Positions 1 to 64,000 of a DNA stretch of 64,000 nt are shown piece after piece (within the stretch, counting starts at the first letter, position 1; every line of letters starts with the position of its first letter). The notes below the pieces were generated by a model. That model made no database searches, was not told the origin of the DNA, and saw only the letters and a list, made by a program, of their open reading frames with translations. The translations under genes were made by a program, and so were the position numbers. This stretch comes from Eledone cirrhosa (Eukaryota), in assembly GCA_964016885.1 (NCBI GenBank), contig OZ024749.1, positions 28,210,001 to 28,274,000 of the forward strand, read 5' to 3'.

Positions 1-337
1 ATCATCATTTCATTTTACGTCCGCTTTTTCCCTGCTTGCTAGGGTGGGACGGGAACTGATTTTGGCTTGATTTCTACAGCTGGATGCCCTTCCTAACATC
101 AACCTTATTTACAGTGAGTGCTGGGTGCTTTTTTGCCGTGGCACCTACACGACCACTTTACAGTGGAATGATAGGAACCCCAGTCCCTATCATCTCATTT
201 CTACAGCTGAGTAAACTGGAGCAATGTGAAATAAAGTGTCTTGCTCAAGGAAACAACACATCACCCGGTCTGAGAATTGAACTCACAACCTTTCGATTGC
301 AAGGCCAATGCTGCTCTAGCCACTAAGCCATGTGCCT

Positions 338-339
<2 letters not shown>
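1..339 (-). mobile_element. tRNA-derived SINE, family A (CORE-like central domain, (ATG)n tail)
   Basis: Reverse complement begins GGAGGCACATGGCTTAGTGG (A box) ... GAGTTCAATTC (B box), then CCTTGAGCAAGACACTTTATTTCACATTGCTCCAGTTTACTCAGCTG; near-identical to copies at 7388, 52742, 56027. Confidence 0.9.
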
Positions 340-403
<64 letters not shown>

Positions 404-513
404 TCTTTTCACAATCTGTTGGTTCTGGGTTCAATCTCATATGTCATCTATTATCTGTTATCTCATATATCATCAGATATGTCATCTCTCTTCTATTATC
501 TGTTGTTCTACAG

Positions 514-579
514 ATCAACAGTCCAAATCTCAGCCAGTTATCCAAATGGAACTAAACTGACCAGACAACAACTAAAGAC
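514..579 (+). CDS. Internal exon of type I membrane protein (cadherin-related-like); extracellular membrane-adjacent segment STVQISASYPNGTKLTRQQLK(T)
   Basis: Acceptor tgttgttctacag|A, donor AC|gtaagt; 66 nt, phase 2-2, in frame with exon at 1417; NGT sequon. Confidence 0.8.
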
Positions 580-801
580 GTAAGTATGAACATATAACAA
601 ACAATATAATATTGCTGAGGAAAGCCTTAAATTGTCCATGAAATGATTTATTTACCCTTTCAAACACCCCTGAATCTATGTTACAAAACTATGTTTTAAA
701 GTGTTTTAAGAGCCTACATGGGGAAGAACAATCAAAGCCAGAACAAGAATTAGAAGGCAACAATAGATGCCATATCATTTACTAACAAACATACCATCTC
801 A

Positions 802-1324
802 TTAACACTTTTGATACTAAACCGTCTGCCTGAAACCACTGTTGGTTCTATGATACAAGACTATATGTGTTAAAGTGTTTGTATTTATCTAAAAACCTTT
901 CATCATAATTTTCTGTAAGAATCTTTAAGTTATGTTCCAAGCCACCTGATACCACCACTGATTTTATGATATAAAACTGTTTGTTTTAAAGTATTTATAT
1001 TTATCTAAAAGCATTCCATCATAATTTTATATAAGAAACTTTGTTATGTTCCAAAGCCCCTGAAATTGCCCGCAGTCTATGATACGAAGCTATTTGTTTT
1101 AAAGTATTAATATTTATCTAAAAACCTTCCATCATAATTTTAGGTAAGAACCTTTGCTATGCTATACCCCAAACACTAGAAATATAACAAGAAAGATATT
1201 TATATTACAAAATCTCTACAAATTTTTTTATTATTTTCAAAATCACTTGAAAATGATAAACAGTGTCTTTTTTTTTTTTTTTTTTTTTTTTAAGAAATCA
1301 TCATCATGGTAATGAAATGGTTAA
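802..1324. mobile_element. TTAA-flanked piggyBac-like MITE (family M1) with internal tandem duplications
   Basis: TTAA at both ends (ttaacactttt ... gtaatgaaatggttaa); body shared with 18807, 33250, 43610, 53290. Confidence 0.6.
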
Positions 1325-1416
1325 GGAATTAACATTCTATCATGAATGAATTTCTTTAATAACCAACATTATTTGAATAATTCTATTTATTTCCTTTTGT
1401 CTTTTCCTCACCACAG

Positions 1417-1590
1417 TTTGGTTCTGAAAAATAAATCTGTTCTACAGAAGATTTTTAAAGAAAAAAGTTCTGATAAAGATCTGAAGTCTTGGAACTTCCC
1501 CCCTCCAGAGTTATCTATCCTTATCCTGGCATGTCTCTTATTTATCTGCTGTCTTGTCTCTATCTCTATAATCTGCTTGAAACATAAAAT
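1417..1590 (+). CDS. Transmembrane exon of type I membrane protein (LVLKNKSVLQKIFKEK...PPELSILILACLLFICCLVSISIICLKHK)
   Basis: Strong polypyrimidine acceptor cttttcctcaccacag|T, donor AT|gtaagt; 174 nt phase 2-2; ~23 hydrophobic residues followed by KHK stop-transfer. Confidence 0.88.
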
Positions 1591-1789
1591 GTAAGTTGAC
1601 CCCTTTCTCTCTCTCATATACACACACATGTATATATAGAAATATATCAATGTTGTATTTTCCTGATAGCAGCATAAGTCGATATACCTGAATTAGTCCA
1701 ATCAAGACTCAATGATACTACATATAATAAATATGACTTGGCTATATGTATGGAGTCATTTTATAAGTAAATGTTTGTTGTTATTTTAA

Positions 1790-2010
1790 TACCTACTAGC
1801 AGAATGGCCTGGCGATGCTCGGGATTTTAAACATAGATTGGCATGTTCATCCCTCCTTTCTGAAACAGTACAGAGAAGTACAGAATACCTCGGCCCTGCG
1901 ACCGTCGAATAGCAGATTCCACTGACGATTCGTTTGCCCGCCTTGTTCTTTTTCTTGCCGCTTTCGCAGTATTTCGGCCAATGGAGTATCTCTTCCTTCG
2001 AGGCATGACC
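1790..2010 (-). mobile_element. Degenerate Helitron 5' coding relic (Rep/helicase N-terminal basic/STPR-like segment)
   Basis: ATG at 2006 gives MPRRKRYSIGRNTAKAARKRTRRANESSVESAIRRSQ, resembling animal Helitron N-termini as recalled; frameshifted continuation TVSERRDEHANL. Confidence 0.5.
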
Positions 2011-2196
2011 TAAAAGCAGGACCAAGTACACTAAGACTAACTGGTAGAGTAAGGAGTAAACTCGTCAGTGATGCATGTGATTTCTGAACCGTTGACTATG
2101 TAATTGCTAAACCATGAGTGCCGTTTTAACCGGGACGCGATGTTATAGCTATGTATCTATCTGCATTACGACATTATGAAAACATTGACTTCGCTA

Positions 2197-2264
<68 letters not shown>

Positions 2265-2496
2265 GTGTGTGTGTATATATATATATATATATATTTTTAT
2301 TTTTTTATTTTTTATGCTCTTTCTTACGTTCCTCTACACACTATACATCACATTCAACACTCCCTTACATCTCTCTCTTCACCACCGGATGCTGTTACCC
2401 GGAGAATTACCCATCTGCCTTGTTGAGGCTTCCAAAACGACCAAAAGATAATAAATCTTATTTTTCCACAATGCTTCAAGCAAACTTCAATATTCT

Positions 2497-2557
<61 letters not shown>

Positions 2558-2951
2558 TTAGTCGAACCAAAAGGGGACTCGATAAGGATAAATATATATC
2601 AAATATATAAGAACCCTAGAGCAAATATTGTTCTCATTGCTGACGTATTATCTTGGCTTTTTTCCGTTGATTGCCAGGGAACGTCTTCACGAACCAAAGT
2701 ATCGTCTTCCTGTTTTCCTTCGGTTGCAACGATTTTCAAAATATTTACTTCTGTGCTTTATGCTTTCATAATGTCATCATGCAGACAGCTAGACATACAG
2801 ACAGATATTATAAGGGCGCGATGTTATAGCTATGTATCTATCTAAAAAGACAGACTAAGAAAGAGAGAGAGATCGCTAACCGGCGCCCAATGCGGTCCCT
2901 AGGGCATTGAAAATTTGAAATATTTTAAAATATACAACCTAACATCTCTCT

Positions 2952-2989
<38 letters not shown>

Positions 2990-2992
<3 letters not shown>

Positions 2993-3378
2993 TGTAGGGG
3001 CAGAGTCCTCAAACACACTTTCTACTGGGTCCTGTTAGAAGCAACAGTCTCCAACTGATCTGGATAGATCCCCAAGCTCATAGATATTATCCAACCATCT
3101 TGCTCAAGGTCATACCCTGGGTCTCCTGCTGGTCGATTTTGCCTGTAAAATCTGTCCAGTGATTCTTTCCTGAGACATTCTGACCACATATCCATAGTAT
3201 CGTAACTGTGATTTCTCAATTCAGAGAAGTAGCAGATCTACTTGGAGTAACTCTTTGATCTCTGAGCTACACCCTCTGTCGAGTAACGTTATTCCAAAGA
3301 CCTTTCGGAGAAACTCCATTCTCCATTCCGGCCACTTGCATTCGCGAACATATTCTTTCAGACATTACCCAAGATTCA
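2990..3378 (-). mobile_element. RTE-clade LINE 3' fragment, decayed
   Basis: Minus translation ...MEFLRKVFGITLLDR...IEKSQLRYYGYVVRMSQERITGQILQAKSTSRRPR..ARWLDNI with stops; same 3' end at 10757-10830 and 50490-50555. Confidence 0.75.
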
Positions 3379-3388
3379 ATATATATAT

Positions 3389-3580
3389 AATTGTTTCTAC
3401 TTTAGGCACAAGGCCAGCAATAACCCAGTGCATTACTGGTACTTTATTTTATCGACCCCGTAAGGATGCAAGGCAAAGTCAACCTCGGCGGGATTTGAAC
3501 TCAGATCGTAAAGGGACGTAACTATGCTGGAAAGCATGGCGTCCGACCCTCTACCGATACTGCCAATCCACCGCCCTTAA
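3389..3580 (-). mobile_element. tRNA-derived SINE, family B (Meta-domain-like)
   Basis: Rev-comp GGCGGTGGATTGGCAG...GAGTTCAAATCCCGCCGAGGTTGACTTTGCCTT.CATCC...GGGGTCGATAAAATAAAGTACCAG; many other copies in window. Confidence 0.85.
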
Positions 3581-4087
3581 TATAATATATATATAATATA
3601 TATATATATAATGTTTCCTTACATAACCCTACTCAATAATGAAATATAAGCCTAAACTATAATTACTTGGTTCATTAGAATTTAAATTAAAACTACAACA
3701 GAAGACTCACTTTCTACCAGAAACCTTTCAACATGTGTATGTATATTCTTCTGGTTTCATTATTTTATAAATTTTCAATATTAGAGAGATAGCTGGTTTC
3801 TAATATACACACAAGATTCTTTCATTGCAATTTAGACAACATCAACTAGGTAAATATGTCTGCATGCATACATGTATGGGTGTGTGTGTGCAGGTATAGA
3901 TGCTATTGTATGTGTGGATCTGTATGCTTTGAGTTATATGTGTGCATGTACATATGTTTTGTTTGTTTGTTTGTGTGCTTTGAGAGTGCTTCCCACATTT
4001 GTGTGAGTGAGGGGTGGTGGAGTGTATGCAAACCTTTAATTAATAAGTTCTAATTAATTTCACCTTTGTTTTTTTTTGTTTTAACAG

Positions 4088-5294
4088 TGTAATGAGTAAC
4101 TGTCAGCTTTTGGAGAATCTCAGCAAAAAAAACACTTTCTACGATTCTGCTGATTTAACTGTCACAACAGTCACAAATAATGGTCAGCACCGGAGTTCTT
4201 CAAACTCCAACAGAAGCAACAGGACATCTATAATTAACCATACTTTCGAATTTGACTCCGATTCTGGTCGTCATAGCAACGAAAGTAAAACTAACCACAC
4301 AGACGAGACCAGATTCCAGACTTCCACAGTTTCTGTGAACAGAAGTCGTCGGATTCGAAGTCACAGACATGGCCGAGACAGTGGTGGCAGTGGCAGCGAT
4401 GGTAGTGGTGGTGGTAGTGGTGGTGGTAGTGGTGGTGGTGGTGGTGGTGGTGGTGGCTGCAGTAATTATTTAGAATCTGAGAAGCAGAGAAGTCGTCCAG
4501 TGAAGTCTTCCATGTTATATCACTATGACGACAGCGTCTCACGTAGACACCGGGACTGTAATAAAACCAAACATACATATGAAAACATCGAAGAGTCATC
4601 TGATTGTGGATCGGAGATGTTATGGACTGGAAATGTGTATGATAAACCGGATGAAATTCCATTTGATAGGAACTATCCGGAAAGTATTGCTGATTTGTAT
4701 AACGAATCGGACGATAACACGTATGAGATTCCAAACACAGTATCATCATCGAAGGACAGTTTATATGAGATGTATGATAAACCAGATTCACCACATACAA
4801 ATAACCTCTACGACATTGTCGATGATCCTTCAACAAAGGATTTGTTCAGGGAAAATATTAACGTTGACGGATCTTGTTCTGGTTCGTCTCACATCTATAG
4901 CAATGTTGTTACACATCATTACGAACACATCGACTCGGACAGTGATATCCCAAGTGAGCCACACCCAGATTATATAACGACTGGCTCAGAACTATCAGAC
5001 ATATCAGATGAGCCATCGTTACAAACCCCATGTGGCTCACTAACCACAGTATCTTATTCCTCCATATCAACATCACACAGCAACTTACAGTTAGATTTAT
5101 ATTCCTCCACAAACAAACATCGCTCTTCTAAGAGCAGGGACAAAACCCTTCAGAAAATTATAGGGCTCTTGGAACTCAGCCATTCCTCAGCTTCTACATC
5201 AAGGGGTTGTCAGGCTTGCCCTTTACCTCCACGGGATTACAATACCCAAAATAATAAGACATCACATTTTAATGCCTCCATGACTCAGTTATGA
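4088..5294 (+). CDS. Terminal coding exon: ~400-aa disordered, Tyr/Ser-rich cytoplasmic tail ending in class I PDZ-binding motif (MTQL*)
   Basis: Acceptor tttttttgttttaacag|T at 4088 completes codon AT|T from TM exon; 1.2-kb open frame in non-repeat sequence; motifs YENI, YDKP x2, YEIP, YSNV, YEHI, PHPDY, PPRDY. Confidence 0.88.
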
Positions 5295-5679
5295 TATTAA
5301 CCTAATATTTTCAAATTCTAGACTGCTGTACAGTTGATATAAAATAATCAAGTGGATAAGATATGATCAGACTATGAACTCATAGGATGTGAGTTCATAT
5401 CTGACTGTAGGCCAATGTGCTGTGTCTTTCAGCAAGACACCTCTACATGTTTCAGTGTATCTTTGTTGGAGAAGAGGTATCACGCCTCTGGGGAAAGTTA
5501 CCTGCAATAGACCTGCATCCTATCTTAGGAGAAATTTGTCTCATCCACTGTAATGCTATAAACTCCTCAGTTAAGCACCACCTTAATGGATATCCTTCCT
5601 AGTGGTTAATAAAACAAACACTGCGTTGGGGTGGGGTGGATGCTGTAGGTTCACATTAGTATCTTTATAAACCATTACC

Positions 5680-6130
5680 AGTATTAATGGGAATGATATA
5701 AATATATTAATGAGGTGCTATTAAAATATTAACAGAATGAAATATCAAAATATTAATGGGATGCCATTAAAATATTAATTAACTGGTATTCAAAATTATG
5801 AATGAGATTATATCAAAACGATATTGAAATATCAATGGGACACCATTAAAAAATTAATAGACCGATATTAAAGTATTAATGAGATTATATTAAAGAGATA
5901 TTAAAATATTAATGGGACACCATTTAAAAATAATAGACCTACATTAAAATATTAATGAGATTATATTAAAAAGATATTAAAACATTATATATTAAAGGGA
6001 TTATATTAAAGAGATATTAAAATATTAATGAGATTATGATGCTACTAATATTATTATTAATGAGATGATAATTATTCAAATATTAAAGAAGTATTATCAG
6101 AATAATAATGGGATGTTATTAAGATATTAC
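5680..6130. repeat. Degenerate AT-rich tandem repeat (ATATTAAAATATTAATGRGA-like)
   Basis: Recurrent attaaaatattaatg motif. Confidence 0.7.
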
Positions 6131-6549
6131 AGAAGATTTATCAAAAGTATTTTGTCAAACAAAATCAAAATTAAAAGAAACATTTTATAATCAACAAAAT
6201 TTAGATTTATTTAAATCAAATTATTTTTTCTTGTGCTATATTAAGATGCTGCTGGTCTCGTTTGTTTCACCCCTAAATAACAGCTAATTTATTTTTATAT
6301 TACAACAGAATATCCTTTCCTACCCTGTGGTCTTCAAATAATTGACTCTTCCATTGTAAATATAATTTTAGTGGATTTTGGGCCGAAACACTTGCTTGAA
6401 CAGAGTGGGTGGGATTTATTCATTTAAGATTTGAAGACCTTCTGCTGTCTGCTCCCCTGAGAGTTTCTTAATACCACCACATTAGTAACAACCATCAAGA
6501 AATCAACCCCCCAGTGAATAGTTTAGTTGTGTTTTACATTGTATGATTG

Positions 6550-6762
6550 TTAACCCATTAGCATTTACATTACTCTATATTTACTATTGTATTTTCACGG
6601 TAAAGGCTTTACCTCACATACTACTGAATCTATGAGATTTTGATATTTATTTTGAGAACAATAACTTAACATATGTATGAGTGGCCGGTTACAGCCGGTT
6701 TGAACAGAAAGAGGTGAGAGAATTCTGGTCAGATATGGCCAGTTTAAATGCTAAAGGGTTAA
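6550..6762. mobile_element. TTAA-flanked piggyBac-like MITE (family M2)
   Basis: ttaa-CCCATTAGCATTTA ... TAAATGCTAAAGGG-ttaa terminal inverted repeats; homologues at 22078-22306 (inverted) and 46874-47089. Confidence 0.8.
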
Positions 6763-7387
6763 GAATGGCTGTCTTATTGATGTAGTATTATATATTATAG
6801 CTGGATTACAGACACACAGACAGATAGATAAAGCGGATGGTACAGTGGTTAGGTCTCCTTCCTAGTTTAGTGCTAACATTACAAAGACATATCAGCCATG
6901 CAGTGTACAAGTCCATCTGACATGCCAATAGATCTTAAGATTCTTGGGTCAAAATTTTGTGTTAGACCTATTCTGTAAGTATAGGTTGACCCCAAATTTA
7001 TGATAGGGATTTATAGGGGTTCTTACTGATGGCCATCCAAGGGATGTTCTGATGCATATAATATATACAATATATTGTATAGTAAAACATGATAGTACAA
7101 TGACAGAGTATATTATTGTGGTGTGTATAATTAAATAACAGGGTATATAATAAAATGACAGAGTGTAAATTTTTGGGTACAGTACAATGATGGTGTGTAT
7201 AGTATTGTGGTGTATATAGTATAATAATGTATATAATATATCATCTAAATTGGTCTTCTTTTCTTGTATAATTTAATTCTTTGTTATCATCTGTATATGT
7301 ATTTCGATTGCTCATATATTTTCTAACACACAATCTGTGTGAGTATATATATATATATATACACTCTCACAGATTATATATATACAT

Positions 7388-7734
7388 GGAGGCACATGGC
7401 TTAGTGGTTAGAGCATTGGCCTTGCAATCGAAAGGTTGTGAGTTCAATTCTCAGACGGGCGATGTGTTGTTTCCTTGAGCAAGACACTTTATTTCACATT
7501 GCTCCAGTTTACTCAGCTGTAGAAATGAGATGATAGGGACTGGAGTCCATATCATTCCACTGCAAAGTGGTCGTGGAGGTGCCACGGCAAAAAAGCACCC
7601 AGCACTCACTGTAAATGAGGTTGGTGTTAGGAAGGGCATCCAGCTGTAGAAATCAAGCCAGAATCAGTTCCCGTCCCACCCTTGCAAGCAGGGAAAAGTG
7701 GACGTAAAATGAAATGAAATGAATGAATGATGAT
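7388..7734 (+). mobile_element. Full-length tRNA-derived SINE, family A
   Basis: A box TGGCTTAGTGG, B box GAGTTCAATTC, CORE-like block, (AATG/ATG)n tail; inserted in a TA tract. Confidence 0.92.
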
Positions 7735-7930
7735 ATATATATAATTTAATTATATAGTGCATGTGATATATACACTCACACAGATTATATATATATATAA
7801 TTGAATTATATAATGCATGTGATATATACACTCACACAGATTATATATATATAATTGAATTATATAGTGCATGTGATTCAGTGAATTACTGGTGGTGGTA
7901 CCAACATAAGCAATCAATGCACAGGCAGAG

Positions 7931-8299
7931 TTTATATAATAATAAAAAAGATGAAATTTCGTTTACATGTATTTATATTTTTTATTGTGTATCGATCTGT
8001 TACGTGTGTTTCACAGATGATTGGCTTAAGGTCACCTATAGAAGTTATTGACCTATAGACCTGATTCCAGCATCGATTTGCTCATCAAACTGGTGATTCA
8101 ACAAAAAATAAAGTGTTTATTTTTTGTTGAATCACCAGTCTGATGGGCAGATCGATGCTGGTGTCAGGTCCATAGATCCATAACTTCCATAGGTGACCAT
8201 GAGCCAATCGTCTGTGAAACACACATAACAGGTTGATACACAATAAAAATATAAATACATGTAAATGAAACTTCATCGTTTTTCTTAATATATATAACG
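7931..8299. repeat. Long imperfect palindrome (~180-bp arms, 3-nt loop near 8113)
   Basis: atgaaatttcgtttacatg...caacaaaaaataaa / tttattttttgttg...catgtaaatgaaacttcat align as reverse complements, mismatches mostly transitions. Confidence 0.9.
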
Positions 8300-8434
8300 T
8301 ATGTATATTAAGGATATGTGATGACCATAACATATTTCATTTATATATTTTTGTAAAAAAAAAAAAAAAAAAAAAAAATCAAAAACCCAGCAACATTTTA
8401 TGTCTGTTTTCAGGAATTCTAACTTTAATAATAA

Positions 8435-8645
8435 TAATAGTTTCTAATTTAAGCAAGAGGCCAACAATTTGAGGGAGGAGAAAGTTGATTATATTATTCC
8501 CAGTATTTGATTGGTATTTTATTTTATCGATCCTGGAGGGATAAATGTCAATTTGGCCTCAGCGGGATTTGAACTCAGAATATAAAGAGCCAAAAGAAAT
8601 TTGACTGACAATTTAACGATTCTATCAACCTACCATCCATTTAAT
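8435..8645 (-). mobile_element. SINE family B, diverged
   Basis: ggatttgaactcaga, ttttattttatcga blocks. Confidence 0.75.
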
Positions 8646-8659
8646 AATAATAATATTAC

Positions 8660-9710
8660 AGAAGTGTATAGTCTAAAGATATATCATAACAGTACAGTGT
8701 TAAGATATATCCTAATATAAATATTATGGAAGTGTATAGTGTATAGATATGTCACAGATGTATATTATTGTAATGTAAAGTGTTAAGATTCGGTCATATA
8801 TGTATACTACAAAAGTGTATAGTGTAAAGATATGTCATAACTATACTGTTATGACATACCACAACTGTACAGTCTTAAGATATGTCATATGTATATTTTG
8901 GAACTGTATGGTGTAAGGATATGTCACAAATGTATATTATCATAATGTGTAAAAATATGTCAAATGTATATTATGATAATGTGAAGTGTTTATGTTTGGT
9001 CATAAATGTATGTTACAGAAGTGTAAAGTGTAAAAATATATCACAACTGTACAGTGTTAAGATATGTCATAGATATTATAATGTATTGTTAAAATATGTA
9101 ATAGTAATGTAAAGTGTTAAAATATTGTCATATCACAAAAGTATATAGTGTAAAGATATGTCATACCTCAAGTATTAAGATATGTCACATGTATATTATG
9201 GAACTATATAATCACAGATATAGTAATATATTGTTAAAATATATCAATGTAAAGTGTTAAAATATGTCATGTATATTACCGAAGTGTATATTAAGATATG
9301 TCATAACTGTACAATGTTAAGATATATCATATGTATATTATCGAACTGTATAGTGTTAAATATGTCACAGATATAGTAATGTATTGTTAAAATGTCATAT
9401 GTAACAGTAATGTAAAGTATTAAGATTTGGTTATATATGTATATTACAAAAGTGTAGTGTAAAGTTATGTCACAGATGTATATTATCATAATGTATTGTT
9501 AAGATATGTCATGTGTGTATGTATTACAGATGTGTAAAGATATGTCCTAACTGTACAGTATAAAGATATACCATAAGTGTACAGTGAAAAGATATGCCAT
9601 AACAGTACAGTGTTACACATGTAATAGTAAAGTGTTAAGATATTGTCATATTACAACAAAAGTGTGAAGTGTTAAGATGTCATAACTGTACAGTGTAAAG
9701 ATATGTTGTT
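8660..9710. repeat. Degenerate AT-rich minisatellite (AGTGTTAAGATATGTCATA-like)
   Basis: Recurrent gtgttaagatatgtca / gtgtaaagatatgtca motifs. Confidence 0.75.
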
Positions 9711-9951
9711 TATTCAACTGTAATCTCACAGTTAAGTGTTGGTCAATATGTATGTCACATTACTATATTACTAAAGTAAATCTATATTTTATGATGTTGT
9801 GTATTTATCTATAAGAATAACAGAGTTGTCTCCCAGTTATGCAACTAACTTCCTCAACAGCCAGCAATGATATTTGAATCATCATTATTTCATTTCCGTG
9901 GTTATATTGTTTGGATGGATCAAGAATCCACATCTTGCTCATGTGTTCCAT

Positions 9952-9991
<40 letters not shown>

Positions 9992-9992
<1 letters not shown>

Positions 9993-10562
9993 CATATTTG
10001 ACGGCTTATAAGATGCACCTCCTCCCAATCTCCCAGAAAATCACCCTGCATCTTATAAGGTTAAGGGTCGGTTTGGGTCACTGGCTAATGGAGATCTAGT
10101 GTTGCAGTGGCCCTTAGATTAAAACATAAACATCTCCACAAATGTAAAAAAGGTGGCAATCGCTTCTACACCAACAATGTATAACAGTAGTACTTACTGG
10201 TACTTCTAACGTAACAATATATAACAATAGTACTTACCAGTTTTTTATATATAAAATAACACAAGTCAGGAAGAAAATTAAGTGACAATGCTTAACCATG
10301 CATGTGGAGTGACATCAAATGTTTGTCCCAGAACTGTGATTCTTAACCATTCATGTGTAGCGACACCAAATGTTTGTCCCAGAACTGCTGCAGAAAATGA
10401 CCTTATCTCTGATCTTGAGGAGATAAGAAGTTTCCTTTGTTGATGACCAGACATCATGTCAAGGAATTTACTAGTTTAAATCCATTTGTTTTTTTCTGAA
10501 ATGCCTGTCCAAATTGAGGTGCGTCTTATAAGCCTATGCATCTTAAAAGCCATCAAACATGG
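9992..10562. mobile_element. Tc1/mariner (pogo/Tigger-like) non-autonomous element
   Basis: TIRs ccatatttgacggcttataagatgca / tgcatcttaaaagccatcaaacatgg, plus sub-terminal repeats. Confidence 0.7.
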
Positions 10563-11510
10563 TCTATGTGTGTGTGTATCTTTTTCTAAGGATGTAAACG
10601 TTGGTGAGGGAACAAAAAAAAAAAGTCTCCTTTGAACAATGTTTCTTGAGATATTAATTCTGTAGCAACTTACAGACACTCCTTTGTCACTTTTGCAGTC
10701 AGAAACTGCTGTGACCCAGTGATTGATCCAACATAAAGCTTTAACCAAGGAGACAAGGGATCCAGCCGGATCAGTTGGAGATGGTTGCTTCTGACAGGAC
10801 CTGATGGAAGGAGTGTTCGAGGACTGCCCCCAACAACCCTCTCAGGAATAAGTGGGAGGAGAAGAAGAGGAAAAATATGAAGAAGAAGAATACAAAGAAG
10901 AAGAAGAAGAATATAAAATAAGAGTTAGAAAATGTCTGGTTTAATTTATTACCATATATTTACATAAAATATTGCTTTAGCTGTGGAATAAACTCAGGAA
11001 ACACTAATAATGATGAATAGAATTTCAGAACAAAACAAAAAAACAAAAACATAAAATATTAATAAAATAAAATACAATAAATATAAACAAAACAGATTGA
11101 ACAAGAGGCAGAGGACAATTGAACTCAGAACGACTGTATTCTGGGGTGTTGAAGTGGGCAATATATATATATATACATACATACATACATACATACACAC
11201 AGACACACACACACATACATTCAAAAGTATTTGTAGAAAATCAACCAGCTTTCATTAAAAAAAAACTGTTTAATCACTTACAATTGTTTCTAGTGTATTG
11301 TAAAATTAATTTGTCTATTTGTACTATAGACAAATCCATAAACAATGCACCTTCGTCAGAGAGGAATAAACTTATTTCAATAAATAGCTACATAAAATAT
11401 TAACTTGCATCAAGCAATCGCTTCTATCTGTGGCTGGCAATTACAACCTATAAGTCTGTCTCTACTCTCCTTTGAGATTTGATTGTTGTATAGTACCACT
11501 TTTAATATAT

Positions 11511-11599
11511 ATATGAAAAGATTCAAGACCCCGACGACTGAGCTCCGGCCGTTCGGCACAGCCAGAATTCAGCCGTCAGGGTCCCGAATCTTTTCATAT
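11511..11599. repeat. 42-bp-stem hairpin within a dispersed repeat (related sequence at 61503-61615)
   Basis: atatgaaaagattcaagaccccgacg... / ...cgtcagggtcccgaatcttttcatat. Confidence 0.85.
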
Positions 11600-11739
11600 T
11601 ACCCACTCTACTACCCCAAGTATCGAGTACTCTGATGCATTATGGACCACCTGGTATCTTACCACACCCTCTTTGTTATATATATATATATATATATATA
11701 TATGTAAATATGCTAGAGTGAGAAATAAAATTCTAATTT

Positions 11740-11773
<34 letters not shown>

Positions 11774-11816
11774 ATAATAAATGTGAAGACTAAAATTCGA
11801 AGAGGGCTCGATAAGG

Positions 11817-11850
<34 letters not shown>

Positions 11851-11894
11851 CACATAAAATAGATATATATATAAAAACCCGTAGAGCAAATATT

Positions 11895-12020
11895 TATTAT
11901 AAGTACAGATTAAAGTTTAAGCAAAGAATCCTGCTTTCACCCTTAACGGGATCTTATGAAACTCCCGTTAAGGGTGAAAGTGGTGATTCTTTGCTTAAAC
12001 TTTAATCTGTACTTATAATA
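11895..12020. repeat. ~57-bp-stem palindrome
   Basis: tattataagtacagattaaagtttaagcaaagaatc...cccttaacggga / tcccgttaaggg...gattctttgcttaaactttaatctgtacttataata. Confidence 0.9.
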
Positions 12021-12384
12021 CACATATATATATATACATACATATGTATATATATATATGTGTGTGTGTTTATTGTTTAGTTGAAGGAACATCAATGTTA
12101 TTTTACACTAGTGTGTATTTGGTCTCAGTGTTATAATTAATTTAACTCTAAGAGACAGACAGACGAACAATAGTACACCTTTCTCTCTGGATCTCTCTTT
12201 CACACACAAATGCAGGCCAGATCGGGGTGGAAGAGGGTAGGTGGGTCAACAATACTTAGAGGAATGGGGTGCCTACTGCTCTCAAGTTCTAGAACATTCT
12301 ATTTAGTTCTGTTAAATCTAAGTACATCATATATACAACATGTACATAGATATGCCTATAACGTATTACTTAGACTTAGAAGTT

Positions 12385-15300
12385 CCTGTGTATTAAGACA
12401 CATGAGGCAGCTAAAGGGCTCCAGTAACCACAGTCAGTCATATCTATCAATACATCCCATGTCTTGAGACACATGAGGCAGCTAAAGGGCTCCAGTGACC
12501 ACAGTCAGTTGTATCTATCAATACATCCCATGTCTTGAGACACATGAGGCAGCTAAAGGGCTCCAGCGACCACAGTCAGTTGTATCTATCAATACATCCC
12601 ATGTCTTGAGACACATGAGGCAGCTAAAGGGCTCCAGTGACCACAGTCAGTTGTATCTATCAATACATCCCATGTCTTGAGACACATGAGGCAGCTAAAG
12701 GGCTCCAGTGACCACAGTCAGTTGTATCTATCAATACATCCCATGTCTTGAGACACATGAGGCAGCTAAAGGGCTCCAGTGACCACAGTCAGTTGTATCT
12801 ATCAATATATCCCATGTCTTGAGACACATGAGGCAGCTAAAGGGCTCCAGTGACCACAGTCAGTTGTATCTATCAATACATCCCATGTCTTGAGACACAT
12901 GAGGCAGCTAAAGGGCTCCAGTGACCACAGTCAGTTGTATCTATCAATACATCCCATGTCTTGAGACACATGAGGCAGCTAAAGGGCTCCAGTGACCACA
13001 GTCAGTTGTATCTATCAATACATCCCATGTCTTGAGACACATGAGGCAGCTAAAGGGCTCCAGTGACCACAGTCAGTCATATCTATCAATACATCCCATG
13101 TCTTGAGACACATGAGGCAGCTAAAGGGCTCCAGTGACCACAGTCAGTTATATCTATCAATACATCCCATGTCTTGAGACACATGAGGGAACTAAAGGGC
13201 TCCAGTGACCACAGTCAGTTATATCTATCAATACATCCCATGTCATGAGACACATGAGGCAGCTAAAGGGCTCCAGTGACCACAGTCAGTTGTATCTATC
13301 AATACATCCCATGTCTTGAGACACATGAGGCAGCTAAAGGGCTCCAGTAACCACAGTCAGTCATATCTATCAATACATCCCATGTCTTGAGACACATGAG
13401 GCAGCTAAAGGGCTCCAGTGACCACAGTCAGTTGTATCTATCAATACATCCCATGTCTTGAGACACATGAGGCAGCTAAAGGGCTCCAGTAACCACAGTC
13501 AGTCATATCTATCAATACATCCCATGTCTTGAGACACATGAGGCAGCTAAAGGGCTCCAGTGACCACAGTCAGTCATATCTATCAATACATCCCATGTCT
13601 TGAGACACATGAGGCAGCTAAAGGGCTCCAGTGACCACAGTCAGTTATATCTATCAATACATCCCATGTCTTGAGACACATGAGGCAGCTAAAGGGCTCC
13701 AGTGACCACAGTCAGTCATATCTATCAATACATCCCATGTCTTGAGACACATGAGGCAGCTAAAGGGCTCCAGTGACCACAGTCAGTTGTATCTATCAAT
13801 ACATCCCATGTCTTGAGACACATGAGGCAGCTAAAGGGCTCCAGTGACCACAGTCAGTTGTATCTATCAATACATCCCATGTCTTGAGACACATGAGGCA
13901 GCTAAAGGGCTCCAGTGACCACAGTCAGTTGTATCTATCAATACATCCCATGTCTTGAGACACATGAGGCAGCTAAAGGGCTCCAGTGACCACAGTCAGT
14001 TGTATCTATCAATACATCCCATGTCTTGAGACACATGAGGCAGCTAAAGGGCTCCAGTGACCACAGTCAGTCATATCTATCAATACATGCCATGTCTTGA
14101 GACATATGAGGCAGCTAAAGGGCTCCAGTAACCACAGTCAGTCATATCTATCAATACATCCCATGTCTTGAGACACATGAGGCAGCTAAAGGGCTCCAGT
14201 AACCACAGTCAGTCATATCTATCAATACATCCCATGTCTTGAGACACATGAGGCAGCTAAAGGGCTCCAGTGACCACAGTCAGTTGTATCTATCAATACA
14301 TCCCATGTCTTGAGACACATGAGGCAGCTAGAGGGCTCCAGTGACCACAGTCAGTCATATCTATCAATACATCCCATGTCTTGAGACACATGAGGCAGCT
14401 AAAGGGCTCCAGTGACCACAGTCAGTTATATCTATCAATACATCCCATGTCTTGAGACACATGAGGGAACTAAAGGGCTCCAGTGACCACAGTCAGTTGT
14501 ATCTATCAATACATCCCATGTCTTGAGACACATGAGGCAGCTAAAGGGCTCCAGTGACCACAGTCAGTCATATCTATCAATACATCCCATGTCTTGAGAC
14601 ACATGAGGCAGCTAAAGGGCTCCAGTGACCACAGTCAGTTGTATCTATCAATACATCCCATGTCTTGAGACACATGAGGCAGCTAAAGGGCTCCAGTGAC
14701 CACAGTCAGTTGTATCTATCAATACATGCCATGTCTTGAGACACATGAGGCAGCTAAAGGGCTCCAGTGACCACAGTCAGTCATATCTATCAATACATCC
14801 CATGTCTTGAGACACATGAGGCAGCTAAAGGGCTCCAGTGACCACAGTCAGTTGTATCTATCAATACATCCCATGTCTTGAGACACATGAGGCAGCTAAA
14901 GGGCTCCAGTGACCACAGTCAGTTATATCTATCAATACATCCCATGTCTTGAGACACATGAGGCAGCTAAAGGGCTCCAGTGACCATGGTCAATCATATC
15001 TATCAATACATCCCATGTCTTGAGACACATGAGGCAGCTAAAGGGCTCCAGTGACCACAGTCAGTTATATCTATCAATACATCCCATGTCTTGAGACACA
15101 TGAGGCAGCTAAAGGGCTCCAGTGACCATGGTCAGTCATATCTATCAATACATCCCATGTCTTGAGACACATGAGGCAGCTAAAGGGCTCCAGTGACCAT
15201 GGTCAGTCATATCTATCAATACATCCCATGTCTTGAGACATATGAGGCAGCTAAAGGGCTCCAGTGACAACAGTCAGTTGTATCTATCAATACATCCCAT

Positions 15301-15792
15301 GTCTTGAGACATATGAGGCAGCTAAAGGGCTCCAGTGACCACAAGCAGTCATATCTATCAATACATCCCATCTCTTGAGACACATGAGGCAGCTAAAGGG
15401 CTCCAGTGACCATGGTCAGTCATATCTATCAATACATCCCATGTCTTGAGACACATGAGGCAGCTAAAGGGCTCCAGTGACCATGGTCAGTCATATCTAT
15501 CAATACATCCCATGTCTTGAGACATATGAGGCAGCTAAAGGGCTCCAGTGACCACAGTCAGTCATATCTATCAATACATCCCATGTCTTGAGACATATGA
15601 GGCAGCTAAAGGGCTCCAGTGACCACAGTCAGTTGTATCTATCAATACATCCCATGTCTTGAGACACATGAGGCAGCTAAAGGGCTCCAGTGACCACAGT
15701 CAGTTATATCTATCAATACATCCCATGTCTTGAGACATATGAGGCAGCTAAAGGGCTCCAGTGACCACAGTCAGTTGTATCTATCAATACAT
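12385..15792. repeat. 71-bp tandem satellite, ~48 copies, derived from RTE LINE 3' end
   Basis: Unit GAGACACATGAGGCAGCTAAAGGGCTCCAGTGACCACAGTCAGTTGTATCTATCAATACATCCCATGTCTT; period 71 (12466 to 12537). Confidence 0.97.
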
Positions 15793-16075
15793 AGTTCCTA
15801 CTTTTATTGATGGGTTTCAGGTCTCTGTCCATTTTCTGCCACCAATTCTTCATGGGACGCCCTCTTTGCCTCTTTCCATTAGTATGACTCTCACTTGGGA
15901 GTTGTGTGCCGTGTCCCAACCAGCTAAGTCAACACTTGCATATGATGTTTGACATGTTGTTGATGGATTCGTTGACAGACTTCTTTGTTGGTGCTGAATT
16001 CATTCCACCTGGTAACAAGGATTTCCCATAAACATTTGTGTCAAAAACATCTGATTGGTTCTCTTGGCTAGTTAT
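15793..16075 (-). mobile_element. RTE-clade LINE C-terminal fragment contiguous with the 71-bp array
   Basis: GKRQRGRPMKNWWQKMDRDLKPINK...GHWSPLAAS, RTE ORF C-terminal signature. Confidence 0.75.
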
Positions 16076-16169
16076 CATACTGTCACACTCCACATTTCAC
16101 ACCTGTACAACAAACATATTTAGCACTGATTACTAAAATAATAAACAGTCTGAAAGGAGGGTGGCTGCT

Positions 16170-16450
16170 ACATTTTACATTTAGAATGGACCTATTACCA
16201 GCTTTAGGGCGTTTATACTTAACATTTGACTTGGGTCTACTACCAGCTTGTGGATGAATGGAAGGGGGCAGGTTACATTTTACATATGGACTGGGCCTAT
16301 TACCAGCTATAGGGAGTTTATATTTCACATTTGGCTTAGGTCTACTACCAGCTTGTGGATGAATGGAAGGGGGCGGGTTACATTTTACATATGAACTGGG
16401 CATATTACCAGCTTCAGGGGATCTTTATTTCATATTTGGCTTGGGTGGAT
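16170..16450. repeat. Short tandem duplication (~105-bp unit with internal subrepeats)
   Basis: ttacattttacatatg...ggtctactaccagcttgtggatgaatggaaggggg repeated. Confidence 0.75.
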
Positions 16451-16729
16451 GAGGGTAGTAGATCATAGAGAGGGATTTGAACTGAAAATGGAAAGAGTCA
16501 GAACAAATACTACAAGGCATCATGTTTGATACTAACAATTTGACCAATCCATTGCCCTGATATTTTATATAAACATCATTGAATGTCAGATGGGGACATT
16601 TAATCCTTTTGATACCAACCTTGGACATTTTAAGTCTGGTGTAGCCCATCCCCTCTCCAAGTTGGAACAGTCAATTTCTTCTGGAGACGGATATAAAATG
16701 AGAGAAGAAGTGGGAAAGAGATAGAGAGG

Positions 16730-16809
16730 AAGAATCAACCTCAGTACTAGACTGGTATTCCAGAGTGAGAGAGAGAGAGATAATTGACTCCAGTGCTAGA
16801 CTGGTACCC

Positions 16810-16841
<32 letters not shown>

Positions 16842-17030
16842 GAATTGACCCTAGTACTAGACTGGTACTCCAGAGAGAGAGAGAGAGAGAAAGAATTGAT
16901 CCCAATACTATACTGGTATTCCATAGAGAGAGAAAGAGAGAGATAGAGGAAGAATTAATTGACCCTAGTACTAGACTGATAGTAGAGAGAGAGAGAAAGG
17001 GGGAAAAATTGACCCCAGTACTAACTCAAT
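16730..17030. repeat. Tandem SINE-B-derived block (ATTGACCCCAGTACTAGACTGGTA) alternating with (GA)n
   Basis: About 6 copies separated by GA tracts; block matches SINE B segment at 40190. Confidence 0.75.
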
Positions 17031-17061
17031 AAATAAAAGCAAACCCAATGTTAAAGAACCT

Positions 17062-17281
17062 TTAACTTTTAATGTCCTGTACCACATGAAATCACATTAG
17101 CAAGACATCCTTGAAAAAATATAAAACAACACTATGACTACATCACATTAATAATTAGCTTTTGGTTTAGTTTACTACAAATTTTCACAATAATCTGTCC
17201 ATTAGTAAAGATACTATAAACATTTGCATTACATGCTTTTAGACATTTTCTGCTAAATTATTACAAGATGTCAAGAGTTAA
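17062..17281. mobile_element. TTAA-flanked MITE (family M3)
   Basis: ttaacttttaatgtcctgta ... tacaagatgtcaagagttaa; homologues at 47098-47522, 48420-48783, 51500-51645. Confidence 0.7.
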
Positions 17282-18009
17282 TACATACAACATATTTGGC
17301 AATAGTTTACATAGAACCCCCCCCCCCTCTAACTTAATAGAAAAATAGGATACAGTGTGTGTATATCATAGTGTAGTCAGCACAGCATGGTGCAACCTGC
17401 AGAGCATGGTATAACTTGCATAGCATGGAACCCTTAAAGAGAAGGGACAATAGATAGACTGTCCTTAAGTCGACATGAAGTCACAACCTAATGCAGCAAG
17501 GGGGCGGGTCATTGCAACCATTTGATGAGGTGACTGTGAATAAGGCTGTGTAGTTGGTGGAGGGAAAATGTAGAGGCTCTCTTCTGCAGTAGAGGATTGT
17601 TGATTGGAAGAAAAGGGTTACAATAATTAGTAGGCTACATGTTAACCTCTTTTCATTTCAACTCACCTAAGACCATCTCTGTCTATGATAGAATCATAGA
17701 TCACCATGGAGAGGGTTGAGGGTTGCGACAAGACCCAAATGTTAAAATTCATAGAAATATATCTTTACATCTTCCAATATGGAAGTTCATTCATTTTTCT
17801 GTGGACACACAGACATCAGGCAAAGGAATTTGAAGGAAGGTCAAATGGATTCCATAGAAATCTAACCCATTTCTCTGATATCAAAATAACAAAAAGAGAA
17901 ATTAAAAAAGATATTCTTTGCAAAGATAAGCTCAGCCTTGAAATGTTTGTTGTCTGAACTGAAACTGGAGATCTGAGTAAAGGAAAATTGTTAGAAATCC
18001 GAGGAAAAA

Positions 18010-18235
18010 TAATGATTTCTAATTTAGGCACAAGGCCAGTAAATTTGGAGGAAGGGCAAAGTTGATTAAAACAACCCCAGTATTTCACTGGTACTTCGAT
18101 TTATTGATCTTAGAAGGATAAAACTCAAAGTTGACATCGGACAATATTTGAAACCAGAATTTTAAAGAACCAGAACAAATACCGCAATGCCATTTTTATC
18201 AAACACTCTACCAATTCTGCCAATCTACAACTCTA
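18010..18235 (-). mobile_element. SINE family B, diverged
   Basis: ttaggcacaaggccag ... aattctgccaatct. Confidence 0.7.
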
Positions 18236-18985
18236 GTCCGAAGAAAATATTAAAATAAGCTCTAGCAAAGACAGGAAATCAAAGTGATTTGTGACACCAA
18301 AGTTCATAAAATTCTACACAAATATCATGATGGTATATGAAAAACGTAGATAGATAGGGTCTTTTTAATGGTATTATCACAAACTTTCAGCTAAGTCAGA
18401 AATATTTTCTTACATACAACCAAATCGTATATCAAACCTGTACAGAATTGTATAAATAATTCTAAAGCAGGCAGAACAATATACGATACATGTAGAGTGA
18501 AGTGAGATATTATTTAACAAGCAAAAGCCTGATAGAAATTGGTAAAAAATAATCCAAGAAAGACATCACTTCAAAAGGAAGAAGATTGGAGTTTAAAAGG
18601 AAGTTTAATTTGATGCTAAACACAAAACAATCATATTTTTAAAAGTGAAAAGTGGATGGAACCATATAATTGGCACGGGAATTTATGGAAGTTTGGAGTA
18701 TGGTGACCAGATGGACAACAACAGGAATTTAAGGAAGTTAATTATATGTTGACCAGATGGACAGAAGGATAGTTGATAACTAGGCCATTGAGGATAGCTA
18801 CACTTCTTAACATTTTGGACACCAAATTGCCTGAAATTGGCCCTGGTTCTAGGTGTTTATATTTATCTAAAAACTTTTCATCATAATTTTATGTAAGAAT
18901 CTTAAGTTATGGTCTAAGCACCAGATTAATAATGAGAAAATTATATTACTAAATCCTTCCAAATTTTGGATTATTTTCAAAATTA

Positions 18986-19515
18986 TAGACAGTGTCTTTC
19001 ATTAGGAATATAGTAATGAAAGGGTTAATGACATCGACAGTGTCTTTCATTAGGAATATAGTAATGAAAGGGTTAATGACATCGACAGTGTCTTTCATTA
19101 GGAATATAGTAATGAAAGGGTTAATGACATCGACAGTGTCTTTCATTAGGAATATAGTAATGAAAGGGTTAATGACATAGACAGTGTCTTTCATTAGGAA
19201 TATAGTAATGAAAGGGTTAATGACATCGACAGTGTCTTTCATTAGGAATATAGTAATGAAAGGGTTAATGACATAGACAGTGTCTTTCATTAGGAATATA
19301 GTAATGAAAGGGTTAATGACATAGACAGTGTCTTTCATTAGGAATATAGTAATGAAAGGGTTAATGACATAGACAGTGTCTTTCAATAGAAATATAGTAA
19401 TGAAAGGGTTAATGACATAGACAGTGTCTTTCAATAGAAATATAGTAATGAAAGGGTTAATGACATAGACAGTGTCTTTCAATAGAAATACGGTAATGAA
19501 AGAGTTAAAGACATA
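18986..19515. repeat. 48-bp tandem array (~11 copies) made from the terminus of MITE M1 (element starts ~18807)
   Basis: Unit ACAGTGTCTTTCATTAGGAATATAGTAATGAAAGGGTTAATGACATMG containing the TIR AAAGGG-TTAA. Confidence 0.93.
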
Positions 19516-19729
19516 AGATTCCCACAAACTATAAGAAACATTCCACAAGGCCTAACTGTACCAGAAAGGAATGTTTGGATGGAATAAAAAATGTTATTAC
19601 CAAATATATGACATTAAATCCCAAAACAGTCTTCAGCAACTTCATATCACCAGATTATAAACATCACTAGGATAGACAGTGCTAAACTAAAACAACACAA
19701 GATATTTTAGAAGGGGACATTGTTAAACA

Positions 19730-20040
19730 ACACAATTTAGAGTTTCTGTCCCCATTTGTGTTAGACTGTGTTCCCTTTACAGATCAACATAATTTAGGGT
19801 TTCTGTGTCCCCTAAACAGAGCAACATAATTTAGGGCTTCTGTGTTCTCTAAACAGAGCAACATAATTTAGGGTTTCTGTGTCTCCTAAACAGGGCAACA
19901 TAATTTAGGATTTCTGTGTTCCATAAACAGAGCAGCATAATTTAGGGTTTCTCTGTCCCTATTTGTCTTATATTATGTCCCCTAAGTAGAGCAACATAAT
20001 TTAGGGTTTTTGTGTCCCCTAAACAGAGTAACATAATTCT
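19730..20040. repeat. ~37-bp minisatellite (AAACAGAGCAACATAATTTAGGGTTTCTGTGTCCCCT)
   Basis: About 8 copies. Confidence 0.85.
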
Positions 20041-21129
20041 ACATGTATCCATCTATTTAATGAACAAATTAAGAATTAAGTGAGATGAGGGACCCAGCTG
20101 TAAGGTGCTGATCTATTGTAGTTCAGTGGGGTTTTACTCCCAGCCCTTTCAATCAGGACTTCTGATGTCTCACTGGACATAATGGTTGAGATTTATCAGA
20201 AGGTTAAAATGAGTTTTAAAGAAGCTCAATACAAGGACCCTCCTTATGTAGGTCAGTAGTATAAAAGGCAGCTCTTGGTTTTGGGTGGGTTGAAGGAAAG
20301 GAAGGAAAGAATTGATTGACAAGATCCCAGACTTACTGTGATGGGTGGAGCTCGTCAAATCAGACCAAAGAAATATTTCTATTGCTGATACTATCTACCG
20401 GCTGAAACTCCTGGCAGAAGGAGCAATGTCAAATGAAATGTCTTGCTCAAGGACATAATGCATTGCATGGTCCCGGAATTGAACATACAATTTCATGATT
20501 GCAAATCCAATTATCTCACCACTAAGCCATCTGCCTTGAAAAGGTCAATAAAAAGGGAGACAAAGTTAACCAATAGGGACTAGACAAAGTGAAACCATCA
20601 AAACCATATTATCAAATATATCACTTAAATAATCCATTTATTAGGGATCTGGAGTCTTTCTATGTCTCATAAGACCTCAGACCAGCATCTGGGAAGCCTG
20701 TATCAAAAGTGCAGGCATGGTCAAGGCTTTTCTTATTTTTGGGGTGGGGGGTGGGGGAGGCCAGCTGCCACCCATGCAAGTTTCCCTACTCCCTGCCACC
20801 AATATTGTTTAAGGCCAATGAAACTTGGCACAAGTGATATTACAAACAGATTCAGAATGCAAAAAAAGGGCCCGGAAGAGATCCTGAAATAGGATCACAT
20901 ATGGTGCTGTAACACATCTGGGACAACCGATCACCATGGATTGGTGATACTTTAGTTATCAACCCTTGAAAGGATGAAAAGCCAAAGTTGATATCAGTTG
21001 GGGTAGAAACTAAAGTACAGAGAGCCAGAACAAATACTGGGAGCTGTTTGAGCCCACATACTAACAACTGTCAAGTTGCTGCCTTTTTTTTTTTAGGAAT
21101 AATCCATTCAAAGAAGTTAGTTAATTACA

Positions 21130-21620
21130 CGGTCCCCTAATTTAACAGTTATTAACACTGTGTTCCTGCTAATAGACAGTTAACAATTCTCCCTACCTAA
21201 TCCAGTTAGCTCCTGTCTCTGACTAATCCACAGTTAATACTGTCCCCTAATTCACAGTTAGCCACTATCCCCACCTAATCCAAATTCAATAACACTGTTC
21301 CCTATTTCACAGTTAGTCACTATCCCCATCTAATCTACAGTTAACAACACTGTCCCCTAATCCACAATTAGCCAATGTCCCTATCTAATTCACAGTTAGC
21401 CTGTCATCTAATCTACACTTAATACTGTCCTCTAATCCATAGTTAGTCCCTGTCCCTACCTAATCCATATTTAACAGTCCCTTAATCCACAGTTAGCCTC
21501 TGTCCGCACCTAACGCATATTTAACACGATTCCCTAATCCAGTTAGCCCCTGTCCCCACCTAATCCATAGTTAGCCTCTGTCCCCACCTAATCTGTATTT
21601 AACACCGTCCCCTAATCCAT
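21130..21620. repeat. Degenerate minisatellite (CCTAATCCACAGTTAGCC.CTGTCCCCA)
   Basis: Recurrent cctaatcca.agtta motif. Confidence 0.8.
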
Positions 21621-21817
21621 AAGATTCTCCTGTTTTGTCCTGTAATGTTGACTTTTTTTTTTTTTTTTTTAATTTAAAAAAAATGCAACAATCAATATAT
21701 TTTATTTAGCAATGAAATAAAGTCTGAACAAAGAAGACTTTTCTTGTAAGGCACTGATTAATTTGACCAAGAACTTACCAAAGTTATTGTTTATTTTGCC
21801 AATGTCAATCATTGCAA

Positions 21818-22010
21818 TGGATTGGCAGAATCAGTAGAGCCTCAGACACCATGCTTTGCAGCATAGAATTTACGGTCCGAATTCAAATCTTGCCGAGGTT
21901 AGCTTTACAAAGTTGATAAAATAAAGCACTAGTAATGCACTGGGGTAAGTTTCATCGACTTTCCTCTCCCCACAAATTGACCTTGTGCCTAAAGTAGAAA
22001 TTATTATTAT
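21818..22010 (+). mobile_element. SINE family B
   Basis: tggattggcagaatc ... ttcaaatcttgccgaggtt ... ccttgtgcctaaagtagaaattatt. Confidence 0.8.
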
Positions 22011-22077
22011 TATCATTACTAATCTAATCAGACAACTGTTAAATCACAAAGGTTTCCATTAAATTAAGACATTTCCT

Positions 22078-22306
22078 TTAACCCTTTAATGTTCAAAGCG
22101 GCCAAAACAGGCTAGAAATTCTCTACCTTTTTCTGTTGAAACTGGCTGTAACTGGTCACTCAAACTGATGTTAAGGTATTGTTCTCAAAATAAATACTTT
22201 CAAAATCTCATAGATTCGATATTATGCGAAATATTTATGTGAGATAAAGCCTTTACCATGAAAATATAATAGTATATATAGAGTAATGTGAATGCTAAAG
22301 GGTTAA
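22078..22306. mobile_element. piggyBac-like MITE M2
   Basis: ttaaccctttaatg ... atgctaaagggttaa; reverse complement of 6550 copy. Confidence 0.8.
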
Positions 22307-22409
22307 GCCTAAGTTATTTCTAAAGGTAGATTAGTTAGCAATATTCAGATGACACCATCACAGGATTTATGTCAGGGTTAAATCACTGTAAGCAGTTTCT
22401 AAGGTCTGT

Positions 22410-22735
22410 GCTGCGACACTTTAGTGTGTCACTGATGATCTGCAGGTCTCATGGTACTTTAATGTGTCACCAATAATCTTCAGGTGTGCTGTGATACTTT
22501 AGTGTCATAGGTAATCTGTAGGTCTGTCATGCCACTTTAGAGTGTCACCAATAAACGCTAGATGTGCTGAGACACTTTAGTGTGTCACCGATCAGTCCTA
22601 GGTGTATCACAACACTTTACTGTGTCACCAATTATCTCTAGGTGTGTCACAAGACTTTAGTGTATCACCAATAATCTATAGATGTGTTGCGACATTTTAA
22701 TGTGCCACTAATTATCTCTAGGTATGTCATGAAAT
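22410..22735. repeat. ~40-bp minisatellite (GACACTTTAGTGTGTCACCAATAATCTCTAGGTGTG), possibly from a hAT-type MITE subterminus
   Basis: About 8 copies with internal palindrome gacac...gtgtc. Confidence 0.75.
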
Positions 22736-22761
22736 TGATCAAATCAGAGCAATTTTTATGA

Positions 22762-23195
22762 ATATCTGACTGTGGTGTATATATATTTGACAATGGTGTA
22801 TATATCTGACTGTAGTGTATATATCTGACTGTAGAGTATATATCTGACTGTAGAGTATATATCTGACAGTGGTGTATATATTTGACTGTAGTGTATATCT
22901 GACTGTAGTATATATATATCTGACTGTAGTATATATATCTGACTGTAGTATATATATCTGACTGTAGTATATATATCTGACAGTGGTGTATATATTTGAC
23001 TGTAGTGTATATCTGACTGTAGTATATATATATCTGACTGTAGTATATATATATCTGACTGTAGTATATATATATCTGACTGTAGTGTATATATATCTGA
23101 CTGTAGTATATATATATATATATCTGACTGTAGTGTATATATATCTGACTGTAGTATATATATATCTGACTGTAGTATATATATATCTGACTGTA

Positions 23196-23235
<40 letters not shown>

Positions 23236-26200
23236 CTGTAGTGTATATATATCTGACTGTAGTGTATATATATCTGACTGTAGTGTATATATCTGACTAT
23301 AGTATATATCTGACTGTAGTATATATATCTGACTGTAGTATATATATCTGACTGTAGTATATATATCTGACTGTAGTATATATATCTGACTGTAGTATAT
23401 ATATCTGACTGTAGTGTATATATCTGACTGTAGTGTATATATCTGACTGTAGTGTATATATCTGACTGTAGTATATATATCTGACTGTGGTATATATATC
23501 TGACTGTGGTATATATATCTGACTGTAGTATATATATCTGACTGTAGTATATATATCTGACTGTAGTGTATATATCTGACTGTAGTGTATATATCTGACT
23601 GTAGTGTATATATCTGACTGTAGTATATATCTGACTGTAGTATATATATCTGACTGTGGTATATATCTGACTGTAGTATATATATCTGACTGTAGTATAT
23701 ATATCTGACTGTAGTATATATATCTGACTGTAGTATATATATCTGACTGTAGTGTATATATCTGACTGTAGTGTATATATCTGACTGTAGTATATATATC
23801 TGACTGTGGTATATATATCTGACTGTGGTATATATATCTGACTGTAGTATATATATCTGACTGTAGTATATATATCTGACTGTAGTGTATATATCTGACT
23901 GTAGTGTATATATCTGACTGTATTGTATATATCTGACTGTAGTGTATATATCTGACTGTAGTATATATCTGACTGTAGTATATATATCTGACTGTGGTAT
24001 ATATCTGACTGTAGTATATATATTTGACTGTAGTATATATATTTGACTGTAGTATATATATTTGACTGTAGTATATATATCTGACTGTAGTGTATATCTG
24101 ACTGTAGTGTATATCTGACTGTAGTATATATCTGACTGTAGTATATATATCTGACTGTGGTATATATCTGACTGTAGTATATATCTGACTGTAGTATATA
24201 TTTGACTGTAGTATATATATTTGACTGTAGTATATATATTTGACTGTAGTATATATATTTGACTGTAGTATATATATTTGACTGTAGTATATATATCTGA
24301 CTGTAGTGTATATCTGACTGTAGTATATATTTGACTGTAGTATATATATTTGACTGTAGTGTATATATCTGACTGTAGTATATATCTGACTGTAGTATAT
24401 ATATCTGACTGTAGTATATATATCTGACTGTAGTGTATATATCTGACTGTAGTGTATATATCTGACTGTAGTGTATATATCTGACTGTAGTATATATATC
24501 TGACTGTGGTATATATATCTGACTGTGGTATATATATCTGACTGTAGTATATATATCTGACTGTGGTATATATATCTGACTGTAGTGTATATATCTGACT
24601 GTAGTGTATATATCTGACTGTAGTGTATATATCTGACTGTAGTGTATATATCTGACTGTAGTGTATATATCTGACTGTAGTGTATATATCTGACTGTAGT
24701 ATATATCTGACTGTAGTATATATATCTGACTGTGGTATATATCTGACTGTAGTATATATATTTGACTGTAGTATATATATTTGACTGTAGTATATATATC
24801 TGACTGTAGTGTATATCTGACTGTAGTGTATATCTGACTGTAGTATATATCTGACTGTAGTATATATCTGACTGTAGTATATATATCTGACTGTGGTATA
24901 TATCTGACTGTAGTATATATCTGACTGTAGTATATATTTGACTGTAGTATATATATTTGACTGTAGTATATATATTTGACTGTAGTATATATATTTGACT
25001 GTAGTATATATATTTGACTGTAGTATATATATCTGACTGTAGTGTATATCTGACTGTAGTATATATATTTGACTGTAGTATATATATTTGACTGTAGTAT
25101 ATATATTTGACTGTAGTATATATATTTGACTGTAGTATATATCTGACTGTAGTATATATCTGACTGTAGTGTATATATTTGACTGTAGTATATATATTTG
25201 ACTGTAGTATATATATTTGACTGTAGTATATATATTTGACTGTAGTATATATATTTGACTGTAGTATATATCTGACTGTAGTATATATCTGACTGTAGTG
25301 TATATATCTGACTGTAGTGTATATATCTGACTGTAGTATATATATCTGACTGTAGTATATATATCTGACTGTAGTATATATATTTGACTGTAGTATATAT
25401 CTGACTGTAGTATATATATATCTGACTGTAGTATATATATCTGACTGTAGTATATATATCTGACTGTAGTGTATATATCTGACTGTAGTATATATATCTG
25501 ACTGTAGTATATATATCTGACTGTAGTGTATATATCTGACTGTAGTATATATATCAGACTGTAGTGTATATCTGACTGTAGTATATATATTTGACTGTAG
25601 TATATATCTGACTGTAGTATATATCTGACTGTAGTATATATATCTGACTGTAGTATATATATCTGACTGTAGTATATATATCTGACTGTAGTATATATAT
25701 TTGACTGTAGTATATATATTTGACTGTAGTATATATATCTGACTGTAGTATATATTTGACTGTAGTATATATATCTGACTGTAGTATATATGACTGTAGT
25801 ATATATATCCGAGTGTAGTATATATATCTGACTGTAGTATATATATCTGACTGTAGTATATATCTGACTGTAGTATATATATCTGACTGTAGTATATATC
25901 TGACTGTAGTATATATATCTGAGTGTAGTATATATATCTGAGTGTAGTATATATATCTGAGTGTAGTATATATATCTGAGTGTAGTATATATATCTGACT
26001 GTAGTATATATATCTGACTGTAGTATATATATCTGACTGTAGTATATATATCTGACTGTAGTATATATATTTGACTGTAGTATATATCTGACTGTAGTAT
26101 ATATCTGACTGTAGTATATATCTGACTGTAGTATATATCTGACTGTAGTGTATATATCTGACTGTAGTATATATATCTGACTGTAGTATATATATTTGAC

Positions 26201-27629
26201 TGTAGTATATATCTGACTGTAGTACATATATATCTGACTGTAGTATATATATCTGACTGTAGTATATATATCTGACTGTAGTGTATATATCTGACTGTAG
26301 TATATATATCTGACTGTAGTATATATCTGACTGTAGTGTATATATCTGACTGTAGTATATATATCAGACTGTAGTGTATATCTGACTGTAGTATATATAT
26401 TTGACTGTAGTATATATCTGACTGTAGTATATATCTGACTGTAGTATATATATCTGACTGCAGTATATATATCTGACTGTAGTATATATATTTGACTGTA
26501 GTATATATATTTGACTGTAGTATATATATTTGACTGTAGTATATATATCTGACTGTAGTATATATTTGACTGTAGTATATATATCTGACTGTAGTGTATA
26601 TATATCTGACTGTAGTATATATGACTGTAGTATATATATCCGAGTGTAGTATATATATCTGACTGTAGTATATATATCTGACTGTAGTATATATCTGACT
26701 GTAGTATATATATCTGACTGTAGTATATATCTGACTGTAGTATATATATCTGAGTGTAGTATATATATCTGAGTGTAGTATATATATCTGAGTGTAGTAT
26801 ATATATCTGAGTGTAGTATATATATCTGACTGTAGTATATATATATCTGACTGTAGTATATATATATCTGACTGTAGTATATATATATCTGACTGTAGTA
26901 TATATATCTGACTGTAGTATATATATCTGACTGTAGTATATATTTGACTGTAGTATATATTTGACTGTAGTATATATTTGACTGTAGTATATATATTTGA
27001 CTGTAGTGTATATATATCTGTCTGCAGTATATATATCTGACTGTAGTATATATATCTGACTGTAGTGTATATATCTGACTGTAGTGTATATATCTGACTG
27101 TAGTATATATATCTGACTGTAGTATATATATCTGACTGTAGTATATATATCTGACTGTAGTATATATATCTGACTGTAGTATATATATCTGACTGTAGTA
27201 TATATATCTGACTGTAGTATATATATCTGACTGTAGTATATATATCTGACTGTAGTATATATCTGAGTGTAGTATATATCTGACTGTAGTATATATATAT
27301 CTGACTGTAGTATATATCTGACTGTAGTATATATCTGACTGTAGTGTATATATCTGACTGTAGTGTATATATCTGACTGTAGTATATATCTGATTGTAGT
27401 ATATATTTGACTGTAGTATATATATCTGACTGTAGTATATATATCTGACTGTAGTATATATCTGACTAGTATATATCTGACTAGTATATATCTGACTAGT
27501 ATATATCTGACTAGTATATATCTGACTTGTATATATCTGACTTGTATATATCTGACTTGTATATATCTGACTGTAGTATATATTTGACTGTAGTGTATAT
27601 ATATTTGACTGTAGTATATATCTGACTGC
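22762..27629. repeat. 4.9-kb compound minisatellite CTGACTGTAG(TA)nT, mostly 17-21-bp units
   Basis: Roughly 250 units of a fixed 10-mer with variable TA tract. Confidence 0.97.
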
Positions 27630-27769
27630 ATAAAATTAGACATGTAACTGGTGTTCATGTAGTTTAGTGTGGGATAAGGATTGGCAAATGAACTCATCTG
27701 AGGACAGCAACATGAATGCTCCTTCATTGGTCCTGACATGTGATATATTTAATTGTAAGGTGATCTGTA

Positions 27770-27980
27770 GGTATCATGACAAAAAGCACCCAGCCCACAC
27801 TGTAAAGTGGTCGTGTAGGAATCACAACAAAAAGGACCCAGTCCAAACTGTAAATGTGATTGGCGTTAGGAAGGGCATCCAGCCAGAAACAGTTCTATAT
27901 GAGCTGGTCACCTGACAACTTGCCTCAAACGGGATAATCCGTTCAACCCATGCTAGTGTGGAAAATGATGATGATGATGA
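27770..27980 (+). mobile_element. SINE family A-related 3' half with (ATG)n tail
   Basis: aaaaagcacccagcccacactgtaaa...ggcgttaggaagggcatccagcc...aacccatgctagtgtggaaaatgatgatg. Confidence 0.8.
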
Positions 27981-28099
27981 TTTATTAATTTTATTAATTG
28001 AGAGTCACTAAAAAAACTTAAATGTGTCACGAAATATTTTATTTTTTAAAAAGTGTTGCCATTGTAAATTGTTAGAAAAACTGGTTTGTAAACTATAGC

Positions 28100-28640
28100 C
28101 ACTAAGGGCCATATTCCTATATGACCCACACCAAGGTCATATACATGACTCACCCCAAGGTTATCAGGGTCATATTCCTATATGACCCATACCAGGGTCA
28201 TATACCTATAATGACCCACACCAGGGTCATATACATATGACCCTGGTGTGGATAATCAGGGTCATATTCCTGTAATGACCCACACCATCCCAGGATTATA
28301 TCCCTTTGTTGATGCATACCTTGGATTATATCTTATCCAAACTGGGATTATATTAATCTATACTAACCCATACCTATGGTTATACCAACCCACACCCAGG
28401 GTTATAGTAACCCATACCCAAGTTAAATTGTTTTATTGACATATAGAGTTATGACAAATTGGGGTTATATTAACTTATACCAATCCATACCCAGGGTTAT
28501 ATTAACCCATACCCAGGGTTATCTTAATCTATATCCTAGGTTATATTTCTTTATTGACCCACACTGGAGTTTTAGTGATATAATTAGGACATATTAACCC
28601 ATATTAAGCCATATACAGGGTTATATTTCTTCTTTAACCC
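28100..28640. repeat. Degenerate minisatellite (ACCCATACCCAGGGTYATATT)
   Basis: Recurrent gacccacaccagggtcatat / acccatacccagggttat. Confidence 0.75.
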
Positions 28641-29166
28641 ATGCCACGACCAAGGCTTGAGATTGATCCAAGTTGACAATTATAATATAAAAAAAAAACC
28701 CATACATAACCAAACTATTTGTCATATAATTTAGGGATTAGCGTGTTATATAGTGTTGGTTCTCTCCATGCCATAGCTTTCGGGCCCACCTTACTATAGA
28801 GTTTAGGGGTGGCGACCAACCTGTTATGATTTAAGACAAATTATTCTACTAAAATTTAACCTCTGACTAAAACAGCAAATTTAAATATTTGAAAATATTA
28901 CTTTCAAAAATAGAACCTAAAGAATAAAAAACAAAAACAAAAAGGAATAATTTTTCTTTGGAGGGATTGAAACTGAAATTCTTGACAGATTTAACCAATA
29001 TTTTACAGCTGTTTCCCACCCACCAATCAGAGATATATAATAATAATAAAGTTCCCATAAGGATTCTCTGTAGGGAAGGGGGTGGGGTGGAGGGAAGACC
29101 CATCAAATTATACATCTCAGACTAACATGGGACATCACGTTTCTGTATTTACTCATCAGACAGACA

Positions 29167-29222
<56 letters not shown>

Positions 29223-29874
29223 TTCTCATTCTCTCACTCTAACAAAGACACTACACAGTAACAACTCATTAACATGTTTAGCTGCAAATGCTTGCAAAGC
29301 ACGAGTCATAAAACACTTTTAATGATGGTGATGATGGTGATAATGAATGACTGTATACAAACACACAGACACACACACACACGAGGCACATGAAAATAAG
29401 CTAGACAATCCAACAACATAAACACACACATACAAAAAAATAAAGATAAATATGAAATAAATAATAAAATAAAATAAAATAAAATAAAAATAATAATAAT
29501 GTTAACAGTAATAATAATAATGGTAATAATAGTTTCCAGTATAAATATAAATATAATGCTTTAGCTTGTAGAAATCTTCACCCACAAAAGCTGTTTCTAT
29601 TCCATTGTTTGTTATAAAGCTGATATCAAGTTGTAGAAGCCTGTATGAATACATTGCCGTGCTTCTAACATGTCTTCACCACAAAGATATCCAATTTTTT
29701 TGCACTACTGGACGAGATGTTGGCATGGGGGTAGGCAGCTATTGCAGCTAATGCAGCTTCTGTTTGTCTTGACTGCAGCAAGGAGGGTTTGATGCATGAT
29801 GCAGAGGTGGTGACACACACACACAAACATGAGAGAAATGGTCAATCCAATGATAAGATGGCGGTTTAATTTCA

Positions 29875-29932
29875 TCACCCATTTTCTTCTTCCTCTTCTA
29901 TATCAGGAGAACGCTGTTGTTGGACCTTCCTT
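29875..29932 (-). CDS. RUBCN: RUBCN last coding exon ([19 protein letters not shown])
   Basis: Acceptor tttcag at 29933, phase 2 matches previous exon, acidic C-terminus then TGA. Confidence 0.8.
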
Positions 29933-32900
29933 CTGAAATAATGAACCAGATAAAACAACAAATGAAGAAAGAAACTGACATTGTCACAGACAGAATCAAC
30001 TCAACATAGATAGATACATAGATCATCCCTTATAAATATGTTCAACTTTTCTTTACAATTTTTTATTTCAGATATGTTGGTTGTTTTTTCTTTTTCTTAC
30101 CAGAATTGTACTTTTCTGGGAAGTGACTTGATTTGACACCGTTTCTTAAAACTAAAACAATCACATCATGGAAGAGCCGTTTAGTCATTCATTGCACACA
30201 CAAACACACACACATATATACACACAACACACATGAAAAAAAACTGTTAAATTCACATTACATTTATCATTTATTTCATGGTGCCAACATTTTCATAGCG
30301 CTCTTTGTGACCTGGTCACTGACAGTTCTACTGAAATTAATTGAGATTGTATCAGAGACCAAGCTACAAAAAGTGTGGTAAACATTTTGACACCATAAAA
30401 TGAATGATAAATATAATACAGTGGAACCTCAGTTCACGAATGTCTCATCACAAAGAAATCAATTCACGAAAAATTTTTCCAAACATAAAAAATCTCAGTT
30501 GATGAACAAAACAAACACACAACCCAGCAACAACAGTTGGCAACAAGCTTGGAATATTGGTAGGAAAGCGTCACTTGCTGTGTTGTTAGTTATTATGGTG
30601 ATATCTATCTGTCTTCCACACACAGTTTCTCTCTCTCTCTCACTGTATTTCTCTCTCAACATTTCATAAGGGAAAAATAGTTTCAGTTTACAAACATTTC
30701 AGATGATGAACGGCCTTCAGGAACAAATTAAGTTTGTGAACTTAGGTTCCACTGTATGTGAATTTAACAATTTTTATAACACTCCTTGCAACATTGTCAC
30801 TGACACAGTTCCACAGCAACACAGTGAGATTGTATCAGTGACCAAGCTGCAAATAAGATGATTAACTTTTTGACACCATAATTATAAATGCAAAGAAAAA
30901 TATAACATCTATTTGCTAAAAAATGACTCTGCCACAATGTAATTGCTATTTTTGTTTGATTTAACAAAGTTTCCCATCCAGTTTTAAAAGCTATACTGAC
31001 AAAAATATAGTTGTAGAAATTAGTATGTTAATTGGTTTAAGTTAAATTGGGCCTAAAAATTAACATGTTAATATGACTAAAGCAATGAAGGTCATACAAT
31101 GCCAATGTCACCCATGTTGCCTTATAATTAAGAAATCATATAATATATTGATTGTGACAAAGAAATCATTAATTAGCACTAAGTTAACTACACCCCCAGG
31201 TCATAAGCAAGGCATTTATAGTTCCACTGAAGAACTATGGGAATCTGTAAAACGTTTTTTTTTAATATTTGTGTTTCCAGAAAAGTTTACCTAAATCAGC
31301 AAAGACAGGCACTAAAGAAACCAGGCAAGTGTTAGTCAGAAAAACAAAGTTTAGAAGAATCTAAAAGACTATTGGAAAAGATGGCATTACCAGCATGTTA
31401 GTATCAATATAATGCCTTTGTTAACATGTAACTTTAAGATGGAAGCAAGAAAAGCATTCGCTTTGAAAGTTAGAAATAGTCATGCTTTGTGATAAAATGT
31501 TATTTATTCTCTTCAATGGTTGTGGATAGTAACCTGAGGTATTAACTATAGGGCCTGTCAACCTGACCCTCCCCCCACACACTCCTTACATGACTCTCAG
31601 GATCAGCTGGTTTCTGGTGAGAGTACCTGGAATGTGTCCTATCTACAGTTATGGAAAATCTCTACTCCACCTCAATTTTGAAATTCCAGGTAGGTATCCA
31701 GTCCATGTTAAGAAGGGATGAGTGATGGAGCGAGAAGCTAGCAACCTTACTTCCAGTCGTCAAAACTGCTACAGAAATGACAAAAGTTTTCGATGTTCCA
31801 CAGGGAACTGAAGGAACTGAATTAACTAATGATTTGTTTGCCAATCAGAGGCAGAGTGAAGTCTTCAGCTACTTAGGTACTGTAAACCGAGTACAGCTTA
31901 TACACCAACGAGCACAACAGCATATGGGATGCAAAGACTGGGACTTTTGTTAGGTTTAGAATAGGTGCACCATATCCCTGGGTGTCGCAAGATACAACAA
32001 AAAAAGGGCTTAGAGCAAGGACACCCTATCTGTGTGTGTCATATGATATGACCAATATGACCAAAAAGGTCTAGAATAGGTCCACCATCCCTGTGTATGT
32101 CATAAGATACAACAAAAAGGTTTAGAGCAGGGGAACCCTATCCCTGTTTGTATGACAAAAAAGGTTTAGAATAGTTACACCATGTATGTATGTCTCGTAA
32201 GATACAACAAAAATGGTTGGCATCAAGAAGAGCATTTGACTGAAATATTGCCCTAAAATGTTGATCAGAGAAAATTTCAAGTAGGAACCCAGAGAGAACC
32301 CATGCAAGGAAGTAAATGAAGGGAAACATTTCTCAATTTGAAACTGTAAAGAAAAGGTTTATTGTTGTGAAGACTGTAAATGGTAGAGATGAAGAAACTG
32401 TTGAATGTTGTCAGGTAGAACAACACAGTTATAGAAGGATGAAGGGGAGGGGAGGTATTTGACAGCCAAGAAGGGAACAAAAAGTATCTTGACATGAGAA
32501 GAACAAATGTAAACCCATCATGCTTTCAATCAACAAACAGAATTAAATATATTGAACAGTAATCAATAGTTTAGGTTTTAGATATTGGAGCCTAATCTTC
32601 AGGAATTTGGTTGTTTGCTAAATATATCAACATAAGGCAGTAATTATTTTAATGGAGGACATGGAAAAGCTCAGGATCTTTGATGACTATCATCCTGGAG
32701 TGGGAATTGATGCAGTTCTGCTGCAACTGCTGTAGAGTACAGATGCAATAGACTAGTGCAGTATATAGATGCAACTGCAATAGACAAGTGCAGCATACAG
32801 ATGTAACAAACTGGTGCAGTATTCAACTACAACTGCAGTAAACTGCAGATGCAATACACTGCTGCAGTATAGAGATGCAACTGCAATAGACTAGTGCAAT

Positions 32901-33902
32901 GTATAGATACAACCTTAGTATATAAGTGCAGTATAGATACAACTGCATTAGATTGGTGCAGTGTAGATACAATTGCAATAGACTGTTGCAGTGTAGAGAT
33001 ACAACTGCAATAGATTGGTGCAGTTGATGTCAATATCTGGAGCCAAGATACAAATCCTTTATAAATTTCAAACTTAGACCCTCACAAGAACCTTGGCACG
33101 TGGTGGTGGGGTCTGAACTGCAGGAGCATCATTCCAAAATTATTGGTCAAGACACCTGGTGAACTGAGGGCCCCTGTTGAAGGACAATGGTAGTACATTA
33201 TGTGTGTGTGTGGGGGGGGGGGGGTTTAGTTGAATAGAATATAAACACTTTAACCCTTTCATTACTATATTTCTAATGAAAGATACTACCTATGATTTTG
33301 AAAATAATCAAGAATTTGGAAGGATTATAACTGACTTTCTCATTAAGTTAATGTTCAGAACATAACTTAACAAAGGTTCTCTACATAAAAAAAAACTATA
33401 ATGAAAGGTGTTTAGATAAGTATAAACACTTTAATAGAGTATCATAGGATAAGGATTGGTTTGGTATCCAAAAGGTTAACTAAACCTATGATATCAGAAG
33501 ACAAGAGGACAGCAATGCCTAAATTTAAAACTATTGATCTTCAGCAACTGTTAATCACATCAGAAACAGTATGATTGAGTGATTGATTGATTGATTGATT
33601 GGTTGGCAGGGAAGGGTTGAAAGGTAATATTAGAAATGATGATGAAAGCTCACTGCAAGGGAATACTTTACCAATGTCACTTCCACAAATAAGACATCAG
33701 TCAGCTTCGGATTTAACTTCTCTGAAGACAAGTTGAAAACCATGTCATTCCAAATATCTCATTAAAATTGTTTTCATTTAACAGACAAGGATTTGTAGGG
33801 AACTTTCTATAATATCACTCTCTTCAATTGATTTTTAAAACAAAACAATGTTTTATTTTGTTGGGAAAATTATTTTTATAATTGTATTTATGAGTTTTAT
33901 AT

Positions 33903-33935
<33 letters not shown>

Positions 33936-34148
33936 TTTGATTCATGCTCAAGCAAACAGCCTCAATTTCGTGATGTCTTATGTAACCAGCAATGTGAGAG
34001 CAAGAAACCAAATTCTAATTTTGTTTTTATTTTTATAATAATAATTGTAAAACCTTTTTTTGTCTGTCTGCCACAATAAGTTCTAAATTTTTATTTAGAA
34101 TTTATGGAACATCTATCTACCTACCTATTTATTCATCCTCTCTCTGTA

Positions 34149-34184
<36 letters not shown>

Positions 34185-35436
34185 AACGTAAAGTGGTTGT
34201 GATATGAAGAGCATTCAGCTGTAGAAAGCTTGCCAAACAAAGAGTTGGGAAGACACCTCAATTGTGTCAAAGACATGACAACCTCCCCTGTGCACTGTAT
34301 AGAATGTGAGACCATACGTAAGTGAGGCAACAGATCCTTGGCCCGTCTTGGTGATCAATAGCAACCGCTTCAGTACTGACTTGGTCTATGTAGATACACC
34401 CAACCTGTCCTAGCAGGGACAGCAGATGTTAAAACAATGACGATATATACATGTGTGTGTGTGTGAACTGCTTACAGAATGAGAACAAATTTTTTTAATA
34501 TTTGACAAAACTTAAATCCATTTAATGTTACAATTATGAAAATATTCATTCTGTTGGATTAAAGAAAAAAAAGCTTTAAATATACCTCTGTGCTTTTTCA
34601 CTTAATGTGTGTTTGTGTGTGTAAGGCTTTTATCGATATAGTCACATTTAAAATAAATATTGATGTCCTACATATATGAAATTAACAGAGTAGGTAGAGC
34701 ATAGGACAAAATGATTTGTGGAATTTATTTTTGCTCTTTGTATTCCGAGTTCAAATCCCAGTGAGGTTAATTTTGCCTTTCATTCTTTCAGGGTCAATAT
34801 AACAAGGTATCAATCTAGAACGATGGATTGGCAGAATTCTTAAACCATTGGACAAAATGATTTGTGGAATTTGTTCCAGGTTTTTACTTTTTATTTTGGT
34901 AATTCTAAGTTCAAATCTTGTTGGTAGCTACTTGGCAAGTAGACTTAATCCATCACTCTATTTAACACTACTGCCACCTGGTCTGTGCGTGTCTTTAACA
35001 GAATCTAGTCCACTACAGTGGTAGACTTAATCCATTAACCAGTTAAATACCACTACCTGGTCCTTAAGTAAAGTCCACTCTGTTGTACTCATTTGGATCA
35101 TGACACTAGTTTGGGGATACCTCCCTTTCCCCCACACCACACTAATTTTTGAGGCCCTTAACATGGATCAGACACTACCCCACCATCCTAACAAAAACAG
35201 TAAAAATAGGTATATAAATAAAAAAAAAGAACCCCAGTTATTTTGACAATGTCAACCCTTGAGGGACTTGAATGAAGAAATATAAAAAAGGTAGATATTC
35301 TAAATATTTTATAAAACTTCAAATTTCATCACATTTGTCACTTTTTTCCTGTTTTTCAAGAAGATATTGATGATTATGAAATATATTGTGTTGGTAACAT
35401 ACTGTGTTTGCAAAATATATTATATTTGTAAGTTAT

Positions 35437-35487
<51 letters not shown>

Positions 35488-35816
35488 TGCATTTATAAAA
35501 TATATTATGTTAGTAAGTTATATTGCATACATGATATATATATAAATACTGTGTTTATAAGATATGTCTGTAAGATATATTGTATATATAAATGCTGTGT
35601 TTATAAAATATATGTCTGTAAGTTATATATATACATATAAAATACTGTGTTTATACAATATATTATGTTAGCAGGATATATTGTATATATACATACTGTG
35701 TTTATAAAATATATTATGTCTGCGAGATTAAATATTCTATGTCTGTTATATTGTATATCATCATTTTATGTTTATAAAATATATTATATTAGTAAGTTAT
35801 ATTGTGTGTGCGTGTG

Positions 35817-35862
<46 letters not shown>

Positions 35863-38800
35863 CTGTGTTTATAAAATATATGTCTGCAAGATATATTGTA
35901 TATATATATCATCACCGTTTTACGTCCATTCTTCCACGCTAGCATGGGTTAGATGGGTTGTCCTGTTGTGGGCAATGTTTAAAAATATGTTAGTAAGTTA
36001 TATTGTATATATATACTGTGTTTATATAATATATTATGTCTGCAAGATATATTGTACATATACATAGTGTGTTTATAAAAAAATATATTATGTTTATAAG
36101 ATTTATTGTATATATATACATACTGTGTTTATAAAATATTTTATGTCTCTGAGATATTATATATATACATACTCTAAAATATATTATGTTAGTAAGTTAT
36201 ATTGTGTATATAAAATATATACTTTTAAAATTTAAAATACATTTATGTGTTTATAAAATATATTATGTTTGCAAGATATATTGAGTATATAAATACTGTG
36301 TATATATAATATACTGTGTACAGGGTGGGTGGAAAGAAACTCCCTATTGAAAATTCCTAATAACTTTTGGCTTTTTGTGACCACTTCGGACATCAATGAC
36401 CTCATATTAATGTAAGATGGGGCTCCTCCTCATTTTGCATGTATTGCCTGGCAGTGGCCTGATGTCTAATTTCCAGGACGTTGGCTGAGTCAGCAAGATC
36501 CACAGAAGTGGCCAGCAAGAAGCTGTGACTTAATGCCAAGCAGGTTTTTTTTTTCCTTGTTTGGGTGGATGAAGGAAGAAGTATATATATATCTCAAAAC
36601 CGAAAACTGACTGAATCGGAGGGATTCATGTACTGACTAACATACCCTATGTACTGTACATGCACTTTTTTGATGAGTTGTGGTGCACCTGGGCACTGTA
36701 CACAATATTTCATTATTGTTATTATATCATGACTCATACACTGTTCATTTTCCTGACACTTTATTATTCTATGTACTATACATGCACCTTTGATGAGTTG
36801 TAGTGCACCTGAGCACTGTACACAATAATTTCATTATTATTATTATTATTATACCGCCTGACTTCCTCATGAATTTAAGTGAGGATATACCCAGACGATT
36901 ACAAACACTGGCAGACAACGCTGGTGTCTATGTAGAATGTGTCTTGCTCAAAGAAACAACACATCACCCGGTCTGAGAATTGAACTCACAACCTTTCGAT
37001 TGCAAGGCTAATGCTCTAACCACTAAGCCATGTGCCTCCATTATACTGTTCAAAATAAAACATGTTTTACGAAAATCGATTAATAATAAATAAAGTAATT
37101 AACAATTTTAAATAGGGAGTTTCCATTCCACCCAGACTGTATGTAAAATATATATCTTTAATATCTAGAACCGGTCAGTAACTTACCTGACAGCAATGCG
37201 AGCACACTTAGGACATTTATTGGGGACATAACAGCTGATATGGTAACAAGCTTTACAATCTGAAGAGGAAAAAGAAAGATGTAACATGTCAGATAATAAC
37301 ATCCAGATAATGACACTCTGGTTAAGATTTTATGATCTATTTATAAACACTTTGGTGTGGATGGTCACAGATGGATTGGTTGGGGGTATTATATATAAAT
37401 ACTTCAGTATGGGTGGTCTCATGTTGGTTTTATATATGAACACTTTAGTATGGTTGATCACAGGTGAGTTGGGTTGGAGTGGAGTTATATATGAACACTT
37501 TAGTATAGATGGTTTCATGTGGGTTGGGGGTGGGTGCATAATATATGGACACTTTGGTATGGATGGTGTCAGGTAGGTTGGTGGGGGTATTATATATATG
37601 AACACTTTAGTATGGTTGGTCACAAATGGATTGAGTTGAGTTGGGGTGGGGTTATTACATATTAATACTAGTATGGATGGTATCAAATAGGTTGGTTGGG
37701 GTGGGGGTATTATATATAAATACTCTAGTATGGATGGTCTGAGGTGGGTTGGTGGGGTGGGGGTAGTATAAATATGAACACTTTAGTATGTAAAAAGAAT
37801 TAAGAATTTAATCCTACATCATCACCCTCAACAGTTTTGTCAGTTCTTCCATACAAGCACTAGTTGATGGCTAGTGTTGTATGTGGCATTAAGTGATTGA
37901 GAGCACAAGACTCCCATCCTCCCCTGGACAGGATATCAGAATTCATCCTAGTTCCATGTGGTGTTAAGTGATTGAGAGCACAAGACTCCCATCCTCCCCT
38001 GGACAGGATATCAGAATTGATCCTAGTTCCATGTGGTGTTAAGTGATTGAGAGCACAAGACTCCGATCCTCCCCTGGACAGGATATCAGAATTGATCCTA
38101 GTTCCATGTGGTGTTAAGTGATTGAGAGCACAAGACTCCGATCCTCCCCTGGACAGGATATCAGAATTGATCCTAGTTCCATGTGGTGTTAAGTGATTGA
38201 GAGCACAAGACTCCCATCCTCCCCTGGACAGGATATCAGAATTGATCCTAGTTCCATGTGGCATTAAGTGATTGAGAGCACAAGACTCCCATCCTCTCCT
38301 GGACAGGATATCAGAATTGATCCTAGTTCCATGTGGTGTTAAGTGATTGAGAGCACAAGACTCCCATCCTCCCCTGGACAGGATATCAGAATTGATCCTA
38401 GTTCCATGTGGTGTTAAGTGATTGAGAGCACAAGACTCCCATCCTCCCCTGGACAGGATATCAGAATTGATCCTAGTTCCATGTGGCATTAAGTGATTGA
38501 GAGCACAAGACTCCCATCCTCCCCTGGACAGGATATCAGAATTGATCCTAGTTCCATGTGGCATTAAGTGATTGAGAGCACAAGACTCCCATCCTCTCCT
38601 GGACAGGATATCAGAATTGATCCTAGTTCCATGTGGTGTTAAGTGATTGAGAGCACAAGACTCCCATCCTCCCCTGGACAGGATATCAGAATTGATCCTA
38701 GTTCCATGTGGTGTTAAGTGACAGAGTACAAGACACTCATCCTCCCCTGGACAGGATATCAGAGCTTATCCTAGTTCCATGTGGTGTTAAGTGATTGAGA

Positions 38801-41800
38801 GCACAAGACTCCCATCCTCCCCTGGACAGGATATCAGAGCTTATCTTAGTTCCATGTGGCATTAAGTGATTGAGAGCACAAGACTCCCATCCTCCCCTGG
38901 ACAGGATATCAGAGCTTATCTTAGTTCCATGTGGTGTTAAGTGACAGAGTACAAGACACTCATCCTCCTGTGGACCGGGTATCTTTCTTATTTAGAAAAA
39001 AAAAAAGTTTTAAGTATGTATAAAAATATTTATATTTCCCAGAAAATTAAAATTAAAATATAAATATGAATTAAAAATTGTTACCCATGAAGTATATTTC
39101 CACCATCACCACCAACAATCATAATAATAAAATAATTAAAAATAATAACGATAATAATAAAATAACAATAATTGTTTCTACTTTAGGCACAAGGCCAGCA
39201 ATTACCCAGTGCATTACTGGTACTTTATTTTATCGACCCGTAATAAAATAACAATAATGAATAATAATGATATTTCCCAGTATAGTTTTGGTAACATTAA
39301 GAGAAATCTTGTCTTCGTTTTATGAGAGGGTAAGGGCGGCGGATTGGCAGTAATCGGTAGAGCATTGCACAACATTCTTTGCGGCATAGAGGTACGGCTC
39401 TTTACCAAGGTTTGAAGAATTTTTGTTAAATACATAAGAGACTTCAAACCCCGCCCAGATTAACTTTGCCTTTAATCCTTAAGGGGTCAATAAAATAAAG
39501 CACCAGTAATGCACTGGGGTCGATTTAATTGACTTCTTTAGGCCTTGTGCTTAAATCAGAAACCATTATATGATGGGTTACTGAATAAGACTTTGCCCCT
39601 TTTCCTCTTGGGGTTAACGAAACAAAGTAACAATAAAGGGCAGGGAAGTGGTAGAATTGTTAGAGATTTGAGTGAGATGCCTGATGCTATTGGTTTTATC
39701 TTTCTGGCATTCTAAGATCAAATCCCAATGTGGATTACTTAAGTGGTAGATTTAATCTATTGCCTGGCTTACCACCACCACCACTTGGACATTAGCCTGC
39801 TTTTATCAGAGTCCTCTCTGTTGCAGGATTTATTGCCTGGCTTAACACCACCACTTGGTCTTTTGCTAGCTTTCATCAGACTTTGCTCTGTTGCAGGCAT
39901 TCAGGCAAAGTCTCTAATTTAATAATATCTTGCTCTGTCTCCCACCAATATCAGAAGCCTTGTAAATGAAAAGGCTCAAGGGCACTGCCCTTACTTTGCT
40001 CACTTCTTTGTTTTTTCCCCTGTAACTCCGGAGGGAGTCGTAAGGGTGCCATACTGACATACAACATTTCTAGGGCATTTTTAAACCCTGGCAGAGCCCA
40101 TCTCCTCTCCAGGTCTGAATACAGCAGATTTCTTCCAGAGAAGGATAGATAGTGAGATAATGGAAGGAAAGAAGAGATATAGAGGAAGAATTGATTCCAA
40201 TACTAGACTGGTACTTTTTTATCAACCTCGAAAGGATGAACGGGACAATTGACCTTGGCTGGATTTGAACTGAGAGAGCAGAGAGTTGGAACGAATACCA
40301 TATCGTATTCTATCAGACATTCTAACAACTTTGCCAATTCACTGCCTTCTCTCACTAAACAATAAACAAAAAAAAAAAAAAAAAACAAACACAAGATTCC
40401 TTTCTGTTACCAAGAAAAAAATAAAGGAAAAAAGTAAAAGTTTGTTAACTAATGCAATTTAGGGGCAACCCAAAAATATAATTGCTTAAGCCACAAAGGA
40501 AAGGGGAAGGAGCAAATATAGAAGTTTACAGGAACTTACAGAAGTTTGAACTCTCTGAGTGTCTCTCTCTCTGTCTGTGTGTGTCTGTGTCTGTGTCTGT
40601 GTGTCTCTGTGTGTCTGTGTCTGTGTGTGTGTGTCTGTGTCTGTGTCTGTGTGTGTCTGTGTGTCTGTGTCTGTGTGTGTGTCTGTGTGTGTGTGTGTGT
40701 GTTTCTCTACATATGTATGTATATGTATATATATATATCTAGATATGTGTGTGAGAGACAGATAAAGAAATAGAGAGAATGACAGAGAGAGGGGAGAAAG
40801 AAAGAGAGTGAGGTGTGGGGTGGGGTGGGGGGAAAGAAGACATTTCAACCAACCTGACTGACGATGCTTTCAAAATTTAAAAATAAAATAAATTATAATT
40901 AGTGTAAGGAATCATTTGTTTAATTAGGGAGAGAAAGGAATTGATTAATTCACTGGGGTTTAATTCCCTGCTGGCACCTCTGTCCCACTTTTTCTCCATC
41001 CCCAGGGATACTTGACCCAATTTTCTCAACTATTATGTAAATTATAATTATGGTATTTGCGTTGGGATGCACACATTTCATATTTCAAATTTCCCTAATT
41101 CTTCCTAAGTAAACCACTTTATAATCAGGTTCGTTAAGACAATCATAGAAATATTCCTTTTGACTTGTCTTTAGTATGATCAATCCCCATCATCGTTTAA
41201 CGTCCGTTTTCCCTGCTAGCAAGGTTGGATGGATCAGTACTCCAGTGGAGCTACTGACCTCCAGTGGAGCTACTGACCTCCAGTGGAGCTACTGACCTCC
41301 AGTGGAGCTACTGACCTCCAGTGGAGCTACTGACCTCCAGTGGAGCTACTGACCTCCAGTGGAGCTACTGACCTCCAGTGGAGCTACTGACCTCTAGTGG
41401 AGCTACTGACCTCCAGTGGAGCTACTGACCTCTAGTGGAGCTACTGACCTCCAGTGGAGCTACTGACCTCCAGTGGAGCTACTGACCTCCAGTGGAGCTA
41501 CTGACCTCCAGTGGAGCTACTGACCTCCAGTGGAGCTACTGACCTCCAGTGGAGCTACTGACCTCTAGTGGAGCTACTGACCTCTAGTGGAGCTACTGAC
41601 CTCTAGTGGAGCTACTGACCTCTAGTGGAGCTACTGACCTCTAGTGGAGCTACTGACCTCTAGTGGAGCTACTGACCTCCAGTGGAGCTACTGATCTCCA
41701 GTGGAGCTACTGATCTCCAGTGGAGCTTCTGACCTCCAGTGGAGCTACTGACCTCCAGTGGAGCTACTGACCTCTAGTGGAGCTACTGACCTCCAGTAGA

Positions 41801-44800
41801 GTTACTGACCTCCAGTGGAGCTACTGACCTCTCAGACAGGCCAGGGGTTTGCATATCACATACATTCTCATGTTCTACTCAGTGCATTTTATCGTGACAC
41901 CAGTATGACCACCTTACAAGGTAGATGGGCACTTTTTATCTTGGCACCAGCCCTATCACTTTGCAAGGTAGAATAGGTTTTTTTTTTCGTGGCACCAGCA
42001 CTACCGCCTTACATGGTGGACTTGGGGCTTTTTATTGTGGTACGAGCACTACCACTTTACAGGGTCGACTGGGGGCTTTTTATTGTGGTACTAGCACTAC
42101 CACTTTACAGGGTCGACTGGGGGCTTTTTATTTTGGCATCCACACTACAACCTTACAAGGTGGACTGGGTGCTTTTTATTGTGGTACTAGCACTACCACT
42201 TTACAGGGTCGACTGGAGGCTTTTTATTTTGGCATCCACACTACAACCTTACAAGGTGGACTGGGTGCTTTTTATCTCGGTACCCACACTACCACCTTAC
42301 AAGGTAGACTGGGGGCTTTTTATCTTGGCAATACACACACACACACACCCCCAATGAAATGTAACAAGCAAATTAATTTACTTACGAGGACAATTAATGA
42401 CTTTATTTAACTGGAACGGGAAGATGATGTCATGGTCATTATTACACAGTTCACAGATGAACCCAAAGCAAGGACAATGCTGTTAAATAGAAATAAACAA
42501 AATTAGTTTTAATTACCAATGACTATCTTTGTGAAAGAGGCAATAGTCATAGAGGGAGTGGTCAATAATGTGTCACATGACCAATATTGTCACCAATAAA
42601 ACAGTGTCAAAGGTCATGCGATTGTTATTGTAGGAATTATTCAAACATGGATCAGCCAGCCTCTCTATCAACAGGGATGAGCCAACCACTCTATAAACAT
42701 AGATCAGTTAGCTCATCTATAAACAGGGATTAGCCATTCCCTCTTTATTAACAGGGATCAGCCAGCCCCTTTATAAACAGGGATCAGCCAGCCCCACTAT
42801 AAACAGAGATTAGCCAATCCCTCTATATAAACAGGGATCAGTCAGCCTCCTTATAAACATGGATCTGTTGGGCCCCTTTTATGAACAGGGATCAGTCAGC
42901 CCTTCTATAAGCATGGATCAGTTGGCCCCTCTCTATAAACAGGGACCTTTCTCAGTTTTCACTATGAATATTCCAGCTGTTCAAACAATGGCATGGCCAA
43001 CTCCTTATAGTAAGGTGTAAGTGGCTGAGTATTCCACAGACATGCAGTATGTTGTATGGCTTCTGTGTGATTTAAAAACAAAAAATTGTATGAGGTTACT
43101 ACAACAAAATAAGTCTGGAAATTCTACAAAAGTTAATGTAAAGAATGATGTGCTCATGTGCAGAGATGCTATAAAATAGCTTATGAGTGAAGACCTTTAA
43201 AACACGGGAAAAGAAATTACCATTGGTTGCTATGAAAAATTGAACCCCTTATCTTCGAAATAGCTGGTATCTGGAAGATATGGGGTTCAATTCCTCATAG
43301 CAACCAATGGCAATTTCTTTTTCCATATTTTAAGCATCTTCACTCTATTTTATAACAACCCTGCACATGAGCACACCATTCTTTACATTAACTATATATA
43401 TTCTCACTGCTTAAATACTGAGAGATCAGCTAAGTACCTTCAATATTGGTTCAATAAATAACTTACCTCACATTCTTTTACATGGTTGATGCCATTTGTT
43501 ACAAACTTCTTCAGATTTGGTAATAACTCACCATTTTTAACCTGAAGTCAAAGAACAGTTTATATTTTAAACACGCTGACCAAATTTATAGAACTACATC
43601 ATCTACTGACCTGAGAAGACCACCCTAGTTCTACGATAAAAATCTATTTGTTTTAAAAATGTTTATATTTATCTAAAAATATTCCATCATAATTTTATGT
43701 AAGAACATTTAAGTTATGTTCTAAACACCAGCCTAATAATTGTTTCTACTTTTGGCACAAGGCCAGCAATTACCCAGTACATTACTGGTACTTTATTTTA
43801 TCGATACTGCCAATTCACCAGCCTAATAACAAGAAAGTTTTATTACTAAATCATTCAAAATTCTTCATTATTTGGAAAATTATTTGAAAATCATAACCAG
43901 TGTCTTTCATTCGGAATATTTTAATGAAAGGGTTAATGACATAGGCAGTGTCTTTCATTAGGAATATTTTAATGAAAGGGTTAATGACATAGGCGGTGTC
44001 TTTCATTAGGAATATTTTAATGAAAGGGTTAATGACATAGGCAGTGTCTTTCATTAAAAATATTGTGATGAAAGGGTTAATGACATAGGCAGTGTCTTTC
44101 ATTAGGAATATTTTAATGAAAGGGTTAATGACATAGGCAGTGTCTTTCATTAGGAATATTTTAATGAAAGGGTTAATGACATAGGCAGTGTCTTTCATTA
44201 AAAATATTGTGTTGAAAGGGTTAATGACATAGGTAATGTCTTTCATTAGAAATATGACAATATAAGGGTTAAAGAGATAGGCTGTGTCTTTCATTAGAAA
44301 TATGGTAATGAAAGTTGCTTAAATCTAACAGTAAAATCTCAAATCAGAAAGAATATCTAACACAAGGTATCAAACCTTAAGTTTAGCTTACTGAAGAAAC
44401 CCCTTAAACAGGCAAGAAAAGAGACTGAGTTTAACAAATTATAGAGTGTAAGGGGGTAAGAAGAGATTACCAAGATATAGTTCTAACAAAAATCAGTTTA
44501 ACCTGTTGACTGCTGCGTATATTTTATACAGCTACAGTTACTGTGCCATTTTATTTTGTTTTGTTTTTTCAGTAAAATGACTATTTTTTTAAGCAAACAT
44601 ATCTGAATAACTGACAACCGTCACATCAATAAACTAGTAATCCCATCTAGCTTTGAAGTTATGAACTATTGGAAAAGTGTTCAAACATGTTAGGACAAGT
44701 TATCTCGTCTGTGACACTGGAATGCATACATGTTAGGATGAATTATCTTGTTTATGACACTGAAGAGGTTAACTGTCATTTAGCATTCGATTTTTGATGG

Positions 44801-47800
44801 AATGGTTTGAAGGGTTATCAAAGACCAAGTCAAGACTTAATCAGAGATGCTTCCCTCTTAGACAAGTGTCAGACAAGTGGAAATCCACATAATGTTTACA
44901 AACATTCCAGGTTTTTAGGCATGGTTTTTACAGTTAGATGCCGTCCCTATCAGTAAAAACACTTTGTAGAGCAGAGCGAGATGAGTAATTTTTGTGGCAC
45001 TGGTCCTTAAGAGAAGTATTTGGTTAAACTACAAAGACAGGTGTGTATATTCTTACCAAAAGTAGGTCAGCAATGGAATATGTGTGAATCTCTCGAAATA
45101 GGTGACCAGATAAATTCTCAATTGCTGGATAGATACTGGAATAAAAAAACCAAAATGGAATTATTTTGCATTTACTTTAATATTTCATCATTTCTTTTCA
45201 TAATTATATTTTGTCACACCAGGTGTATCATCATTTTTACACCTGTTGTTCCATACTTACACTAGTCAGGTACTCCATGATTAATATAAAGCCTATCATA
45301 AGGTCCAGAAAGCTAAACCTTACTTTATCAGGGAAAAGGGCCCTCAAACACATTGCTGTTATGGTAACTATCAAAAGGTGAATTGCGAGAGAGAGAAAAA
45401 GAGATAGAGATACTACCACCACCACACCACACCACTACCATCACCACTCACCTTATACTGGCATGTCTGCAGATTTTCATGAGTACTGCCAGATGTATCA
45501 ACTGTTGGCGGTATTGTTTAATGTTCTCTAGAACCTTCACTCTGCGATATAAGGCTGGGTTGATGTCTTCAATATTGAAGAAGGGCTCATGGAAAATCTT
45601 GTTTAAAAGATCCGAAGAATATTTGGAGACGTAGTATTTAGTGAAATCCCATTTCTGTAGAATCCTGGCCGGAATATATGAAGTGGCGTTTGTATGGCAA
45701 CATTGGCAGAAATACTTGCCAAGATATTCACAGTAACGAAACCGCTTCATATAGGCTAGAAGGAAATGAGAGACATTATATGTTGTGTTTTATATAGCTT
45801 AAGAACAAACAGTATATATATATATATATATATATGATATGATGTTTCATATAGCCTAGGAACAAACAATATATATATATATATATATGATATGATGCAC
45901 TTTATATAGTTTAAGAACAATATATATATGTAAAAGGTAAACAAAAATAACACAATCGGTACAGTATATGGAAGGAATATATTAGGTTAACGCTTGAAAT
46001 AGCAGGAAAAGGGTCTCAATCTTTTGGACACTAGTCCTTCATCAGAAGCAAGAATAAGAAATTAGAAAGATTGAAGGGATGGGTGGGGTGGAATTGGAAA
46101 AAATGTTTTTAGAGAAAAATAACAGTTCCAACCATGTTGCCATCGCTTAGAAAACTGTTGATGCTGGCGTTTTGAGTATATATGTGTTTTATATAGCTTA
46201 AGAATAAACAGTATATATATATATATGATATTTTATATAACCTAGAAACAAACAATATATATATATATGATATAATATTTTTACATAGCCTTGGAACAAA
46301 CAATATATATATACATATGATATGATGTGTTTTATTTAGCTTAAGAACAAACAATATATATGATATATTTTAGATAGCTTAAGAACAAAAAATATTAATA
46401 TATATGATATAATATGATGTGTTTTATATAGCCTAGAAACAAACAATATATATATGATATAATTGTTTCTACTTTTGGCACAATGCCAGAAATTACCCAG
46501 TGTATTACTGGTACTTTATTTTATATATATGATATAATATGATGTTTTTATATAGCCTAATGACATAGGCAATGTCTTTCATTAGAATATGGTAATGAAA
46601 GAGTTAATAAATGAGAATCTGTAATGAAGGTGTTGTGGTATACTGGAAATCTTTAGGTTGATAATGAACTGAATAATATAAAATTGCTATAAGATGGCAG
46701 CACTGTAGGATAGAGAAGAGGAATTCTATAGAAAATCTTACCAGGTTCTACACGTGTTCCACAGCCGGCACATCGGTAGTTCTGTTTTGGAATTACCACA
46801 TTCCGCCTGGAACGACATGAAAACATTCACAAGAGTTAAGAAAAAAAAAAACATTGAATAAACACAAATAGATTTAACCCTTTAATATTTACATTACTCT
46901 ATATTTACTATTGTATTTTCGTGGTAAAGGCTTTATCTTACATAATATTGAATCTATGAGATTTTGATGTTAATTATGTTGAGAACAATGCCTTAACATC
47001 AGTATGAGCAGCCAGTTACAGCCAATTTAAACAGAAAGAGGTGAGAGAATTCTGGCCAGATACAGCCGGTTTAAATGCTAAAGAGTTAAGGAATACATTA
47101 ACTCTTAAAGTCTTGTACTATATGAAACCACATTAGCAAGACAGCTTTAACTCAACGTCCTGTACCACAAGAAACTGCAATAACAAGATGTACTTGGTAA
47201 GTACAAAACAACACTATGATTGTATCATGTTAAACATTAAAGTCTTTACTACTTCACTGCAAATTTTCACAATGATCTGTCCACAAGTAAAGGTACTATA
47301 AACATTAGAATTAACAATCCACATGAAATCACATTAGCAAAACATTCTCGAAAAGTACAAAGCAGCACTATGGCTGCATCATATTAAAAATTAAAGGTTT
47401 TAGTTTGCTGCAAATTTTCACCACAATCTGTTCACAAATAAAGATGTTATAAATATTTGAATTAACATATTTGTTTTTAGATATTTTCTGTTAATAAATC
47501 ATTACAAGATGTTAAGAGTTAAAGGAGATGTTTTGTAGAGTTTCAAGAGACAAAATTACTTACTTAGTTACAGTATGAATACTGAAAATTATCTGAAAGC
47601 GTGGCGGAGCCCATTCTAAATTGCCTCGTAGCCTCGTCTGAAAGAGAAACAAAGTTAATTAGAACATCATCATCATCAATTTACATCTGTTTTCTATACT
47701 AACATGGATTAAGTGGTTTGTCACAATGTGCCTTCTTATCTAGAGTTTCTGCCTTGGAAAATAGGCGGCAAATTGGCAGAGTCAACAGAACAATGGATAG

Positions 47801-50800
47801 AATGCTTTGTAGTATTCGTTTCAGCTCTCTGAGTTCAAATCCTGCCGAGGTCAACTTTGCCTTTCATCCATTTGAGATCAATAAAAAAAAAGTACCAGTC
47901 TAATACTGGAGTTGATTTTGTCTTTATATCTCTTTCTCACTTCCATTCTCTCACTCATTCTAACTTTCTCTGGAAGAAATCTGCTGCATTTAGATCTGAA
48001 GAGGAGATGGGGTCTGCCAGGTTTTTAAAAAAATGTTCTAGAAACACCATATGTCAATACAATGCCCCTAGGACACCCGTGAATTACGGGACCATGCATG
48101 CTTGCATGCATTTAAAATTTCTGCTCCTCCACATGAGTTTGATCACCAATTCTCACTTATAACGTTATGACAAACCACAGAAGTCTTGGAATGGCAACAG
48201 TGAACTTACTCGGTTCCGTAAATCTGTGTATTCATCGTCTGGAGAGACAGGATAAGAATTTGGTAATGGAAGTAACTATAAGAGAAAAAAAAGGGAAGAT
48301 TTCATTTAGAATAGGTTTCATTCCACAAAACAAGAGTGGACAGAAAATTCCCTGAAAGTCAATATAATATAATAAAATTATTGCTATAAAAAAAGCCATC
48401 TTAATGTTATTTATTTGAAACCTCATTAGCAAAACATTCTTAATAAATACGGAACAGTACTATGACTGATTCTCATGATTGTATCATAGTAAAAATTGAA
48501 GTCTTTACTCTAATATTGAAAACTTTCACAATGACCTTTCCACAAATAAAGATACTATAAACATTTGAATTAACAAACCACATGAAACCACATTAATAAA
48601 ACATTCTTGAAAAGTACAAAACAGTACTACGACTGAATCATATTAAATATTAAAGTCTTTACTCTAATACTGCTGATTTTTCACAACAATCTGTCCACTA
48701 GTAAAGATACTATAAACATTTGAATTAATAAACCTGCTTTTAGAAAATTTCCTGATAAATCGCAACAGGATGTTAAGAGTTAAACATAATTTATCCCTCA
48801 CCTCCACAACTACACCTCTCCCTGAGAAATACCGCTTTAAAGAACTTACAGTTAAACAAGGCAATTTATCCCCTACCTCCACCATACATCTCCCCGAGAA
48901 ACACTGTTTTAAAGAGAGAACTTACAGTTAAACATAGCAATATATCTCCCCCCTCCACCTCTCCCTGAGAAATACTGCCTTAAAGAAAGAACTTACTGCT
49001 TGTGGAGCGTCCTTCTCTGAAACCATCCACTGCAAGTCGGAAGCTTTAGGAAGTTGCTTCTCGGAGAATTTTTTAAGAAGAGAGATAGCCACAGACTCTG
49101 CCGATACTTGGGGGCTGTTACTACTGTCAACTGTTGAACTAAAACTGGGAAAGAAAAATAGAAAAAATAGTTTATTCACGTAAACATTTAGAATGGAAAA
49201 AAAAATAGTAATTTATTTAAAATATTCTAAAAACAATAATAAAAATTTGTATTAATGAACACACACGCATAAATTTAACTATACATACATACACACACAG
49301 ATGAAGAGAAAAGTCTGTCCCGAGCCAGGAGACTCATCAGGTTGGTACTCATCCTGGCTTTTGTGGCACGAAGAGACAGAGTTCATGACTCCCCCGCTGG
49401 AAAAGATGCTCATCCATCACAGGGTTAAACCCTCATCTAGTGCTGGTACTCATTTTCAGTTGAGTATACTGGAGCAATGTGAAATGAAGTGTTTTGCTCA
49501 AGAACACAACACACAACCCAGTCCGATCCAGGAATTGAACAAATGACATTATGGTTGTAAGTCCAACATACTTACCTCTAGGCCACATGCCTCCACAAGA
49601 GAAAAGTAAAAAATAAAAATTAAAAGTGGTGTCAATGAATACACACACACATACACATACATATACACACATACCCATACATACACAAAACACACACACC
49701 TGAAGAGAAAGGTAATTAAAACAGATTTCTCACCTAGATTTTTCTGTATGTCTTTGAAATAAGTCGGCATCTGAAATGTTAAGAAATAATTTCTTAATTA
49801 CTGCAACAGTAATTAATCAGAGAGAGATGAAGAACTAGCAGCTGAAGGTGGGGTGGGTAATTAGTATTTAATTAAAGTACACAACACATCACTAACTACT
49901 ACTACTACATAGTACTGCTGCTATCACTACTACCACCACAATTACCACTACCACCACCACATACTACTACTACTAGTCATACTACTACAACACTGATCAG
50001 TGACTAGCAGTGGTGAATGATGGTGGTAGTGAGTGAGCTTGGTGATGATGAGCGAGATTAATCAAGTGATGGTGATAGATGATGAATGTGAGTGATGCGT
50101 GATGGCAATAATGATGATGCGTGATGGTAACGATGATGTGATGTTGATGATGAGTGAAAATGATCAAATGATAGTGTGTCGTAACCAGTAATCTTATACT
50201 ATACAAGAAGGTTGTGTGAAAGAATGAAAGAAAAAGAAAGATTTCTTACCTGAATATAAAGATGCCATTGAAAGGGACAAACCACTGTTTTTTAGTAGTG
50301 AACAGTTATCAGATCTATCAGTAACTGAAAGAGAAGAAAAACAATAAAAAAAACCCCAGACATTTACATCGACTTTAACCCTTTTGATATCAACCTGCCC
50401 AAAACTACCTTTTTTAACCCTTCTGATATCATCCTACCCAAAACCGAGATTTTTTTGGTGAAACAAAACATCCAATTTAAACCTTCCAACATGGGATCCA
50501 GCTGGATCAGTTAGAGATGGGTGCTTCTGACAGGACCCGCTGGAAGGAGTGTTAACCCTTTCATGAATAAGCAAGTGAAGAAGACCTTACAACATAATTT
50601 TATATCAGAACATTTTGTAATGTTACAAATGAAAGAATGATTTTAGTATGCCACTCCAAATTCTTCATTAATTAATTAAAACACAAAATAATTAGAAATA
50701 AAGTAATAAAAGGGTTGAAAATAAATATTTTTTCTATGATTGTGTGTATAGTTTACAATAGGTACACTGTATCCTTGTGTATATCTAGTTTACAATAGGT

Positions 50801-53800
50801 ACACTGTATCCCTGTGTATATCTAGTTTACAACAGGTGCACTGTATCCCTGTGTGTATCTGGTTTACAACAGGTACACTGTATCCCTGTGTATATCTAGT
50901 TTACAACAGGTACACTGTATCCATGTGTATATCTGGTTTACAATAACTACACCGTGTCCCTGTGTGTATCTGGTTTACAATAGGTACACTGTATCCCTGT
51001 GTATATCTGGTTTACAATAGGTACACTGTATCCCTGTGTATATCTGGTTTACAATAGGTACACTGTATCCCTGTGTATATCTGGTTTACAATAGGTACAC
51101 TGTATCCCTGTGTATATCTGGTTTACAATAGGTACACTGTATCCTTGTGTATATTTGCTTTACAATAGGTATACTACATCCCTGCATGCATCTGGTTTAG
51201 GACAGGTACACTGTATCCCTGTGTATATCTGGTTTACAATAGGTACACTGTATCCTTGTGTGTATTTGCTTTACAATAGGTACACTGTATCCTTGTGTAT
51301 ATTTGCTTTACAATAGGTACACTGTATCCTTGTGTATATTTGCTTTACAATAGGTACACTGTATCCTTGTGTATATTTGCTTTACAATAGGTACACTGCA
51401 TCCCTGCGTGCATCTGGTTTAGGACAGGTACACTGTATCCCTGTGTGTATCTGTTCATGAGCAAAGACACTATATACATTTGAATTAGATATTTAGATAT
51501 TTTCTGATAATTACAGGATGTTATGAGATAATACAGCAAATTTTCACAAAAATCTGTGCAACCAGTAAAGAAACTACAACCATTTGAATTAAGAAACTCA
51601 CTTTTAGATACTTTGTGATAAACCATTACAGGATGTTAAGAGATAATAAAAAGTAAAAAAGCCCAACTTACACGAAAGTTCTATTTCTTGGTCATCAATA
51701 CCATCACTTGACTCAGAACTATCTGAAATATACCAAACTCAAGTATGAACAGCAGACCTACATGTGAGAGACATTACACGCAACATGCCTACATGTGAGA
51801 GACATTACACACAACAGACCTACATGTGAGCGACATTACACACAACAGGCCTACATGTGAGTGACATTACACACAACAGGCCTACATGTGAGTGACATTA
51901 CACACAACAGGCCTACATGTGAGTGACATTACACACAACAGGCCTACATGTGAGTGACATTACACACAACAGGCCTACATGTGAGAGACATTACATACAA
52001 CAGGCCTACATGTGAGAGACATTACACACAACAGGCCTACATGTGAGTGACATAACATACAACAGACCTACATGTGAGTGACATTACATACAACAGGCCT
52101 ACATGTGAGTGACTACATTACACCAGACCTACATGTGAGTGACAATGCATACAACAGACCTATATGCTACATGGGAATGACATTACATAGAACAGCTCAA
52201 TGACATGGAAGGTTAATGTTACATGTAGTTTTATCAACATTAAAGAAAGTATAAATACAAAAACCATATACAACACTCACTGTAAAGTAGAGAGTGAGGG
52301 AGAGAGAGTGATAGAAAGAGGGAGAGAGAGTGATAGAAAGAGGGAGAGAGAGTGATAGAAAGAGAGATAGAGAGTGAGAGCCAACAGATATTGTCAATGA
52401 CAACAATGATGACAATAATGATGATGACAATGACAGACATTGTCAATGATAATGAGGACAAGTTAATCAAAAACAAGACAAAAGATAATAGAGAACAAAG
52501 AAACTTACTGTCTGTTCTTCCATCACTGAAAGCCGGCCTCTCACGGGCTTTCTGAGAAGAAATAACAAAATTACAGATATCAACACAACATAACACCATA
52601 ATGAAAGCAATCAGAAATAAAGATATATTTACTAAATGTTTCTTGAAACGATTTCTTCCTGACTAAAACAGATTCAATGGAGCGGTGCAGTGCTGTGGCA
52701 CATTCCTATATTTATATGGAGCTAGGAAACAACACATCATTCTCGGACCAGGCGATGTGTTGTTTCCTTGAGCAAGACACTTTATTTCACATTGCTCCAG
52801 TTTACTCAGCTGTAGAAATGAGATGATAGGGACTGGGGTCCCTATCATTCCACTGCAAAGTGGTCGTGGAGTTACCACGGAAAAAAAGCACCCAGCACTC
52901 ACTGTAAATGAGGTTGGTGTTAGGAAGGGCATCCAGCTGTAGAAATCAAGCCAGAATCAGTTCCCGTCCCACCCTTGCAAGCAAGGAAAAGCGGACGTAA
53001 AATGATGATGATGATGATGATGATGATTCTATGAACAGCTAGAGTAGTTTTATCATGTTAACATACTGGTGATGGAATTTCTGTTTGAAATGTAGATATT
53101 TGTGTGGATATACAGTATAGTGACCACTGCAGGTAGTTGACATAACTTTTGATAATTTGAGCTACAGATACAATACATCTACAGATGTTACATGTCTACA
53201 GATACAACACATGACCAACCCTGAAGATGAAGAGCCAACAACAGGTGGTCTGCAGCCTGCAAGTGGGTCATACTTCCACGATACAAAACTTTGCTTTAAA
53301 ATATTCATATTTATCTAAAAACCACACATCATAAAATTTTATATAAAAAGCTTTGTTAAGTTATATTCCAAACACCAGCTTAATGTGAAAGATGTTTTTA
53401 CTAAAACCTTCGAATTTTGTTTATTATTTTAAAAATCATTTGAAAATCCTAGATAATGTCTTTCATTAAAAATATGGCAATGAAAGGTTTAAAGTTATGT
53501 TCCAAACACCAGCTTAATAATGAGAGAGTTATTTTACTAAATCCTTCCAAATTATTGATGATGTTCAAAATCATTGAAAATCCTAGACAGTAATGTCTTT
53601 CATTAGAAATATGATAATGAAAATGTCAACAAAATGTCCAATGCACTCCCTCTGCTCTAGCACACTTCAACTAATACTTACCTCTCTCATTCTTTCATTA
53701 CGCCGTATTCGAATTCTCTGCTTGAGGTGTTGTATTTCTTCATCAGAGTCACCTTCCTCGTTGTCGGAAATACGCCGTGGTGATATCACATGCTTCCATT

Positions 53801-56800
53801 TCATTTGTTCAATGGCAGATATCAAGATTTCTGAGATGCTAAAGTGAGCATTCTCCTGCAACACAGGATATGGACAGGATATGAACTATATGACCTTTTA
53901 ACTTCACCAAACTTCAATGCCAAAATTCAACAACAACAACATTGGCACAAGTCCACCAATTTTTTTTTTGTCTGTGTGTGTGTGGAGGGAGTTAATTATA
54001 TCGACCCCAGTACTTGAGTGGTACAGAGGGATGAAAGGCAAAATTGACTTTAGTGAGATTTGAACTCAGAATAATGGTTTCTGATTTAGGCACAAGGCCA
54101 ACAATTTTAGGGGAGAGGAAAGTCAATTGACCCCAGTACATTACTGGTACTTTATTTTATCGACCTCATAAGGATAAAAGGCAAAGCTAACCATGGCAGA
54201 ATTTGAACTCAGAATGTAAAGGGACGTAACTATATACCACAGAGGATGTTGAATGACCCTCTACTGATACTCCCAATTCACTACCCTTAATAATTGTTTT
54301 TACTTTAGGCACAAGGCCAGCAATTACCCAGTACATTACTGGTACTTCATTTTATCGACCCAGTAAGGATGAAAGGCAAAGTTAACCTCGGCGGGATTTG
54401 AACTCAGACTGTAAAGGGACGTAACTATGATAGAAAGCATGGCGTCCAACCCTCTACCGATACTGCCAATTCACTACCCTTAATAATAGTTTCTAATTTA
54501 GGCATACATTTCATTTGGGATGTGGCTTAGTGGTTAGAGTGTTGGACTCCCAATCATAAGGTCAATCATAAGGTTCAATTCCTAGACTTGGCAACATGTT
54601 CTTGAGCAAGTTACTTTATTTAACAGTGCTCCTTCTGCCAGGAATTGAAACTGGAAAGACAAATGGAGACATTGTTGCCTTGGTTTAATCTGACAACTAA
54701 CTTCATTCTATTTTTAAAAATCGGAAACCATTATTGTTAGTTTTTTAAAATTAAAGTACAAGGCCAGCAATTTACAAGGAGGATGTATATGTAAAGGTGT
54801 GTACACCTGAGAGGGTATATATGTAAAAGTGTGAATACCTGAGAGGGTATATATGTAAAGGTGTGTATACCTAAGAGGGTACATATGTAAAGGTGTGTAT
54901 ACCTAAGAGGGTATATATGTAAAGGTGTGTACACCTGAGAGGGTATATATGTAAAAGTGTGTATACCTGAGAGGGTATATATGTCAAGGTGTGTACACCT
55001 GATGGGGGAATATATGTAAAGGTGTGTACACCTGAGAGGGTATATATGTAAAGGTGTGTATACAAGTGGGTATGTGTGTATATATATATATATATATAAA
55101 GGTGTATATACAAGAAGGATATATATGTAAAGGTGTGTATACAAGGAGGGTATATATATATATATATAAAGGTGTGTATACACGAGTGGGTATATATGTA
55201 AAGGTGTATATACAAGAAGGGTATATATGTAAAGGTGTGTATACAAAGAGGGTATATATGCAATCAAATATATACTTGTATACCTGAGAGGGTATATATG
55301 TAAAGGTGTGTATACAAGAAGGATATATATGTAAAGGTGTGTATACAAGAAGGATATATATGTAAAGGTGTGTATACAAGAAGGATATATATGTAAAGGT
55401 GTGTATACAAGGAGGGTATATATATATATATAAAGGTGTGTATACATGAGTGGATATATATGTAAATATGTGTATACACGTGAGGGTATATATGTAAAGG
55501 TGTGTCTACCCAGAGGATATATATGCAAACGTGTGTGTACCTGAGAGTGTATATATGTAAAGTTGTGTATACAAGAAAGAGTACATATGTAAAGGTGTGT
55601 ATAACTGTGGGAGTATATATGCATGAGGGGGTGTGTACTTGAGAGGGTGTGTGTACATGAGAGGGTGTGTGTACATGAGAGGGTGTGTGTACTTGAGAGG
55701 GTGTGTGTACTTGAGAGGGTGTGTGTGCAAGACAGTGCATAGATAATAGGATATGTGTAGAGAGGGTGGATGTAAATGAGAGAGTAAAAGTGGAAGATTT
55801 ACCCTGTCTAAGTTGGCACAGGTGTTGAAGTCTTGAGAGGTGAGGAAACTGATAAGAGATTGTCCAGGAACTGGATGGGTTAAGTTACCGTCATGACAAC
55901 ATATCGAATGTGGATTGGTGAACGTGGCTGAAACAAAGAGAAGCTTTGATTTTCACAAGTTTCACCATATATATATCATCATCCTCGTTTAATGTCCACT
56001 TTCCACGCTAGCATGGGTTAGACGGTACATGGCTCAGTGGTTAGAGCATTGGCCTTGCAATCGAAAGGTTGTGAGTTCAATTCTCAGACCGGGTGATGTG
56101 TTGTTTCCTTGAGCAAGACACTTTATTTCACATTGCTCCAGTTTACTCAGCTGTAGAAATGAGATGATAGGGACTGGGGTCCCTATCATTCCACTGCAAA
56201 GTGGTCGTGGAGCTGTCACGGCAAAAAAGCACCCAGCACTCACTGTAAATGGGGTTGGTGTTAGGAAGGGCATCCAGCTGTAGAAATCAAGCCAGAATCA
56301 GTTCCCGTCCCACCCTTGCAAGCAGGGAAAAAGTGGATGTAAAATGAAATGATGATGATGATGATATATATATATATATCATCGTTTTACGTCCGTTCTT
56401 CCACGCTAGCATGGGTTAGACAGGTTGTCCTGTTGTGAGCAGTGTCCAGTCGGCTGACCTTGTCTTGCTCATACAGGAATTGATTTTGGCTTGATTTCTA
56501 AAGCTGGATGCCCCCCCTAACACCAACCACTTTTACTGTGTGGGCTGGGTGCTTTTTTTGCTGTGGCACCTCCACGACCACTTTGCAGTGGGGGTGGAGG
56601 GGGGGGGGGCATATTGTCTATATACTTCAGCATCGGCTTGTTCCTGGGGGGGGGGGGGGTCGTCTGTATTACTGCATGACGCCAGAGGTCATGGTCGTGT
56701 GTCATTGCCCTTGAGAGGTGCAATTGGGTAAGGTTGGCCTTTATCACCTCATCCCAGGTCTTCTTGGGTCTCCCCACTCCATGGCTTCCATCGACTTCCA

Positions 56801-58529
56801 GTGTTCTGCACCTTTTTATGCAGCTGTCATCCTTCATATGCATCACATGTCCATACCAACGTAACCTCTCCTGCACACAGCATTTGATTCCTCTTATGCT
56901 CAGTCTCTCTCTCAATTCGTTTATACTTTGCCGTTCGCGTATATTACTATTACACATCCATCGGAGCATGCAAGCTTCGTTTGTTTCTAATCTCCGCAAG
57001 TCTACAGACAGCGCCCAAGTTTCTCTTCCATGTAACATTGCTGTTCGTATACACGCATCATACAGTCTGCCTTTCATTTTGAGGGAAAAGCCTTTTGCAG
57101 CTAGCAGTAGCTCTCTGAACTTCTTCCATCCTGTTCTTACCCTAGTTATTGTACTTTCCAAACACCCACCTCCTCTGCTAATTCGGTCACCTAGGTAGCA
57201 GAAGCTGTCTACTGTTTCTACAGAGCCCTCCCAGAGTTTGGTGGTGCTTGTTTCATGTGGTCGTTTGCTGCTTGCTGTCCCAGCACAGCTGCTACATATG
57301 AAGCCTACATTCTTAGTTAAACTTTCTGAGATCCCACTACATCTCTTGTGTACCCATTGTTTGCATTTGGGGCATAAGATGGAGTTCCTACCTACACTTT
57401 TCCTACATACTGAGCAAGGCCATTTCCCTGAGGGAATCTGGGTTCTGTTTTCTCGTCTACTTACAAGGACCTTAGTCTTTGTCAGGTTGACTTTGAGGCC
57501 CCTTCTTTCTAGTCCCTGCTTCCATGTTTGAAATTTCTTTAGTTCCACCATGATTCAGTTATAAGTGCGAGATCATCCGCATACAGGACTTCCCATGGGC
57601 ATCCGGTCTTAAGCTCCTCTGTTATTGCCTGCAAAACTATAATGAACAGATGAGGGCTAAGAACAGAGCCCTGGTGGACACCGACCTATATGCTAAATTC
57701 CTCGCTATATATATACGTATATATATATATATATATATATCAGTAGGCACCTCTTAACCAAATATACCCCCCCCCTGCCATCAACACCACCCCTTTCTCT
57801 GTTAAGTATGTTGGTAACACAACATCCAGTCCTAAATAAATGAAGTCGTGTAGGTGTCACGACAAAAAAAACACACAGTCCACGGTGTAATGTGGCCGTG
57901 TAGGTAACATGGTAAAAACCTCCCAGTCCACACTGCAAACGTGGTTGATGTTAGGAAGGGAATCCAGCCATAGAAAACCTGCCAGGCAGTCCTATACGAG
58001 CGAGGCGACCAATCTTGCTTCAAGTGGGACAATTCCCGTCTAAAACCATGTTAGCGTGGAAGATAGATGTTAAACGATGATGATGATGATGATATATATA
58101 TCGTCATCATCATCATCATCATCAATGTTTAACGTCCGTGTTCCACGCTTGCATGGGTTTGGACGGGGGTAGTCCCACTTGAGGCAAGAGTGATTGTCTT
58201 GCTCGCATAGGACTGTCTGGCAGGTTTTCTACAGTTGAATGCCCTTCCTAACACCAACCACATTTATGTTAAGTATTCTGTAAGGTTTGTCTAGTTTCTT
58301 GAAACCTTTGGTAATGGAATAATTATATTGTGTTATGTAATTATATATATGTATAAATATTATATAATATGTAGATCTCCATACATTGGTAGAATATAGA
58401 CAGCTTTATTATAAATAGAAATGACTTCTACATGACTAGAACTGTTTCATTCGTATGAAATCATCAGGACATTACTGATGATTTCATATGAATGAAACAG
58501 CTTTAGTCTCGTAGAAGTTATTTCTATAA

Positions 58530-58562
<33 letters not shown>

Positions 58563-60920
58563 ATGGTGTCACTGAAATACAAATAAACCAATAAACATGA
58601 TTTTGCAACAGCTGCCTTAGAATTTATTTTATATATGTGGGTGTGGGTGTGGATGCATGCTTATGTATGTTTTAAAGAGTTACAGACGGAGATATATACA
58701 AATATACAAACACATGTGGTGTATAATTATAGTTGATGCTACAGTTAAACCTTAAACAAGACACTCTACTCTACAATGTTTAGTTAATACACAAATTTAG
58801 AGGGAAATATATGAGGCAATGAATGATTTCCTTACCTGACTTTTTCAGTAGTTTATTGTCACTGTTTACAGAATATACACTGGGTTTCCTGCTATAGGGA
58901 GCATCTTTCTGTAAATCAAACAAGTCTTTCCTAATAAATGGTACATCAGACTGGCACCGTTTATGACTTATTTTATGTGGAGGGTTTCTGTTGAGTGTGG
59001 CTTGTTCAGGGTTGCCAGACTGGGTAGAAGTAGATGAGATAAGTTGTGGCATTCCTTGCTGGTTCTCAGACTTATTATTTACATTTTGTTGAGGAAGAGC
59101 CTCAGTCTTTCTTAGAGTTTCAGCAGGGAATAGACTTTCATCACAGGTACGTTCGTCTAGAGACATAGATTTGAATAAACCTCCTTTCGTTCTGTCAGCA
59201 GTCAGAGTAGTGGGATCAAAACTATCTTTCGCGAGGCCATCACAGATATCTTTGCTTTGTTGATTCAGTTGGGCAGTACTTCCTCCTAGACTTCTTCCGG
59301 TACTGTTGAACTCAAAGTTCAACAAGGGGTCTGAGTTAATACTGTCATAGAAACTAAAACTGTGTGGGGGTGATTCTGTAGGTGAGGCAGTCCCAGACCT
59401 GTCCAGGACATGTCTCATTGTATCTTTTGCTTTGTCTTTTATGCCTTCGTTGCTCGCTGAAACAATCAAAGTAAGGGAAAAGATTTTGTAAACAACTGCC
59501 TCTTTCTGTTGCATCTTTTATAAACATTTTACATCGACAGTGTCCCAGAATATTGAGAGGGGTGGGCTTTGATGGAGCCACAAATTCAAGTATTTTAATG
59601 AAGTATTAAAACAAATTTTTTATTTATGTATTAGTCCATTACTGTTTCATTTTTTTACAAATATTTTATATCTACAGTGTCCCACATTTATATTAAGGGG
59701 TGTGGATTTGTTGGTGTTACAAATTCAAGTATTGGCCCATTTCTGTTACATTTTTTTATAAACAGTTTACATCTACAGTGTCTCACATTTAAATTGAAAT
59801 TCAAGAATTTCAATGAAGAGTTAAATCAGATTTTCTACTTACGTATAGGTATGGCTTGCTCATGTGAAACACACAGCATTGCTCGAGCCCTTTTCGGGGA
59901 GGCATAAGGTGGTGATTTCTCAACCTTCGGTCTCTCCATCATTGAAAACTGGGGCCCTGGGATAGGATAGCTAGCACAAGTCTTGTGTTCAGGAGCTTTA
60001 CTTCTCAATGTCAGCTGAAGTATTCACACAAAAAAAAATGGTAAACAAAAATATTTTAAGGAAATCACAAATTTACTGGATCATCATCATTGTTTTAACG
60101 TCCACTTTTTCTGCTAGCAAGAGTTGGATGGGTCTACATAGACCAAGTCAGTATTAAAGCGGGGCTACTGACCTCTCAGACAGGCTGAGGTGGGGGCTGG
60201 GGGGGGGGGTCTGCATCTCTCATGTACAGTCTTATGTTATATCAAGTGCACAGGGGAGGTTGTCCTGTCTTTGACACAAATAAAAGGTTCTCCCAATCCT
60301 TTGTTTGGCAAGATTTCTATGGCTGGATACCTTTCCTGTCCCGCCATAGAAAGCCTGTCAAACAATTTAAGAATGAAAAGATGGTCTTTGCAGACAAAAT
60401 ATTGGATTTGTTGCTCTGAAGGATAGTGAGAGCAATTTACTGAAACAGCCACTTCAACTTGAGGGAGGTGGAGTTGTTCTTGCAGATGGCCACCACCATC
60501 CTAGTAAAAGGGATTAATTAGGAAGATAGTTTGGAACTTCACGAAAATCTTGAGCCAGAAACATCATTAATTTTTTATATTGCATAATTTTTTTAGATAT
60601 TTTAAAGTAATATCATTTGTGAGAAACCATACCAAAATATGGAATTTATGAGATAAGATGTAATTCAACAATCAGACAAGTCTCGAACTGTAACAACCCA
60701 TCTACCCAAGCTGGCATAGAAAATAGCCATAAAATAATGATGATGATGATGCAGATGATGATGATGACGAGGATGATGATGATGATGCTAATAGTAGCTT
60801 TTGCAGCACTTACAAGAGCAGGATCAATGTCTGCTAGTAGAGTCACTTTGTTGTGTTCAATGGCATTAAGGCAGATGAGAAGAGCTTGGACGTATTTAGG
60901 ATTACAGAGAAAGGCATCAG
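29875..60920 (-). CDS. RUBCN: Rubicon (RUN domain and cysteine-rich domain-containing Beclin-1-interacting protein) orthologue; 5'-incomplete, 19 exons in window
   Basis: 19 GT-AG exons with continuous phase, 2441 nt to TGA at 29875-29877; hallmark motifs [87 protein letters not shown]. Confidence 0.95.
30419..30754. mobile_element. Tc1/mariner (Tigger-like) MITE with TA target duplication
   Basis: ta-CAGTGGAACCTCAGTTCACGAA ... TTTGTGAACTTAGGTTCCACTG-ta. Confidence 0.85.
32735..33030. repeat. ~32-bp minisatellite (GATGCAACTGCAATAGACTAGTGCAGTRTA)
   Basis: About 9 degenerate copies. Confidence 0.8.
33250..33479. mobile_element. piggyBac-like MITE M1, single-unit copy
   Basis: ttaaCCCTTTCATTAC ... 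CAAAAGGttaa. Confidence 0.75.
34190..34443 (+). mobile_element. SINE-related element with LINE-type tail
   Basis: Reverse-complement homologue of 60082-60350; ends gatgttaaaacaatgacga. Confidence 0.65.
35400..36315. repeat. AT-rich degenerate minisatellite (ACTGTGTTTATAAAATATATTATGT...) with (TA)n
   Basis: Recurrent tactgtgtttataaaatata. Confidence 0.8.
36321..37139 (+). mobile_element. Internally deleted Tc1/mariner-superfamily (maT/DD37D-like) transposon with nested inserts
   Basis: TA-flanked TIRs cagggtgggtggaaagaaactccctatt / aatagggagtttccattccacccagactg; decayed DGAPPHF...FPGRW...WPARSCDL...GWMKEEVY; SINE A piece at 36940-37040. Confidence 0.85.
37187..37259 (-). CDS. RUBCN: RUBCN exon, RH domain ([23 protein letters not shown])
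   Basis: cag/gtaagt, 73 nt, phase 1-2. Confidence 0.95.
37335..37790. repeat. ~55-bp G-rich minisatellite (AACACTTTAGTATGGATGGTC...GGTTGGGGG)
   Basis: About 8 degenerate copies. Confidence 0.8.
37878..38975. repeat. 75-bp tandem array (~14.5 copies) derived from a SINE internal segment
   Basis: Period 75 (37881 to 37956); unit similar to 49340-49410. Confidence 0.95.
39330..39570 (+). mobile_element. SINE family B
   Basis: taagggcggcggattggcag ... aactttgcctttaatccttaaggggtcaataaaataaagcaccag. Confidence 0.8.
41242..41830. repeat. 19-bp tandem array (CCAGTGGAGCTACTGACCT, ~31 copies) inside a SINE-related element (41190-41870)
   Basis: Period 19; flanks match the single-copy element at 60082-60350. 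Confidence 0.95.
41885..42330. repeat. ~48-bp tandem array derived from SINE A segment
   Basis: Unit GGGGCTTTTTATTGTGGTACTAGCACTACCACTTTACAGGGTCGACTG resembles SINE A ctgggtgctttttttgccgtggcacctacacgaccactttacagtg. Confidence 0.85.
42386..42479 (-). CDS. RUBCN: RUBCN exon ([31 protein letters not shown])
   Basis: cag/gtaagt, 94 nt, phase 0-1. Confidence 0.95.
42640..42945. repeat. ~29-bp minisatellite (ATAAACAGGGATCAGCCAGCCCCTCT)
   Basis: About 11 copies. Confidence 0.85.
43131..43393. repeat. Long imperfect palindrome (~125-bp arms)
   Basis: agttaatgtaaagaatgatgtgctcatgtgcag...ccccttatcttc / gaagatatgggg...ctgcacatgagcacaccattctttacattaact. Confidence 0.88.
43467..43541 (-). CDS. RUBCN: RUBCN exon ([25 protein letters not shown])
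   Basis: cag/gtaagt, 75 nt, phase 0-0. Confidence 0.93.
43898..44315. repeat. 48-bp tandem array (~9 copies) from MITE M1 terminus
   Basis: Unit GCAGTGTCTTTCATTAGGAATATTTTAATGAAAGGGTTAATGACATAG; same register as 18986 array. Confidence 0.92.
45057..45135 (-). CDS. RUBCN: RUBCN exon ([26 protein letters not shown])
   Basis: cag/gtaaga, 79 nt, phase 2-0. Confidence 0.93.
45452..45755 (-). CDS. RUBCN: RUBCN exon, RH domain core ([20 protein letters not shown]...KICRHASI)
   Basis: tag/gtgagt, 304 nt, phase 1-2. Confidence 0.97.
46742..46806 (-). CDS. RUBCN: RUBCN exon ([21 protein letters not shown])
   Basis: cag/gtaaga, 65 nt, phase 2-1. Confidence 0.95.
46874..47089. mobile_element. piggyBac-like MITE M2
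   Basis: ttaaccctttaatattta ... taaatgctaaagagttaa; homologous to 6550-6762. Confidence 0.8.
47098..47522. mobile_element. MITE M3 with internal duplication
   Basis: ttaactcttaaagtcttgta ... tacaagatgttaagagttaa. Confidence 0.7.
47564..47637 (-). CDS. RUBCN: RUBCN exon ([24 protein letters not shown])
   Basis: cag/gtaagt, 74 nt, phase 0-2. Confidence 0.96.
47760..47920 (+). mobile_element. SINE family B
   Basis: gagttcaaatcctgccgaggtcaactttgcctttcatcc. Confidence 0.8.
48210..48275 (-). CDS. RUBCN: RUBCN exon ([22 protein letters not shown])
   Basis: tag/gtaagt, 66 nt, phase 0-0. Confidence 0.95.
48997..49144 (-). CDS. RUBCN: RUBCN exon ([49 protein letters not shown])
   Basis: cag/gtaagt, 148 nt, phase 2-0. 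Confidence 0.95.
49320..49595 (-). mobile_element. Older tRNA-derived SINE (family A head, different 3' part)
   Basis: Rev-comp ggaggcatgtggcctagagg...ttcaattcctgg...gttcttgagcaaaacacttcatttcacattgctccag. Confidence 0.8.
49734..49770 (-). CDS. RUBCN: RUBCN micro-exon ([12 protein letters not shown])
   Basis: cag/gtgaga, 37 nt; needed to bridge phase 1 to phase 2. Confidence 0.88.
50250..50324 (-). CDS. RUBCN: RUBCN exon ([24 protein letters not shown])
   Basis: cag/gtaaga, 75 nt, phase 1-1. Confidence 0.88.
50745..51452. repeat. 37-bp minisatellite (TTTACAATAGGTACACTGTATCCCTGTGTATATCTGG), ~19 copies
   Basis: Period 37 (50752 to 50789). Confidence 0.95.
51672..51722 (-). CDS. RUBCN: RUBCN micro-exon ([16 protein letters not shown])
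   Basis: cag/gtaagt, 51 nt, phase 1-1. Confidence 0.82.
51752..52190. repeat. 31-bp minisatellite (CCTACATGTGAGTGACATTACACACAACAGG), ~14 copies
   Basis: Period 31 (51757 to 51788). Confidence 0.93.
52509..52551 (-). CDS. RUBCN: RUBCN micro-exon ([14 protein letters not shown])
   Basis: cag/gtaagt, 43 nt, phase 0-1. Confidence 0.88.
52742..53027 (+). mobile_element. SINE family A, 5'-truncated
   Basis: Near-identical to 7460-7710; (ATG)n tail. Confidence 0.9.
53682..53855 (-). CDS. RUBCN: RUBCN exon, coiled-coil region ([20 protein letters not shown]...[22 protein letters not shown])
   Basis: cag/gtaagt, 174 nt, phase 0-0. Confidence 0.97.
53943..54500 (-). mobile_element. Three head-to-tail SINE family B copies
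   Basis: ggcacaagg/ggatgaaaggcaaa/atttgaactcaga blocks repeated three times. Confidence 0.85.
54778..55727. repeat. 32-bp minisatellite (GAGAGGGTATATATGTAAAGGTGTGTATACCT) grading into an 18-bp unit
   Basis: Period 32 (54809 to 54841). Confidence 0.92.
55803..55927 (-). CDS. RUBCN: RUBCN exon ([41 protein letters not shown])
   Basis: cag/gtaaat, 125 nt, phase 1-0; GQSLIS.L..QDF..CA.L motif. Confidence 0.95.
56027..56365 (+). mobile_element. Near full-length SINE family A
   Basis: A/B boxes, CORE-like block, (ATG)n tail. Confidence 0.92.
56378..56592 (-). mobile_element. SINE A-related 3' half, inverted relative to 56027 copy
   Basis: catcgttttacgtccg...ggcttgatttctaaagctggatg...gaccactttgcagtgg. 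Confidence 0.85.
56660..57703 (-). mobile_element. 5'-truncated RTE-clade LINE (reverse transcriptase pseudogene with PHD-like finger)
   Basis: [17 protein letters not shown]...[12 protein letters not shown], frameshift, [12 protein letters not shown]4HC3 finger, [24 protein letters not shown]. Confidence 0.93.
57840..58261. mobile_element. Two SINE 3' halves inserted tail-to-tail (+ then -)
   Basis: 57941-58090 is the imperfect reverse complement of 58103-58261, centred on gatatatatatc. Confidence 0.88.
58415..58527. repeat. 53-bp-stem palindrome with CTGATGA...GAAAC...GTC core
   Basis: atagaaatgacttctac...aaatcatcag gacatta ctgatgattt...gtagaagttatttctat. Confidence 0.9.
58836..59456 (-). 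CDS. RUBCN: RUBCN large exon, Ser-rich disordered region (SNEGIKDK...[10 protein letters not shown]...LLKKS)
   Basis: cag/gtaagg, 621 nt open, phase 1-1. Confidence 0.9.
59843..60014 (-). CDS. RUBCN: RUBCN exon ([19 protein letters not shown]...EQAIPI)
   Basis: cag/gtaagt, 172 nt, phase 0-1. Confidence 0.88.
60082..60350 (-). mobile_element. SINE-related element with (ATG)n tail
   Basis: catcatcattgttttaacgtccac...ttctatggctggata; homologous to 34190 and 41190 elements. Confidence 0.7.
60814..60920 (-). CDS. RUBCN: RUBCN exon, end of RUN domain ([35 protein letters not shown])
   Basis: cag/gtaagt, 107 nt, phase 1-0; resembles recalled vertebrate Rubicon ...LQCLEAVEQNNPRLLAQID. Confidence 0.93.
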
Positions 60921-61029
60921 CTGAAAAGAGAGAGAAACAACATTGCTAAATAAATTAGTGGCGGTAGTAACACAGTGTGGTTGATAATAAAATCATATAT
61001 AGACACATATACAGTAAGCTTATGTATAA

Positions 61030-61182
61030 TGGTTTCTGATTTAAGCCCAATACCAACAATTTTTTGGGGTGGGTGGGGGGTGGGGAGTGAATAAAATCAA
61101 CCCCAGTACATTACTGGTACTTTATTTTATCGACCCTGTAAGGATGAAAGGCAAAGCTAACCTCGGCAGGATTTGAACTCAG
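61030..61182 (-). mobile_element. SINE family B, partial
   Basis: actggtactttattttatcgaccc...ggatgaaaggcaaagctaacctcggcaggatttgaactcag. Confidence 0.8.
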
Positions 61183-61697
61183 TATTTTTCTTTTTATCTA
61201 CCTTGAATGGATGAAAGGCAAAGTTGACATCAGTTTTATACTGTAGCTTTGGGCTAACCAATGCTTTGTTAGTGGAATTTAGTAGATGGAACCTGCAAAA
61301 GCCTATCACATATATATTTAATATAAAGAGTGGTTTGCTCATGTGTAGAGATGCTGTAACATAACTAATAAAATAGGGTGAGGACTCTTAATGAGGTTTT
61401 GAACTATTCAGCTTTATGGTTCAAAGTGATTAACCAGTATCTTCACAGTACTTCGTAAAAGTGCAAGAGATCAGCTACGCGTGCGTGCATATATATATAT
61501 AACGTGTTAAGGAACAAGGTGGACCATAATGCACCAAAGTACTCAATACTTAGTGAAATAGCCGTCGAAATGGCTTGAGCTCTGCCGCCGGGGTCTTGAA
61601 CATTTTCCCATATATATATAGATAAGTGTATCTCAGGTTCAATCGGTGGTAACCACAGTAAGTAAGGTACTCAATACATAGAGTATAAGTATCTAAC

Positions 61698-61805
61698 ATA
61701 GAAATGGATTCTACAGGACTAGAACTGTTTGATTTGAAGGAAATCATCAGGAAAGCCCTGATGATTTCCTTCAAATGAAACAGTTCTAGTCCTGTAGAAT
61801 CCATT

Positions 61806-61810
<5 letters not shown>
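61698..61810. repeat. 54-bp-stem near-perfect palindrome, same family as 58415
   Basis: One mismatch, loop AAAGC. Confidence 0.92.
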
Positions 61811-61861
<51 letters not shown>

Positions 61862-63254
61862 GGGGGGCGGGTGTCTTTATATTTACATTAGTGACTGAGT
61901 TTATGTGCCATAATTTTGCAAAAAAAAAAAAAAAAAAAAAAAATCTAATAAAAATTAAGTCACTAAAATAAATACAGTTATCAAATTGATTGATCGACTT
62001 AGTTATGGTGGTGCCCCAGTATGGCCACAGTCCAATGTATGAAACCAATAGGAGGCTAATATAATAATACAGTAAAGTGGAGGAAGTGGTGGGTGTAGTG
62101 TTAACTATAGTTTATGAAGTCATCTAGGTTGGTACTTGTAAAATGTATCAAAATATGACCTGTTCCAGTAAAGTACTAACTTCCAATGGAAGCTAGTACT
62201 TAGCTTTTCTCAACAATGTAGTAATTACTGGTACTGTTACACTACAAACATAACTGCTGACCAGAACTAGGTTTCTCACAATTTATGAATTCATATATTA
62301 AATATACATACATACACACTTATGTGTATGTATGTATTTCAGGTCGTGCTTTAGGGCTGCTGGTAACATGTAACCCAGTACAACTCGTGCATGTTCAGGT
62401 TGATGGCGACTAATTTGGCAACCCCACCAAGCTTGCTTGGTGAGGTGGGTTATTTTGGACACCCTTAGGGATGAAAAACAAAAACTGTCAAAGGGCTGAG
62501 GAACACAGGAGAGTCAACGGCCAACCGATAATTAAATTTTTTTTTTTTTTTTTCGAGTGGAGCAATAGAATGGGAGACCCCTAGTTTTCATTAAGACATC
62601 TCTCAAGGGGAAGATCACTCCGATGTAAAACTTGCGACTTCGTTTGCATCCAATGATGTAGACCAGTTCTACTTTTTGGGTAAATGCATTCAATGTTCAG
62701 AGATTGGGAATTAGTCCTGTGTAAAGCCTTTCCTCACTTAAAAAAGCTTCAAGCACAGGCATCGCTTGACACTTGATATCTGACATCCTAAGTATCAAGC
62801 GAAAGCATTACTCGATATTGAGTTGCAGCCCTCATGTAAGTATGTATGAAGGTATGTGTGTGTGTACATACATACATACATACAGGCTGCCAACTCATTT
62901 TCGAGTACGGCCACTACTTTATATCCATGTAGGAGAACCCCTACCGATGTGCTGAATGAGTGTGACTTTTTAGTCCAGCCAGCAACTTGAAAACTCTGGC
63001 ACAAACACTACACTTGTGACAATTATTGACACAGTGCTGGGCCCATGGTACCATGTGACGACAAGTGCAGAGAGATCTCCAGATATAAAGCAATGCCTGT
63101 GCCGTGAAGCTTTTATAGTGAGCAAAGGCACTGCACAAAGCCAGTCCTACTCTCTTAACCAAGATGATATTTACCAAAAAGAAGAACAAGTCAACATCAT
63201 TGGATACCACCAGGGTTGCAGGTGTTATATCAGAGTTTTCCTTCTCCTAGAATT

Positions 63255-63343
63255 CTGCCTTGACAAAGGCTAAGGGGGTCATCAAACATACATATATACA
63301 TATACACACATATATATACATACATACATACACACACACATAT

Positions 63344-63384
<41 letters not shown>

Positions 63385-63562
63385 CATACATACACATACA
63401 CACGCATATATACATACATACATACATATACACACACATATATATATACATACATACATACATATACACACACATATATACATACATACATATACACACA
63501 CATATATATATATACATACATATATACATACATATATGTATACATATATACACACATATATT
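63255..63562. repeat. Compound (CA)/(TA)/(TACA) microsatellite
   Basis: Direct reading. Confidence 0.95.
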
Positions 63563-63669
63563 CAATCAAACTTTTATGTGAGAAACCCAATAGAAACAGC
63601 TGTTACTGTCACATTGTCAATTATTTGAATTAATAACTGGACATTGTCTGTCTGTCTCTGTGTGACTAA

Positions 63670-63850
63670 TAATGATTTCTACTATAGGCACAAGACCAGC
63701 AATTTGTGGGGTAGGGGAAAGTCAATTAAATCGACCTGAGCGCATCATTGGTACTTTATTTTATCGACCCTGTAAAGATGAAAGGCAAAGCTAACCTCAG
63801 CGGGTTTTGAACACAGAACATAAAGGGTCATAACTATTCTGCGAAGCAGT
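63670..63850 (-). mobile_element. SINE family B
   Basis: taggcacaagaccagc...ttttatcgaccc...gatgaaaggcaaagctaacctc. Confidence 0.8.
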
Positions 63851-64000
63851 GTGTTAGTGACTAATAACACCTTTGTGTGTGTGTGTGTGTGTGTGTGTAT
63901 GATAATGGCTATATGTATGGGTGTATGTGTGTGTGTAACTGTGCATGGGCTATGTCTGTATGTGTGTGTGTATGTAAATCAATGCCTATGTATGTGTGTG

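Follow-up and report, generated by a model that had tools for sequence, protein, structure and literature searches.

Exons at positions 514–579, 1417–1590 and 4088–5294 of the analysed Eledone cirrhosa DNA (64,000 nt, termed the window) are exons 23–25 of a 25-exon gene whose 1,295-aa product consists, in order, of a signal peptide, seven repeats of the cadherin (EC) type, a membrane-adjacent domain (MAD), a transmembrane (TM) helix and a 402-aa cytoplasmic tail ending in -MTQL. Among MAD-bearing cadherins, the encoded type I protein falls on the PCDH15/CDHR5/Cad89D side and, on balance, probably serves to link or anchor microvilli or comparable actin-based protrusions at the apical surface. 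Its distinctive traits are an ectodomain of half length, preferentially conserved tail tyrosines and a loss of EC1-2 calcium motifs that is confined to octopods.

Exon and domain architecture

The gene starts 32.6 kb upstream of the window, and exons 1–22 (C9:28177440-28209951, window positions -32560 to -49) encode the signal peptide, EC1–EC7 and the first two thirds of the MAD, bearing out the cadherin ectodomain that an earlier sequence-only reading of the window had predicted. The window opens with the end of intron 22 (1..513; all features lie on the + strand). Exon 23 (514..579, 66 nt, phase 2-2) encodes MAD strand β3, the PNGT turn and the first half of helix α2 and is followed by intron 23 (580..1416, GTAAGT...AG), while exon 24 (1417..1590, 174 nt, phase 2-2) encodes the end of helix α2, a stalk, the TM helix and a KHK stop-transfer. 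The TM helix (1511..1579, model residues 868–890) has a Kyte-Doolittle 19-mer peak of 3.19 and a helix pLDDT of 86–88 in the orthologue model. Intron 24 (1591..4087, GTAAGT...AG) contains many microsatellites and very high-copy repeats, and the coding part of exon 25 (4088..5294) encodes the Ser/Asp/Thr/Asn-rich tail. The first AATAAA 3' of the stop codon (5608..5613) is a candidate polyadenylation signal. The splice sites of the three exons are AG acceptors preceded by pyrimidine tracts and GTAAGT donors, and the coding join of 66 + 174 + 1207 nt has one frame, phase 2 at every junction and one stop (TGA, 5292–5294). Re-derivation thus reproduced the in-frame join that had been read as ectodomain end, TM helix, KHK, a tail of about 400 aa and a T-x-L end. 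Across the 25-exon model every intron is GT-AG with no internal stops, and three octopod proteins map in order across 38 kb by tblastn.

The ectodomain of ~865 aa is spread over 24 small exons and contains 20 N-glycosylation sequons. Seven EC repeats were counted by motif and model, with five stretches over the Pfam threshold for PF00028 in orthologue P0002. Modelling of EC1-3 gave three EC folds with a mean pLDDT of 83, and the structural rankings of this model, whose underlying alignment included a PCDH15, tie between PCDH15 EC2-3 (Z 16.5) and CDH23 EC18-19 (Z 16.2). A PDB search with alignment A2, which contains a PCDH15, was circular and was set aside. The calcium motifs of EC1-2 are lost in octopods and intact in cuttlefish.

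Between the last EC repeat and the TM helix, modelling supports, with moderate confidence, a ferredoxin/SEA-like MAD of ~100 aa. The single-sequence model was built on the O. sinensis orthologue and has a pLDDT of 61, with the first 17 residues (the first strand) unmodelled. The best 10 of 500 Foldseek rows were PCDH15 MAD12, CDH23 MAD28 or Nup54 (E 0.004–0.18), every E value being at least 0.001, and VIA-align placed PCDH15/CDH23 at ranks 1–6 of 48,161 chains (Z 6.1–7.4 and so below 8, rmsd 3.0–3.5, 80–84 residues). The previously proposed likeness of this segment to PCDH15/CDH23 is therefore upheld as a MAD-like fold in the orthologue model. The Pfam PCDH15_12th and ECD models gave no match, and PF28393 was rejected as a MAD family given its presence on nearly all cadherin rows.

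The tail contains 11 tyrosine motifs (YENI, YDKP twice, YPES, YNES, YEIP, YEMY, YDIV, YSNV, YEHI and YITT) clustered at 4578..4973, which are candidate phosphotyrosine docking sites. Tyrosine is kept to cuttlefish at 9 of 15 alignable positions versus 74 of 303 for other residues (p = 0.005). Phenylalanine (4 of 6) and proline (7 of 15) are also kept above average, so that the tyrosine conservation is no proof of phosphorylation. A DSGxxS string, which we take to be a β-TrCP degron pattern, is invariant in octopods and reads DSGPGH in cuttlefish. A (GGT)n-type repeat at 4380..4457 encodes a 26-aa Gly/Ser insert that is additional to the aligned public orthologue models. The C-terminal MTQL (5280..5291) is found in four octopod orthologues, with MTHL in cuttlefish and M-T-x-L in all orthologues found, and the class I PDZ-ligand pattern first seen in Eledone cirrhosa is accordingly conserved. 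The tail is long but, against the 605 aa of a fish PCDH15 row, not exceptional. Over the fetched proteins, a search with a tail profile gave no row from outside the coleoids below E = 0.9.

Candidate role at the apical surface

Cephalopods possess hair cells, photoreceptors of the rhabdomeric type and sensory epithelia in their suckers, with microvilli or cilia that cadherins would hold together. Analogy makes a role as microvillar link or anchor likely for the present gene. The last EC repeat and the MAD would pack together and may bring a parallel pair of chains into contact, and the calcium-poor EC5-6 linker would form a hinge, as in PCDH15, CDHR5 and Cad99C. By similar analogy, the EC1-3 tip would bind in trans, most plausibly to a CDH23/Cad87A/88C-type cadherin, the MTQL end would tie the protein to the actin core through a PDZ scaffold of either harmonin/whirlin or EBP50-ezrin type, and the tyrosine cluster may provide phosphorylation-dependent SH2 docking. 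The PDZ ligand of CDHR5 is reported to bind EBP50, and Cad99C to set microvillus length (PMC10916864). An insensitive search of the Eledone cirrhosa genome with USH1C_N (harmonin) was empty. With 7 repeats rather than at least 11, a shorter gap would be spanned than by PCDH15, and the loss of the octopod EC1-2 calcium motifs speaks against Eledone cirrhosa having an intact handshake of the PCDH15 kind.

A force- or contact-gated signalling receptor, with a protease site covered by the MAD and a tyrosine-rich tail that signals once phosphorylated or shed, in place of a lasting link, is unlikely but carries some weight. EC plus SEA-like modules of PCDH15 and CDHR2 are described as substituting for the Notch proteolytic switch in cells (PMC6586460), although that assay used a chimera and did not address native function. 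The clustered and conserved tyrosine motifs and the absence of EC1-2 calcium motifs from the octopod tip would suit a receptor; so would the DSGxxS string, which is however broken in cuttlefish, and the conserved PDZ-type end and PCDH15-like hinge suit a mechanical link equally.

It is rather improbable that the product is a non-linking cadherin of apical morphogenesis, which gives microvilli their form or fastens the apical membrane to the extracellular matrix, as several atypical cadherins of the fly are described as doing, with no partner cadherin. Such a function would fit the sequon-rich ectodomain and the nearest tree neighbours, which are Cad89D-labelled insect proteins. It would also fit accounts that Cad99C lengthens microvilli with a dispensable tail (PMC10916864), that Cad86C, Cad99C and Cad74A act in epithelial shape and that Cad89D is up in the late pupal eye (PMC8043229). 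Conservation of the tail and PDZ-type end across coleoids speaks against it, suggesting that a cytoplasmic anchor matters.

Equally doubtful is a more specific proposal, that the gene takes the place of PCDH15 in cephalopods. Its product would be a tip-link-type cadherin of half length that pairs with a partner of the CDH23/Cad88C type, either in sensory cells of the statocyst, lateral line or sucker or between the microvilli of rhabdomeres, its tip rewired in octopods and its tail a phosphotyrosine signalling platform. Were this true, the gene would offer a natural experiment on the mechanical effects of link length and of calcium at the tip; were the gene a general epithelial cadherin, its value would lie in corrected annotation. 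The gene is a single-copy, intact candidate, and the difference in the EC1-2 linker between cuttlefish and octopod is directly testable. An 'Oct-PCDH15' described in PMC7465212 probably represents a different gene, as the forward primer has at least 7 mismatches to the model, a comparison across different species and with one primer only.

Placement among the MAD-bearing cadherins

Placement on the PCDH15 side is carried by marks in EC1, EC3 and EC5-6. Cys28 and Cys93 of EC1 line up with those of PCDH15, of insect proteins labelled Cad89D, of Pomacea and of a group of teleost proteins, and correspond to the strand A and F cysteine pair typical of the PCDH15/CDHR5 side (Cr-3), with a predicted bond; a strand A-F disulfide of EC1 is given as a PCDH15/CDHR5 mark in PMC8691648. 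The EC3 motifs P-x-I-x-A-x-D-x-D and A-x-Q share a register across the same groups, and neither these nor a cysteine pair of that spacing occurs in any of 17 CDH23/87A/88C-type rows. EC5 without DRE and EC5-6 without DxNDN characterize 8 of 8 PCDH15-side rows, whereas both are kept in 4 of 4 CDH23-type rows. The EC5-6 linker of PCDH15 is reported to be partly calcium-free and flexible (PMC7547225).

Trees of EC1-5 grouped the gene with Pomacea (90/92) and with Cad89D rows (97/94, or 94/98 with the mixture model), and the N-terminal repeats separated it from CDH23/Cad87A/88C with 97 SH-aLRT in one tree and 100/99 in others. These trees are without Cad99C, CDHR5, CDHR2 and vertebrate CDH23, include long branches and use automatic NCBI names as labels; the C-half tree is a quick tree only. 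AU tests on EC1-5 rejected grouping with CDH23-type rows (p = 0.004) and exclusive grouping with PCDH15 (p = 0.012), and grouping with molluscan CDH23-like rows was likewise rejected (p = 0.0008). When restricted to EC1-3, the test did not reject the gene as sister to the entire CDH23-type clade (p = 0.21). A pairwise BLAST to fish PCDH15 was discarded because the alignment was out of register. The original family call, which spanned both sides, thus stands for PCDH15/CDHR5/Cad89D and is rejected for CDH23/Cad87A/88C by the EC marks and the EC1-5 AU test.

CDH23, CDHR2, Cad87A and Cad88C (Cr-2) also combine EC repeats, a MAD, a TM helix and a class I PDZ-type end, but their rows have neither the cysteine pair of EC1 nor the EC3 motifs, retain the EC5 and EC5-6 motifs, carry tail motifs of their own and form a separate 100/99 clade. 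That the gene is a shortened member of this side, as the NCBI name 'cadherin-23-like' implies, is very improbable: the names of P0002 and P0004, the tie of CDH23 MAD28 with PCDH15 MAD12 in fold searches and the EC1-3 AU result would allow it, but the marks all point the opposite way, the EC1-5 and molluscan AU tests oppose it, and the tail lacks the RKLKAA, P-G/N-T-N...NP and SLDEN strings of molluscan/insect CDH23-type rows.

Like the gene, vertebrate PCDH15, the tip-link cadherin, combines the strand A-F cysteines of EC1 with the EC3 motifs, an EC5-6 linker poor in calcium sites and in register, and a long tail, and its MAD fold is the top structural match. The partly calcium-free EC5-6 linker of PCDH15/Cad99C is present as judged by sequence motifs, while the 11 EC repeats plus MAD12 of PCDH15/Cad99C orthologues are not; there are 7 repeats here against 11 in PCDH15 and 4 plus a mucin domain in CDHR5, which was left out of the alignments. 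The degenerate octopod EC1-2 linker is a further difference from PCDH15. Insect Cad89D (P0050 and P0095, so labelled by NCBI, and the unnamed P0094) shares the EC1 cysteines, EC3 motifs, EC5-6 linker loss and a MAD-position domain ahead of the TM helix, and is the best outside EC4 match (70–78 bits versus at most 53 for other groups listed). Its ectodomain has ~1,650 aa, its tail shows no similarity to that of the gene, and not all Cad89D rows end in T-x-L.

Pomacea canaliculata XP_025098109 (P0032, 'protocadherin Fat 4-like') is the best non-coleoid match for EC5 (the top 4 rows) and EC5-TM. It has the same EC1-5 marks and a similar MAD, and is sister in four trees with 81–92 support (unstarred). 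Its 1,471-aa model repeats the EC5-EC6 unit four times and stops 9 aa past the TM helix, leaving the tail not comparable. The description of the gene as lineage-specific holds loosely, for a coleoid gene of octopods and cuttlefish with a probable gastropod counterpart. One survey reports that PCDH15 was not found in the oyster and suggests loss in a protostome lineage (PMC10734073); a diverged, short gene of the PCDH15/Cad89D side in coleoids and a snail shows that molluscs retain this branch, whose members go by misleading names.

The clustered protocadherins of cephalopods (6–7 EC) have a large single ectodomain exon, no MAD and tandem paralogues, none of which applies to the gene. Two exon queries each found one copy in the Eledone cirrhosa genome, where the clustered genes show open frames of ~800 aa. 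Genome searches for further family members or harmonin with PF23206, PF21219, PF18432, an insect MAD plus tail and an ant EC1-3, all insensitive to small exons, returned nothing specific.

Splicing and orthologues

The RefSeq models for O. sinensis and O. bimaculoides contain these three segments too, and their junction codons coincide. A cuttlefish-like relative has intron-free full-length ORFs of 1,254–1,255 aa on Logan contigs of 4.7–5.5 kb, and its genomic read-through P0134 agrees in the codon and phase at which the last intron sits. In the related organism X1, a 344-nt contig sits exactly on 1415–1590 and the depth in bin 450–585 equals 65 nt of that contig; both are consistent with the 579/1417 splice, though it is not a listed joint. 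X1 gave exon pieces, and its joints listed at 85% or 80%, beyond which a further 1,341 and 2 lie, included neither 579/1417 nor 1590/4088. The coverage of X2–X4 is even across introns, and these behave as DNA. An artefactual three-exon join, with the 400-aa ORF as an orphan or pseudogene, can practically be dismissed, even with O. vulgaris and Argonauta models that are each without one of the two small exons, against the intact 25-exon frame, an identity of 70–83% by region to the O. sinensis orthologue, the spliced ORFs of the cuttlefish-like relative and third codon positions for 10 of 15 listed X1 differences in exon 24.

As exons 22–24 are all phase 2-2, TM-less or exon-23-less isoforms are conceivable. 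The TM-less O. vulgaris and exon-23-less Argonauta models both miss other conserved pieces as well, and the absent small exons are therefore read as annotation gaps.

A MAD+TM profile search of 1.84 billion representatives returned three rows, one of them real (P0003) and two (P0013 and P0014) noise driven by repeats. The ESM Atlas gave generic cadherin leads only, with the MAD part below 0.9. Literature searches brought up no paper about the gene, and five accessions had 0 hits; octopus cadherin catalogues, reportedly those of Albertin 2015 and Wang and Ragsdale 2017, or their supplements may list it. Orthologues were found in three Octopus species, Argonauta and cuttlefish, and calling the exons hidden was an overstatement, as public databases already contain orthologous entries: XP_036367292 (O. 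sinensis), XP_014785618 (O. bimaculoides), CAI9736702 (O. vulgaris), GAB1605390 (Argonauta hians) and CAE1257263 (Acanthosepion pharaonis). All five match the Eledone cirrhosa gene in exon order and C-terminus, three of the five miss exons, and they are named cadherin-23-like or Fat-like, which are wrong names for this gene, or are unnamed.

Gene model, orthologues and splicing

Inspection of the sequence placed AG acceptors and GTAAGT donors at exons 514–579, 1417–1590 and 4088–5294 (+ strand), which join through phase-2 junctions in a single frame and encode the end of an ectodomain, a transmembrane (TM) helix, KHK, a 402-aa tail and a C-terminal MTQL. The three sets of exon coordinates proposed by the sequence-only reading were exact, with splice sites, frame and phase in agreement. 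A query with the tail ORF picked out three of 1,633 candidate proteins, each of them an octopod cadherin with 62–70% identity. Mapping of three octopod cadherin proteins onto the 200 kb of DNA upstream of the window gave a gene model of 25 exons and 1,295 aa, extending from window position -32560 (upstream of the window start) to 5294, with 24/24 GT-AG introns and no internal stops. The cadherin ectodomain that the same reading had anticipated was found there, with seven extracellular cadherin (EC) repeats. The model consists of a signal peptide (residues 1–26), EC1 (27–122), EC2 (123–229), EC3 (230–343), EC4 (344–447), EC5 (448–553), EC6 (554–652), EC7 (653–752), a membrane-adjacent domain (MAD, 753–856), TM (868–890) and the cytoplasmic tail (894–1295). 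In the O. sinensis orthologue, Pfam marks five cadherin stretches, and the degenerate EC1 adopts a cadherin-repeat fold in a predicted model of O. bimaculoides EC1–3 (pLDDT 83). Each of two exon queries matched a single copy in the 3.0-Gb Eledone cirrhosa genome, which holds large clustered-protocadherin arrays.

The gene is real and its kind already known; it was taken to be hidden, which it is not, since five public genomes already hold models of it. In RefSeq, the O. sinensis and O. bimaculoides models both contain all three window exons with identical junction codons. A profile search gave 330 matches among 7,999 scored candidates, and the best 120 of these 330 added P0016, an unnamed, cuttlefish-like Logan protein (1,255 aa, 43%), and an Acanthosepion pharaonis model, the two being near-identical to each other wherever residues exist in both. 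The P0016 cluster contains three full-length ORFs on contigs of only 4.7–5.5 kb, whereas the gene covers 38 kb; these ORFs must therefore be spliced. One member, P0134, reads through from intron to last exon, and the boundary there matches the 1590/4088 junction in both codon and phase. A 344-nt contig from the related organism X1 covers 1415–1590 exactly, with 10 of the 15 listed differences from exon 24 at third codon positions, and exon 23 depth equals 65 nt of that contig. These data fit the 579/1417 splice by arithmetic rather than by a listed joint, X1 as RNA being the tool's guess. Neither 579/1417 nor 1590/4088 appears among the listed splice joints for Eledone cirrhosa itself.

Exons 22, 23 and 24 are each phase 2-2 with a length that is a multiple of three, therefore skipping preserves the frame. 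The TM exon is absent from the O. vulgaris model and exon 23 from that of Argonauta. Judged from sequence, a secreted isoform produced by exon skipping is possible. In intron 10 the 5' part of exon 11 recurs as two tandem, stop-bearing copies (contig positions 28192542–28192622 and 28193177–28193275), each with its own AG acceptor, which are possibly decoy or poison exons. A stray copy of the exon 15 acceptor together with that exon's first 20 codons lies ~92 kb upstream of the gene start (28084915–28084974).

Family placement of the ectodomain

Orthologues carry the database names cadherin-23-like or Fat-like, but the sequence says otherwise and points to the PCDH15/Cad89D side. Cys28 and Cys93 of EC1 align with the PCDH15 row, Cad89D-labelled insect rows, a Pomacea canaliculata protein (XP_025098109) and a teleost group; a strand A–F disulfide in EC1 is described as a mark of PCDH15 and CDHR5 (PMC8691648). 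EC3 carries P-x-I-x-A-x-D-x-D and A-x-Q, found in 0/17 CDH23/87A/88C-type rows, which alone serve as control, the PCDH15-side rows having been picked by similarity to the cadherin gene. The DRE of EC5 and the DxNDN of the EC5–6 linker are missing in 8/8 PCDH15-side rows and both retained in 4/4 CDH23-type rows; PCDH15 EC5–6 is reported as a flexible, partly calcium-free linker (PMC7547225).

In trees built on rows picked by hand from about 130 fetched proteins, sampled without Cad99C, CDHR5, CDHR2 and vertebrate CDH23, CDH23-type rows were set apart at 97 to 100/99 for both EC1–3 and EC1–5. The EC1–5 tree (12 rows, LG+G4) joined the cadherin to the Pomacea protein at 90/92 and to Cad89D rows at 97/94, and a mixture model (18 rows) placed it with Cad89D rows at 94/98. 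AU tests on EC1–5 rejected grouping with CDH23-type rows (p=0.004), with PCDH15 alone (p=0.012) and with the teleost group (p=0.022). When only EC1–3 was used, the test did not reject the cadherin as sister to the CDH23-type rows as a whole (p=0.21), and EC1–3 structural rankings were ties. The teleost group (P0022, P0052, P0053, P0055, P0068 and P0113), labelled 'protocadherin Fat 4-like' or unnamed, bears the PCDH15-side EC1, EC3 and EC5 marks, about 12–13 EC repeats, a MAD-like segment and a short tail that in most members ends in -SSL/-SAL, and also looks misnamed.

Membrane-adjacent domain, tail and taxonomic range

A single-sequence prediction of O. sinensis residues 750–890 (pLDDT 61, first 17 residues unmodelled) showed a kinked helix, a strand, a split strand and a kinked helix, followed by the TM. 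With this model, Foldseek ranks 1–10 comprised Nup54, PCDH15 MAD12 and CDH23 MAD28, with no E value below 0.001. VIA-align, run independently against 48,161 chains, placed PCDH15 and CDH23 at ranks 1–6 (Z 6.1–7.4, rmsd 3.0–3.5, 80–84 aligned), Nup54 at rank 7 and CELSR1 at rank 9. The proteins topping these searches are named as MAD carriers in bioRxiv 10.1101/460097. Because two methods put the expected family first for the membrane-adjacent segment of a cadherin, the likeness to the PCDH15/CDH23 MAD that the sequence-only reading proposed stands for the predicted fold, with middling scores.

The tail profile matched only coleoids among the proteins fetched, and the MAD+TM search found no non-octopod match among 1.84 billion representatives. 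Outside the coleoids, the strongest match both to EC5 (top four rows) and to EC5–TM was the Pomacea protein, in which the EC5–EC6 unit is repeated four times. Accordingly, of the suggestion that this cadherin is lineage-specific, one part holds, as the seven-EC form with this tail appears coleoid among fetched proteins, but the lineage itself is probably older within molluscs. No published account of the subfamily call, seven-EC architecture or octopod tip change was found in a search that lay outside two octopus cadherin catalogues (cited in PMC6339937).

The EC1–2 calcium motifs VNEFPP, PEN and ATDKD are retained in cuttlefish; the linker and DxD motifs are lost in Eledone cirrhosa, O. sinensis and Argonauta, and the predicted EC1–3 model is disordered at both places. 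The tail has 18 tyrosines, 13 kept across the three octopod rows compared; down to cuttlefish, 9/15 alignable tyrosines are kept vs 74/303 other residues (p=0.005). Their contexts YENI, YDKP, YEIP, YSNV and YEHI resemble SH2-docking motifs. M-T-x-L ends all orthologues, and Eledone cirrhosa alone has a 26-aa Gly/Ser insert, which derives from a GGT repeat.

Proposed role and neighbouring features

The cadherin most likely acts apically on actin protrusions, as a link or as an anchor. By analogy with PCDH15, CDHR5 and Cad99C, its tip would bind in trans, EC5–6 would act as a hinge, EC7–MAD would pair in parallel and the C-terminus would attach to a PDZ scaffold. This scaffold need not be harmonin and may be another, because CDHR5 is reported to bind EBP50/E3KARP and CDHR2 to bind USH1C (PMC10916864). 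One rival reading is a shedding or phosphotyrosine receptor (PMC6586460), another a non-linking cadherin of apical morphogenesis (PMC8043229).

Elsewhere in the window, an exon at 45448–45789 (-) encodes a Rubicon homology domain (PF13901, E 5.7e-32), and further up, at 58780–59517 (-), lies a long exon of low complexity; together they probably represent a gene of the Rubicon/PLEKHM1/DEF8 type in convergent orientation to the cadherin. The tandem array of about 5 kb at 22665–27748, whose repetitive minus-strand pseudo-ORFs reach 1,569 aa, is satellite DNA and not a gene. A 345-aa frame with a PHD finger at 56517–57554 (-), of a repeat family recurring many times upstream, is probably a LINE fragment. 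Within cadherin intron 24, positions 3387–3530 hold an extremely high-copy short interspersed repeat with a summed contig depth of about 10 million.

Follow-up and report, generated by a model that had tools for sequence, protein, structure and literature searches.

The window analysed here is a 64,000-nucleotide stretch of Eledone cirrhosa DNA, and it carries at positions 4088-5294 the terminal exon of an intact seven-repeat atypical cadherin gene. The cytoplasmic tail encoded by this exon holds an array of tyrosines in acidic contexts, and comparison of orthologous sequences indicates that the array is real and under selection. By analogy with known receptor tails, we consider it reasonably probable that the array works as a multivalent phosphotyrosine scaffold, combined with a PxxDY switch and a PDZ anchor in the cadherin tail.

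The span flagged in the initial annotation (4560-5105) lies inside a 415-codon open frame on the + strand (4047-5294). Exon 23 of 25 (514..579, +), recognised by tblastn and AG/GT splice sites and in frame with exons 24 and 25, encodes the C-terminal part of a membrane-adjacent (MAD/SEA-like) domain. Exon 24 (1417..1590, +), also in frame, encodes the end of this domain and the single transmembrane (TM) helix, and is 76% identical to residues 833-889 of the O. sinensis protein. Exon 25 (4088..5294, +), which had a single match in the genome, encodes nearly the whole cytoplasmic tail (401 aa) and the stop codon, and its acceptor site at 4088 keeps the frame of the TM exon. The gene model, built from 38 kb upstream with the O. 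bimaculoides protein as a guide, was intact: it comprised 25 exons and 1291 aa, 24 of 24 introns were GT-AG, and 937 residues were identical to the guide, with one internal exon possibly a few codons short. Beginning with a signal-like N-terminus, the protein continues with about seven cadherin repeats, the membrane-adjacent domain and a single TM helix, and the tail takes up about 400 aa; calcium-linker motifs, the N-terminal hydrophobic stretch and the TM helix were all present in our own model. The initial annotation had proposed an adhesion receptor, and the span indeed belongs to the cytoplasmic tail of a cadherin, as judged from the gene model, the cadherin superfamily match of the orthologue P0003 (PF00028, E 1e-47) and the longer relatives matched by the tail (Octopus sinensis, O. 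vulgaris and Argonauta, 63-71%; labelled cadherin-23-like or Fat-like). No Pfam family was found on the tail, the catenin-binding domain of classical cadherins included, and the orthologues had none past the ectodomain repeats, which sets them apart from classical cadherins. The segment 4471-5400 showed no differences from three contigs of one DNA sample, which may be the source sample and not independent support, and no RNA samples were listed as carrying the window sequence.

Sequences similar to other exons of this gene were noticed in the genome. The intron that precedes the intact copy of coding exon 11 (locus L003, 3286) holds two degenerate versions of the first part of this exon, with stops inside (2533-2622 and 3177-3275). 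About 90 kb upstream of the gene start, a stretch similar to the first part of exon 15 (locus L014, 4915-4974; 80% over 20 aa) is either a displaced exon copy or a relic paralogue.

AlphaFold, run on four sequences, modelled the membrane-adjacent domain and the TM helix with confidence and left the tail unstructured, with pLDDT under 50; the tail is likely disordered according to this model, low pLDDT from a four-sequence alignment being weak evidence of disorder. For fold comparison the model of the cuttlefish orthologue was used. The top seven Foldseek hits of its membrane-adjacent domain were PCDH15 and CDH23 entries (E 9e-6 to 3e-4), and the domain aligned with MAD12 of PCDH15 (Z 11.7, rmsd 3.0, 90 aligned) and MAD28 of CDH23 (Z 11.4, rmsd 2.0, 83 aligned), but the ferredoxin-like domain of Nup54 tied at Z 11.7, so that the fold alone is not exclusive to PCDH15/CDH23. 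A ferredoxin/SEA-like domain before the TM helix places the protein among MAD-type cadherins. The PCDH15/Cad99C group is defined by 11 repeats, whereas about seven fit in the ectodomain of about 860 aa. The Pfam family PCDH15_12th (PF23206) had no match in this cadherin family, and the Atlas feature search returned nothing at or above 0.9, PCDH15 scoring 0.84-0.87, which is lead level only. In the PDB sequence search a PCDH15 chain was matched collinearly over 88-733, but at a lower score than generic cadherins, and the subfamily was not separated. In the accessible text of one study PCDH15 is reported absent from an oyster (PMC10734073); thus, the molluscan family could conceivably be a diverged PCDH15 stand-in.

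Every tyrosine motif listed in the initial annotation was found in the + strand translation, and its count of 18 Tyr in the 401-aa tail was correct, 13 of them falling within 4560-5105 (+ strand codons at 4578, 4638, 4674, 4698, 4722, 4764, 4773, 4809, 4896, 4920, 4971, 5055 and 5100). The array had been described as dense. This holds for the acidic context, which is far above chance, but not for the number of residues: the raw count was at chance (18 seen versus 16.8 expected from the base composition of the exon, p=0.42) and clustering was marginal (12 Tyr in 140 aa, p=0.077). Tyr density was therefore discarded as evidence of function. Phe was depleted in the tail (7 versus 13.7 expected) and Tyr was not. 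Eight patterns were tried and were picked after the sequence had been seen, and among these Y-[DE]-x-[PVI] occurred 6 times versus 0.29 expected (0 of 5000 shuffles), Y-[DE] 9 times versus 2.5 (p=0.0002) and Y-x-x-[PVIL] 8 times (p=0.004); Y-x-x-P was weakly enriched (3 versus 0.72, p=0.026), and Y-x-N (2 versus 1.39, p=0.41) and the ITIM pattern (1 versus 0.74, p=0.54) stayed at chance level. Moreover, the enrichment of Y-[DE]-x-[PVI] recurred in 4 of 4 tails, with 6 occurrences here, 6 in O. sinensis, 4 in Argonauta and 3 in cuttlefish, against 0.28-0.39 expected.

The array proper (tail aa 161-300; 4569..4988, +) was compared with a decapod sequence, the full-length cuttlefish orthologue P0006 (43%), which is near-identical to the Sepia pharaonis model P0007. 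The octopod-decapod comparison thus rests on one decapod lineage; no squid or Nautilus orthologue sequence was found, and a word search with the tail profile added only one further octopod-like tail. Of the 13 Tyr of the span, O. sinensis retains 12, Argonauta 11 and cuttlefish 8. Since aligners favour Tyr, each residue type was masked in turn. Under masking, Tyr was the best kept of 15 types in the comparison with cuttlefish (8/18, namely seven in the array and the juxtamembrane one), followed by His at 0.40, with Phe at 1/7 and Leu at 0/23. The seven array Tyr paired in this way are those at 4578, 4638, 4722, 4773, 4896, 4920 and 4971 (+); three are octopod-only (4674, 4764 and 4809, +) and one (4698, +) depends on the alignment. 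Identity to cuttlefish was 63/140 (45%) in the array, as against 395/866 (46%) in the ectodomain plus TM helix and 30/100 and 28/97 (29-30%) in the flanks of the array. The expectation that the Tyr motifs would form conserved islands was borne out against cuttlefish, where positions from Tyr to +3 were identical in 27/43 cases and the remaining array positions in 36/97 (p=0.004), but not among octopods alone (p=0.05-0.47), because the whole region is conserved among octopods.

By eye the conserved sites fell into two classes, one with Asn at -2 and Pro at +3 and the other with His at -2 and a hydrophobic residue at +3. Single sites drift: the Asn of the first Y-x-N is lost in O. bimaculoides, and site 4638 has lost the +3 Pro in Argonauta and the +1 Asp in P0025. 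Fixed assignments of readers to sites are therefore unsafe. Tyr 4698 had been put forward as a Y-x-N site for Grb2; its Asn is at +1, not at +2, and the assignment fails. The ITIM-like site (5049..5066, +) fared no better, the pattern being absent in 3 of 3 orthologues and its Tyr replaced by Cys in Argonauta and His in cuttlefish; judging from these sequences, it probably does not function as an ITIM.

The double occurrence of YDKPD had been attributed to internal duplication. The repeat itself is real, with 17 nt that are 94% alike at 4636 and 4771 and no extension, but duplication was not distinguishable from convergence, as the self-alignment of the tail compared with motif-preserving shuffles gave p=0.15-0.18. 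Both copies are already present in cuttlefish, and the origin of a second DNA pair (4571 and 4913, 76% alike) is equally ambiguous. Just before the array, a Gly/Ser run of about 30 aa (4372..4463, +) arose from triplet-repeat expansion and is missing from other octopod orthologues. A D-S-G-x-x-S pattern at about 4250-4285, which we take to be of the beta-TrCP phosphodegron type, is invariant in octopod tails; cuttlefish and several gastropods likewise have D-[ST]-G words in their tails. In the Sepia pharaonis model P0007 the reading frame is kept, but everything between the juxtamembrane motif and a point shortly after PxxDY is left out, the whole array with it; other cuttlefish records (P0006, P0020 and P0022) have the array in one frame. 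The gap in P0007 is either an error of gene prediction or an isoform that skips the array. Contigs no longer than 5518 bases encode P0006 in full, which suggests a spliced transcript containing the array.

The array appears to sit on an older, mollusc-wide layer of the tail. A search with a profile of the MAD-TM-tail region gave 23 matches, consisting of one octopus, one cuttlefish-like fragment and 21 others, and the names of 16 of the 20 relatives checked were those of a chiton, gastropod or bivalve. Database labels vary within the family (cadherin-23-like, Fat-like, cadherin-87A-like). In a quick tree against seven outgroup rows the family formed one clade (SH-aLRT 97; cephalopods 100), a weak test, as the members had been selected by the same family profile. 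The relatives align with cephalopods through the membrane-adjacent domain, the TM helix and a juxtamembrane Tyr motif (4134..4160, +; Tyr codon 4140). A PxxDY motif (4959..4973, +), the predicted ligand of an Eps8- or Nck-type SH3 domain, was found in 5 of 5 cephalopod tails, and 18 of the 21 tails from other relatives have it as P-x-P-D-Y (shuffle mean 0.09), which makes its Tyr at 4971 the oldest and most deeply conserved of the array. A second PxxDY match (5226..5240, +) was present in 4 of 4 octopod rows and not in cuttlefish. An RVxF-type motif, the docking pattern of PP1, directly follows P-x-P-D-Y in 16 of 21 non-cephalopod tails. It is kept further downstream in cuttlefish and absent from the four octopod rows; on these sequences, octopods have lost it. 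The tail ends in a class I PDZ-binding pattern (T-x-L; 5280..5291, +), and [ST]-x-hydrophobic, a predicted PDZ ligand, terminates 26 of 26 family tails, cephalopods included; the consensus is given in the accessible text of PMC2171266. The initial annotation had overlooked both this ending and the PxxDY motif with Tyr 4971.

Tyr content separates cephalopods from the rest of the family. There were 12-13 Tyr per 140 aa in cephalopod tails and 2-8 in the 21 other relatives, and the Tyr share was 4.4-4.9% in cephalopods and 1.4-3.5% in 20 of 21 non-cephalopod tails, one bivalve tail reaching 5.0%. Y-[DE]-x-[PVIL] sites numbered 4-6 in cephalopods and 0-3 elsewhere; scattered Y-x-N-type sites occur in the non-cephalopod tails, and an N-x-x-[YF] pattern is common to the relatives. 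This implies that the dense array is a coleoid elaboration, with cuttlefish as the decapod evidence. A bivalve paralogue clade (P0041, P0046 and P0047) has shorter tails that lack P-x-P-D-Y and RVxF, and the insect cadherin-87A-labelled protein P0014 has a Tyr-containing juxtamembrane word that resembles the molluscan motif by eye, with a weak profile score.

Comparison with known systems gives the tail its most plausible function. PCDH15/Cad99C, CDH23 and CDHR2/CDHR5 share with this protein the cadherin repeats, the fold of PCDH15 MAD12/CDH23 MAD28, a single membrane pass and a long tail whose last residues form a class I PDZ ligand, predicted in the present case. The 11 repeats of PCDH15/Cad99C (accessible text of PMC2171266) contrast with the seven or so counted here, and tyrosine is never mentioned in the portions available of the Cad99C and CDHR5 tail papers. 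Fly Cad99C supports microvillus outgrowth without most of its tail, which speaks against a major role for the tail (PMC2171266, partial text). At the level of sequence the tail has several conserved acidic Tyr motifs, as do adhesion receptors of the nephrin-Nck-N-WASP type. In nephrin, tail tyrosines phosphorylated by Fyn recruit Nck and clustering depends on phosphotyrosine valency (PMC4238058, partial text). Nephrin belongs to the Ig family and has three Nck sites. In this cadherin the conserved Tyr number at least seven, differ in their +3 class and are joined by PxxDY; the likeness is one of functional analogy, not homology. The initial annotation had spoken of a Cas-like platform. A stretch of repeated Tyr motifs, likely disordered here, is indeed shared with the substrate domain of p130Cas, whose motifs are phosphorylated by Src-family kinases for Crk and Nck (PMC3983058, partial text), but the comparison is loose: p130Cas is cytosolic and has 15 Y-x-x-P, about 20% Pro and fixed spacing (same partial source), as against 3 Y-x-x-P, 16 Pro in 401 aa (4%), a composition dominated by S, D, T, N and G, and a spacing altered in cuttlefish. 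The exact PxxDY pattern of the Eps8/Nck SH3 ligands CD3-epsilon and Abi1/E3b1 is found here, molluscan relatives included, but in a cadherin tail and, in the non-cephalopods mentioned above, directly before RVxF. According to the available text of PMC9407544, the Eps8 SH3 domain binds PxxDY and Tyr phosphorylation should disrupt binding, a disruption seen for CD3-epsilon with Nck1 and Eps8L1.

In the scaffold that we favour, adhesion would cluster the cadherin, and its acidic Tyr sites would be phosphorylated by Src- or Abl-type kinases. Nck/Crk-type SH2-SH3 adaptors may then dock on sites with Pro, Val or Ile at +3, and Grb2 on the two Y-x-N sites, with valency driving local actin assembly as in nephrin. 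The PxxDY motif would be bound by an Eps8- or Nck-type SH3 domain when unphosphorylated and released on phosphorylation, and a harmonin-type scaffold would anchor the tail through its C-terminal PDZ ligand. Coleoids would have built the dense array onto the older tail with PxxDY, RVxF and PDZ ligand. In the genome, an Eps8-type gene (E 3.8e-24) is followed some 25 kb downstream by two exons that look SH3-like by eye, and SH2 domains gave at least 35 matches. A SAM_3 match on contig C15, which presumably represents a CP2-type SAM, was considered as Eps8 and dropped, no SH3 being nearby.

Other explanations of the tyrosines were weighed against this scaffold. With the tail only loosely constrained, AT-rich DNA might have produced them incidentally and without a shared function, and the 18 Tyr against 16.8 expected from base composition would be in keeping with this. 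Yet the context enrichment (0 of 5000 shuffles), the conservation of the array at ectodomain level, the retention of Tyr under masking and the depletion of Phe but not Tyr have already largely refuted this reading, which we find scarcely tenable. The conserved sites could also be mainly unphosphorylated trafficking signals for clathrin adaptors that set the surface level or polarity of the cadherin. The sorting-signal consensus is Y-x-x-hydrophobic, to which Pro at +3 does not conform. Y-x-x-[PVIL] is in excess, sites 4578, 4809, 4896 and 4920 have Ile or Val at +3, and apical targeting by the tail is known for CDHR5, though there, in the text available, it acts through a PDZ ligand. This proposal is unlikely, given that Pro occupies +3 in three of the seven cuttlefish-conserved sites, that the acidic +1 residue is strongly enriched and that one or two signals are usually enough.

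It would be rather improbable, too, that the array binds actin-protrusion proteins (Eps8 SH3, myosin FERM, PDZ scaffolds) through a series of motifs independent of phosphorylation, with Tyr serving as anchors and not as kinase targets. The most deeply conserved Tyr does lie in PxxDY, a motif bound unphosphorylated, the relatives share the N-x-x-[YF] pattern and the PDZ ligand, and the ectodomain is of the microvillar and tip-link type, but this accounts for one or two sites and not for the six others whose offset profile places specificity at +1 to +3. SH2 domains read this side of Tyr. Recruitment of a tyrosine phosphatase of the SHP2/Corkscrew type by an inhibitory, ITIM-like receptor tail appears very unlikely: tandem SH2 domains could be bound by close pairs such as 4896/4920, which have Val or Ile at +3, but the strict ITIM pattern matches only once, no more than chance predicts, and none of the three orthologues scanned has it.

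Building on the scaffold reading, it can be imagined that coleoids turned a microvillar/tip-link-type cadherin into a self-contained force-to-phosphotyrosine transducer, an idea to which we give little credence. The tail would be held between the membrane and the PDZ anchor, a pull on the ectodomain would stretch the Tyr array and open it to Src-family kinases as in p130Cas, and the PxxDY switch would flip from Eps8 binding to SH2 binding. If true, this would be a mechanosensory cadherin signalling by kinases and not by channel gating.

Receptor tails with phosphotyrosine docking sites are common, and the general principle is not new. What appears to be undescribed is a mollusc-wide cadherin family with a tail code of juxtamembrane Tyr motif, PxxDY, RVxF and PDZ ligand, together with a coleoid-specific gain of the dense Tyr array and the octopod loss of RVxF. 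Our literature search found no description of the gene, the family or the array, with subscription papers mostly beyond its reach, including a 2017 octopus cadherin review (Wang and Ragsdale) that may describe the gene; five tail motifs had no match in about 58,000 characters of the PMC10734073 supplement, which may be incomplete. Should the array prove to be phosphorylated, a microvillar/tip-link-type cadherin would have converged on the nephrin design, and adhesion-coupled actin signalling in cephalopods would have a concrete candidate.

Further features were noticed along the window and the genome. The DNA at 22665-27748 is low in GC and strongly skewed, and its - strand has open frames of 960-1570 codons that overlap one another; these gave no convincing Pfam match, and the region is probably a long tandem repeat. 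A 345-codon frame at 56517-57554 (-) has a PHD-finger match (E 2.8e-7) and possibly comes from a transposable element. In locus L032 an intronless tensin-type PTB frame (1486-2079, -) stands head to head with an intronless frame (2209-2991, +) that resembles MAK16, and both may be retrocopies.
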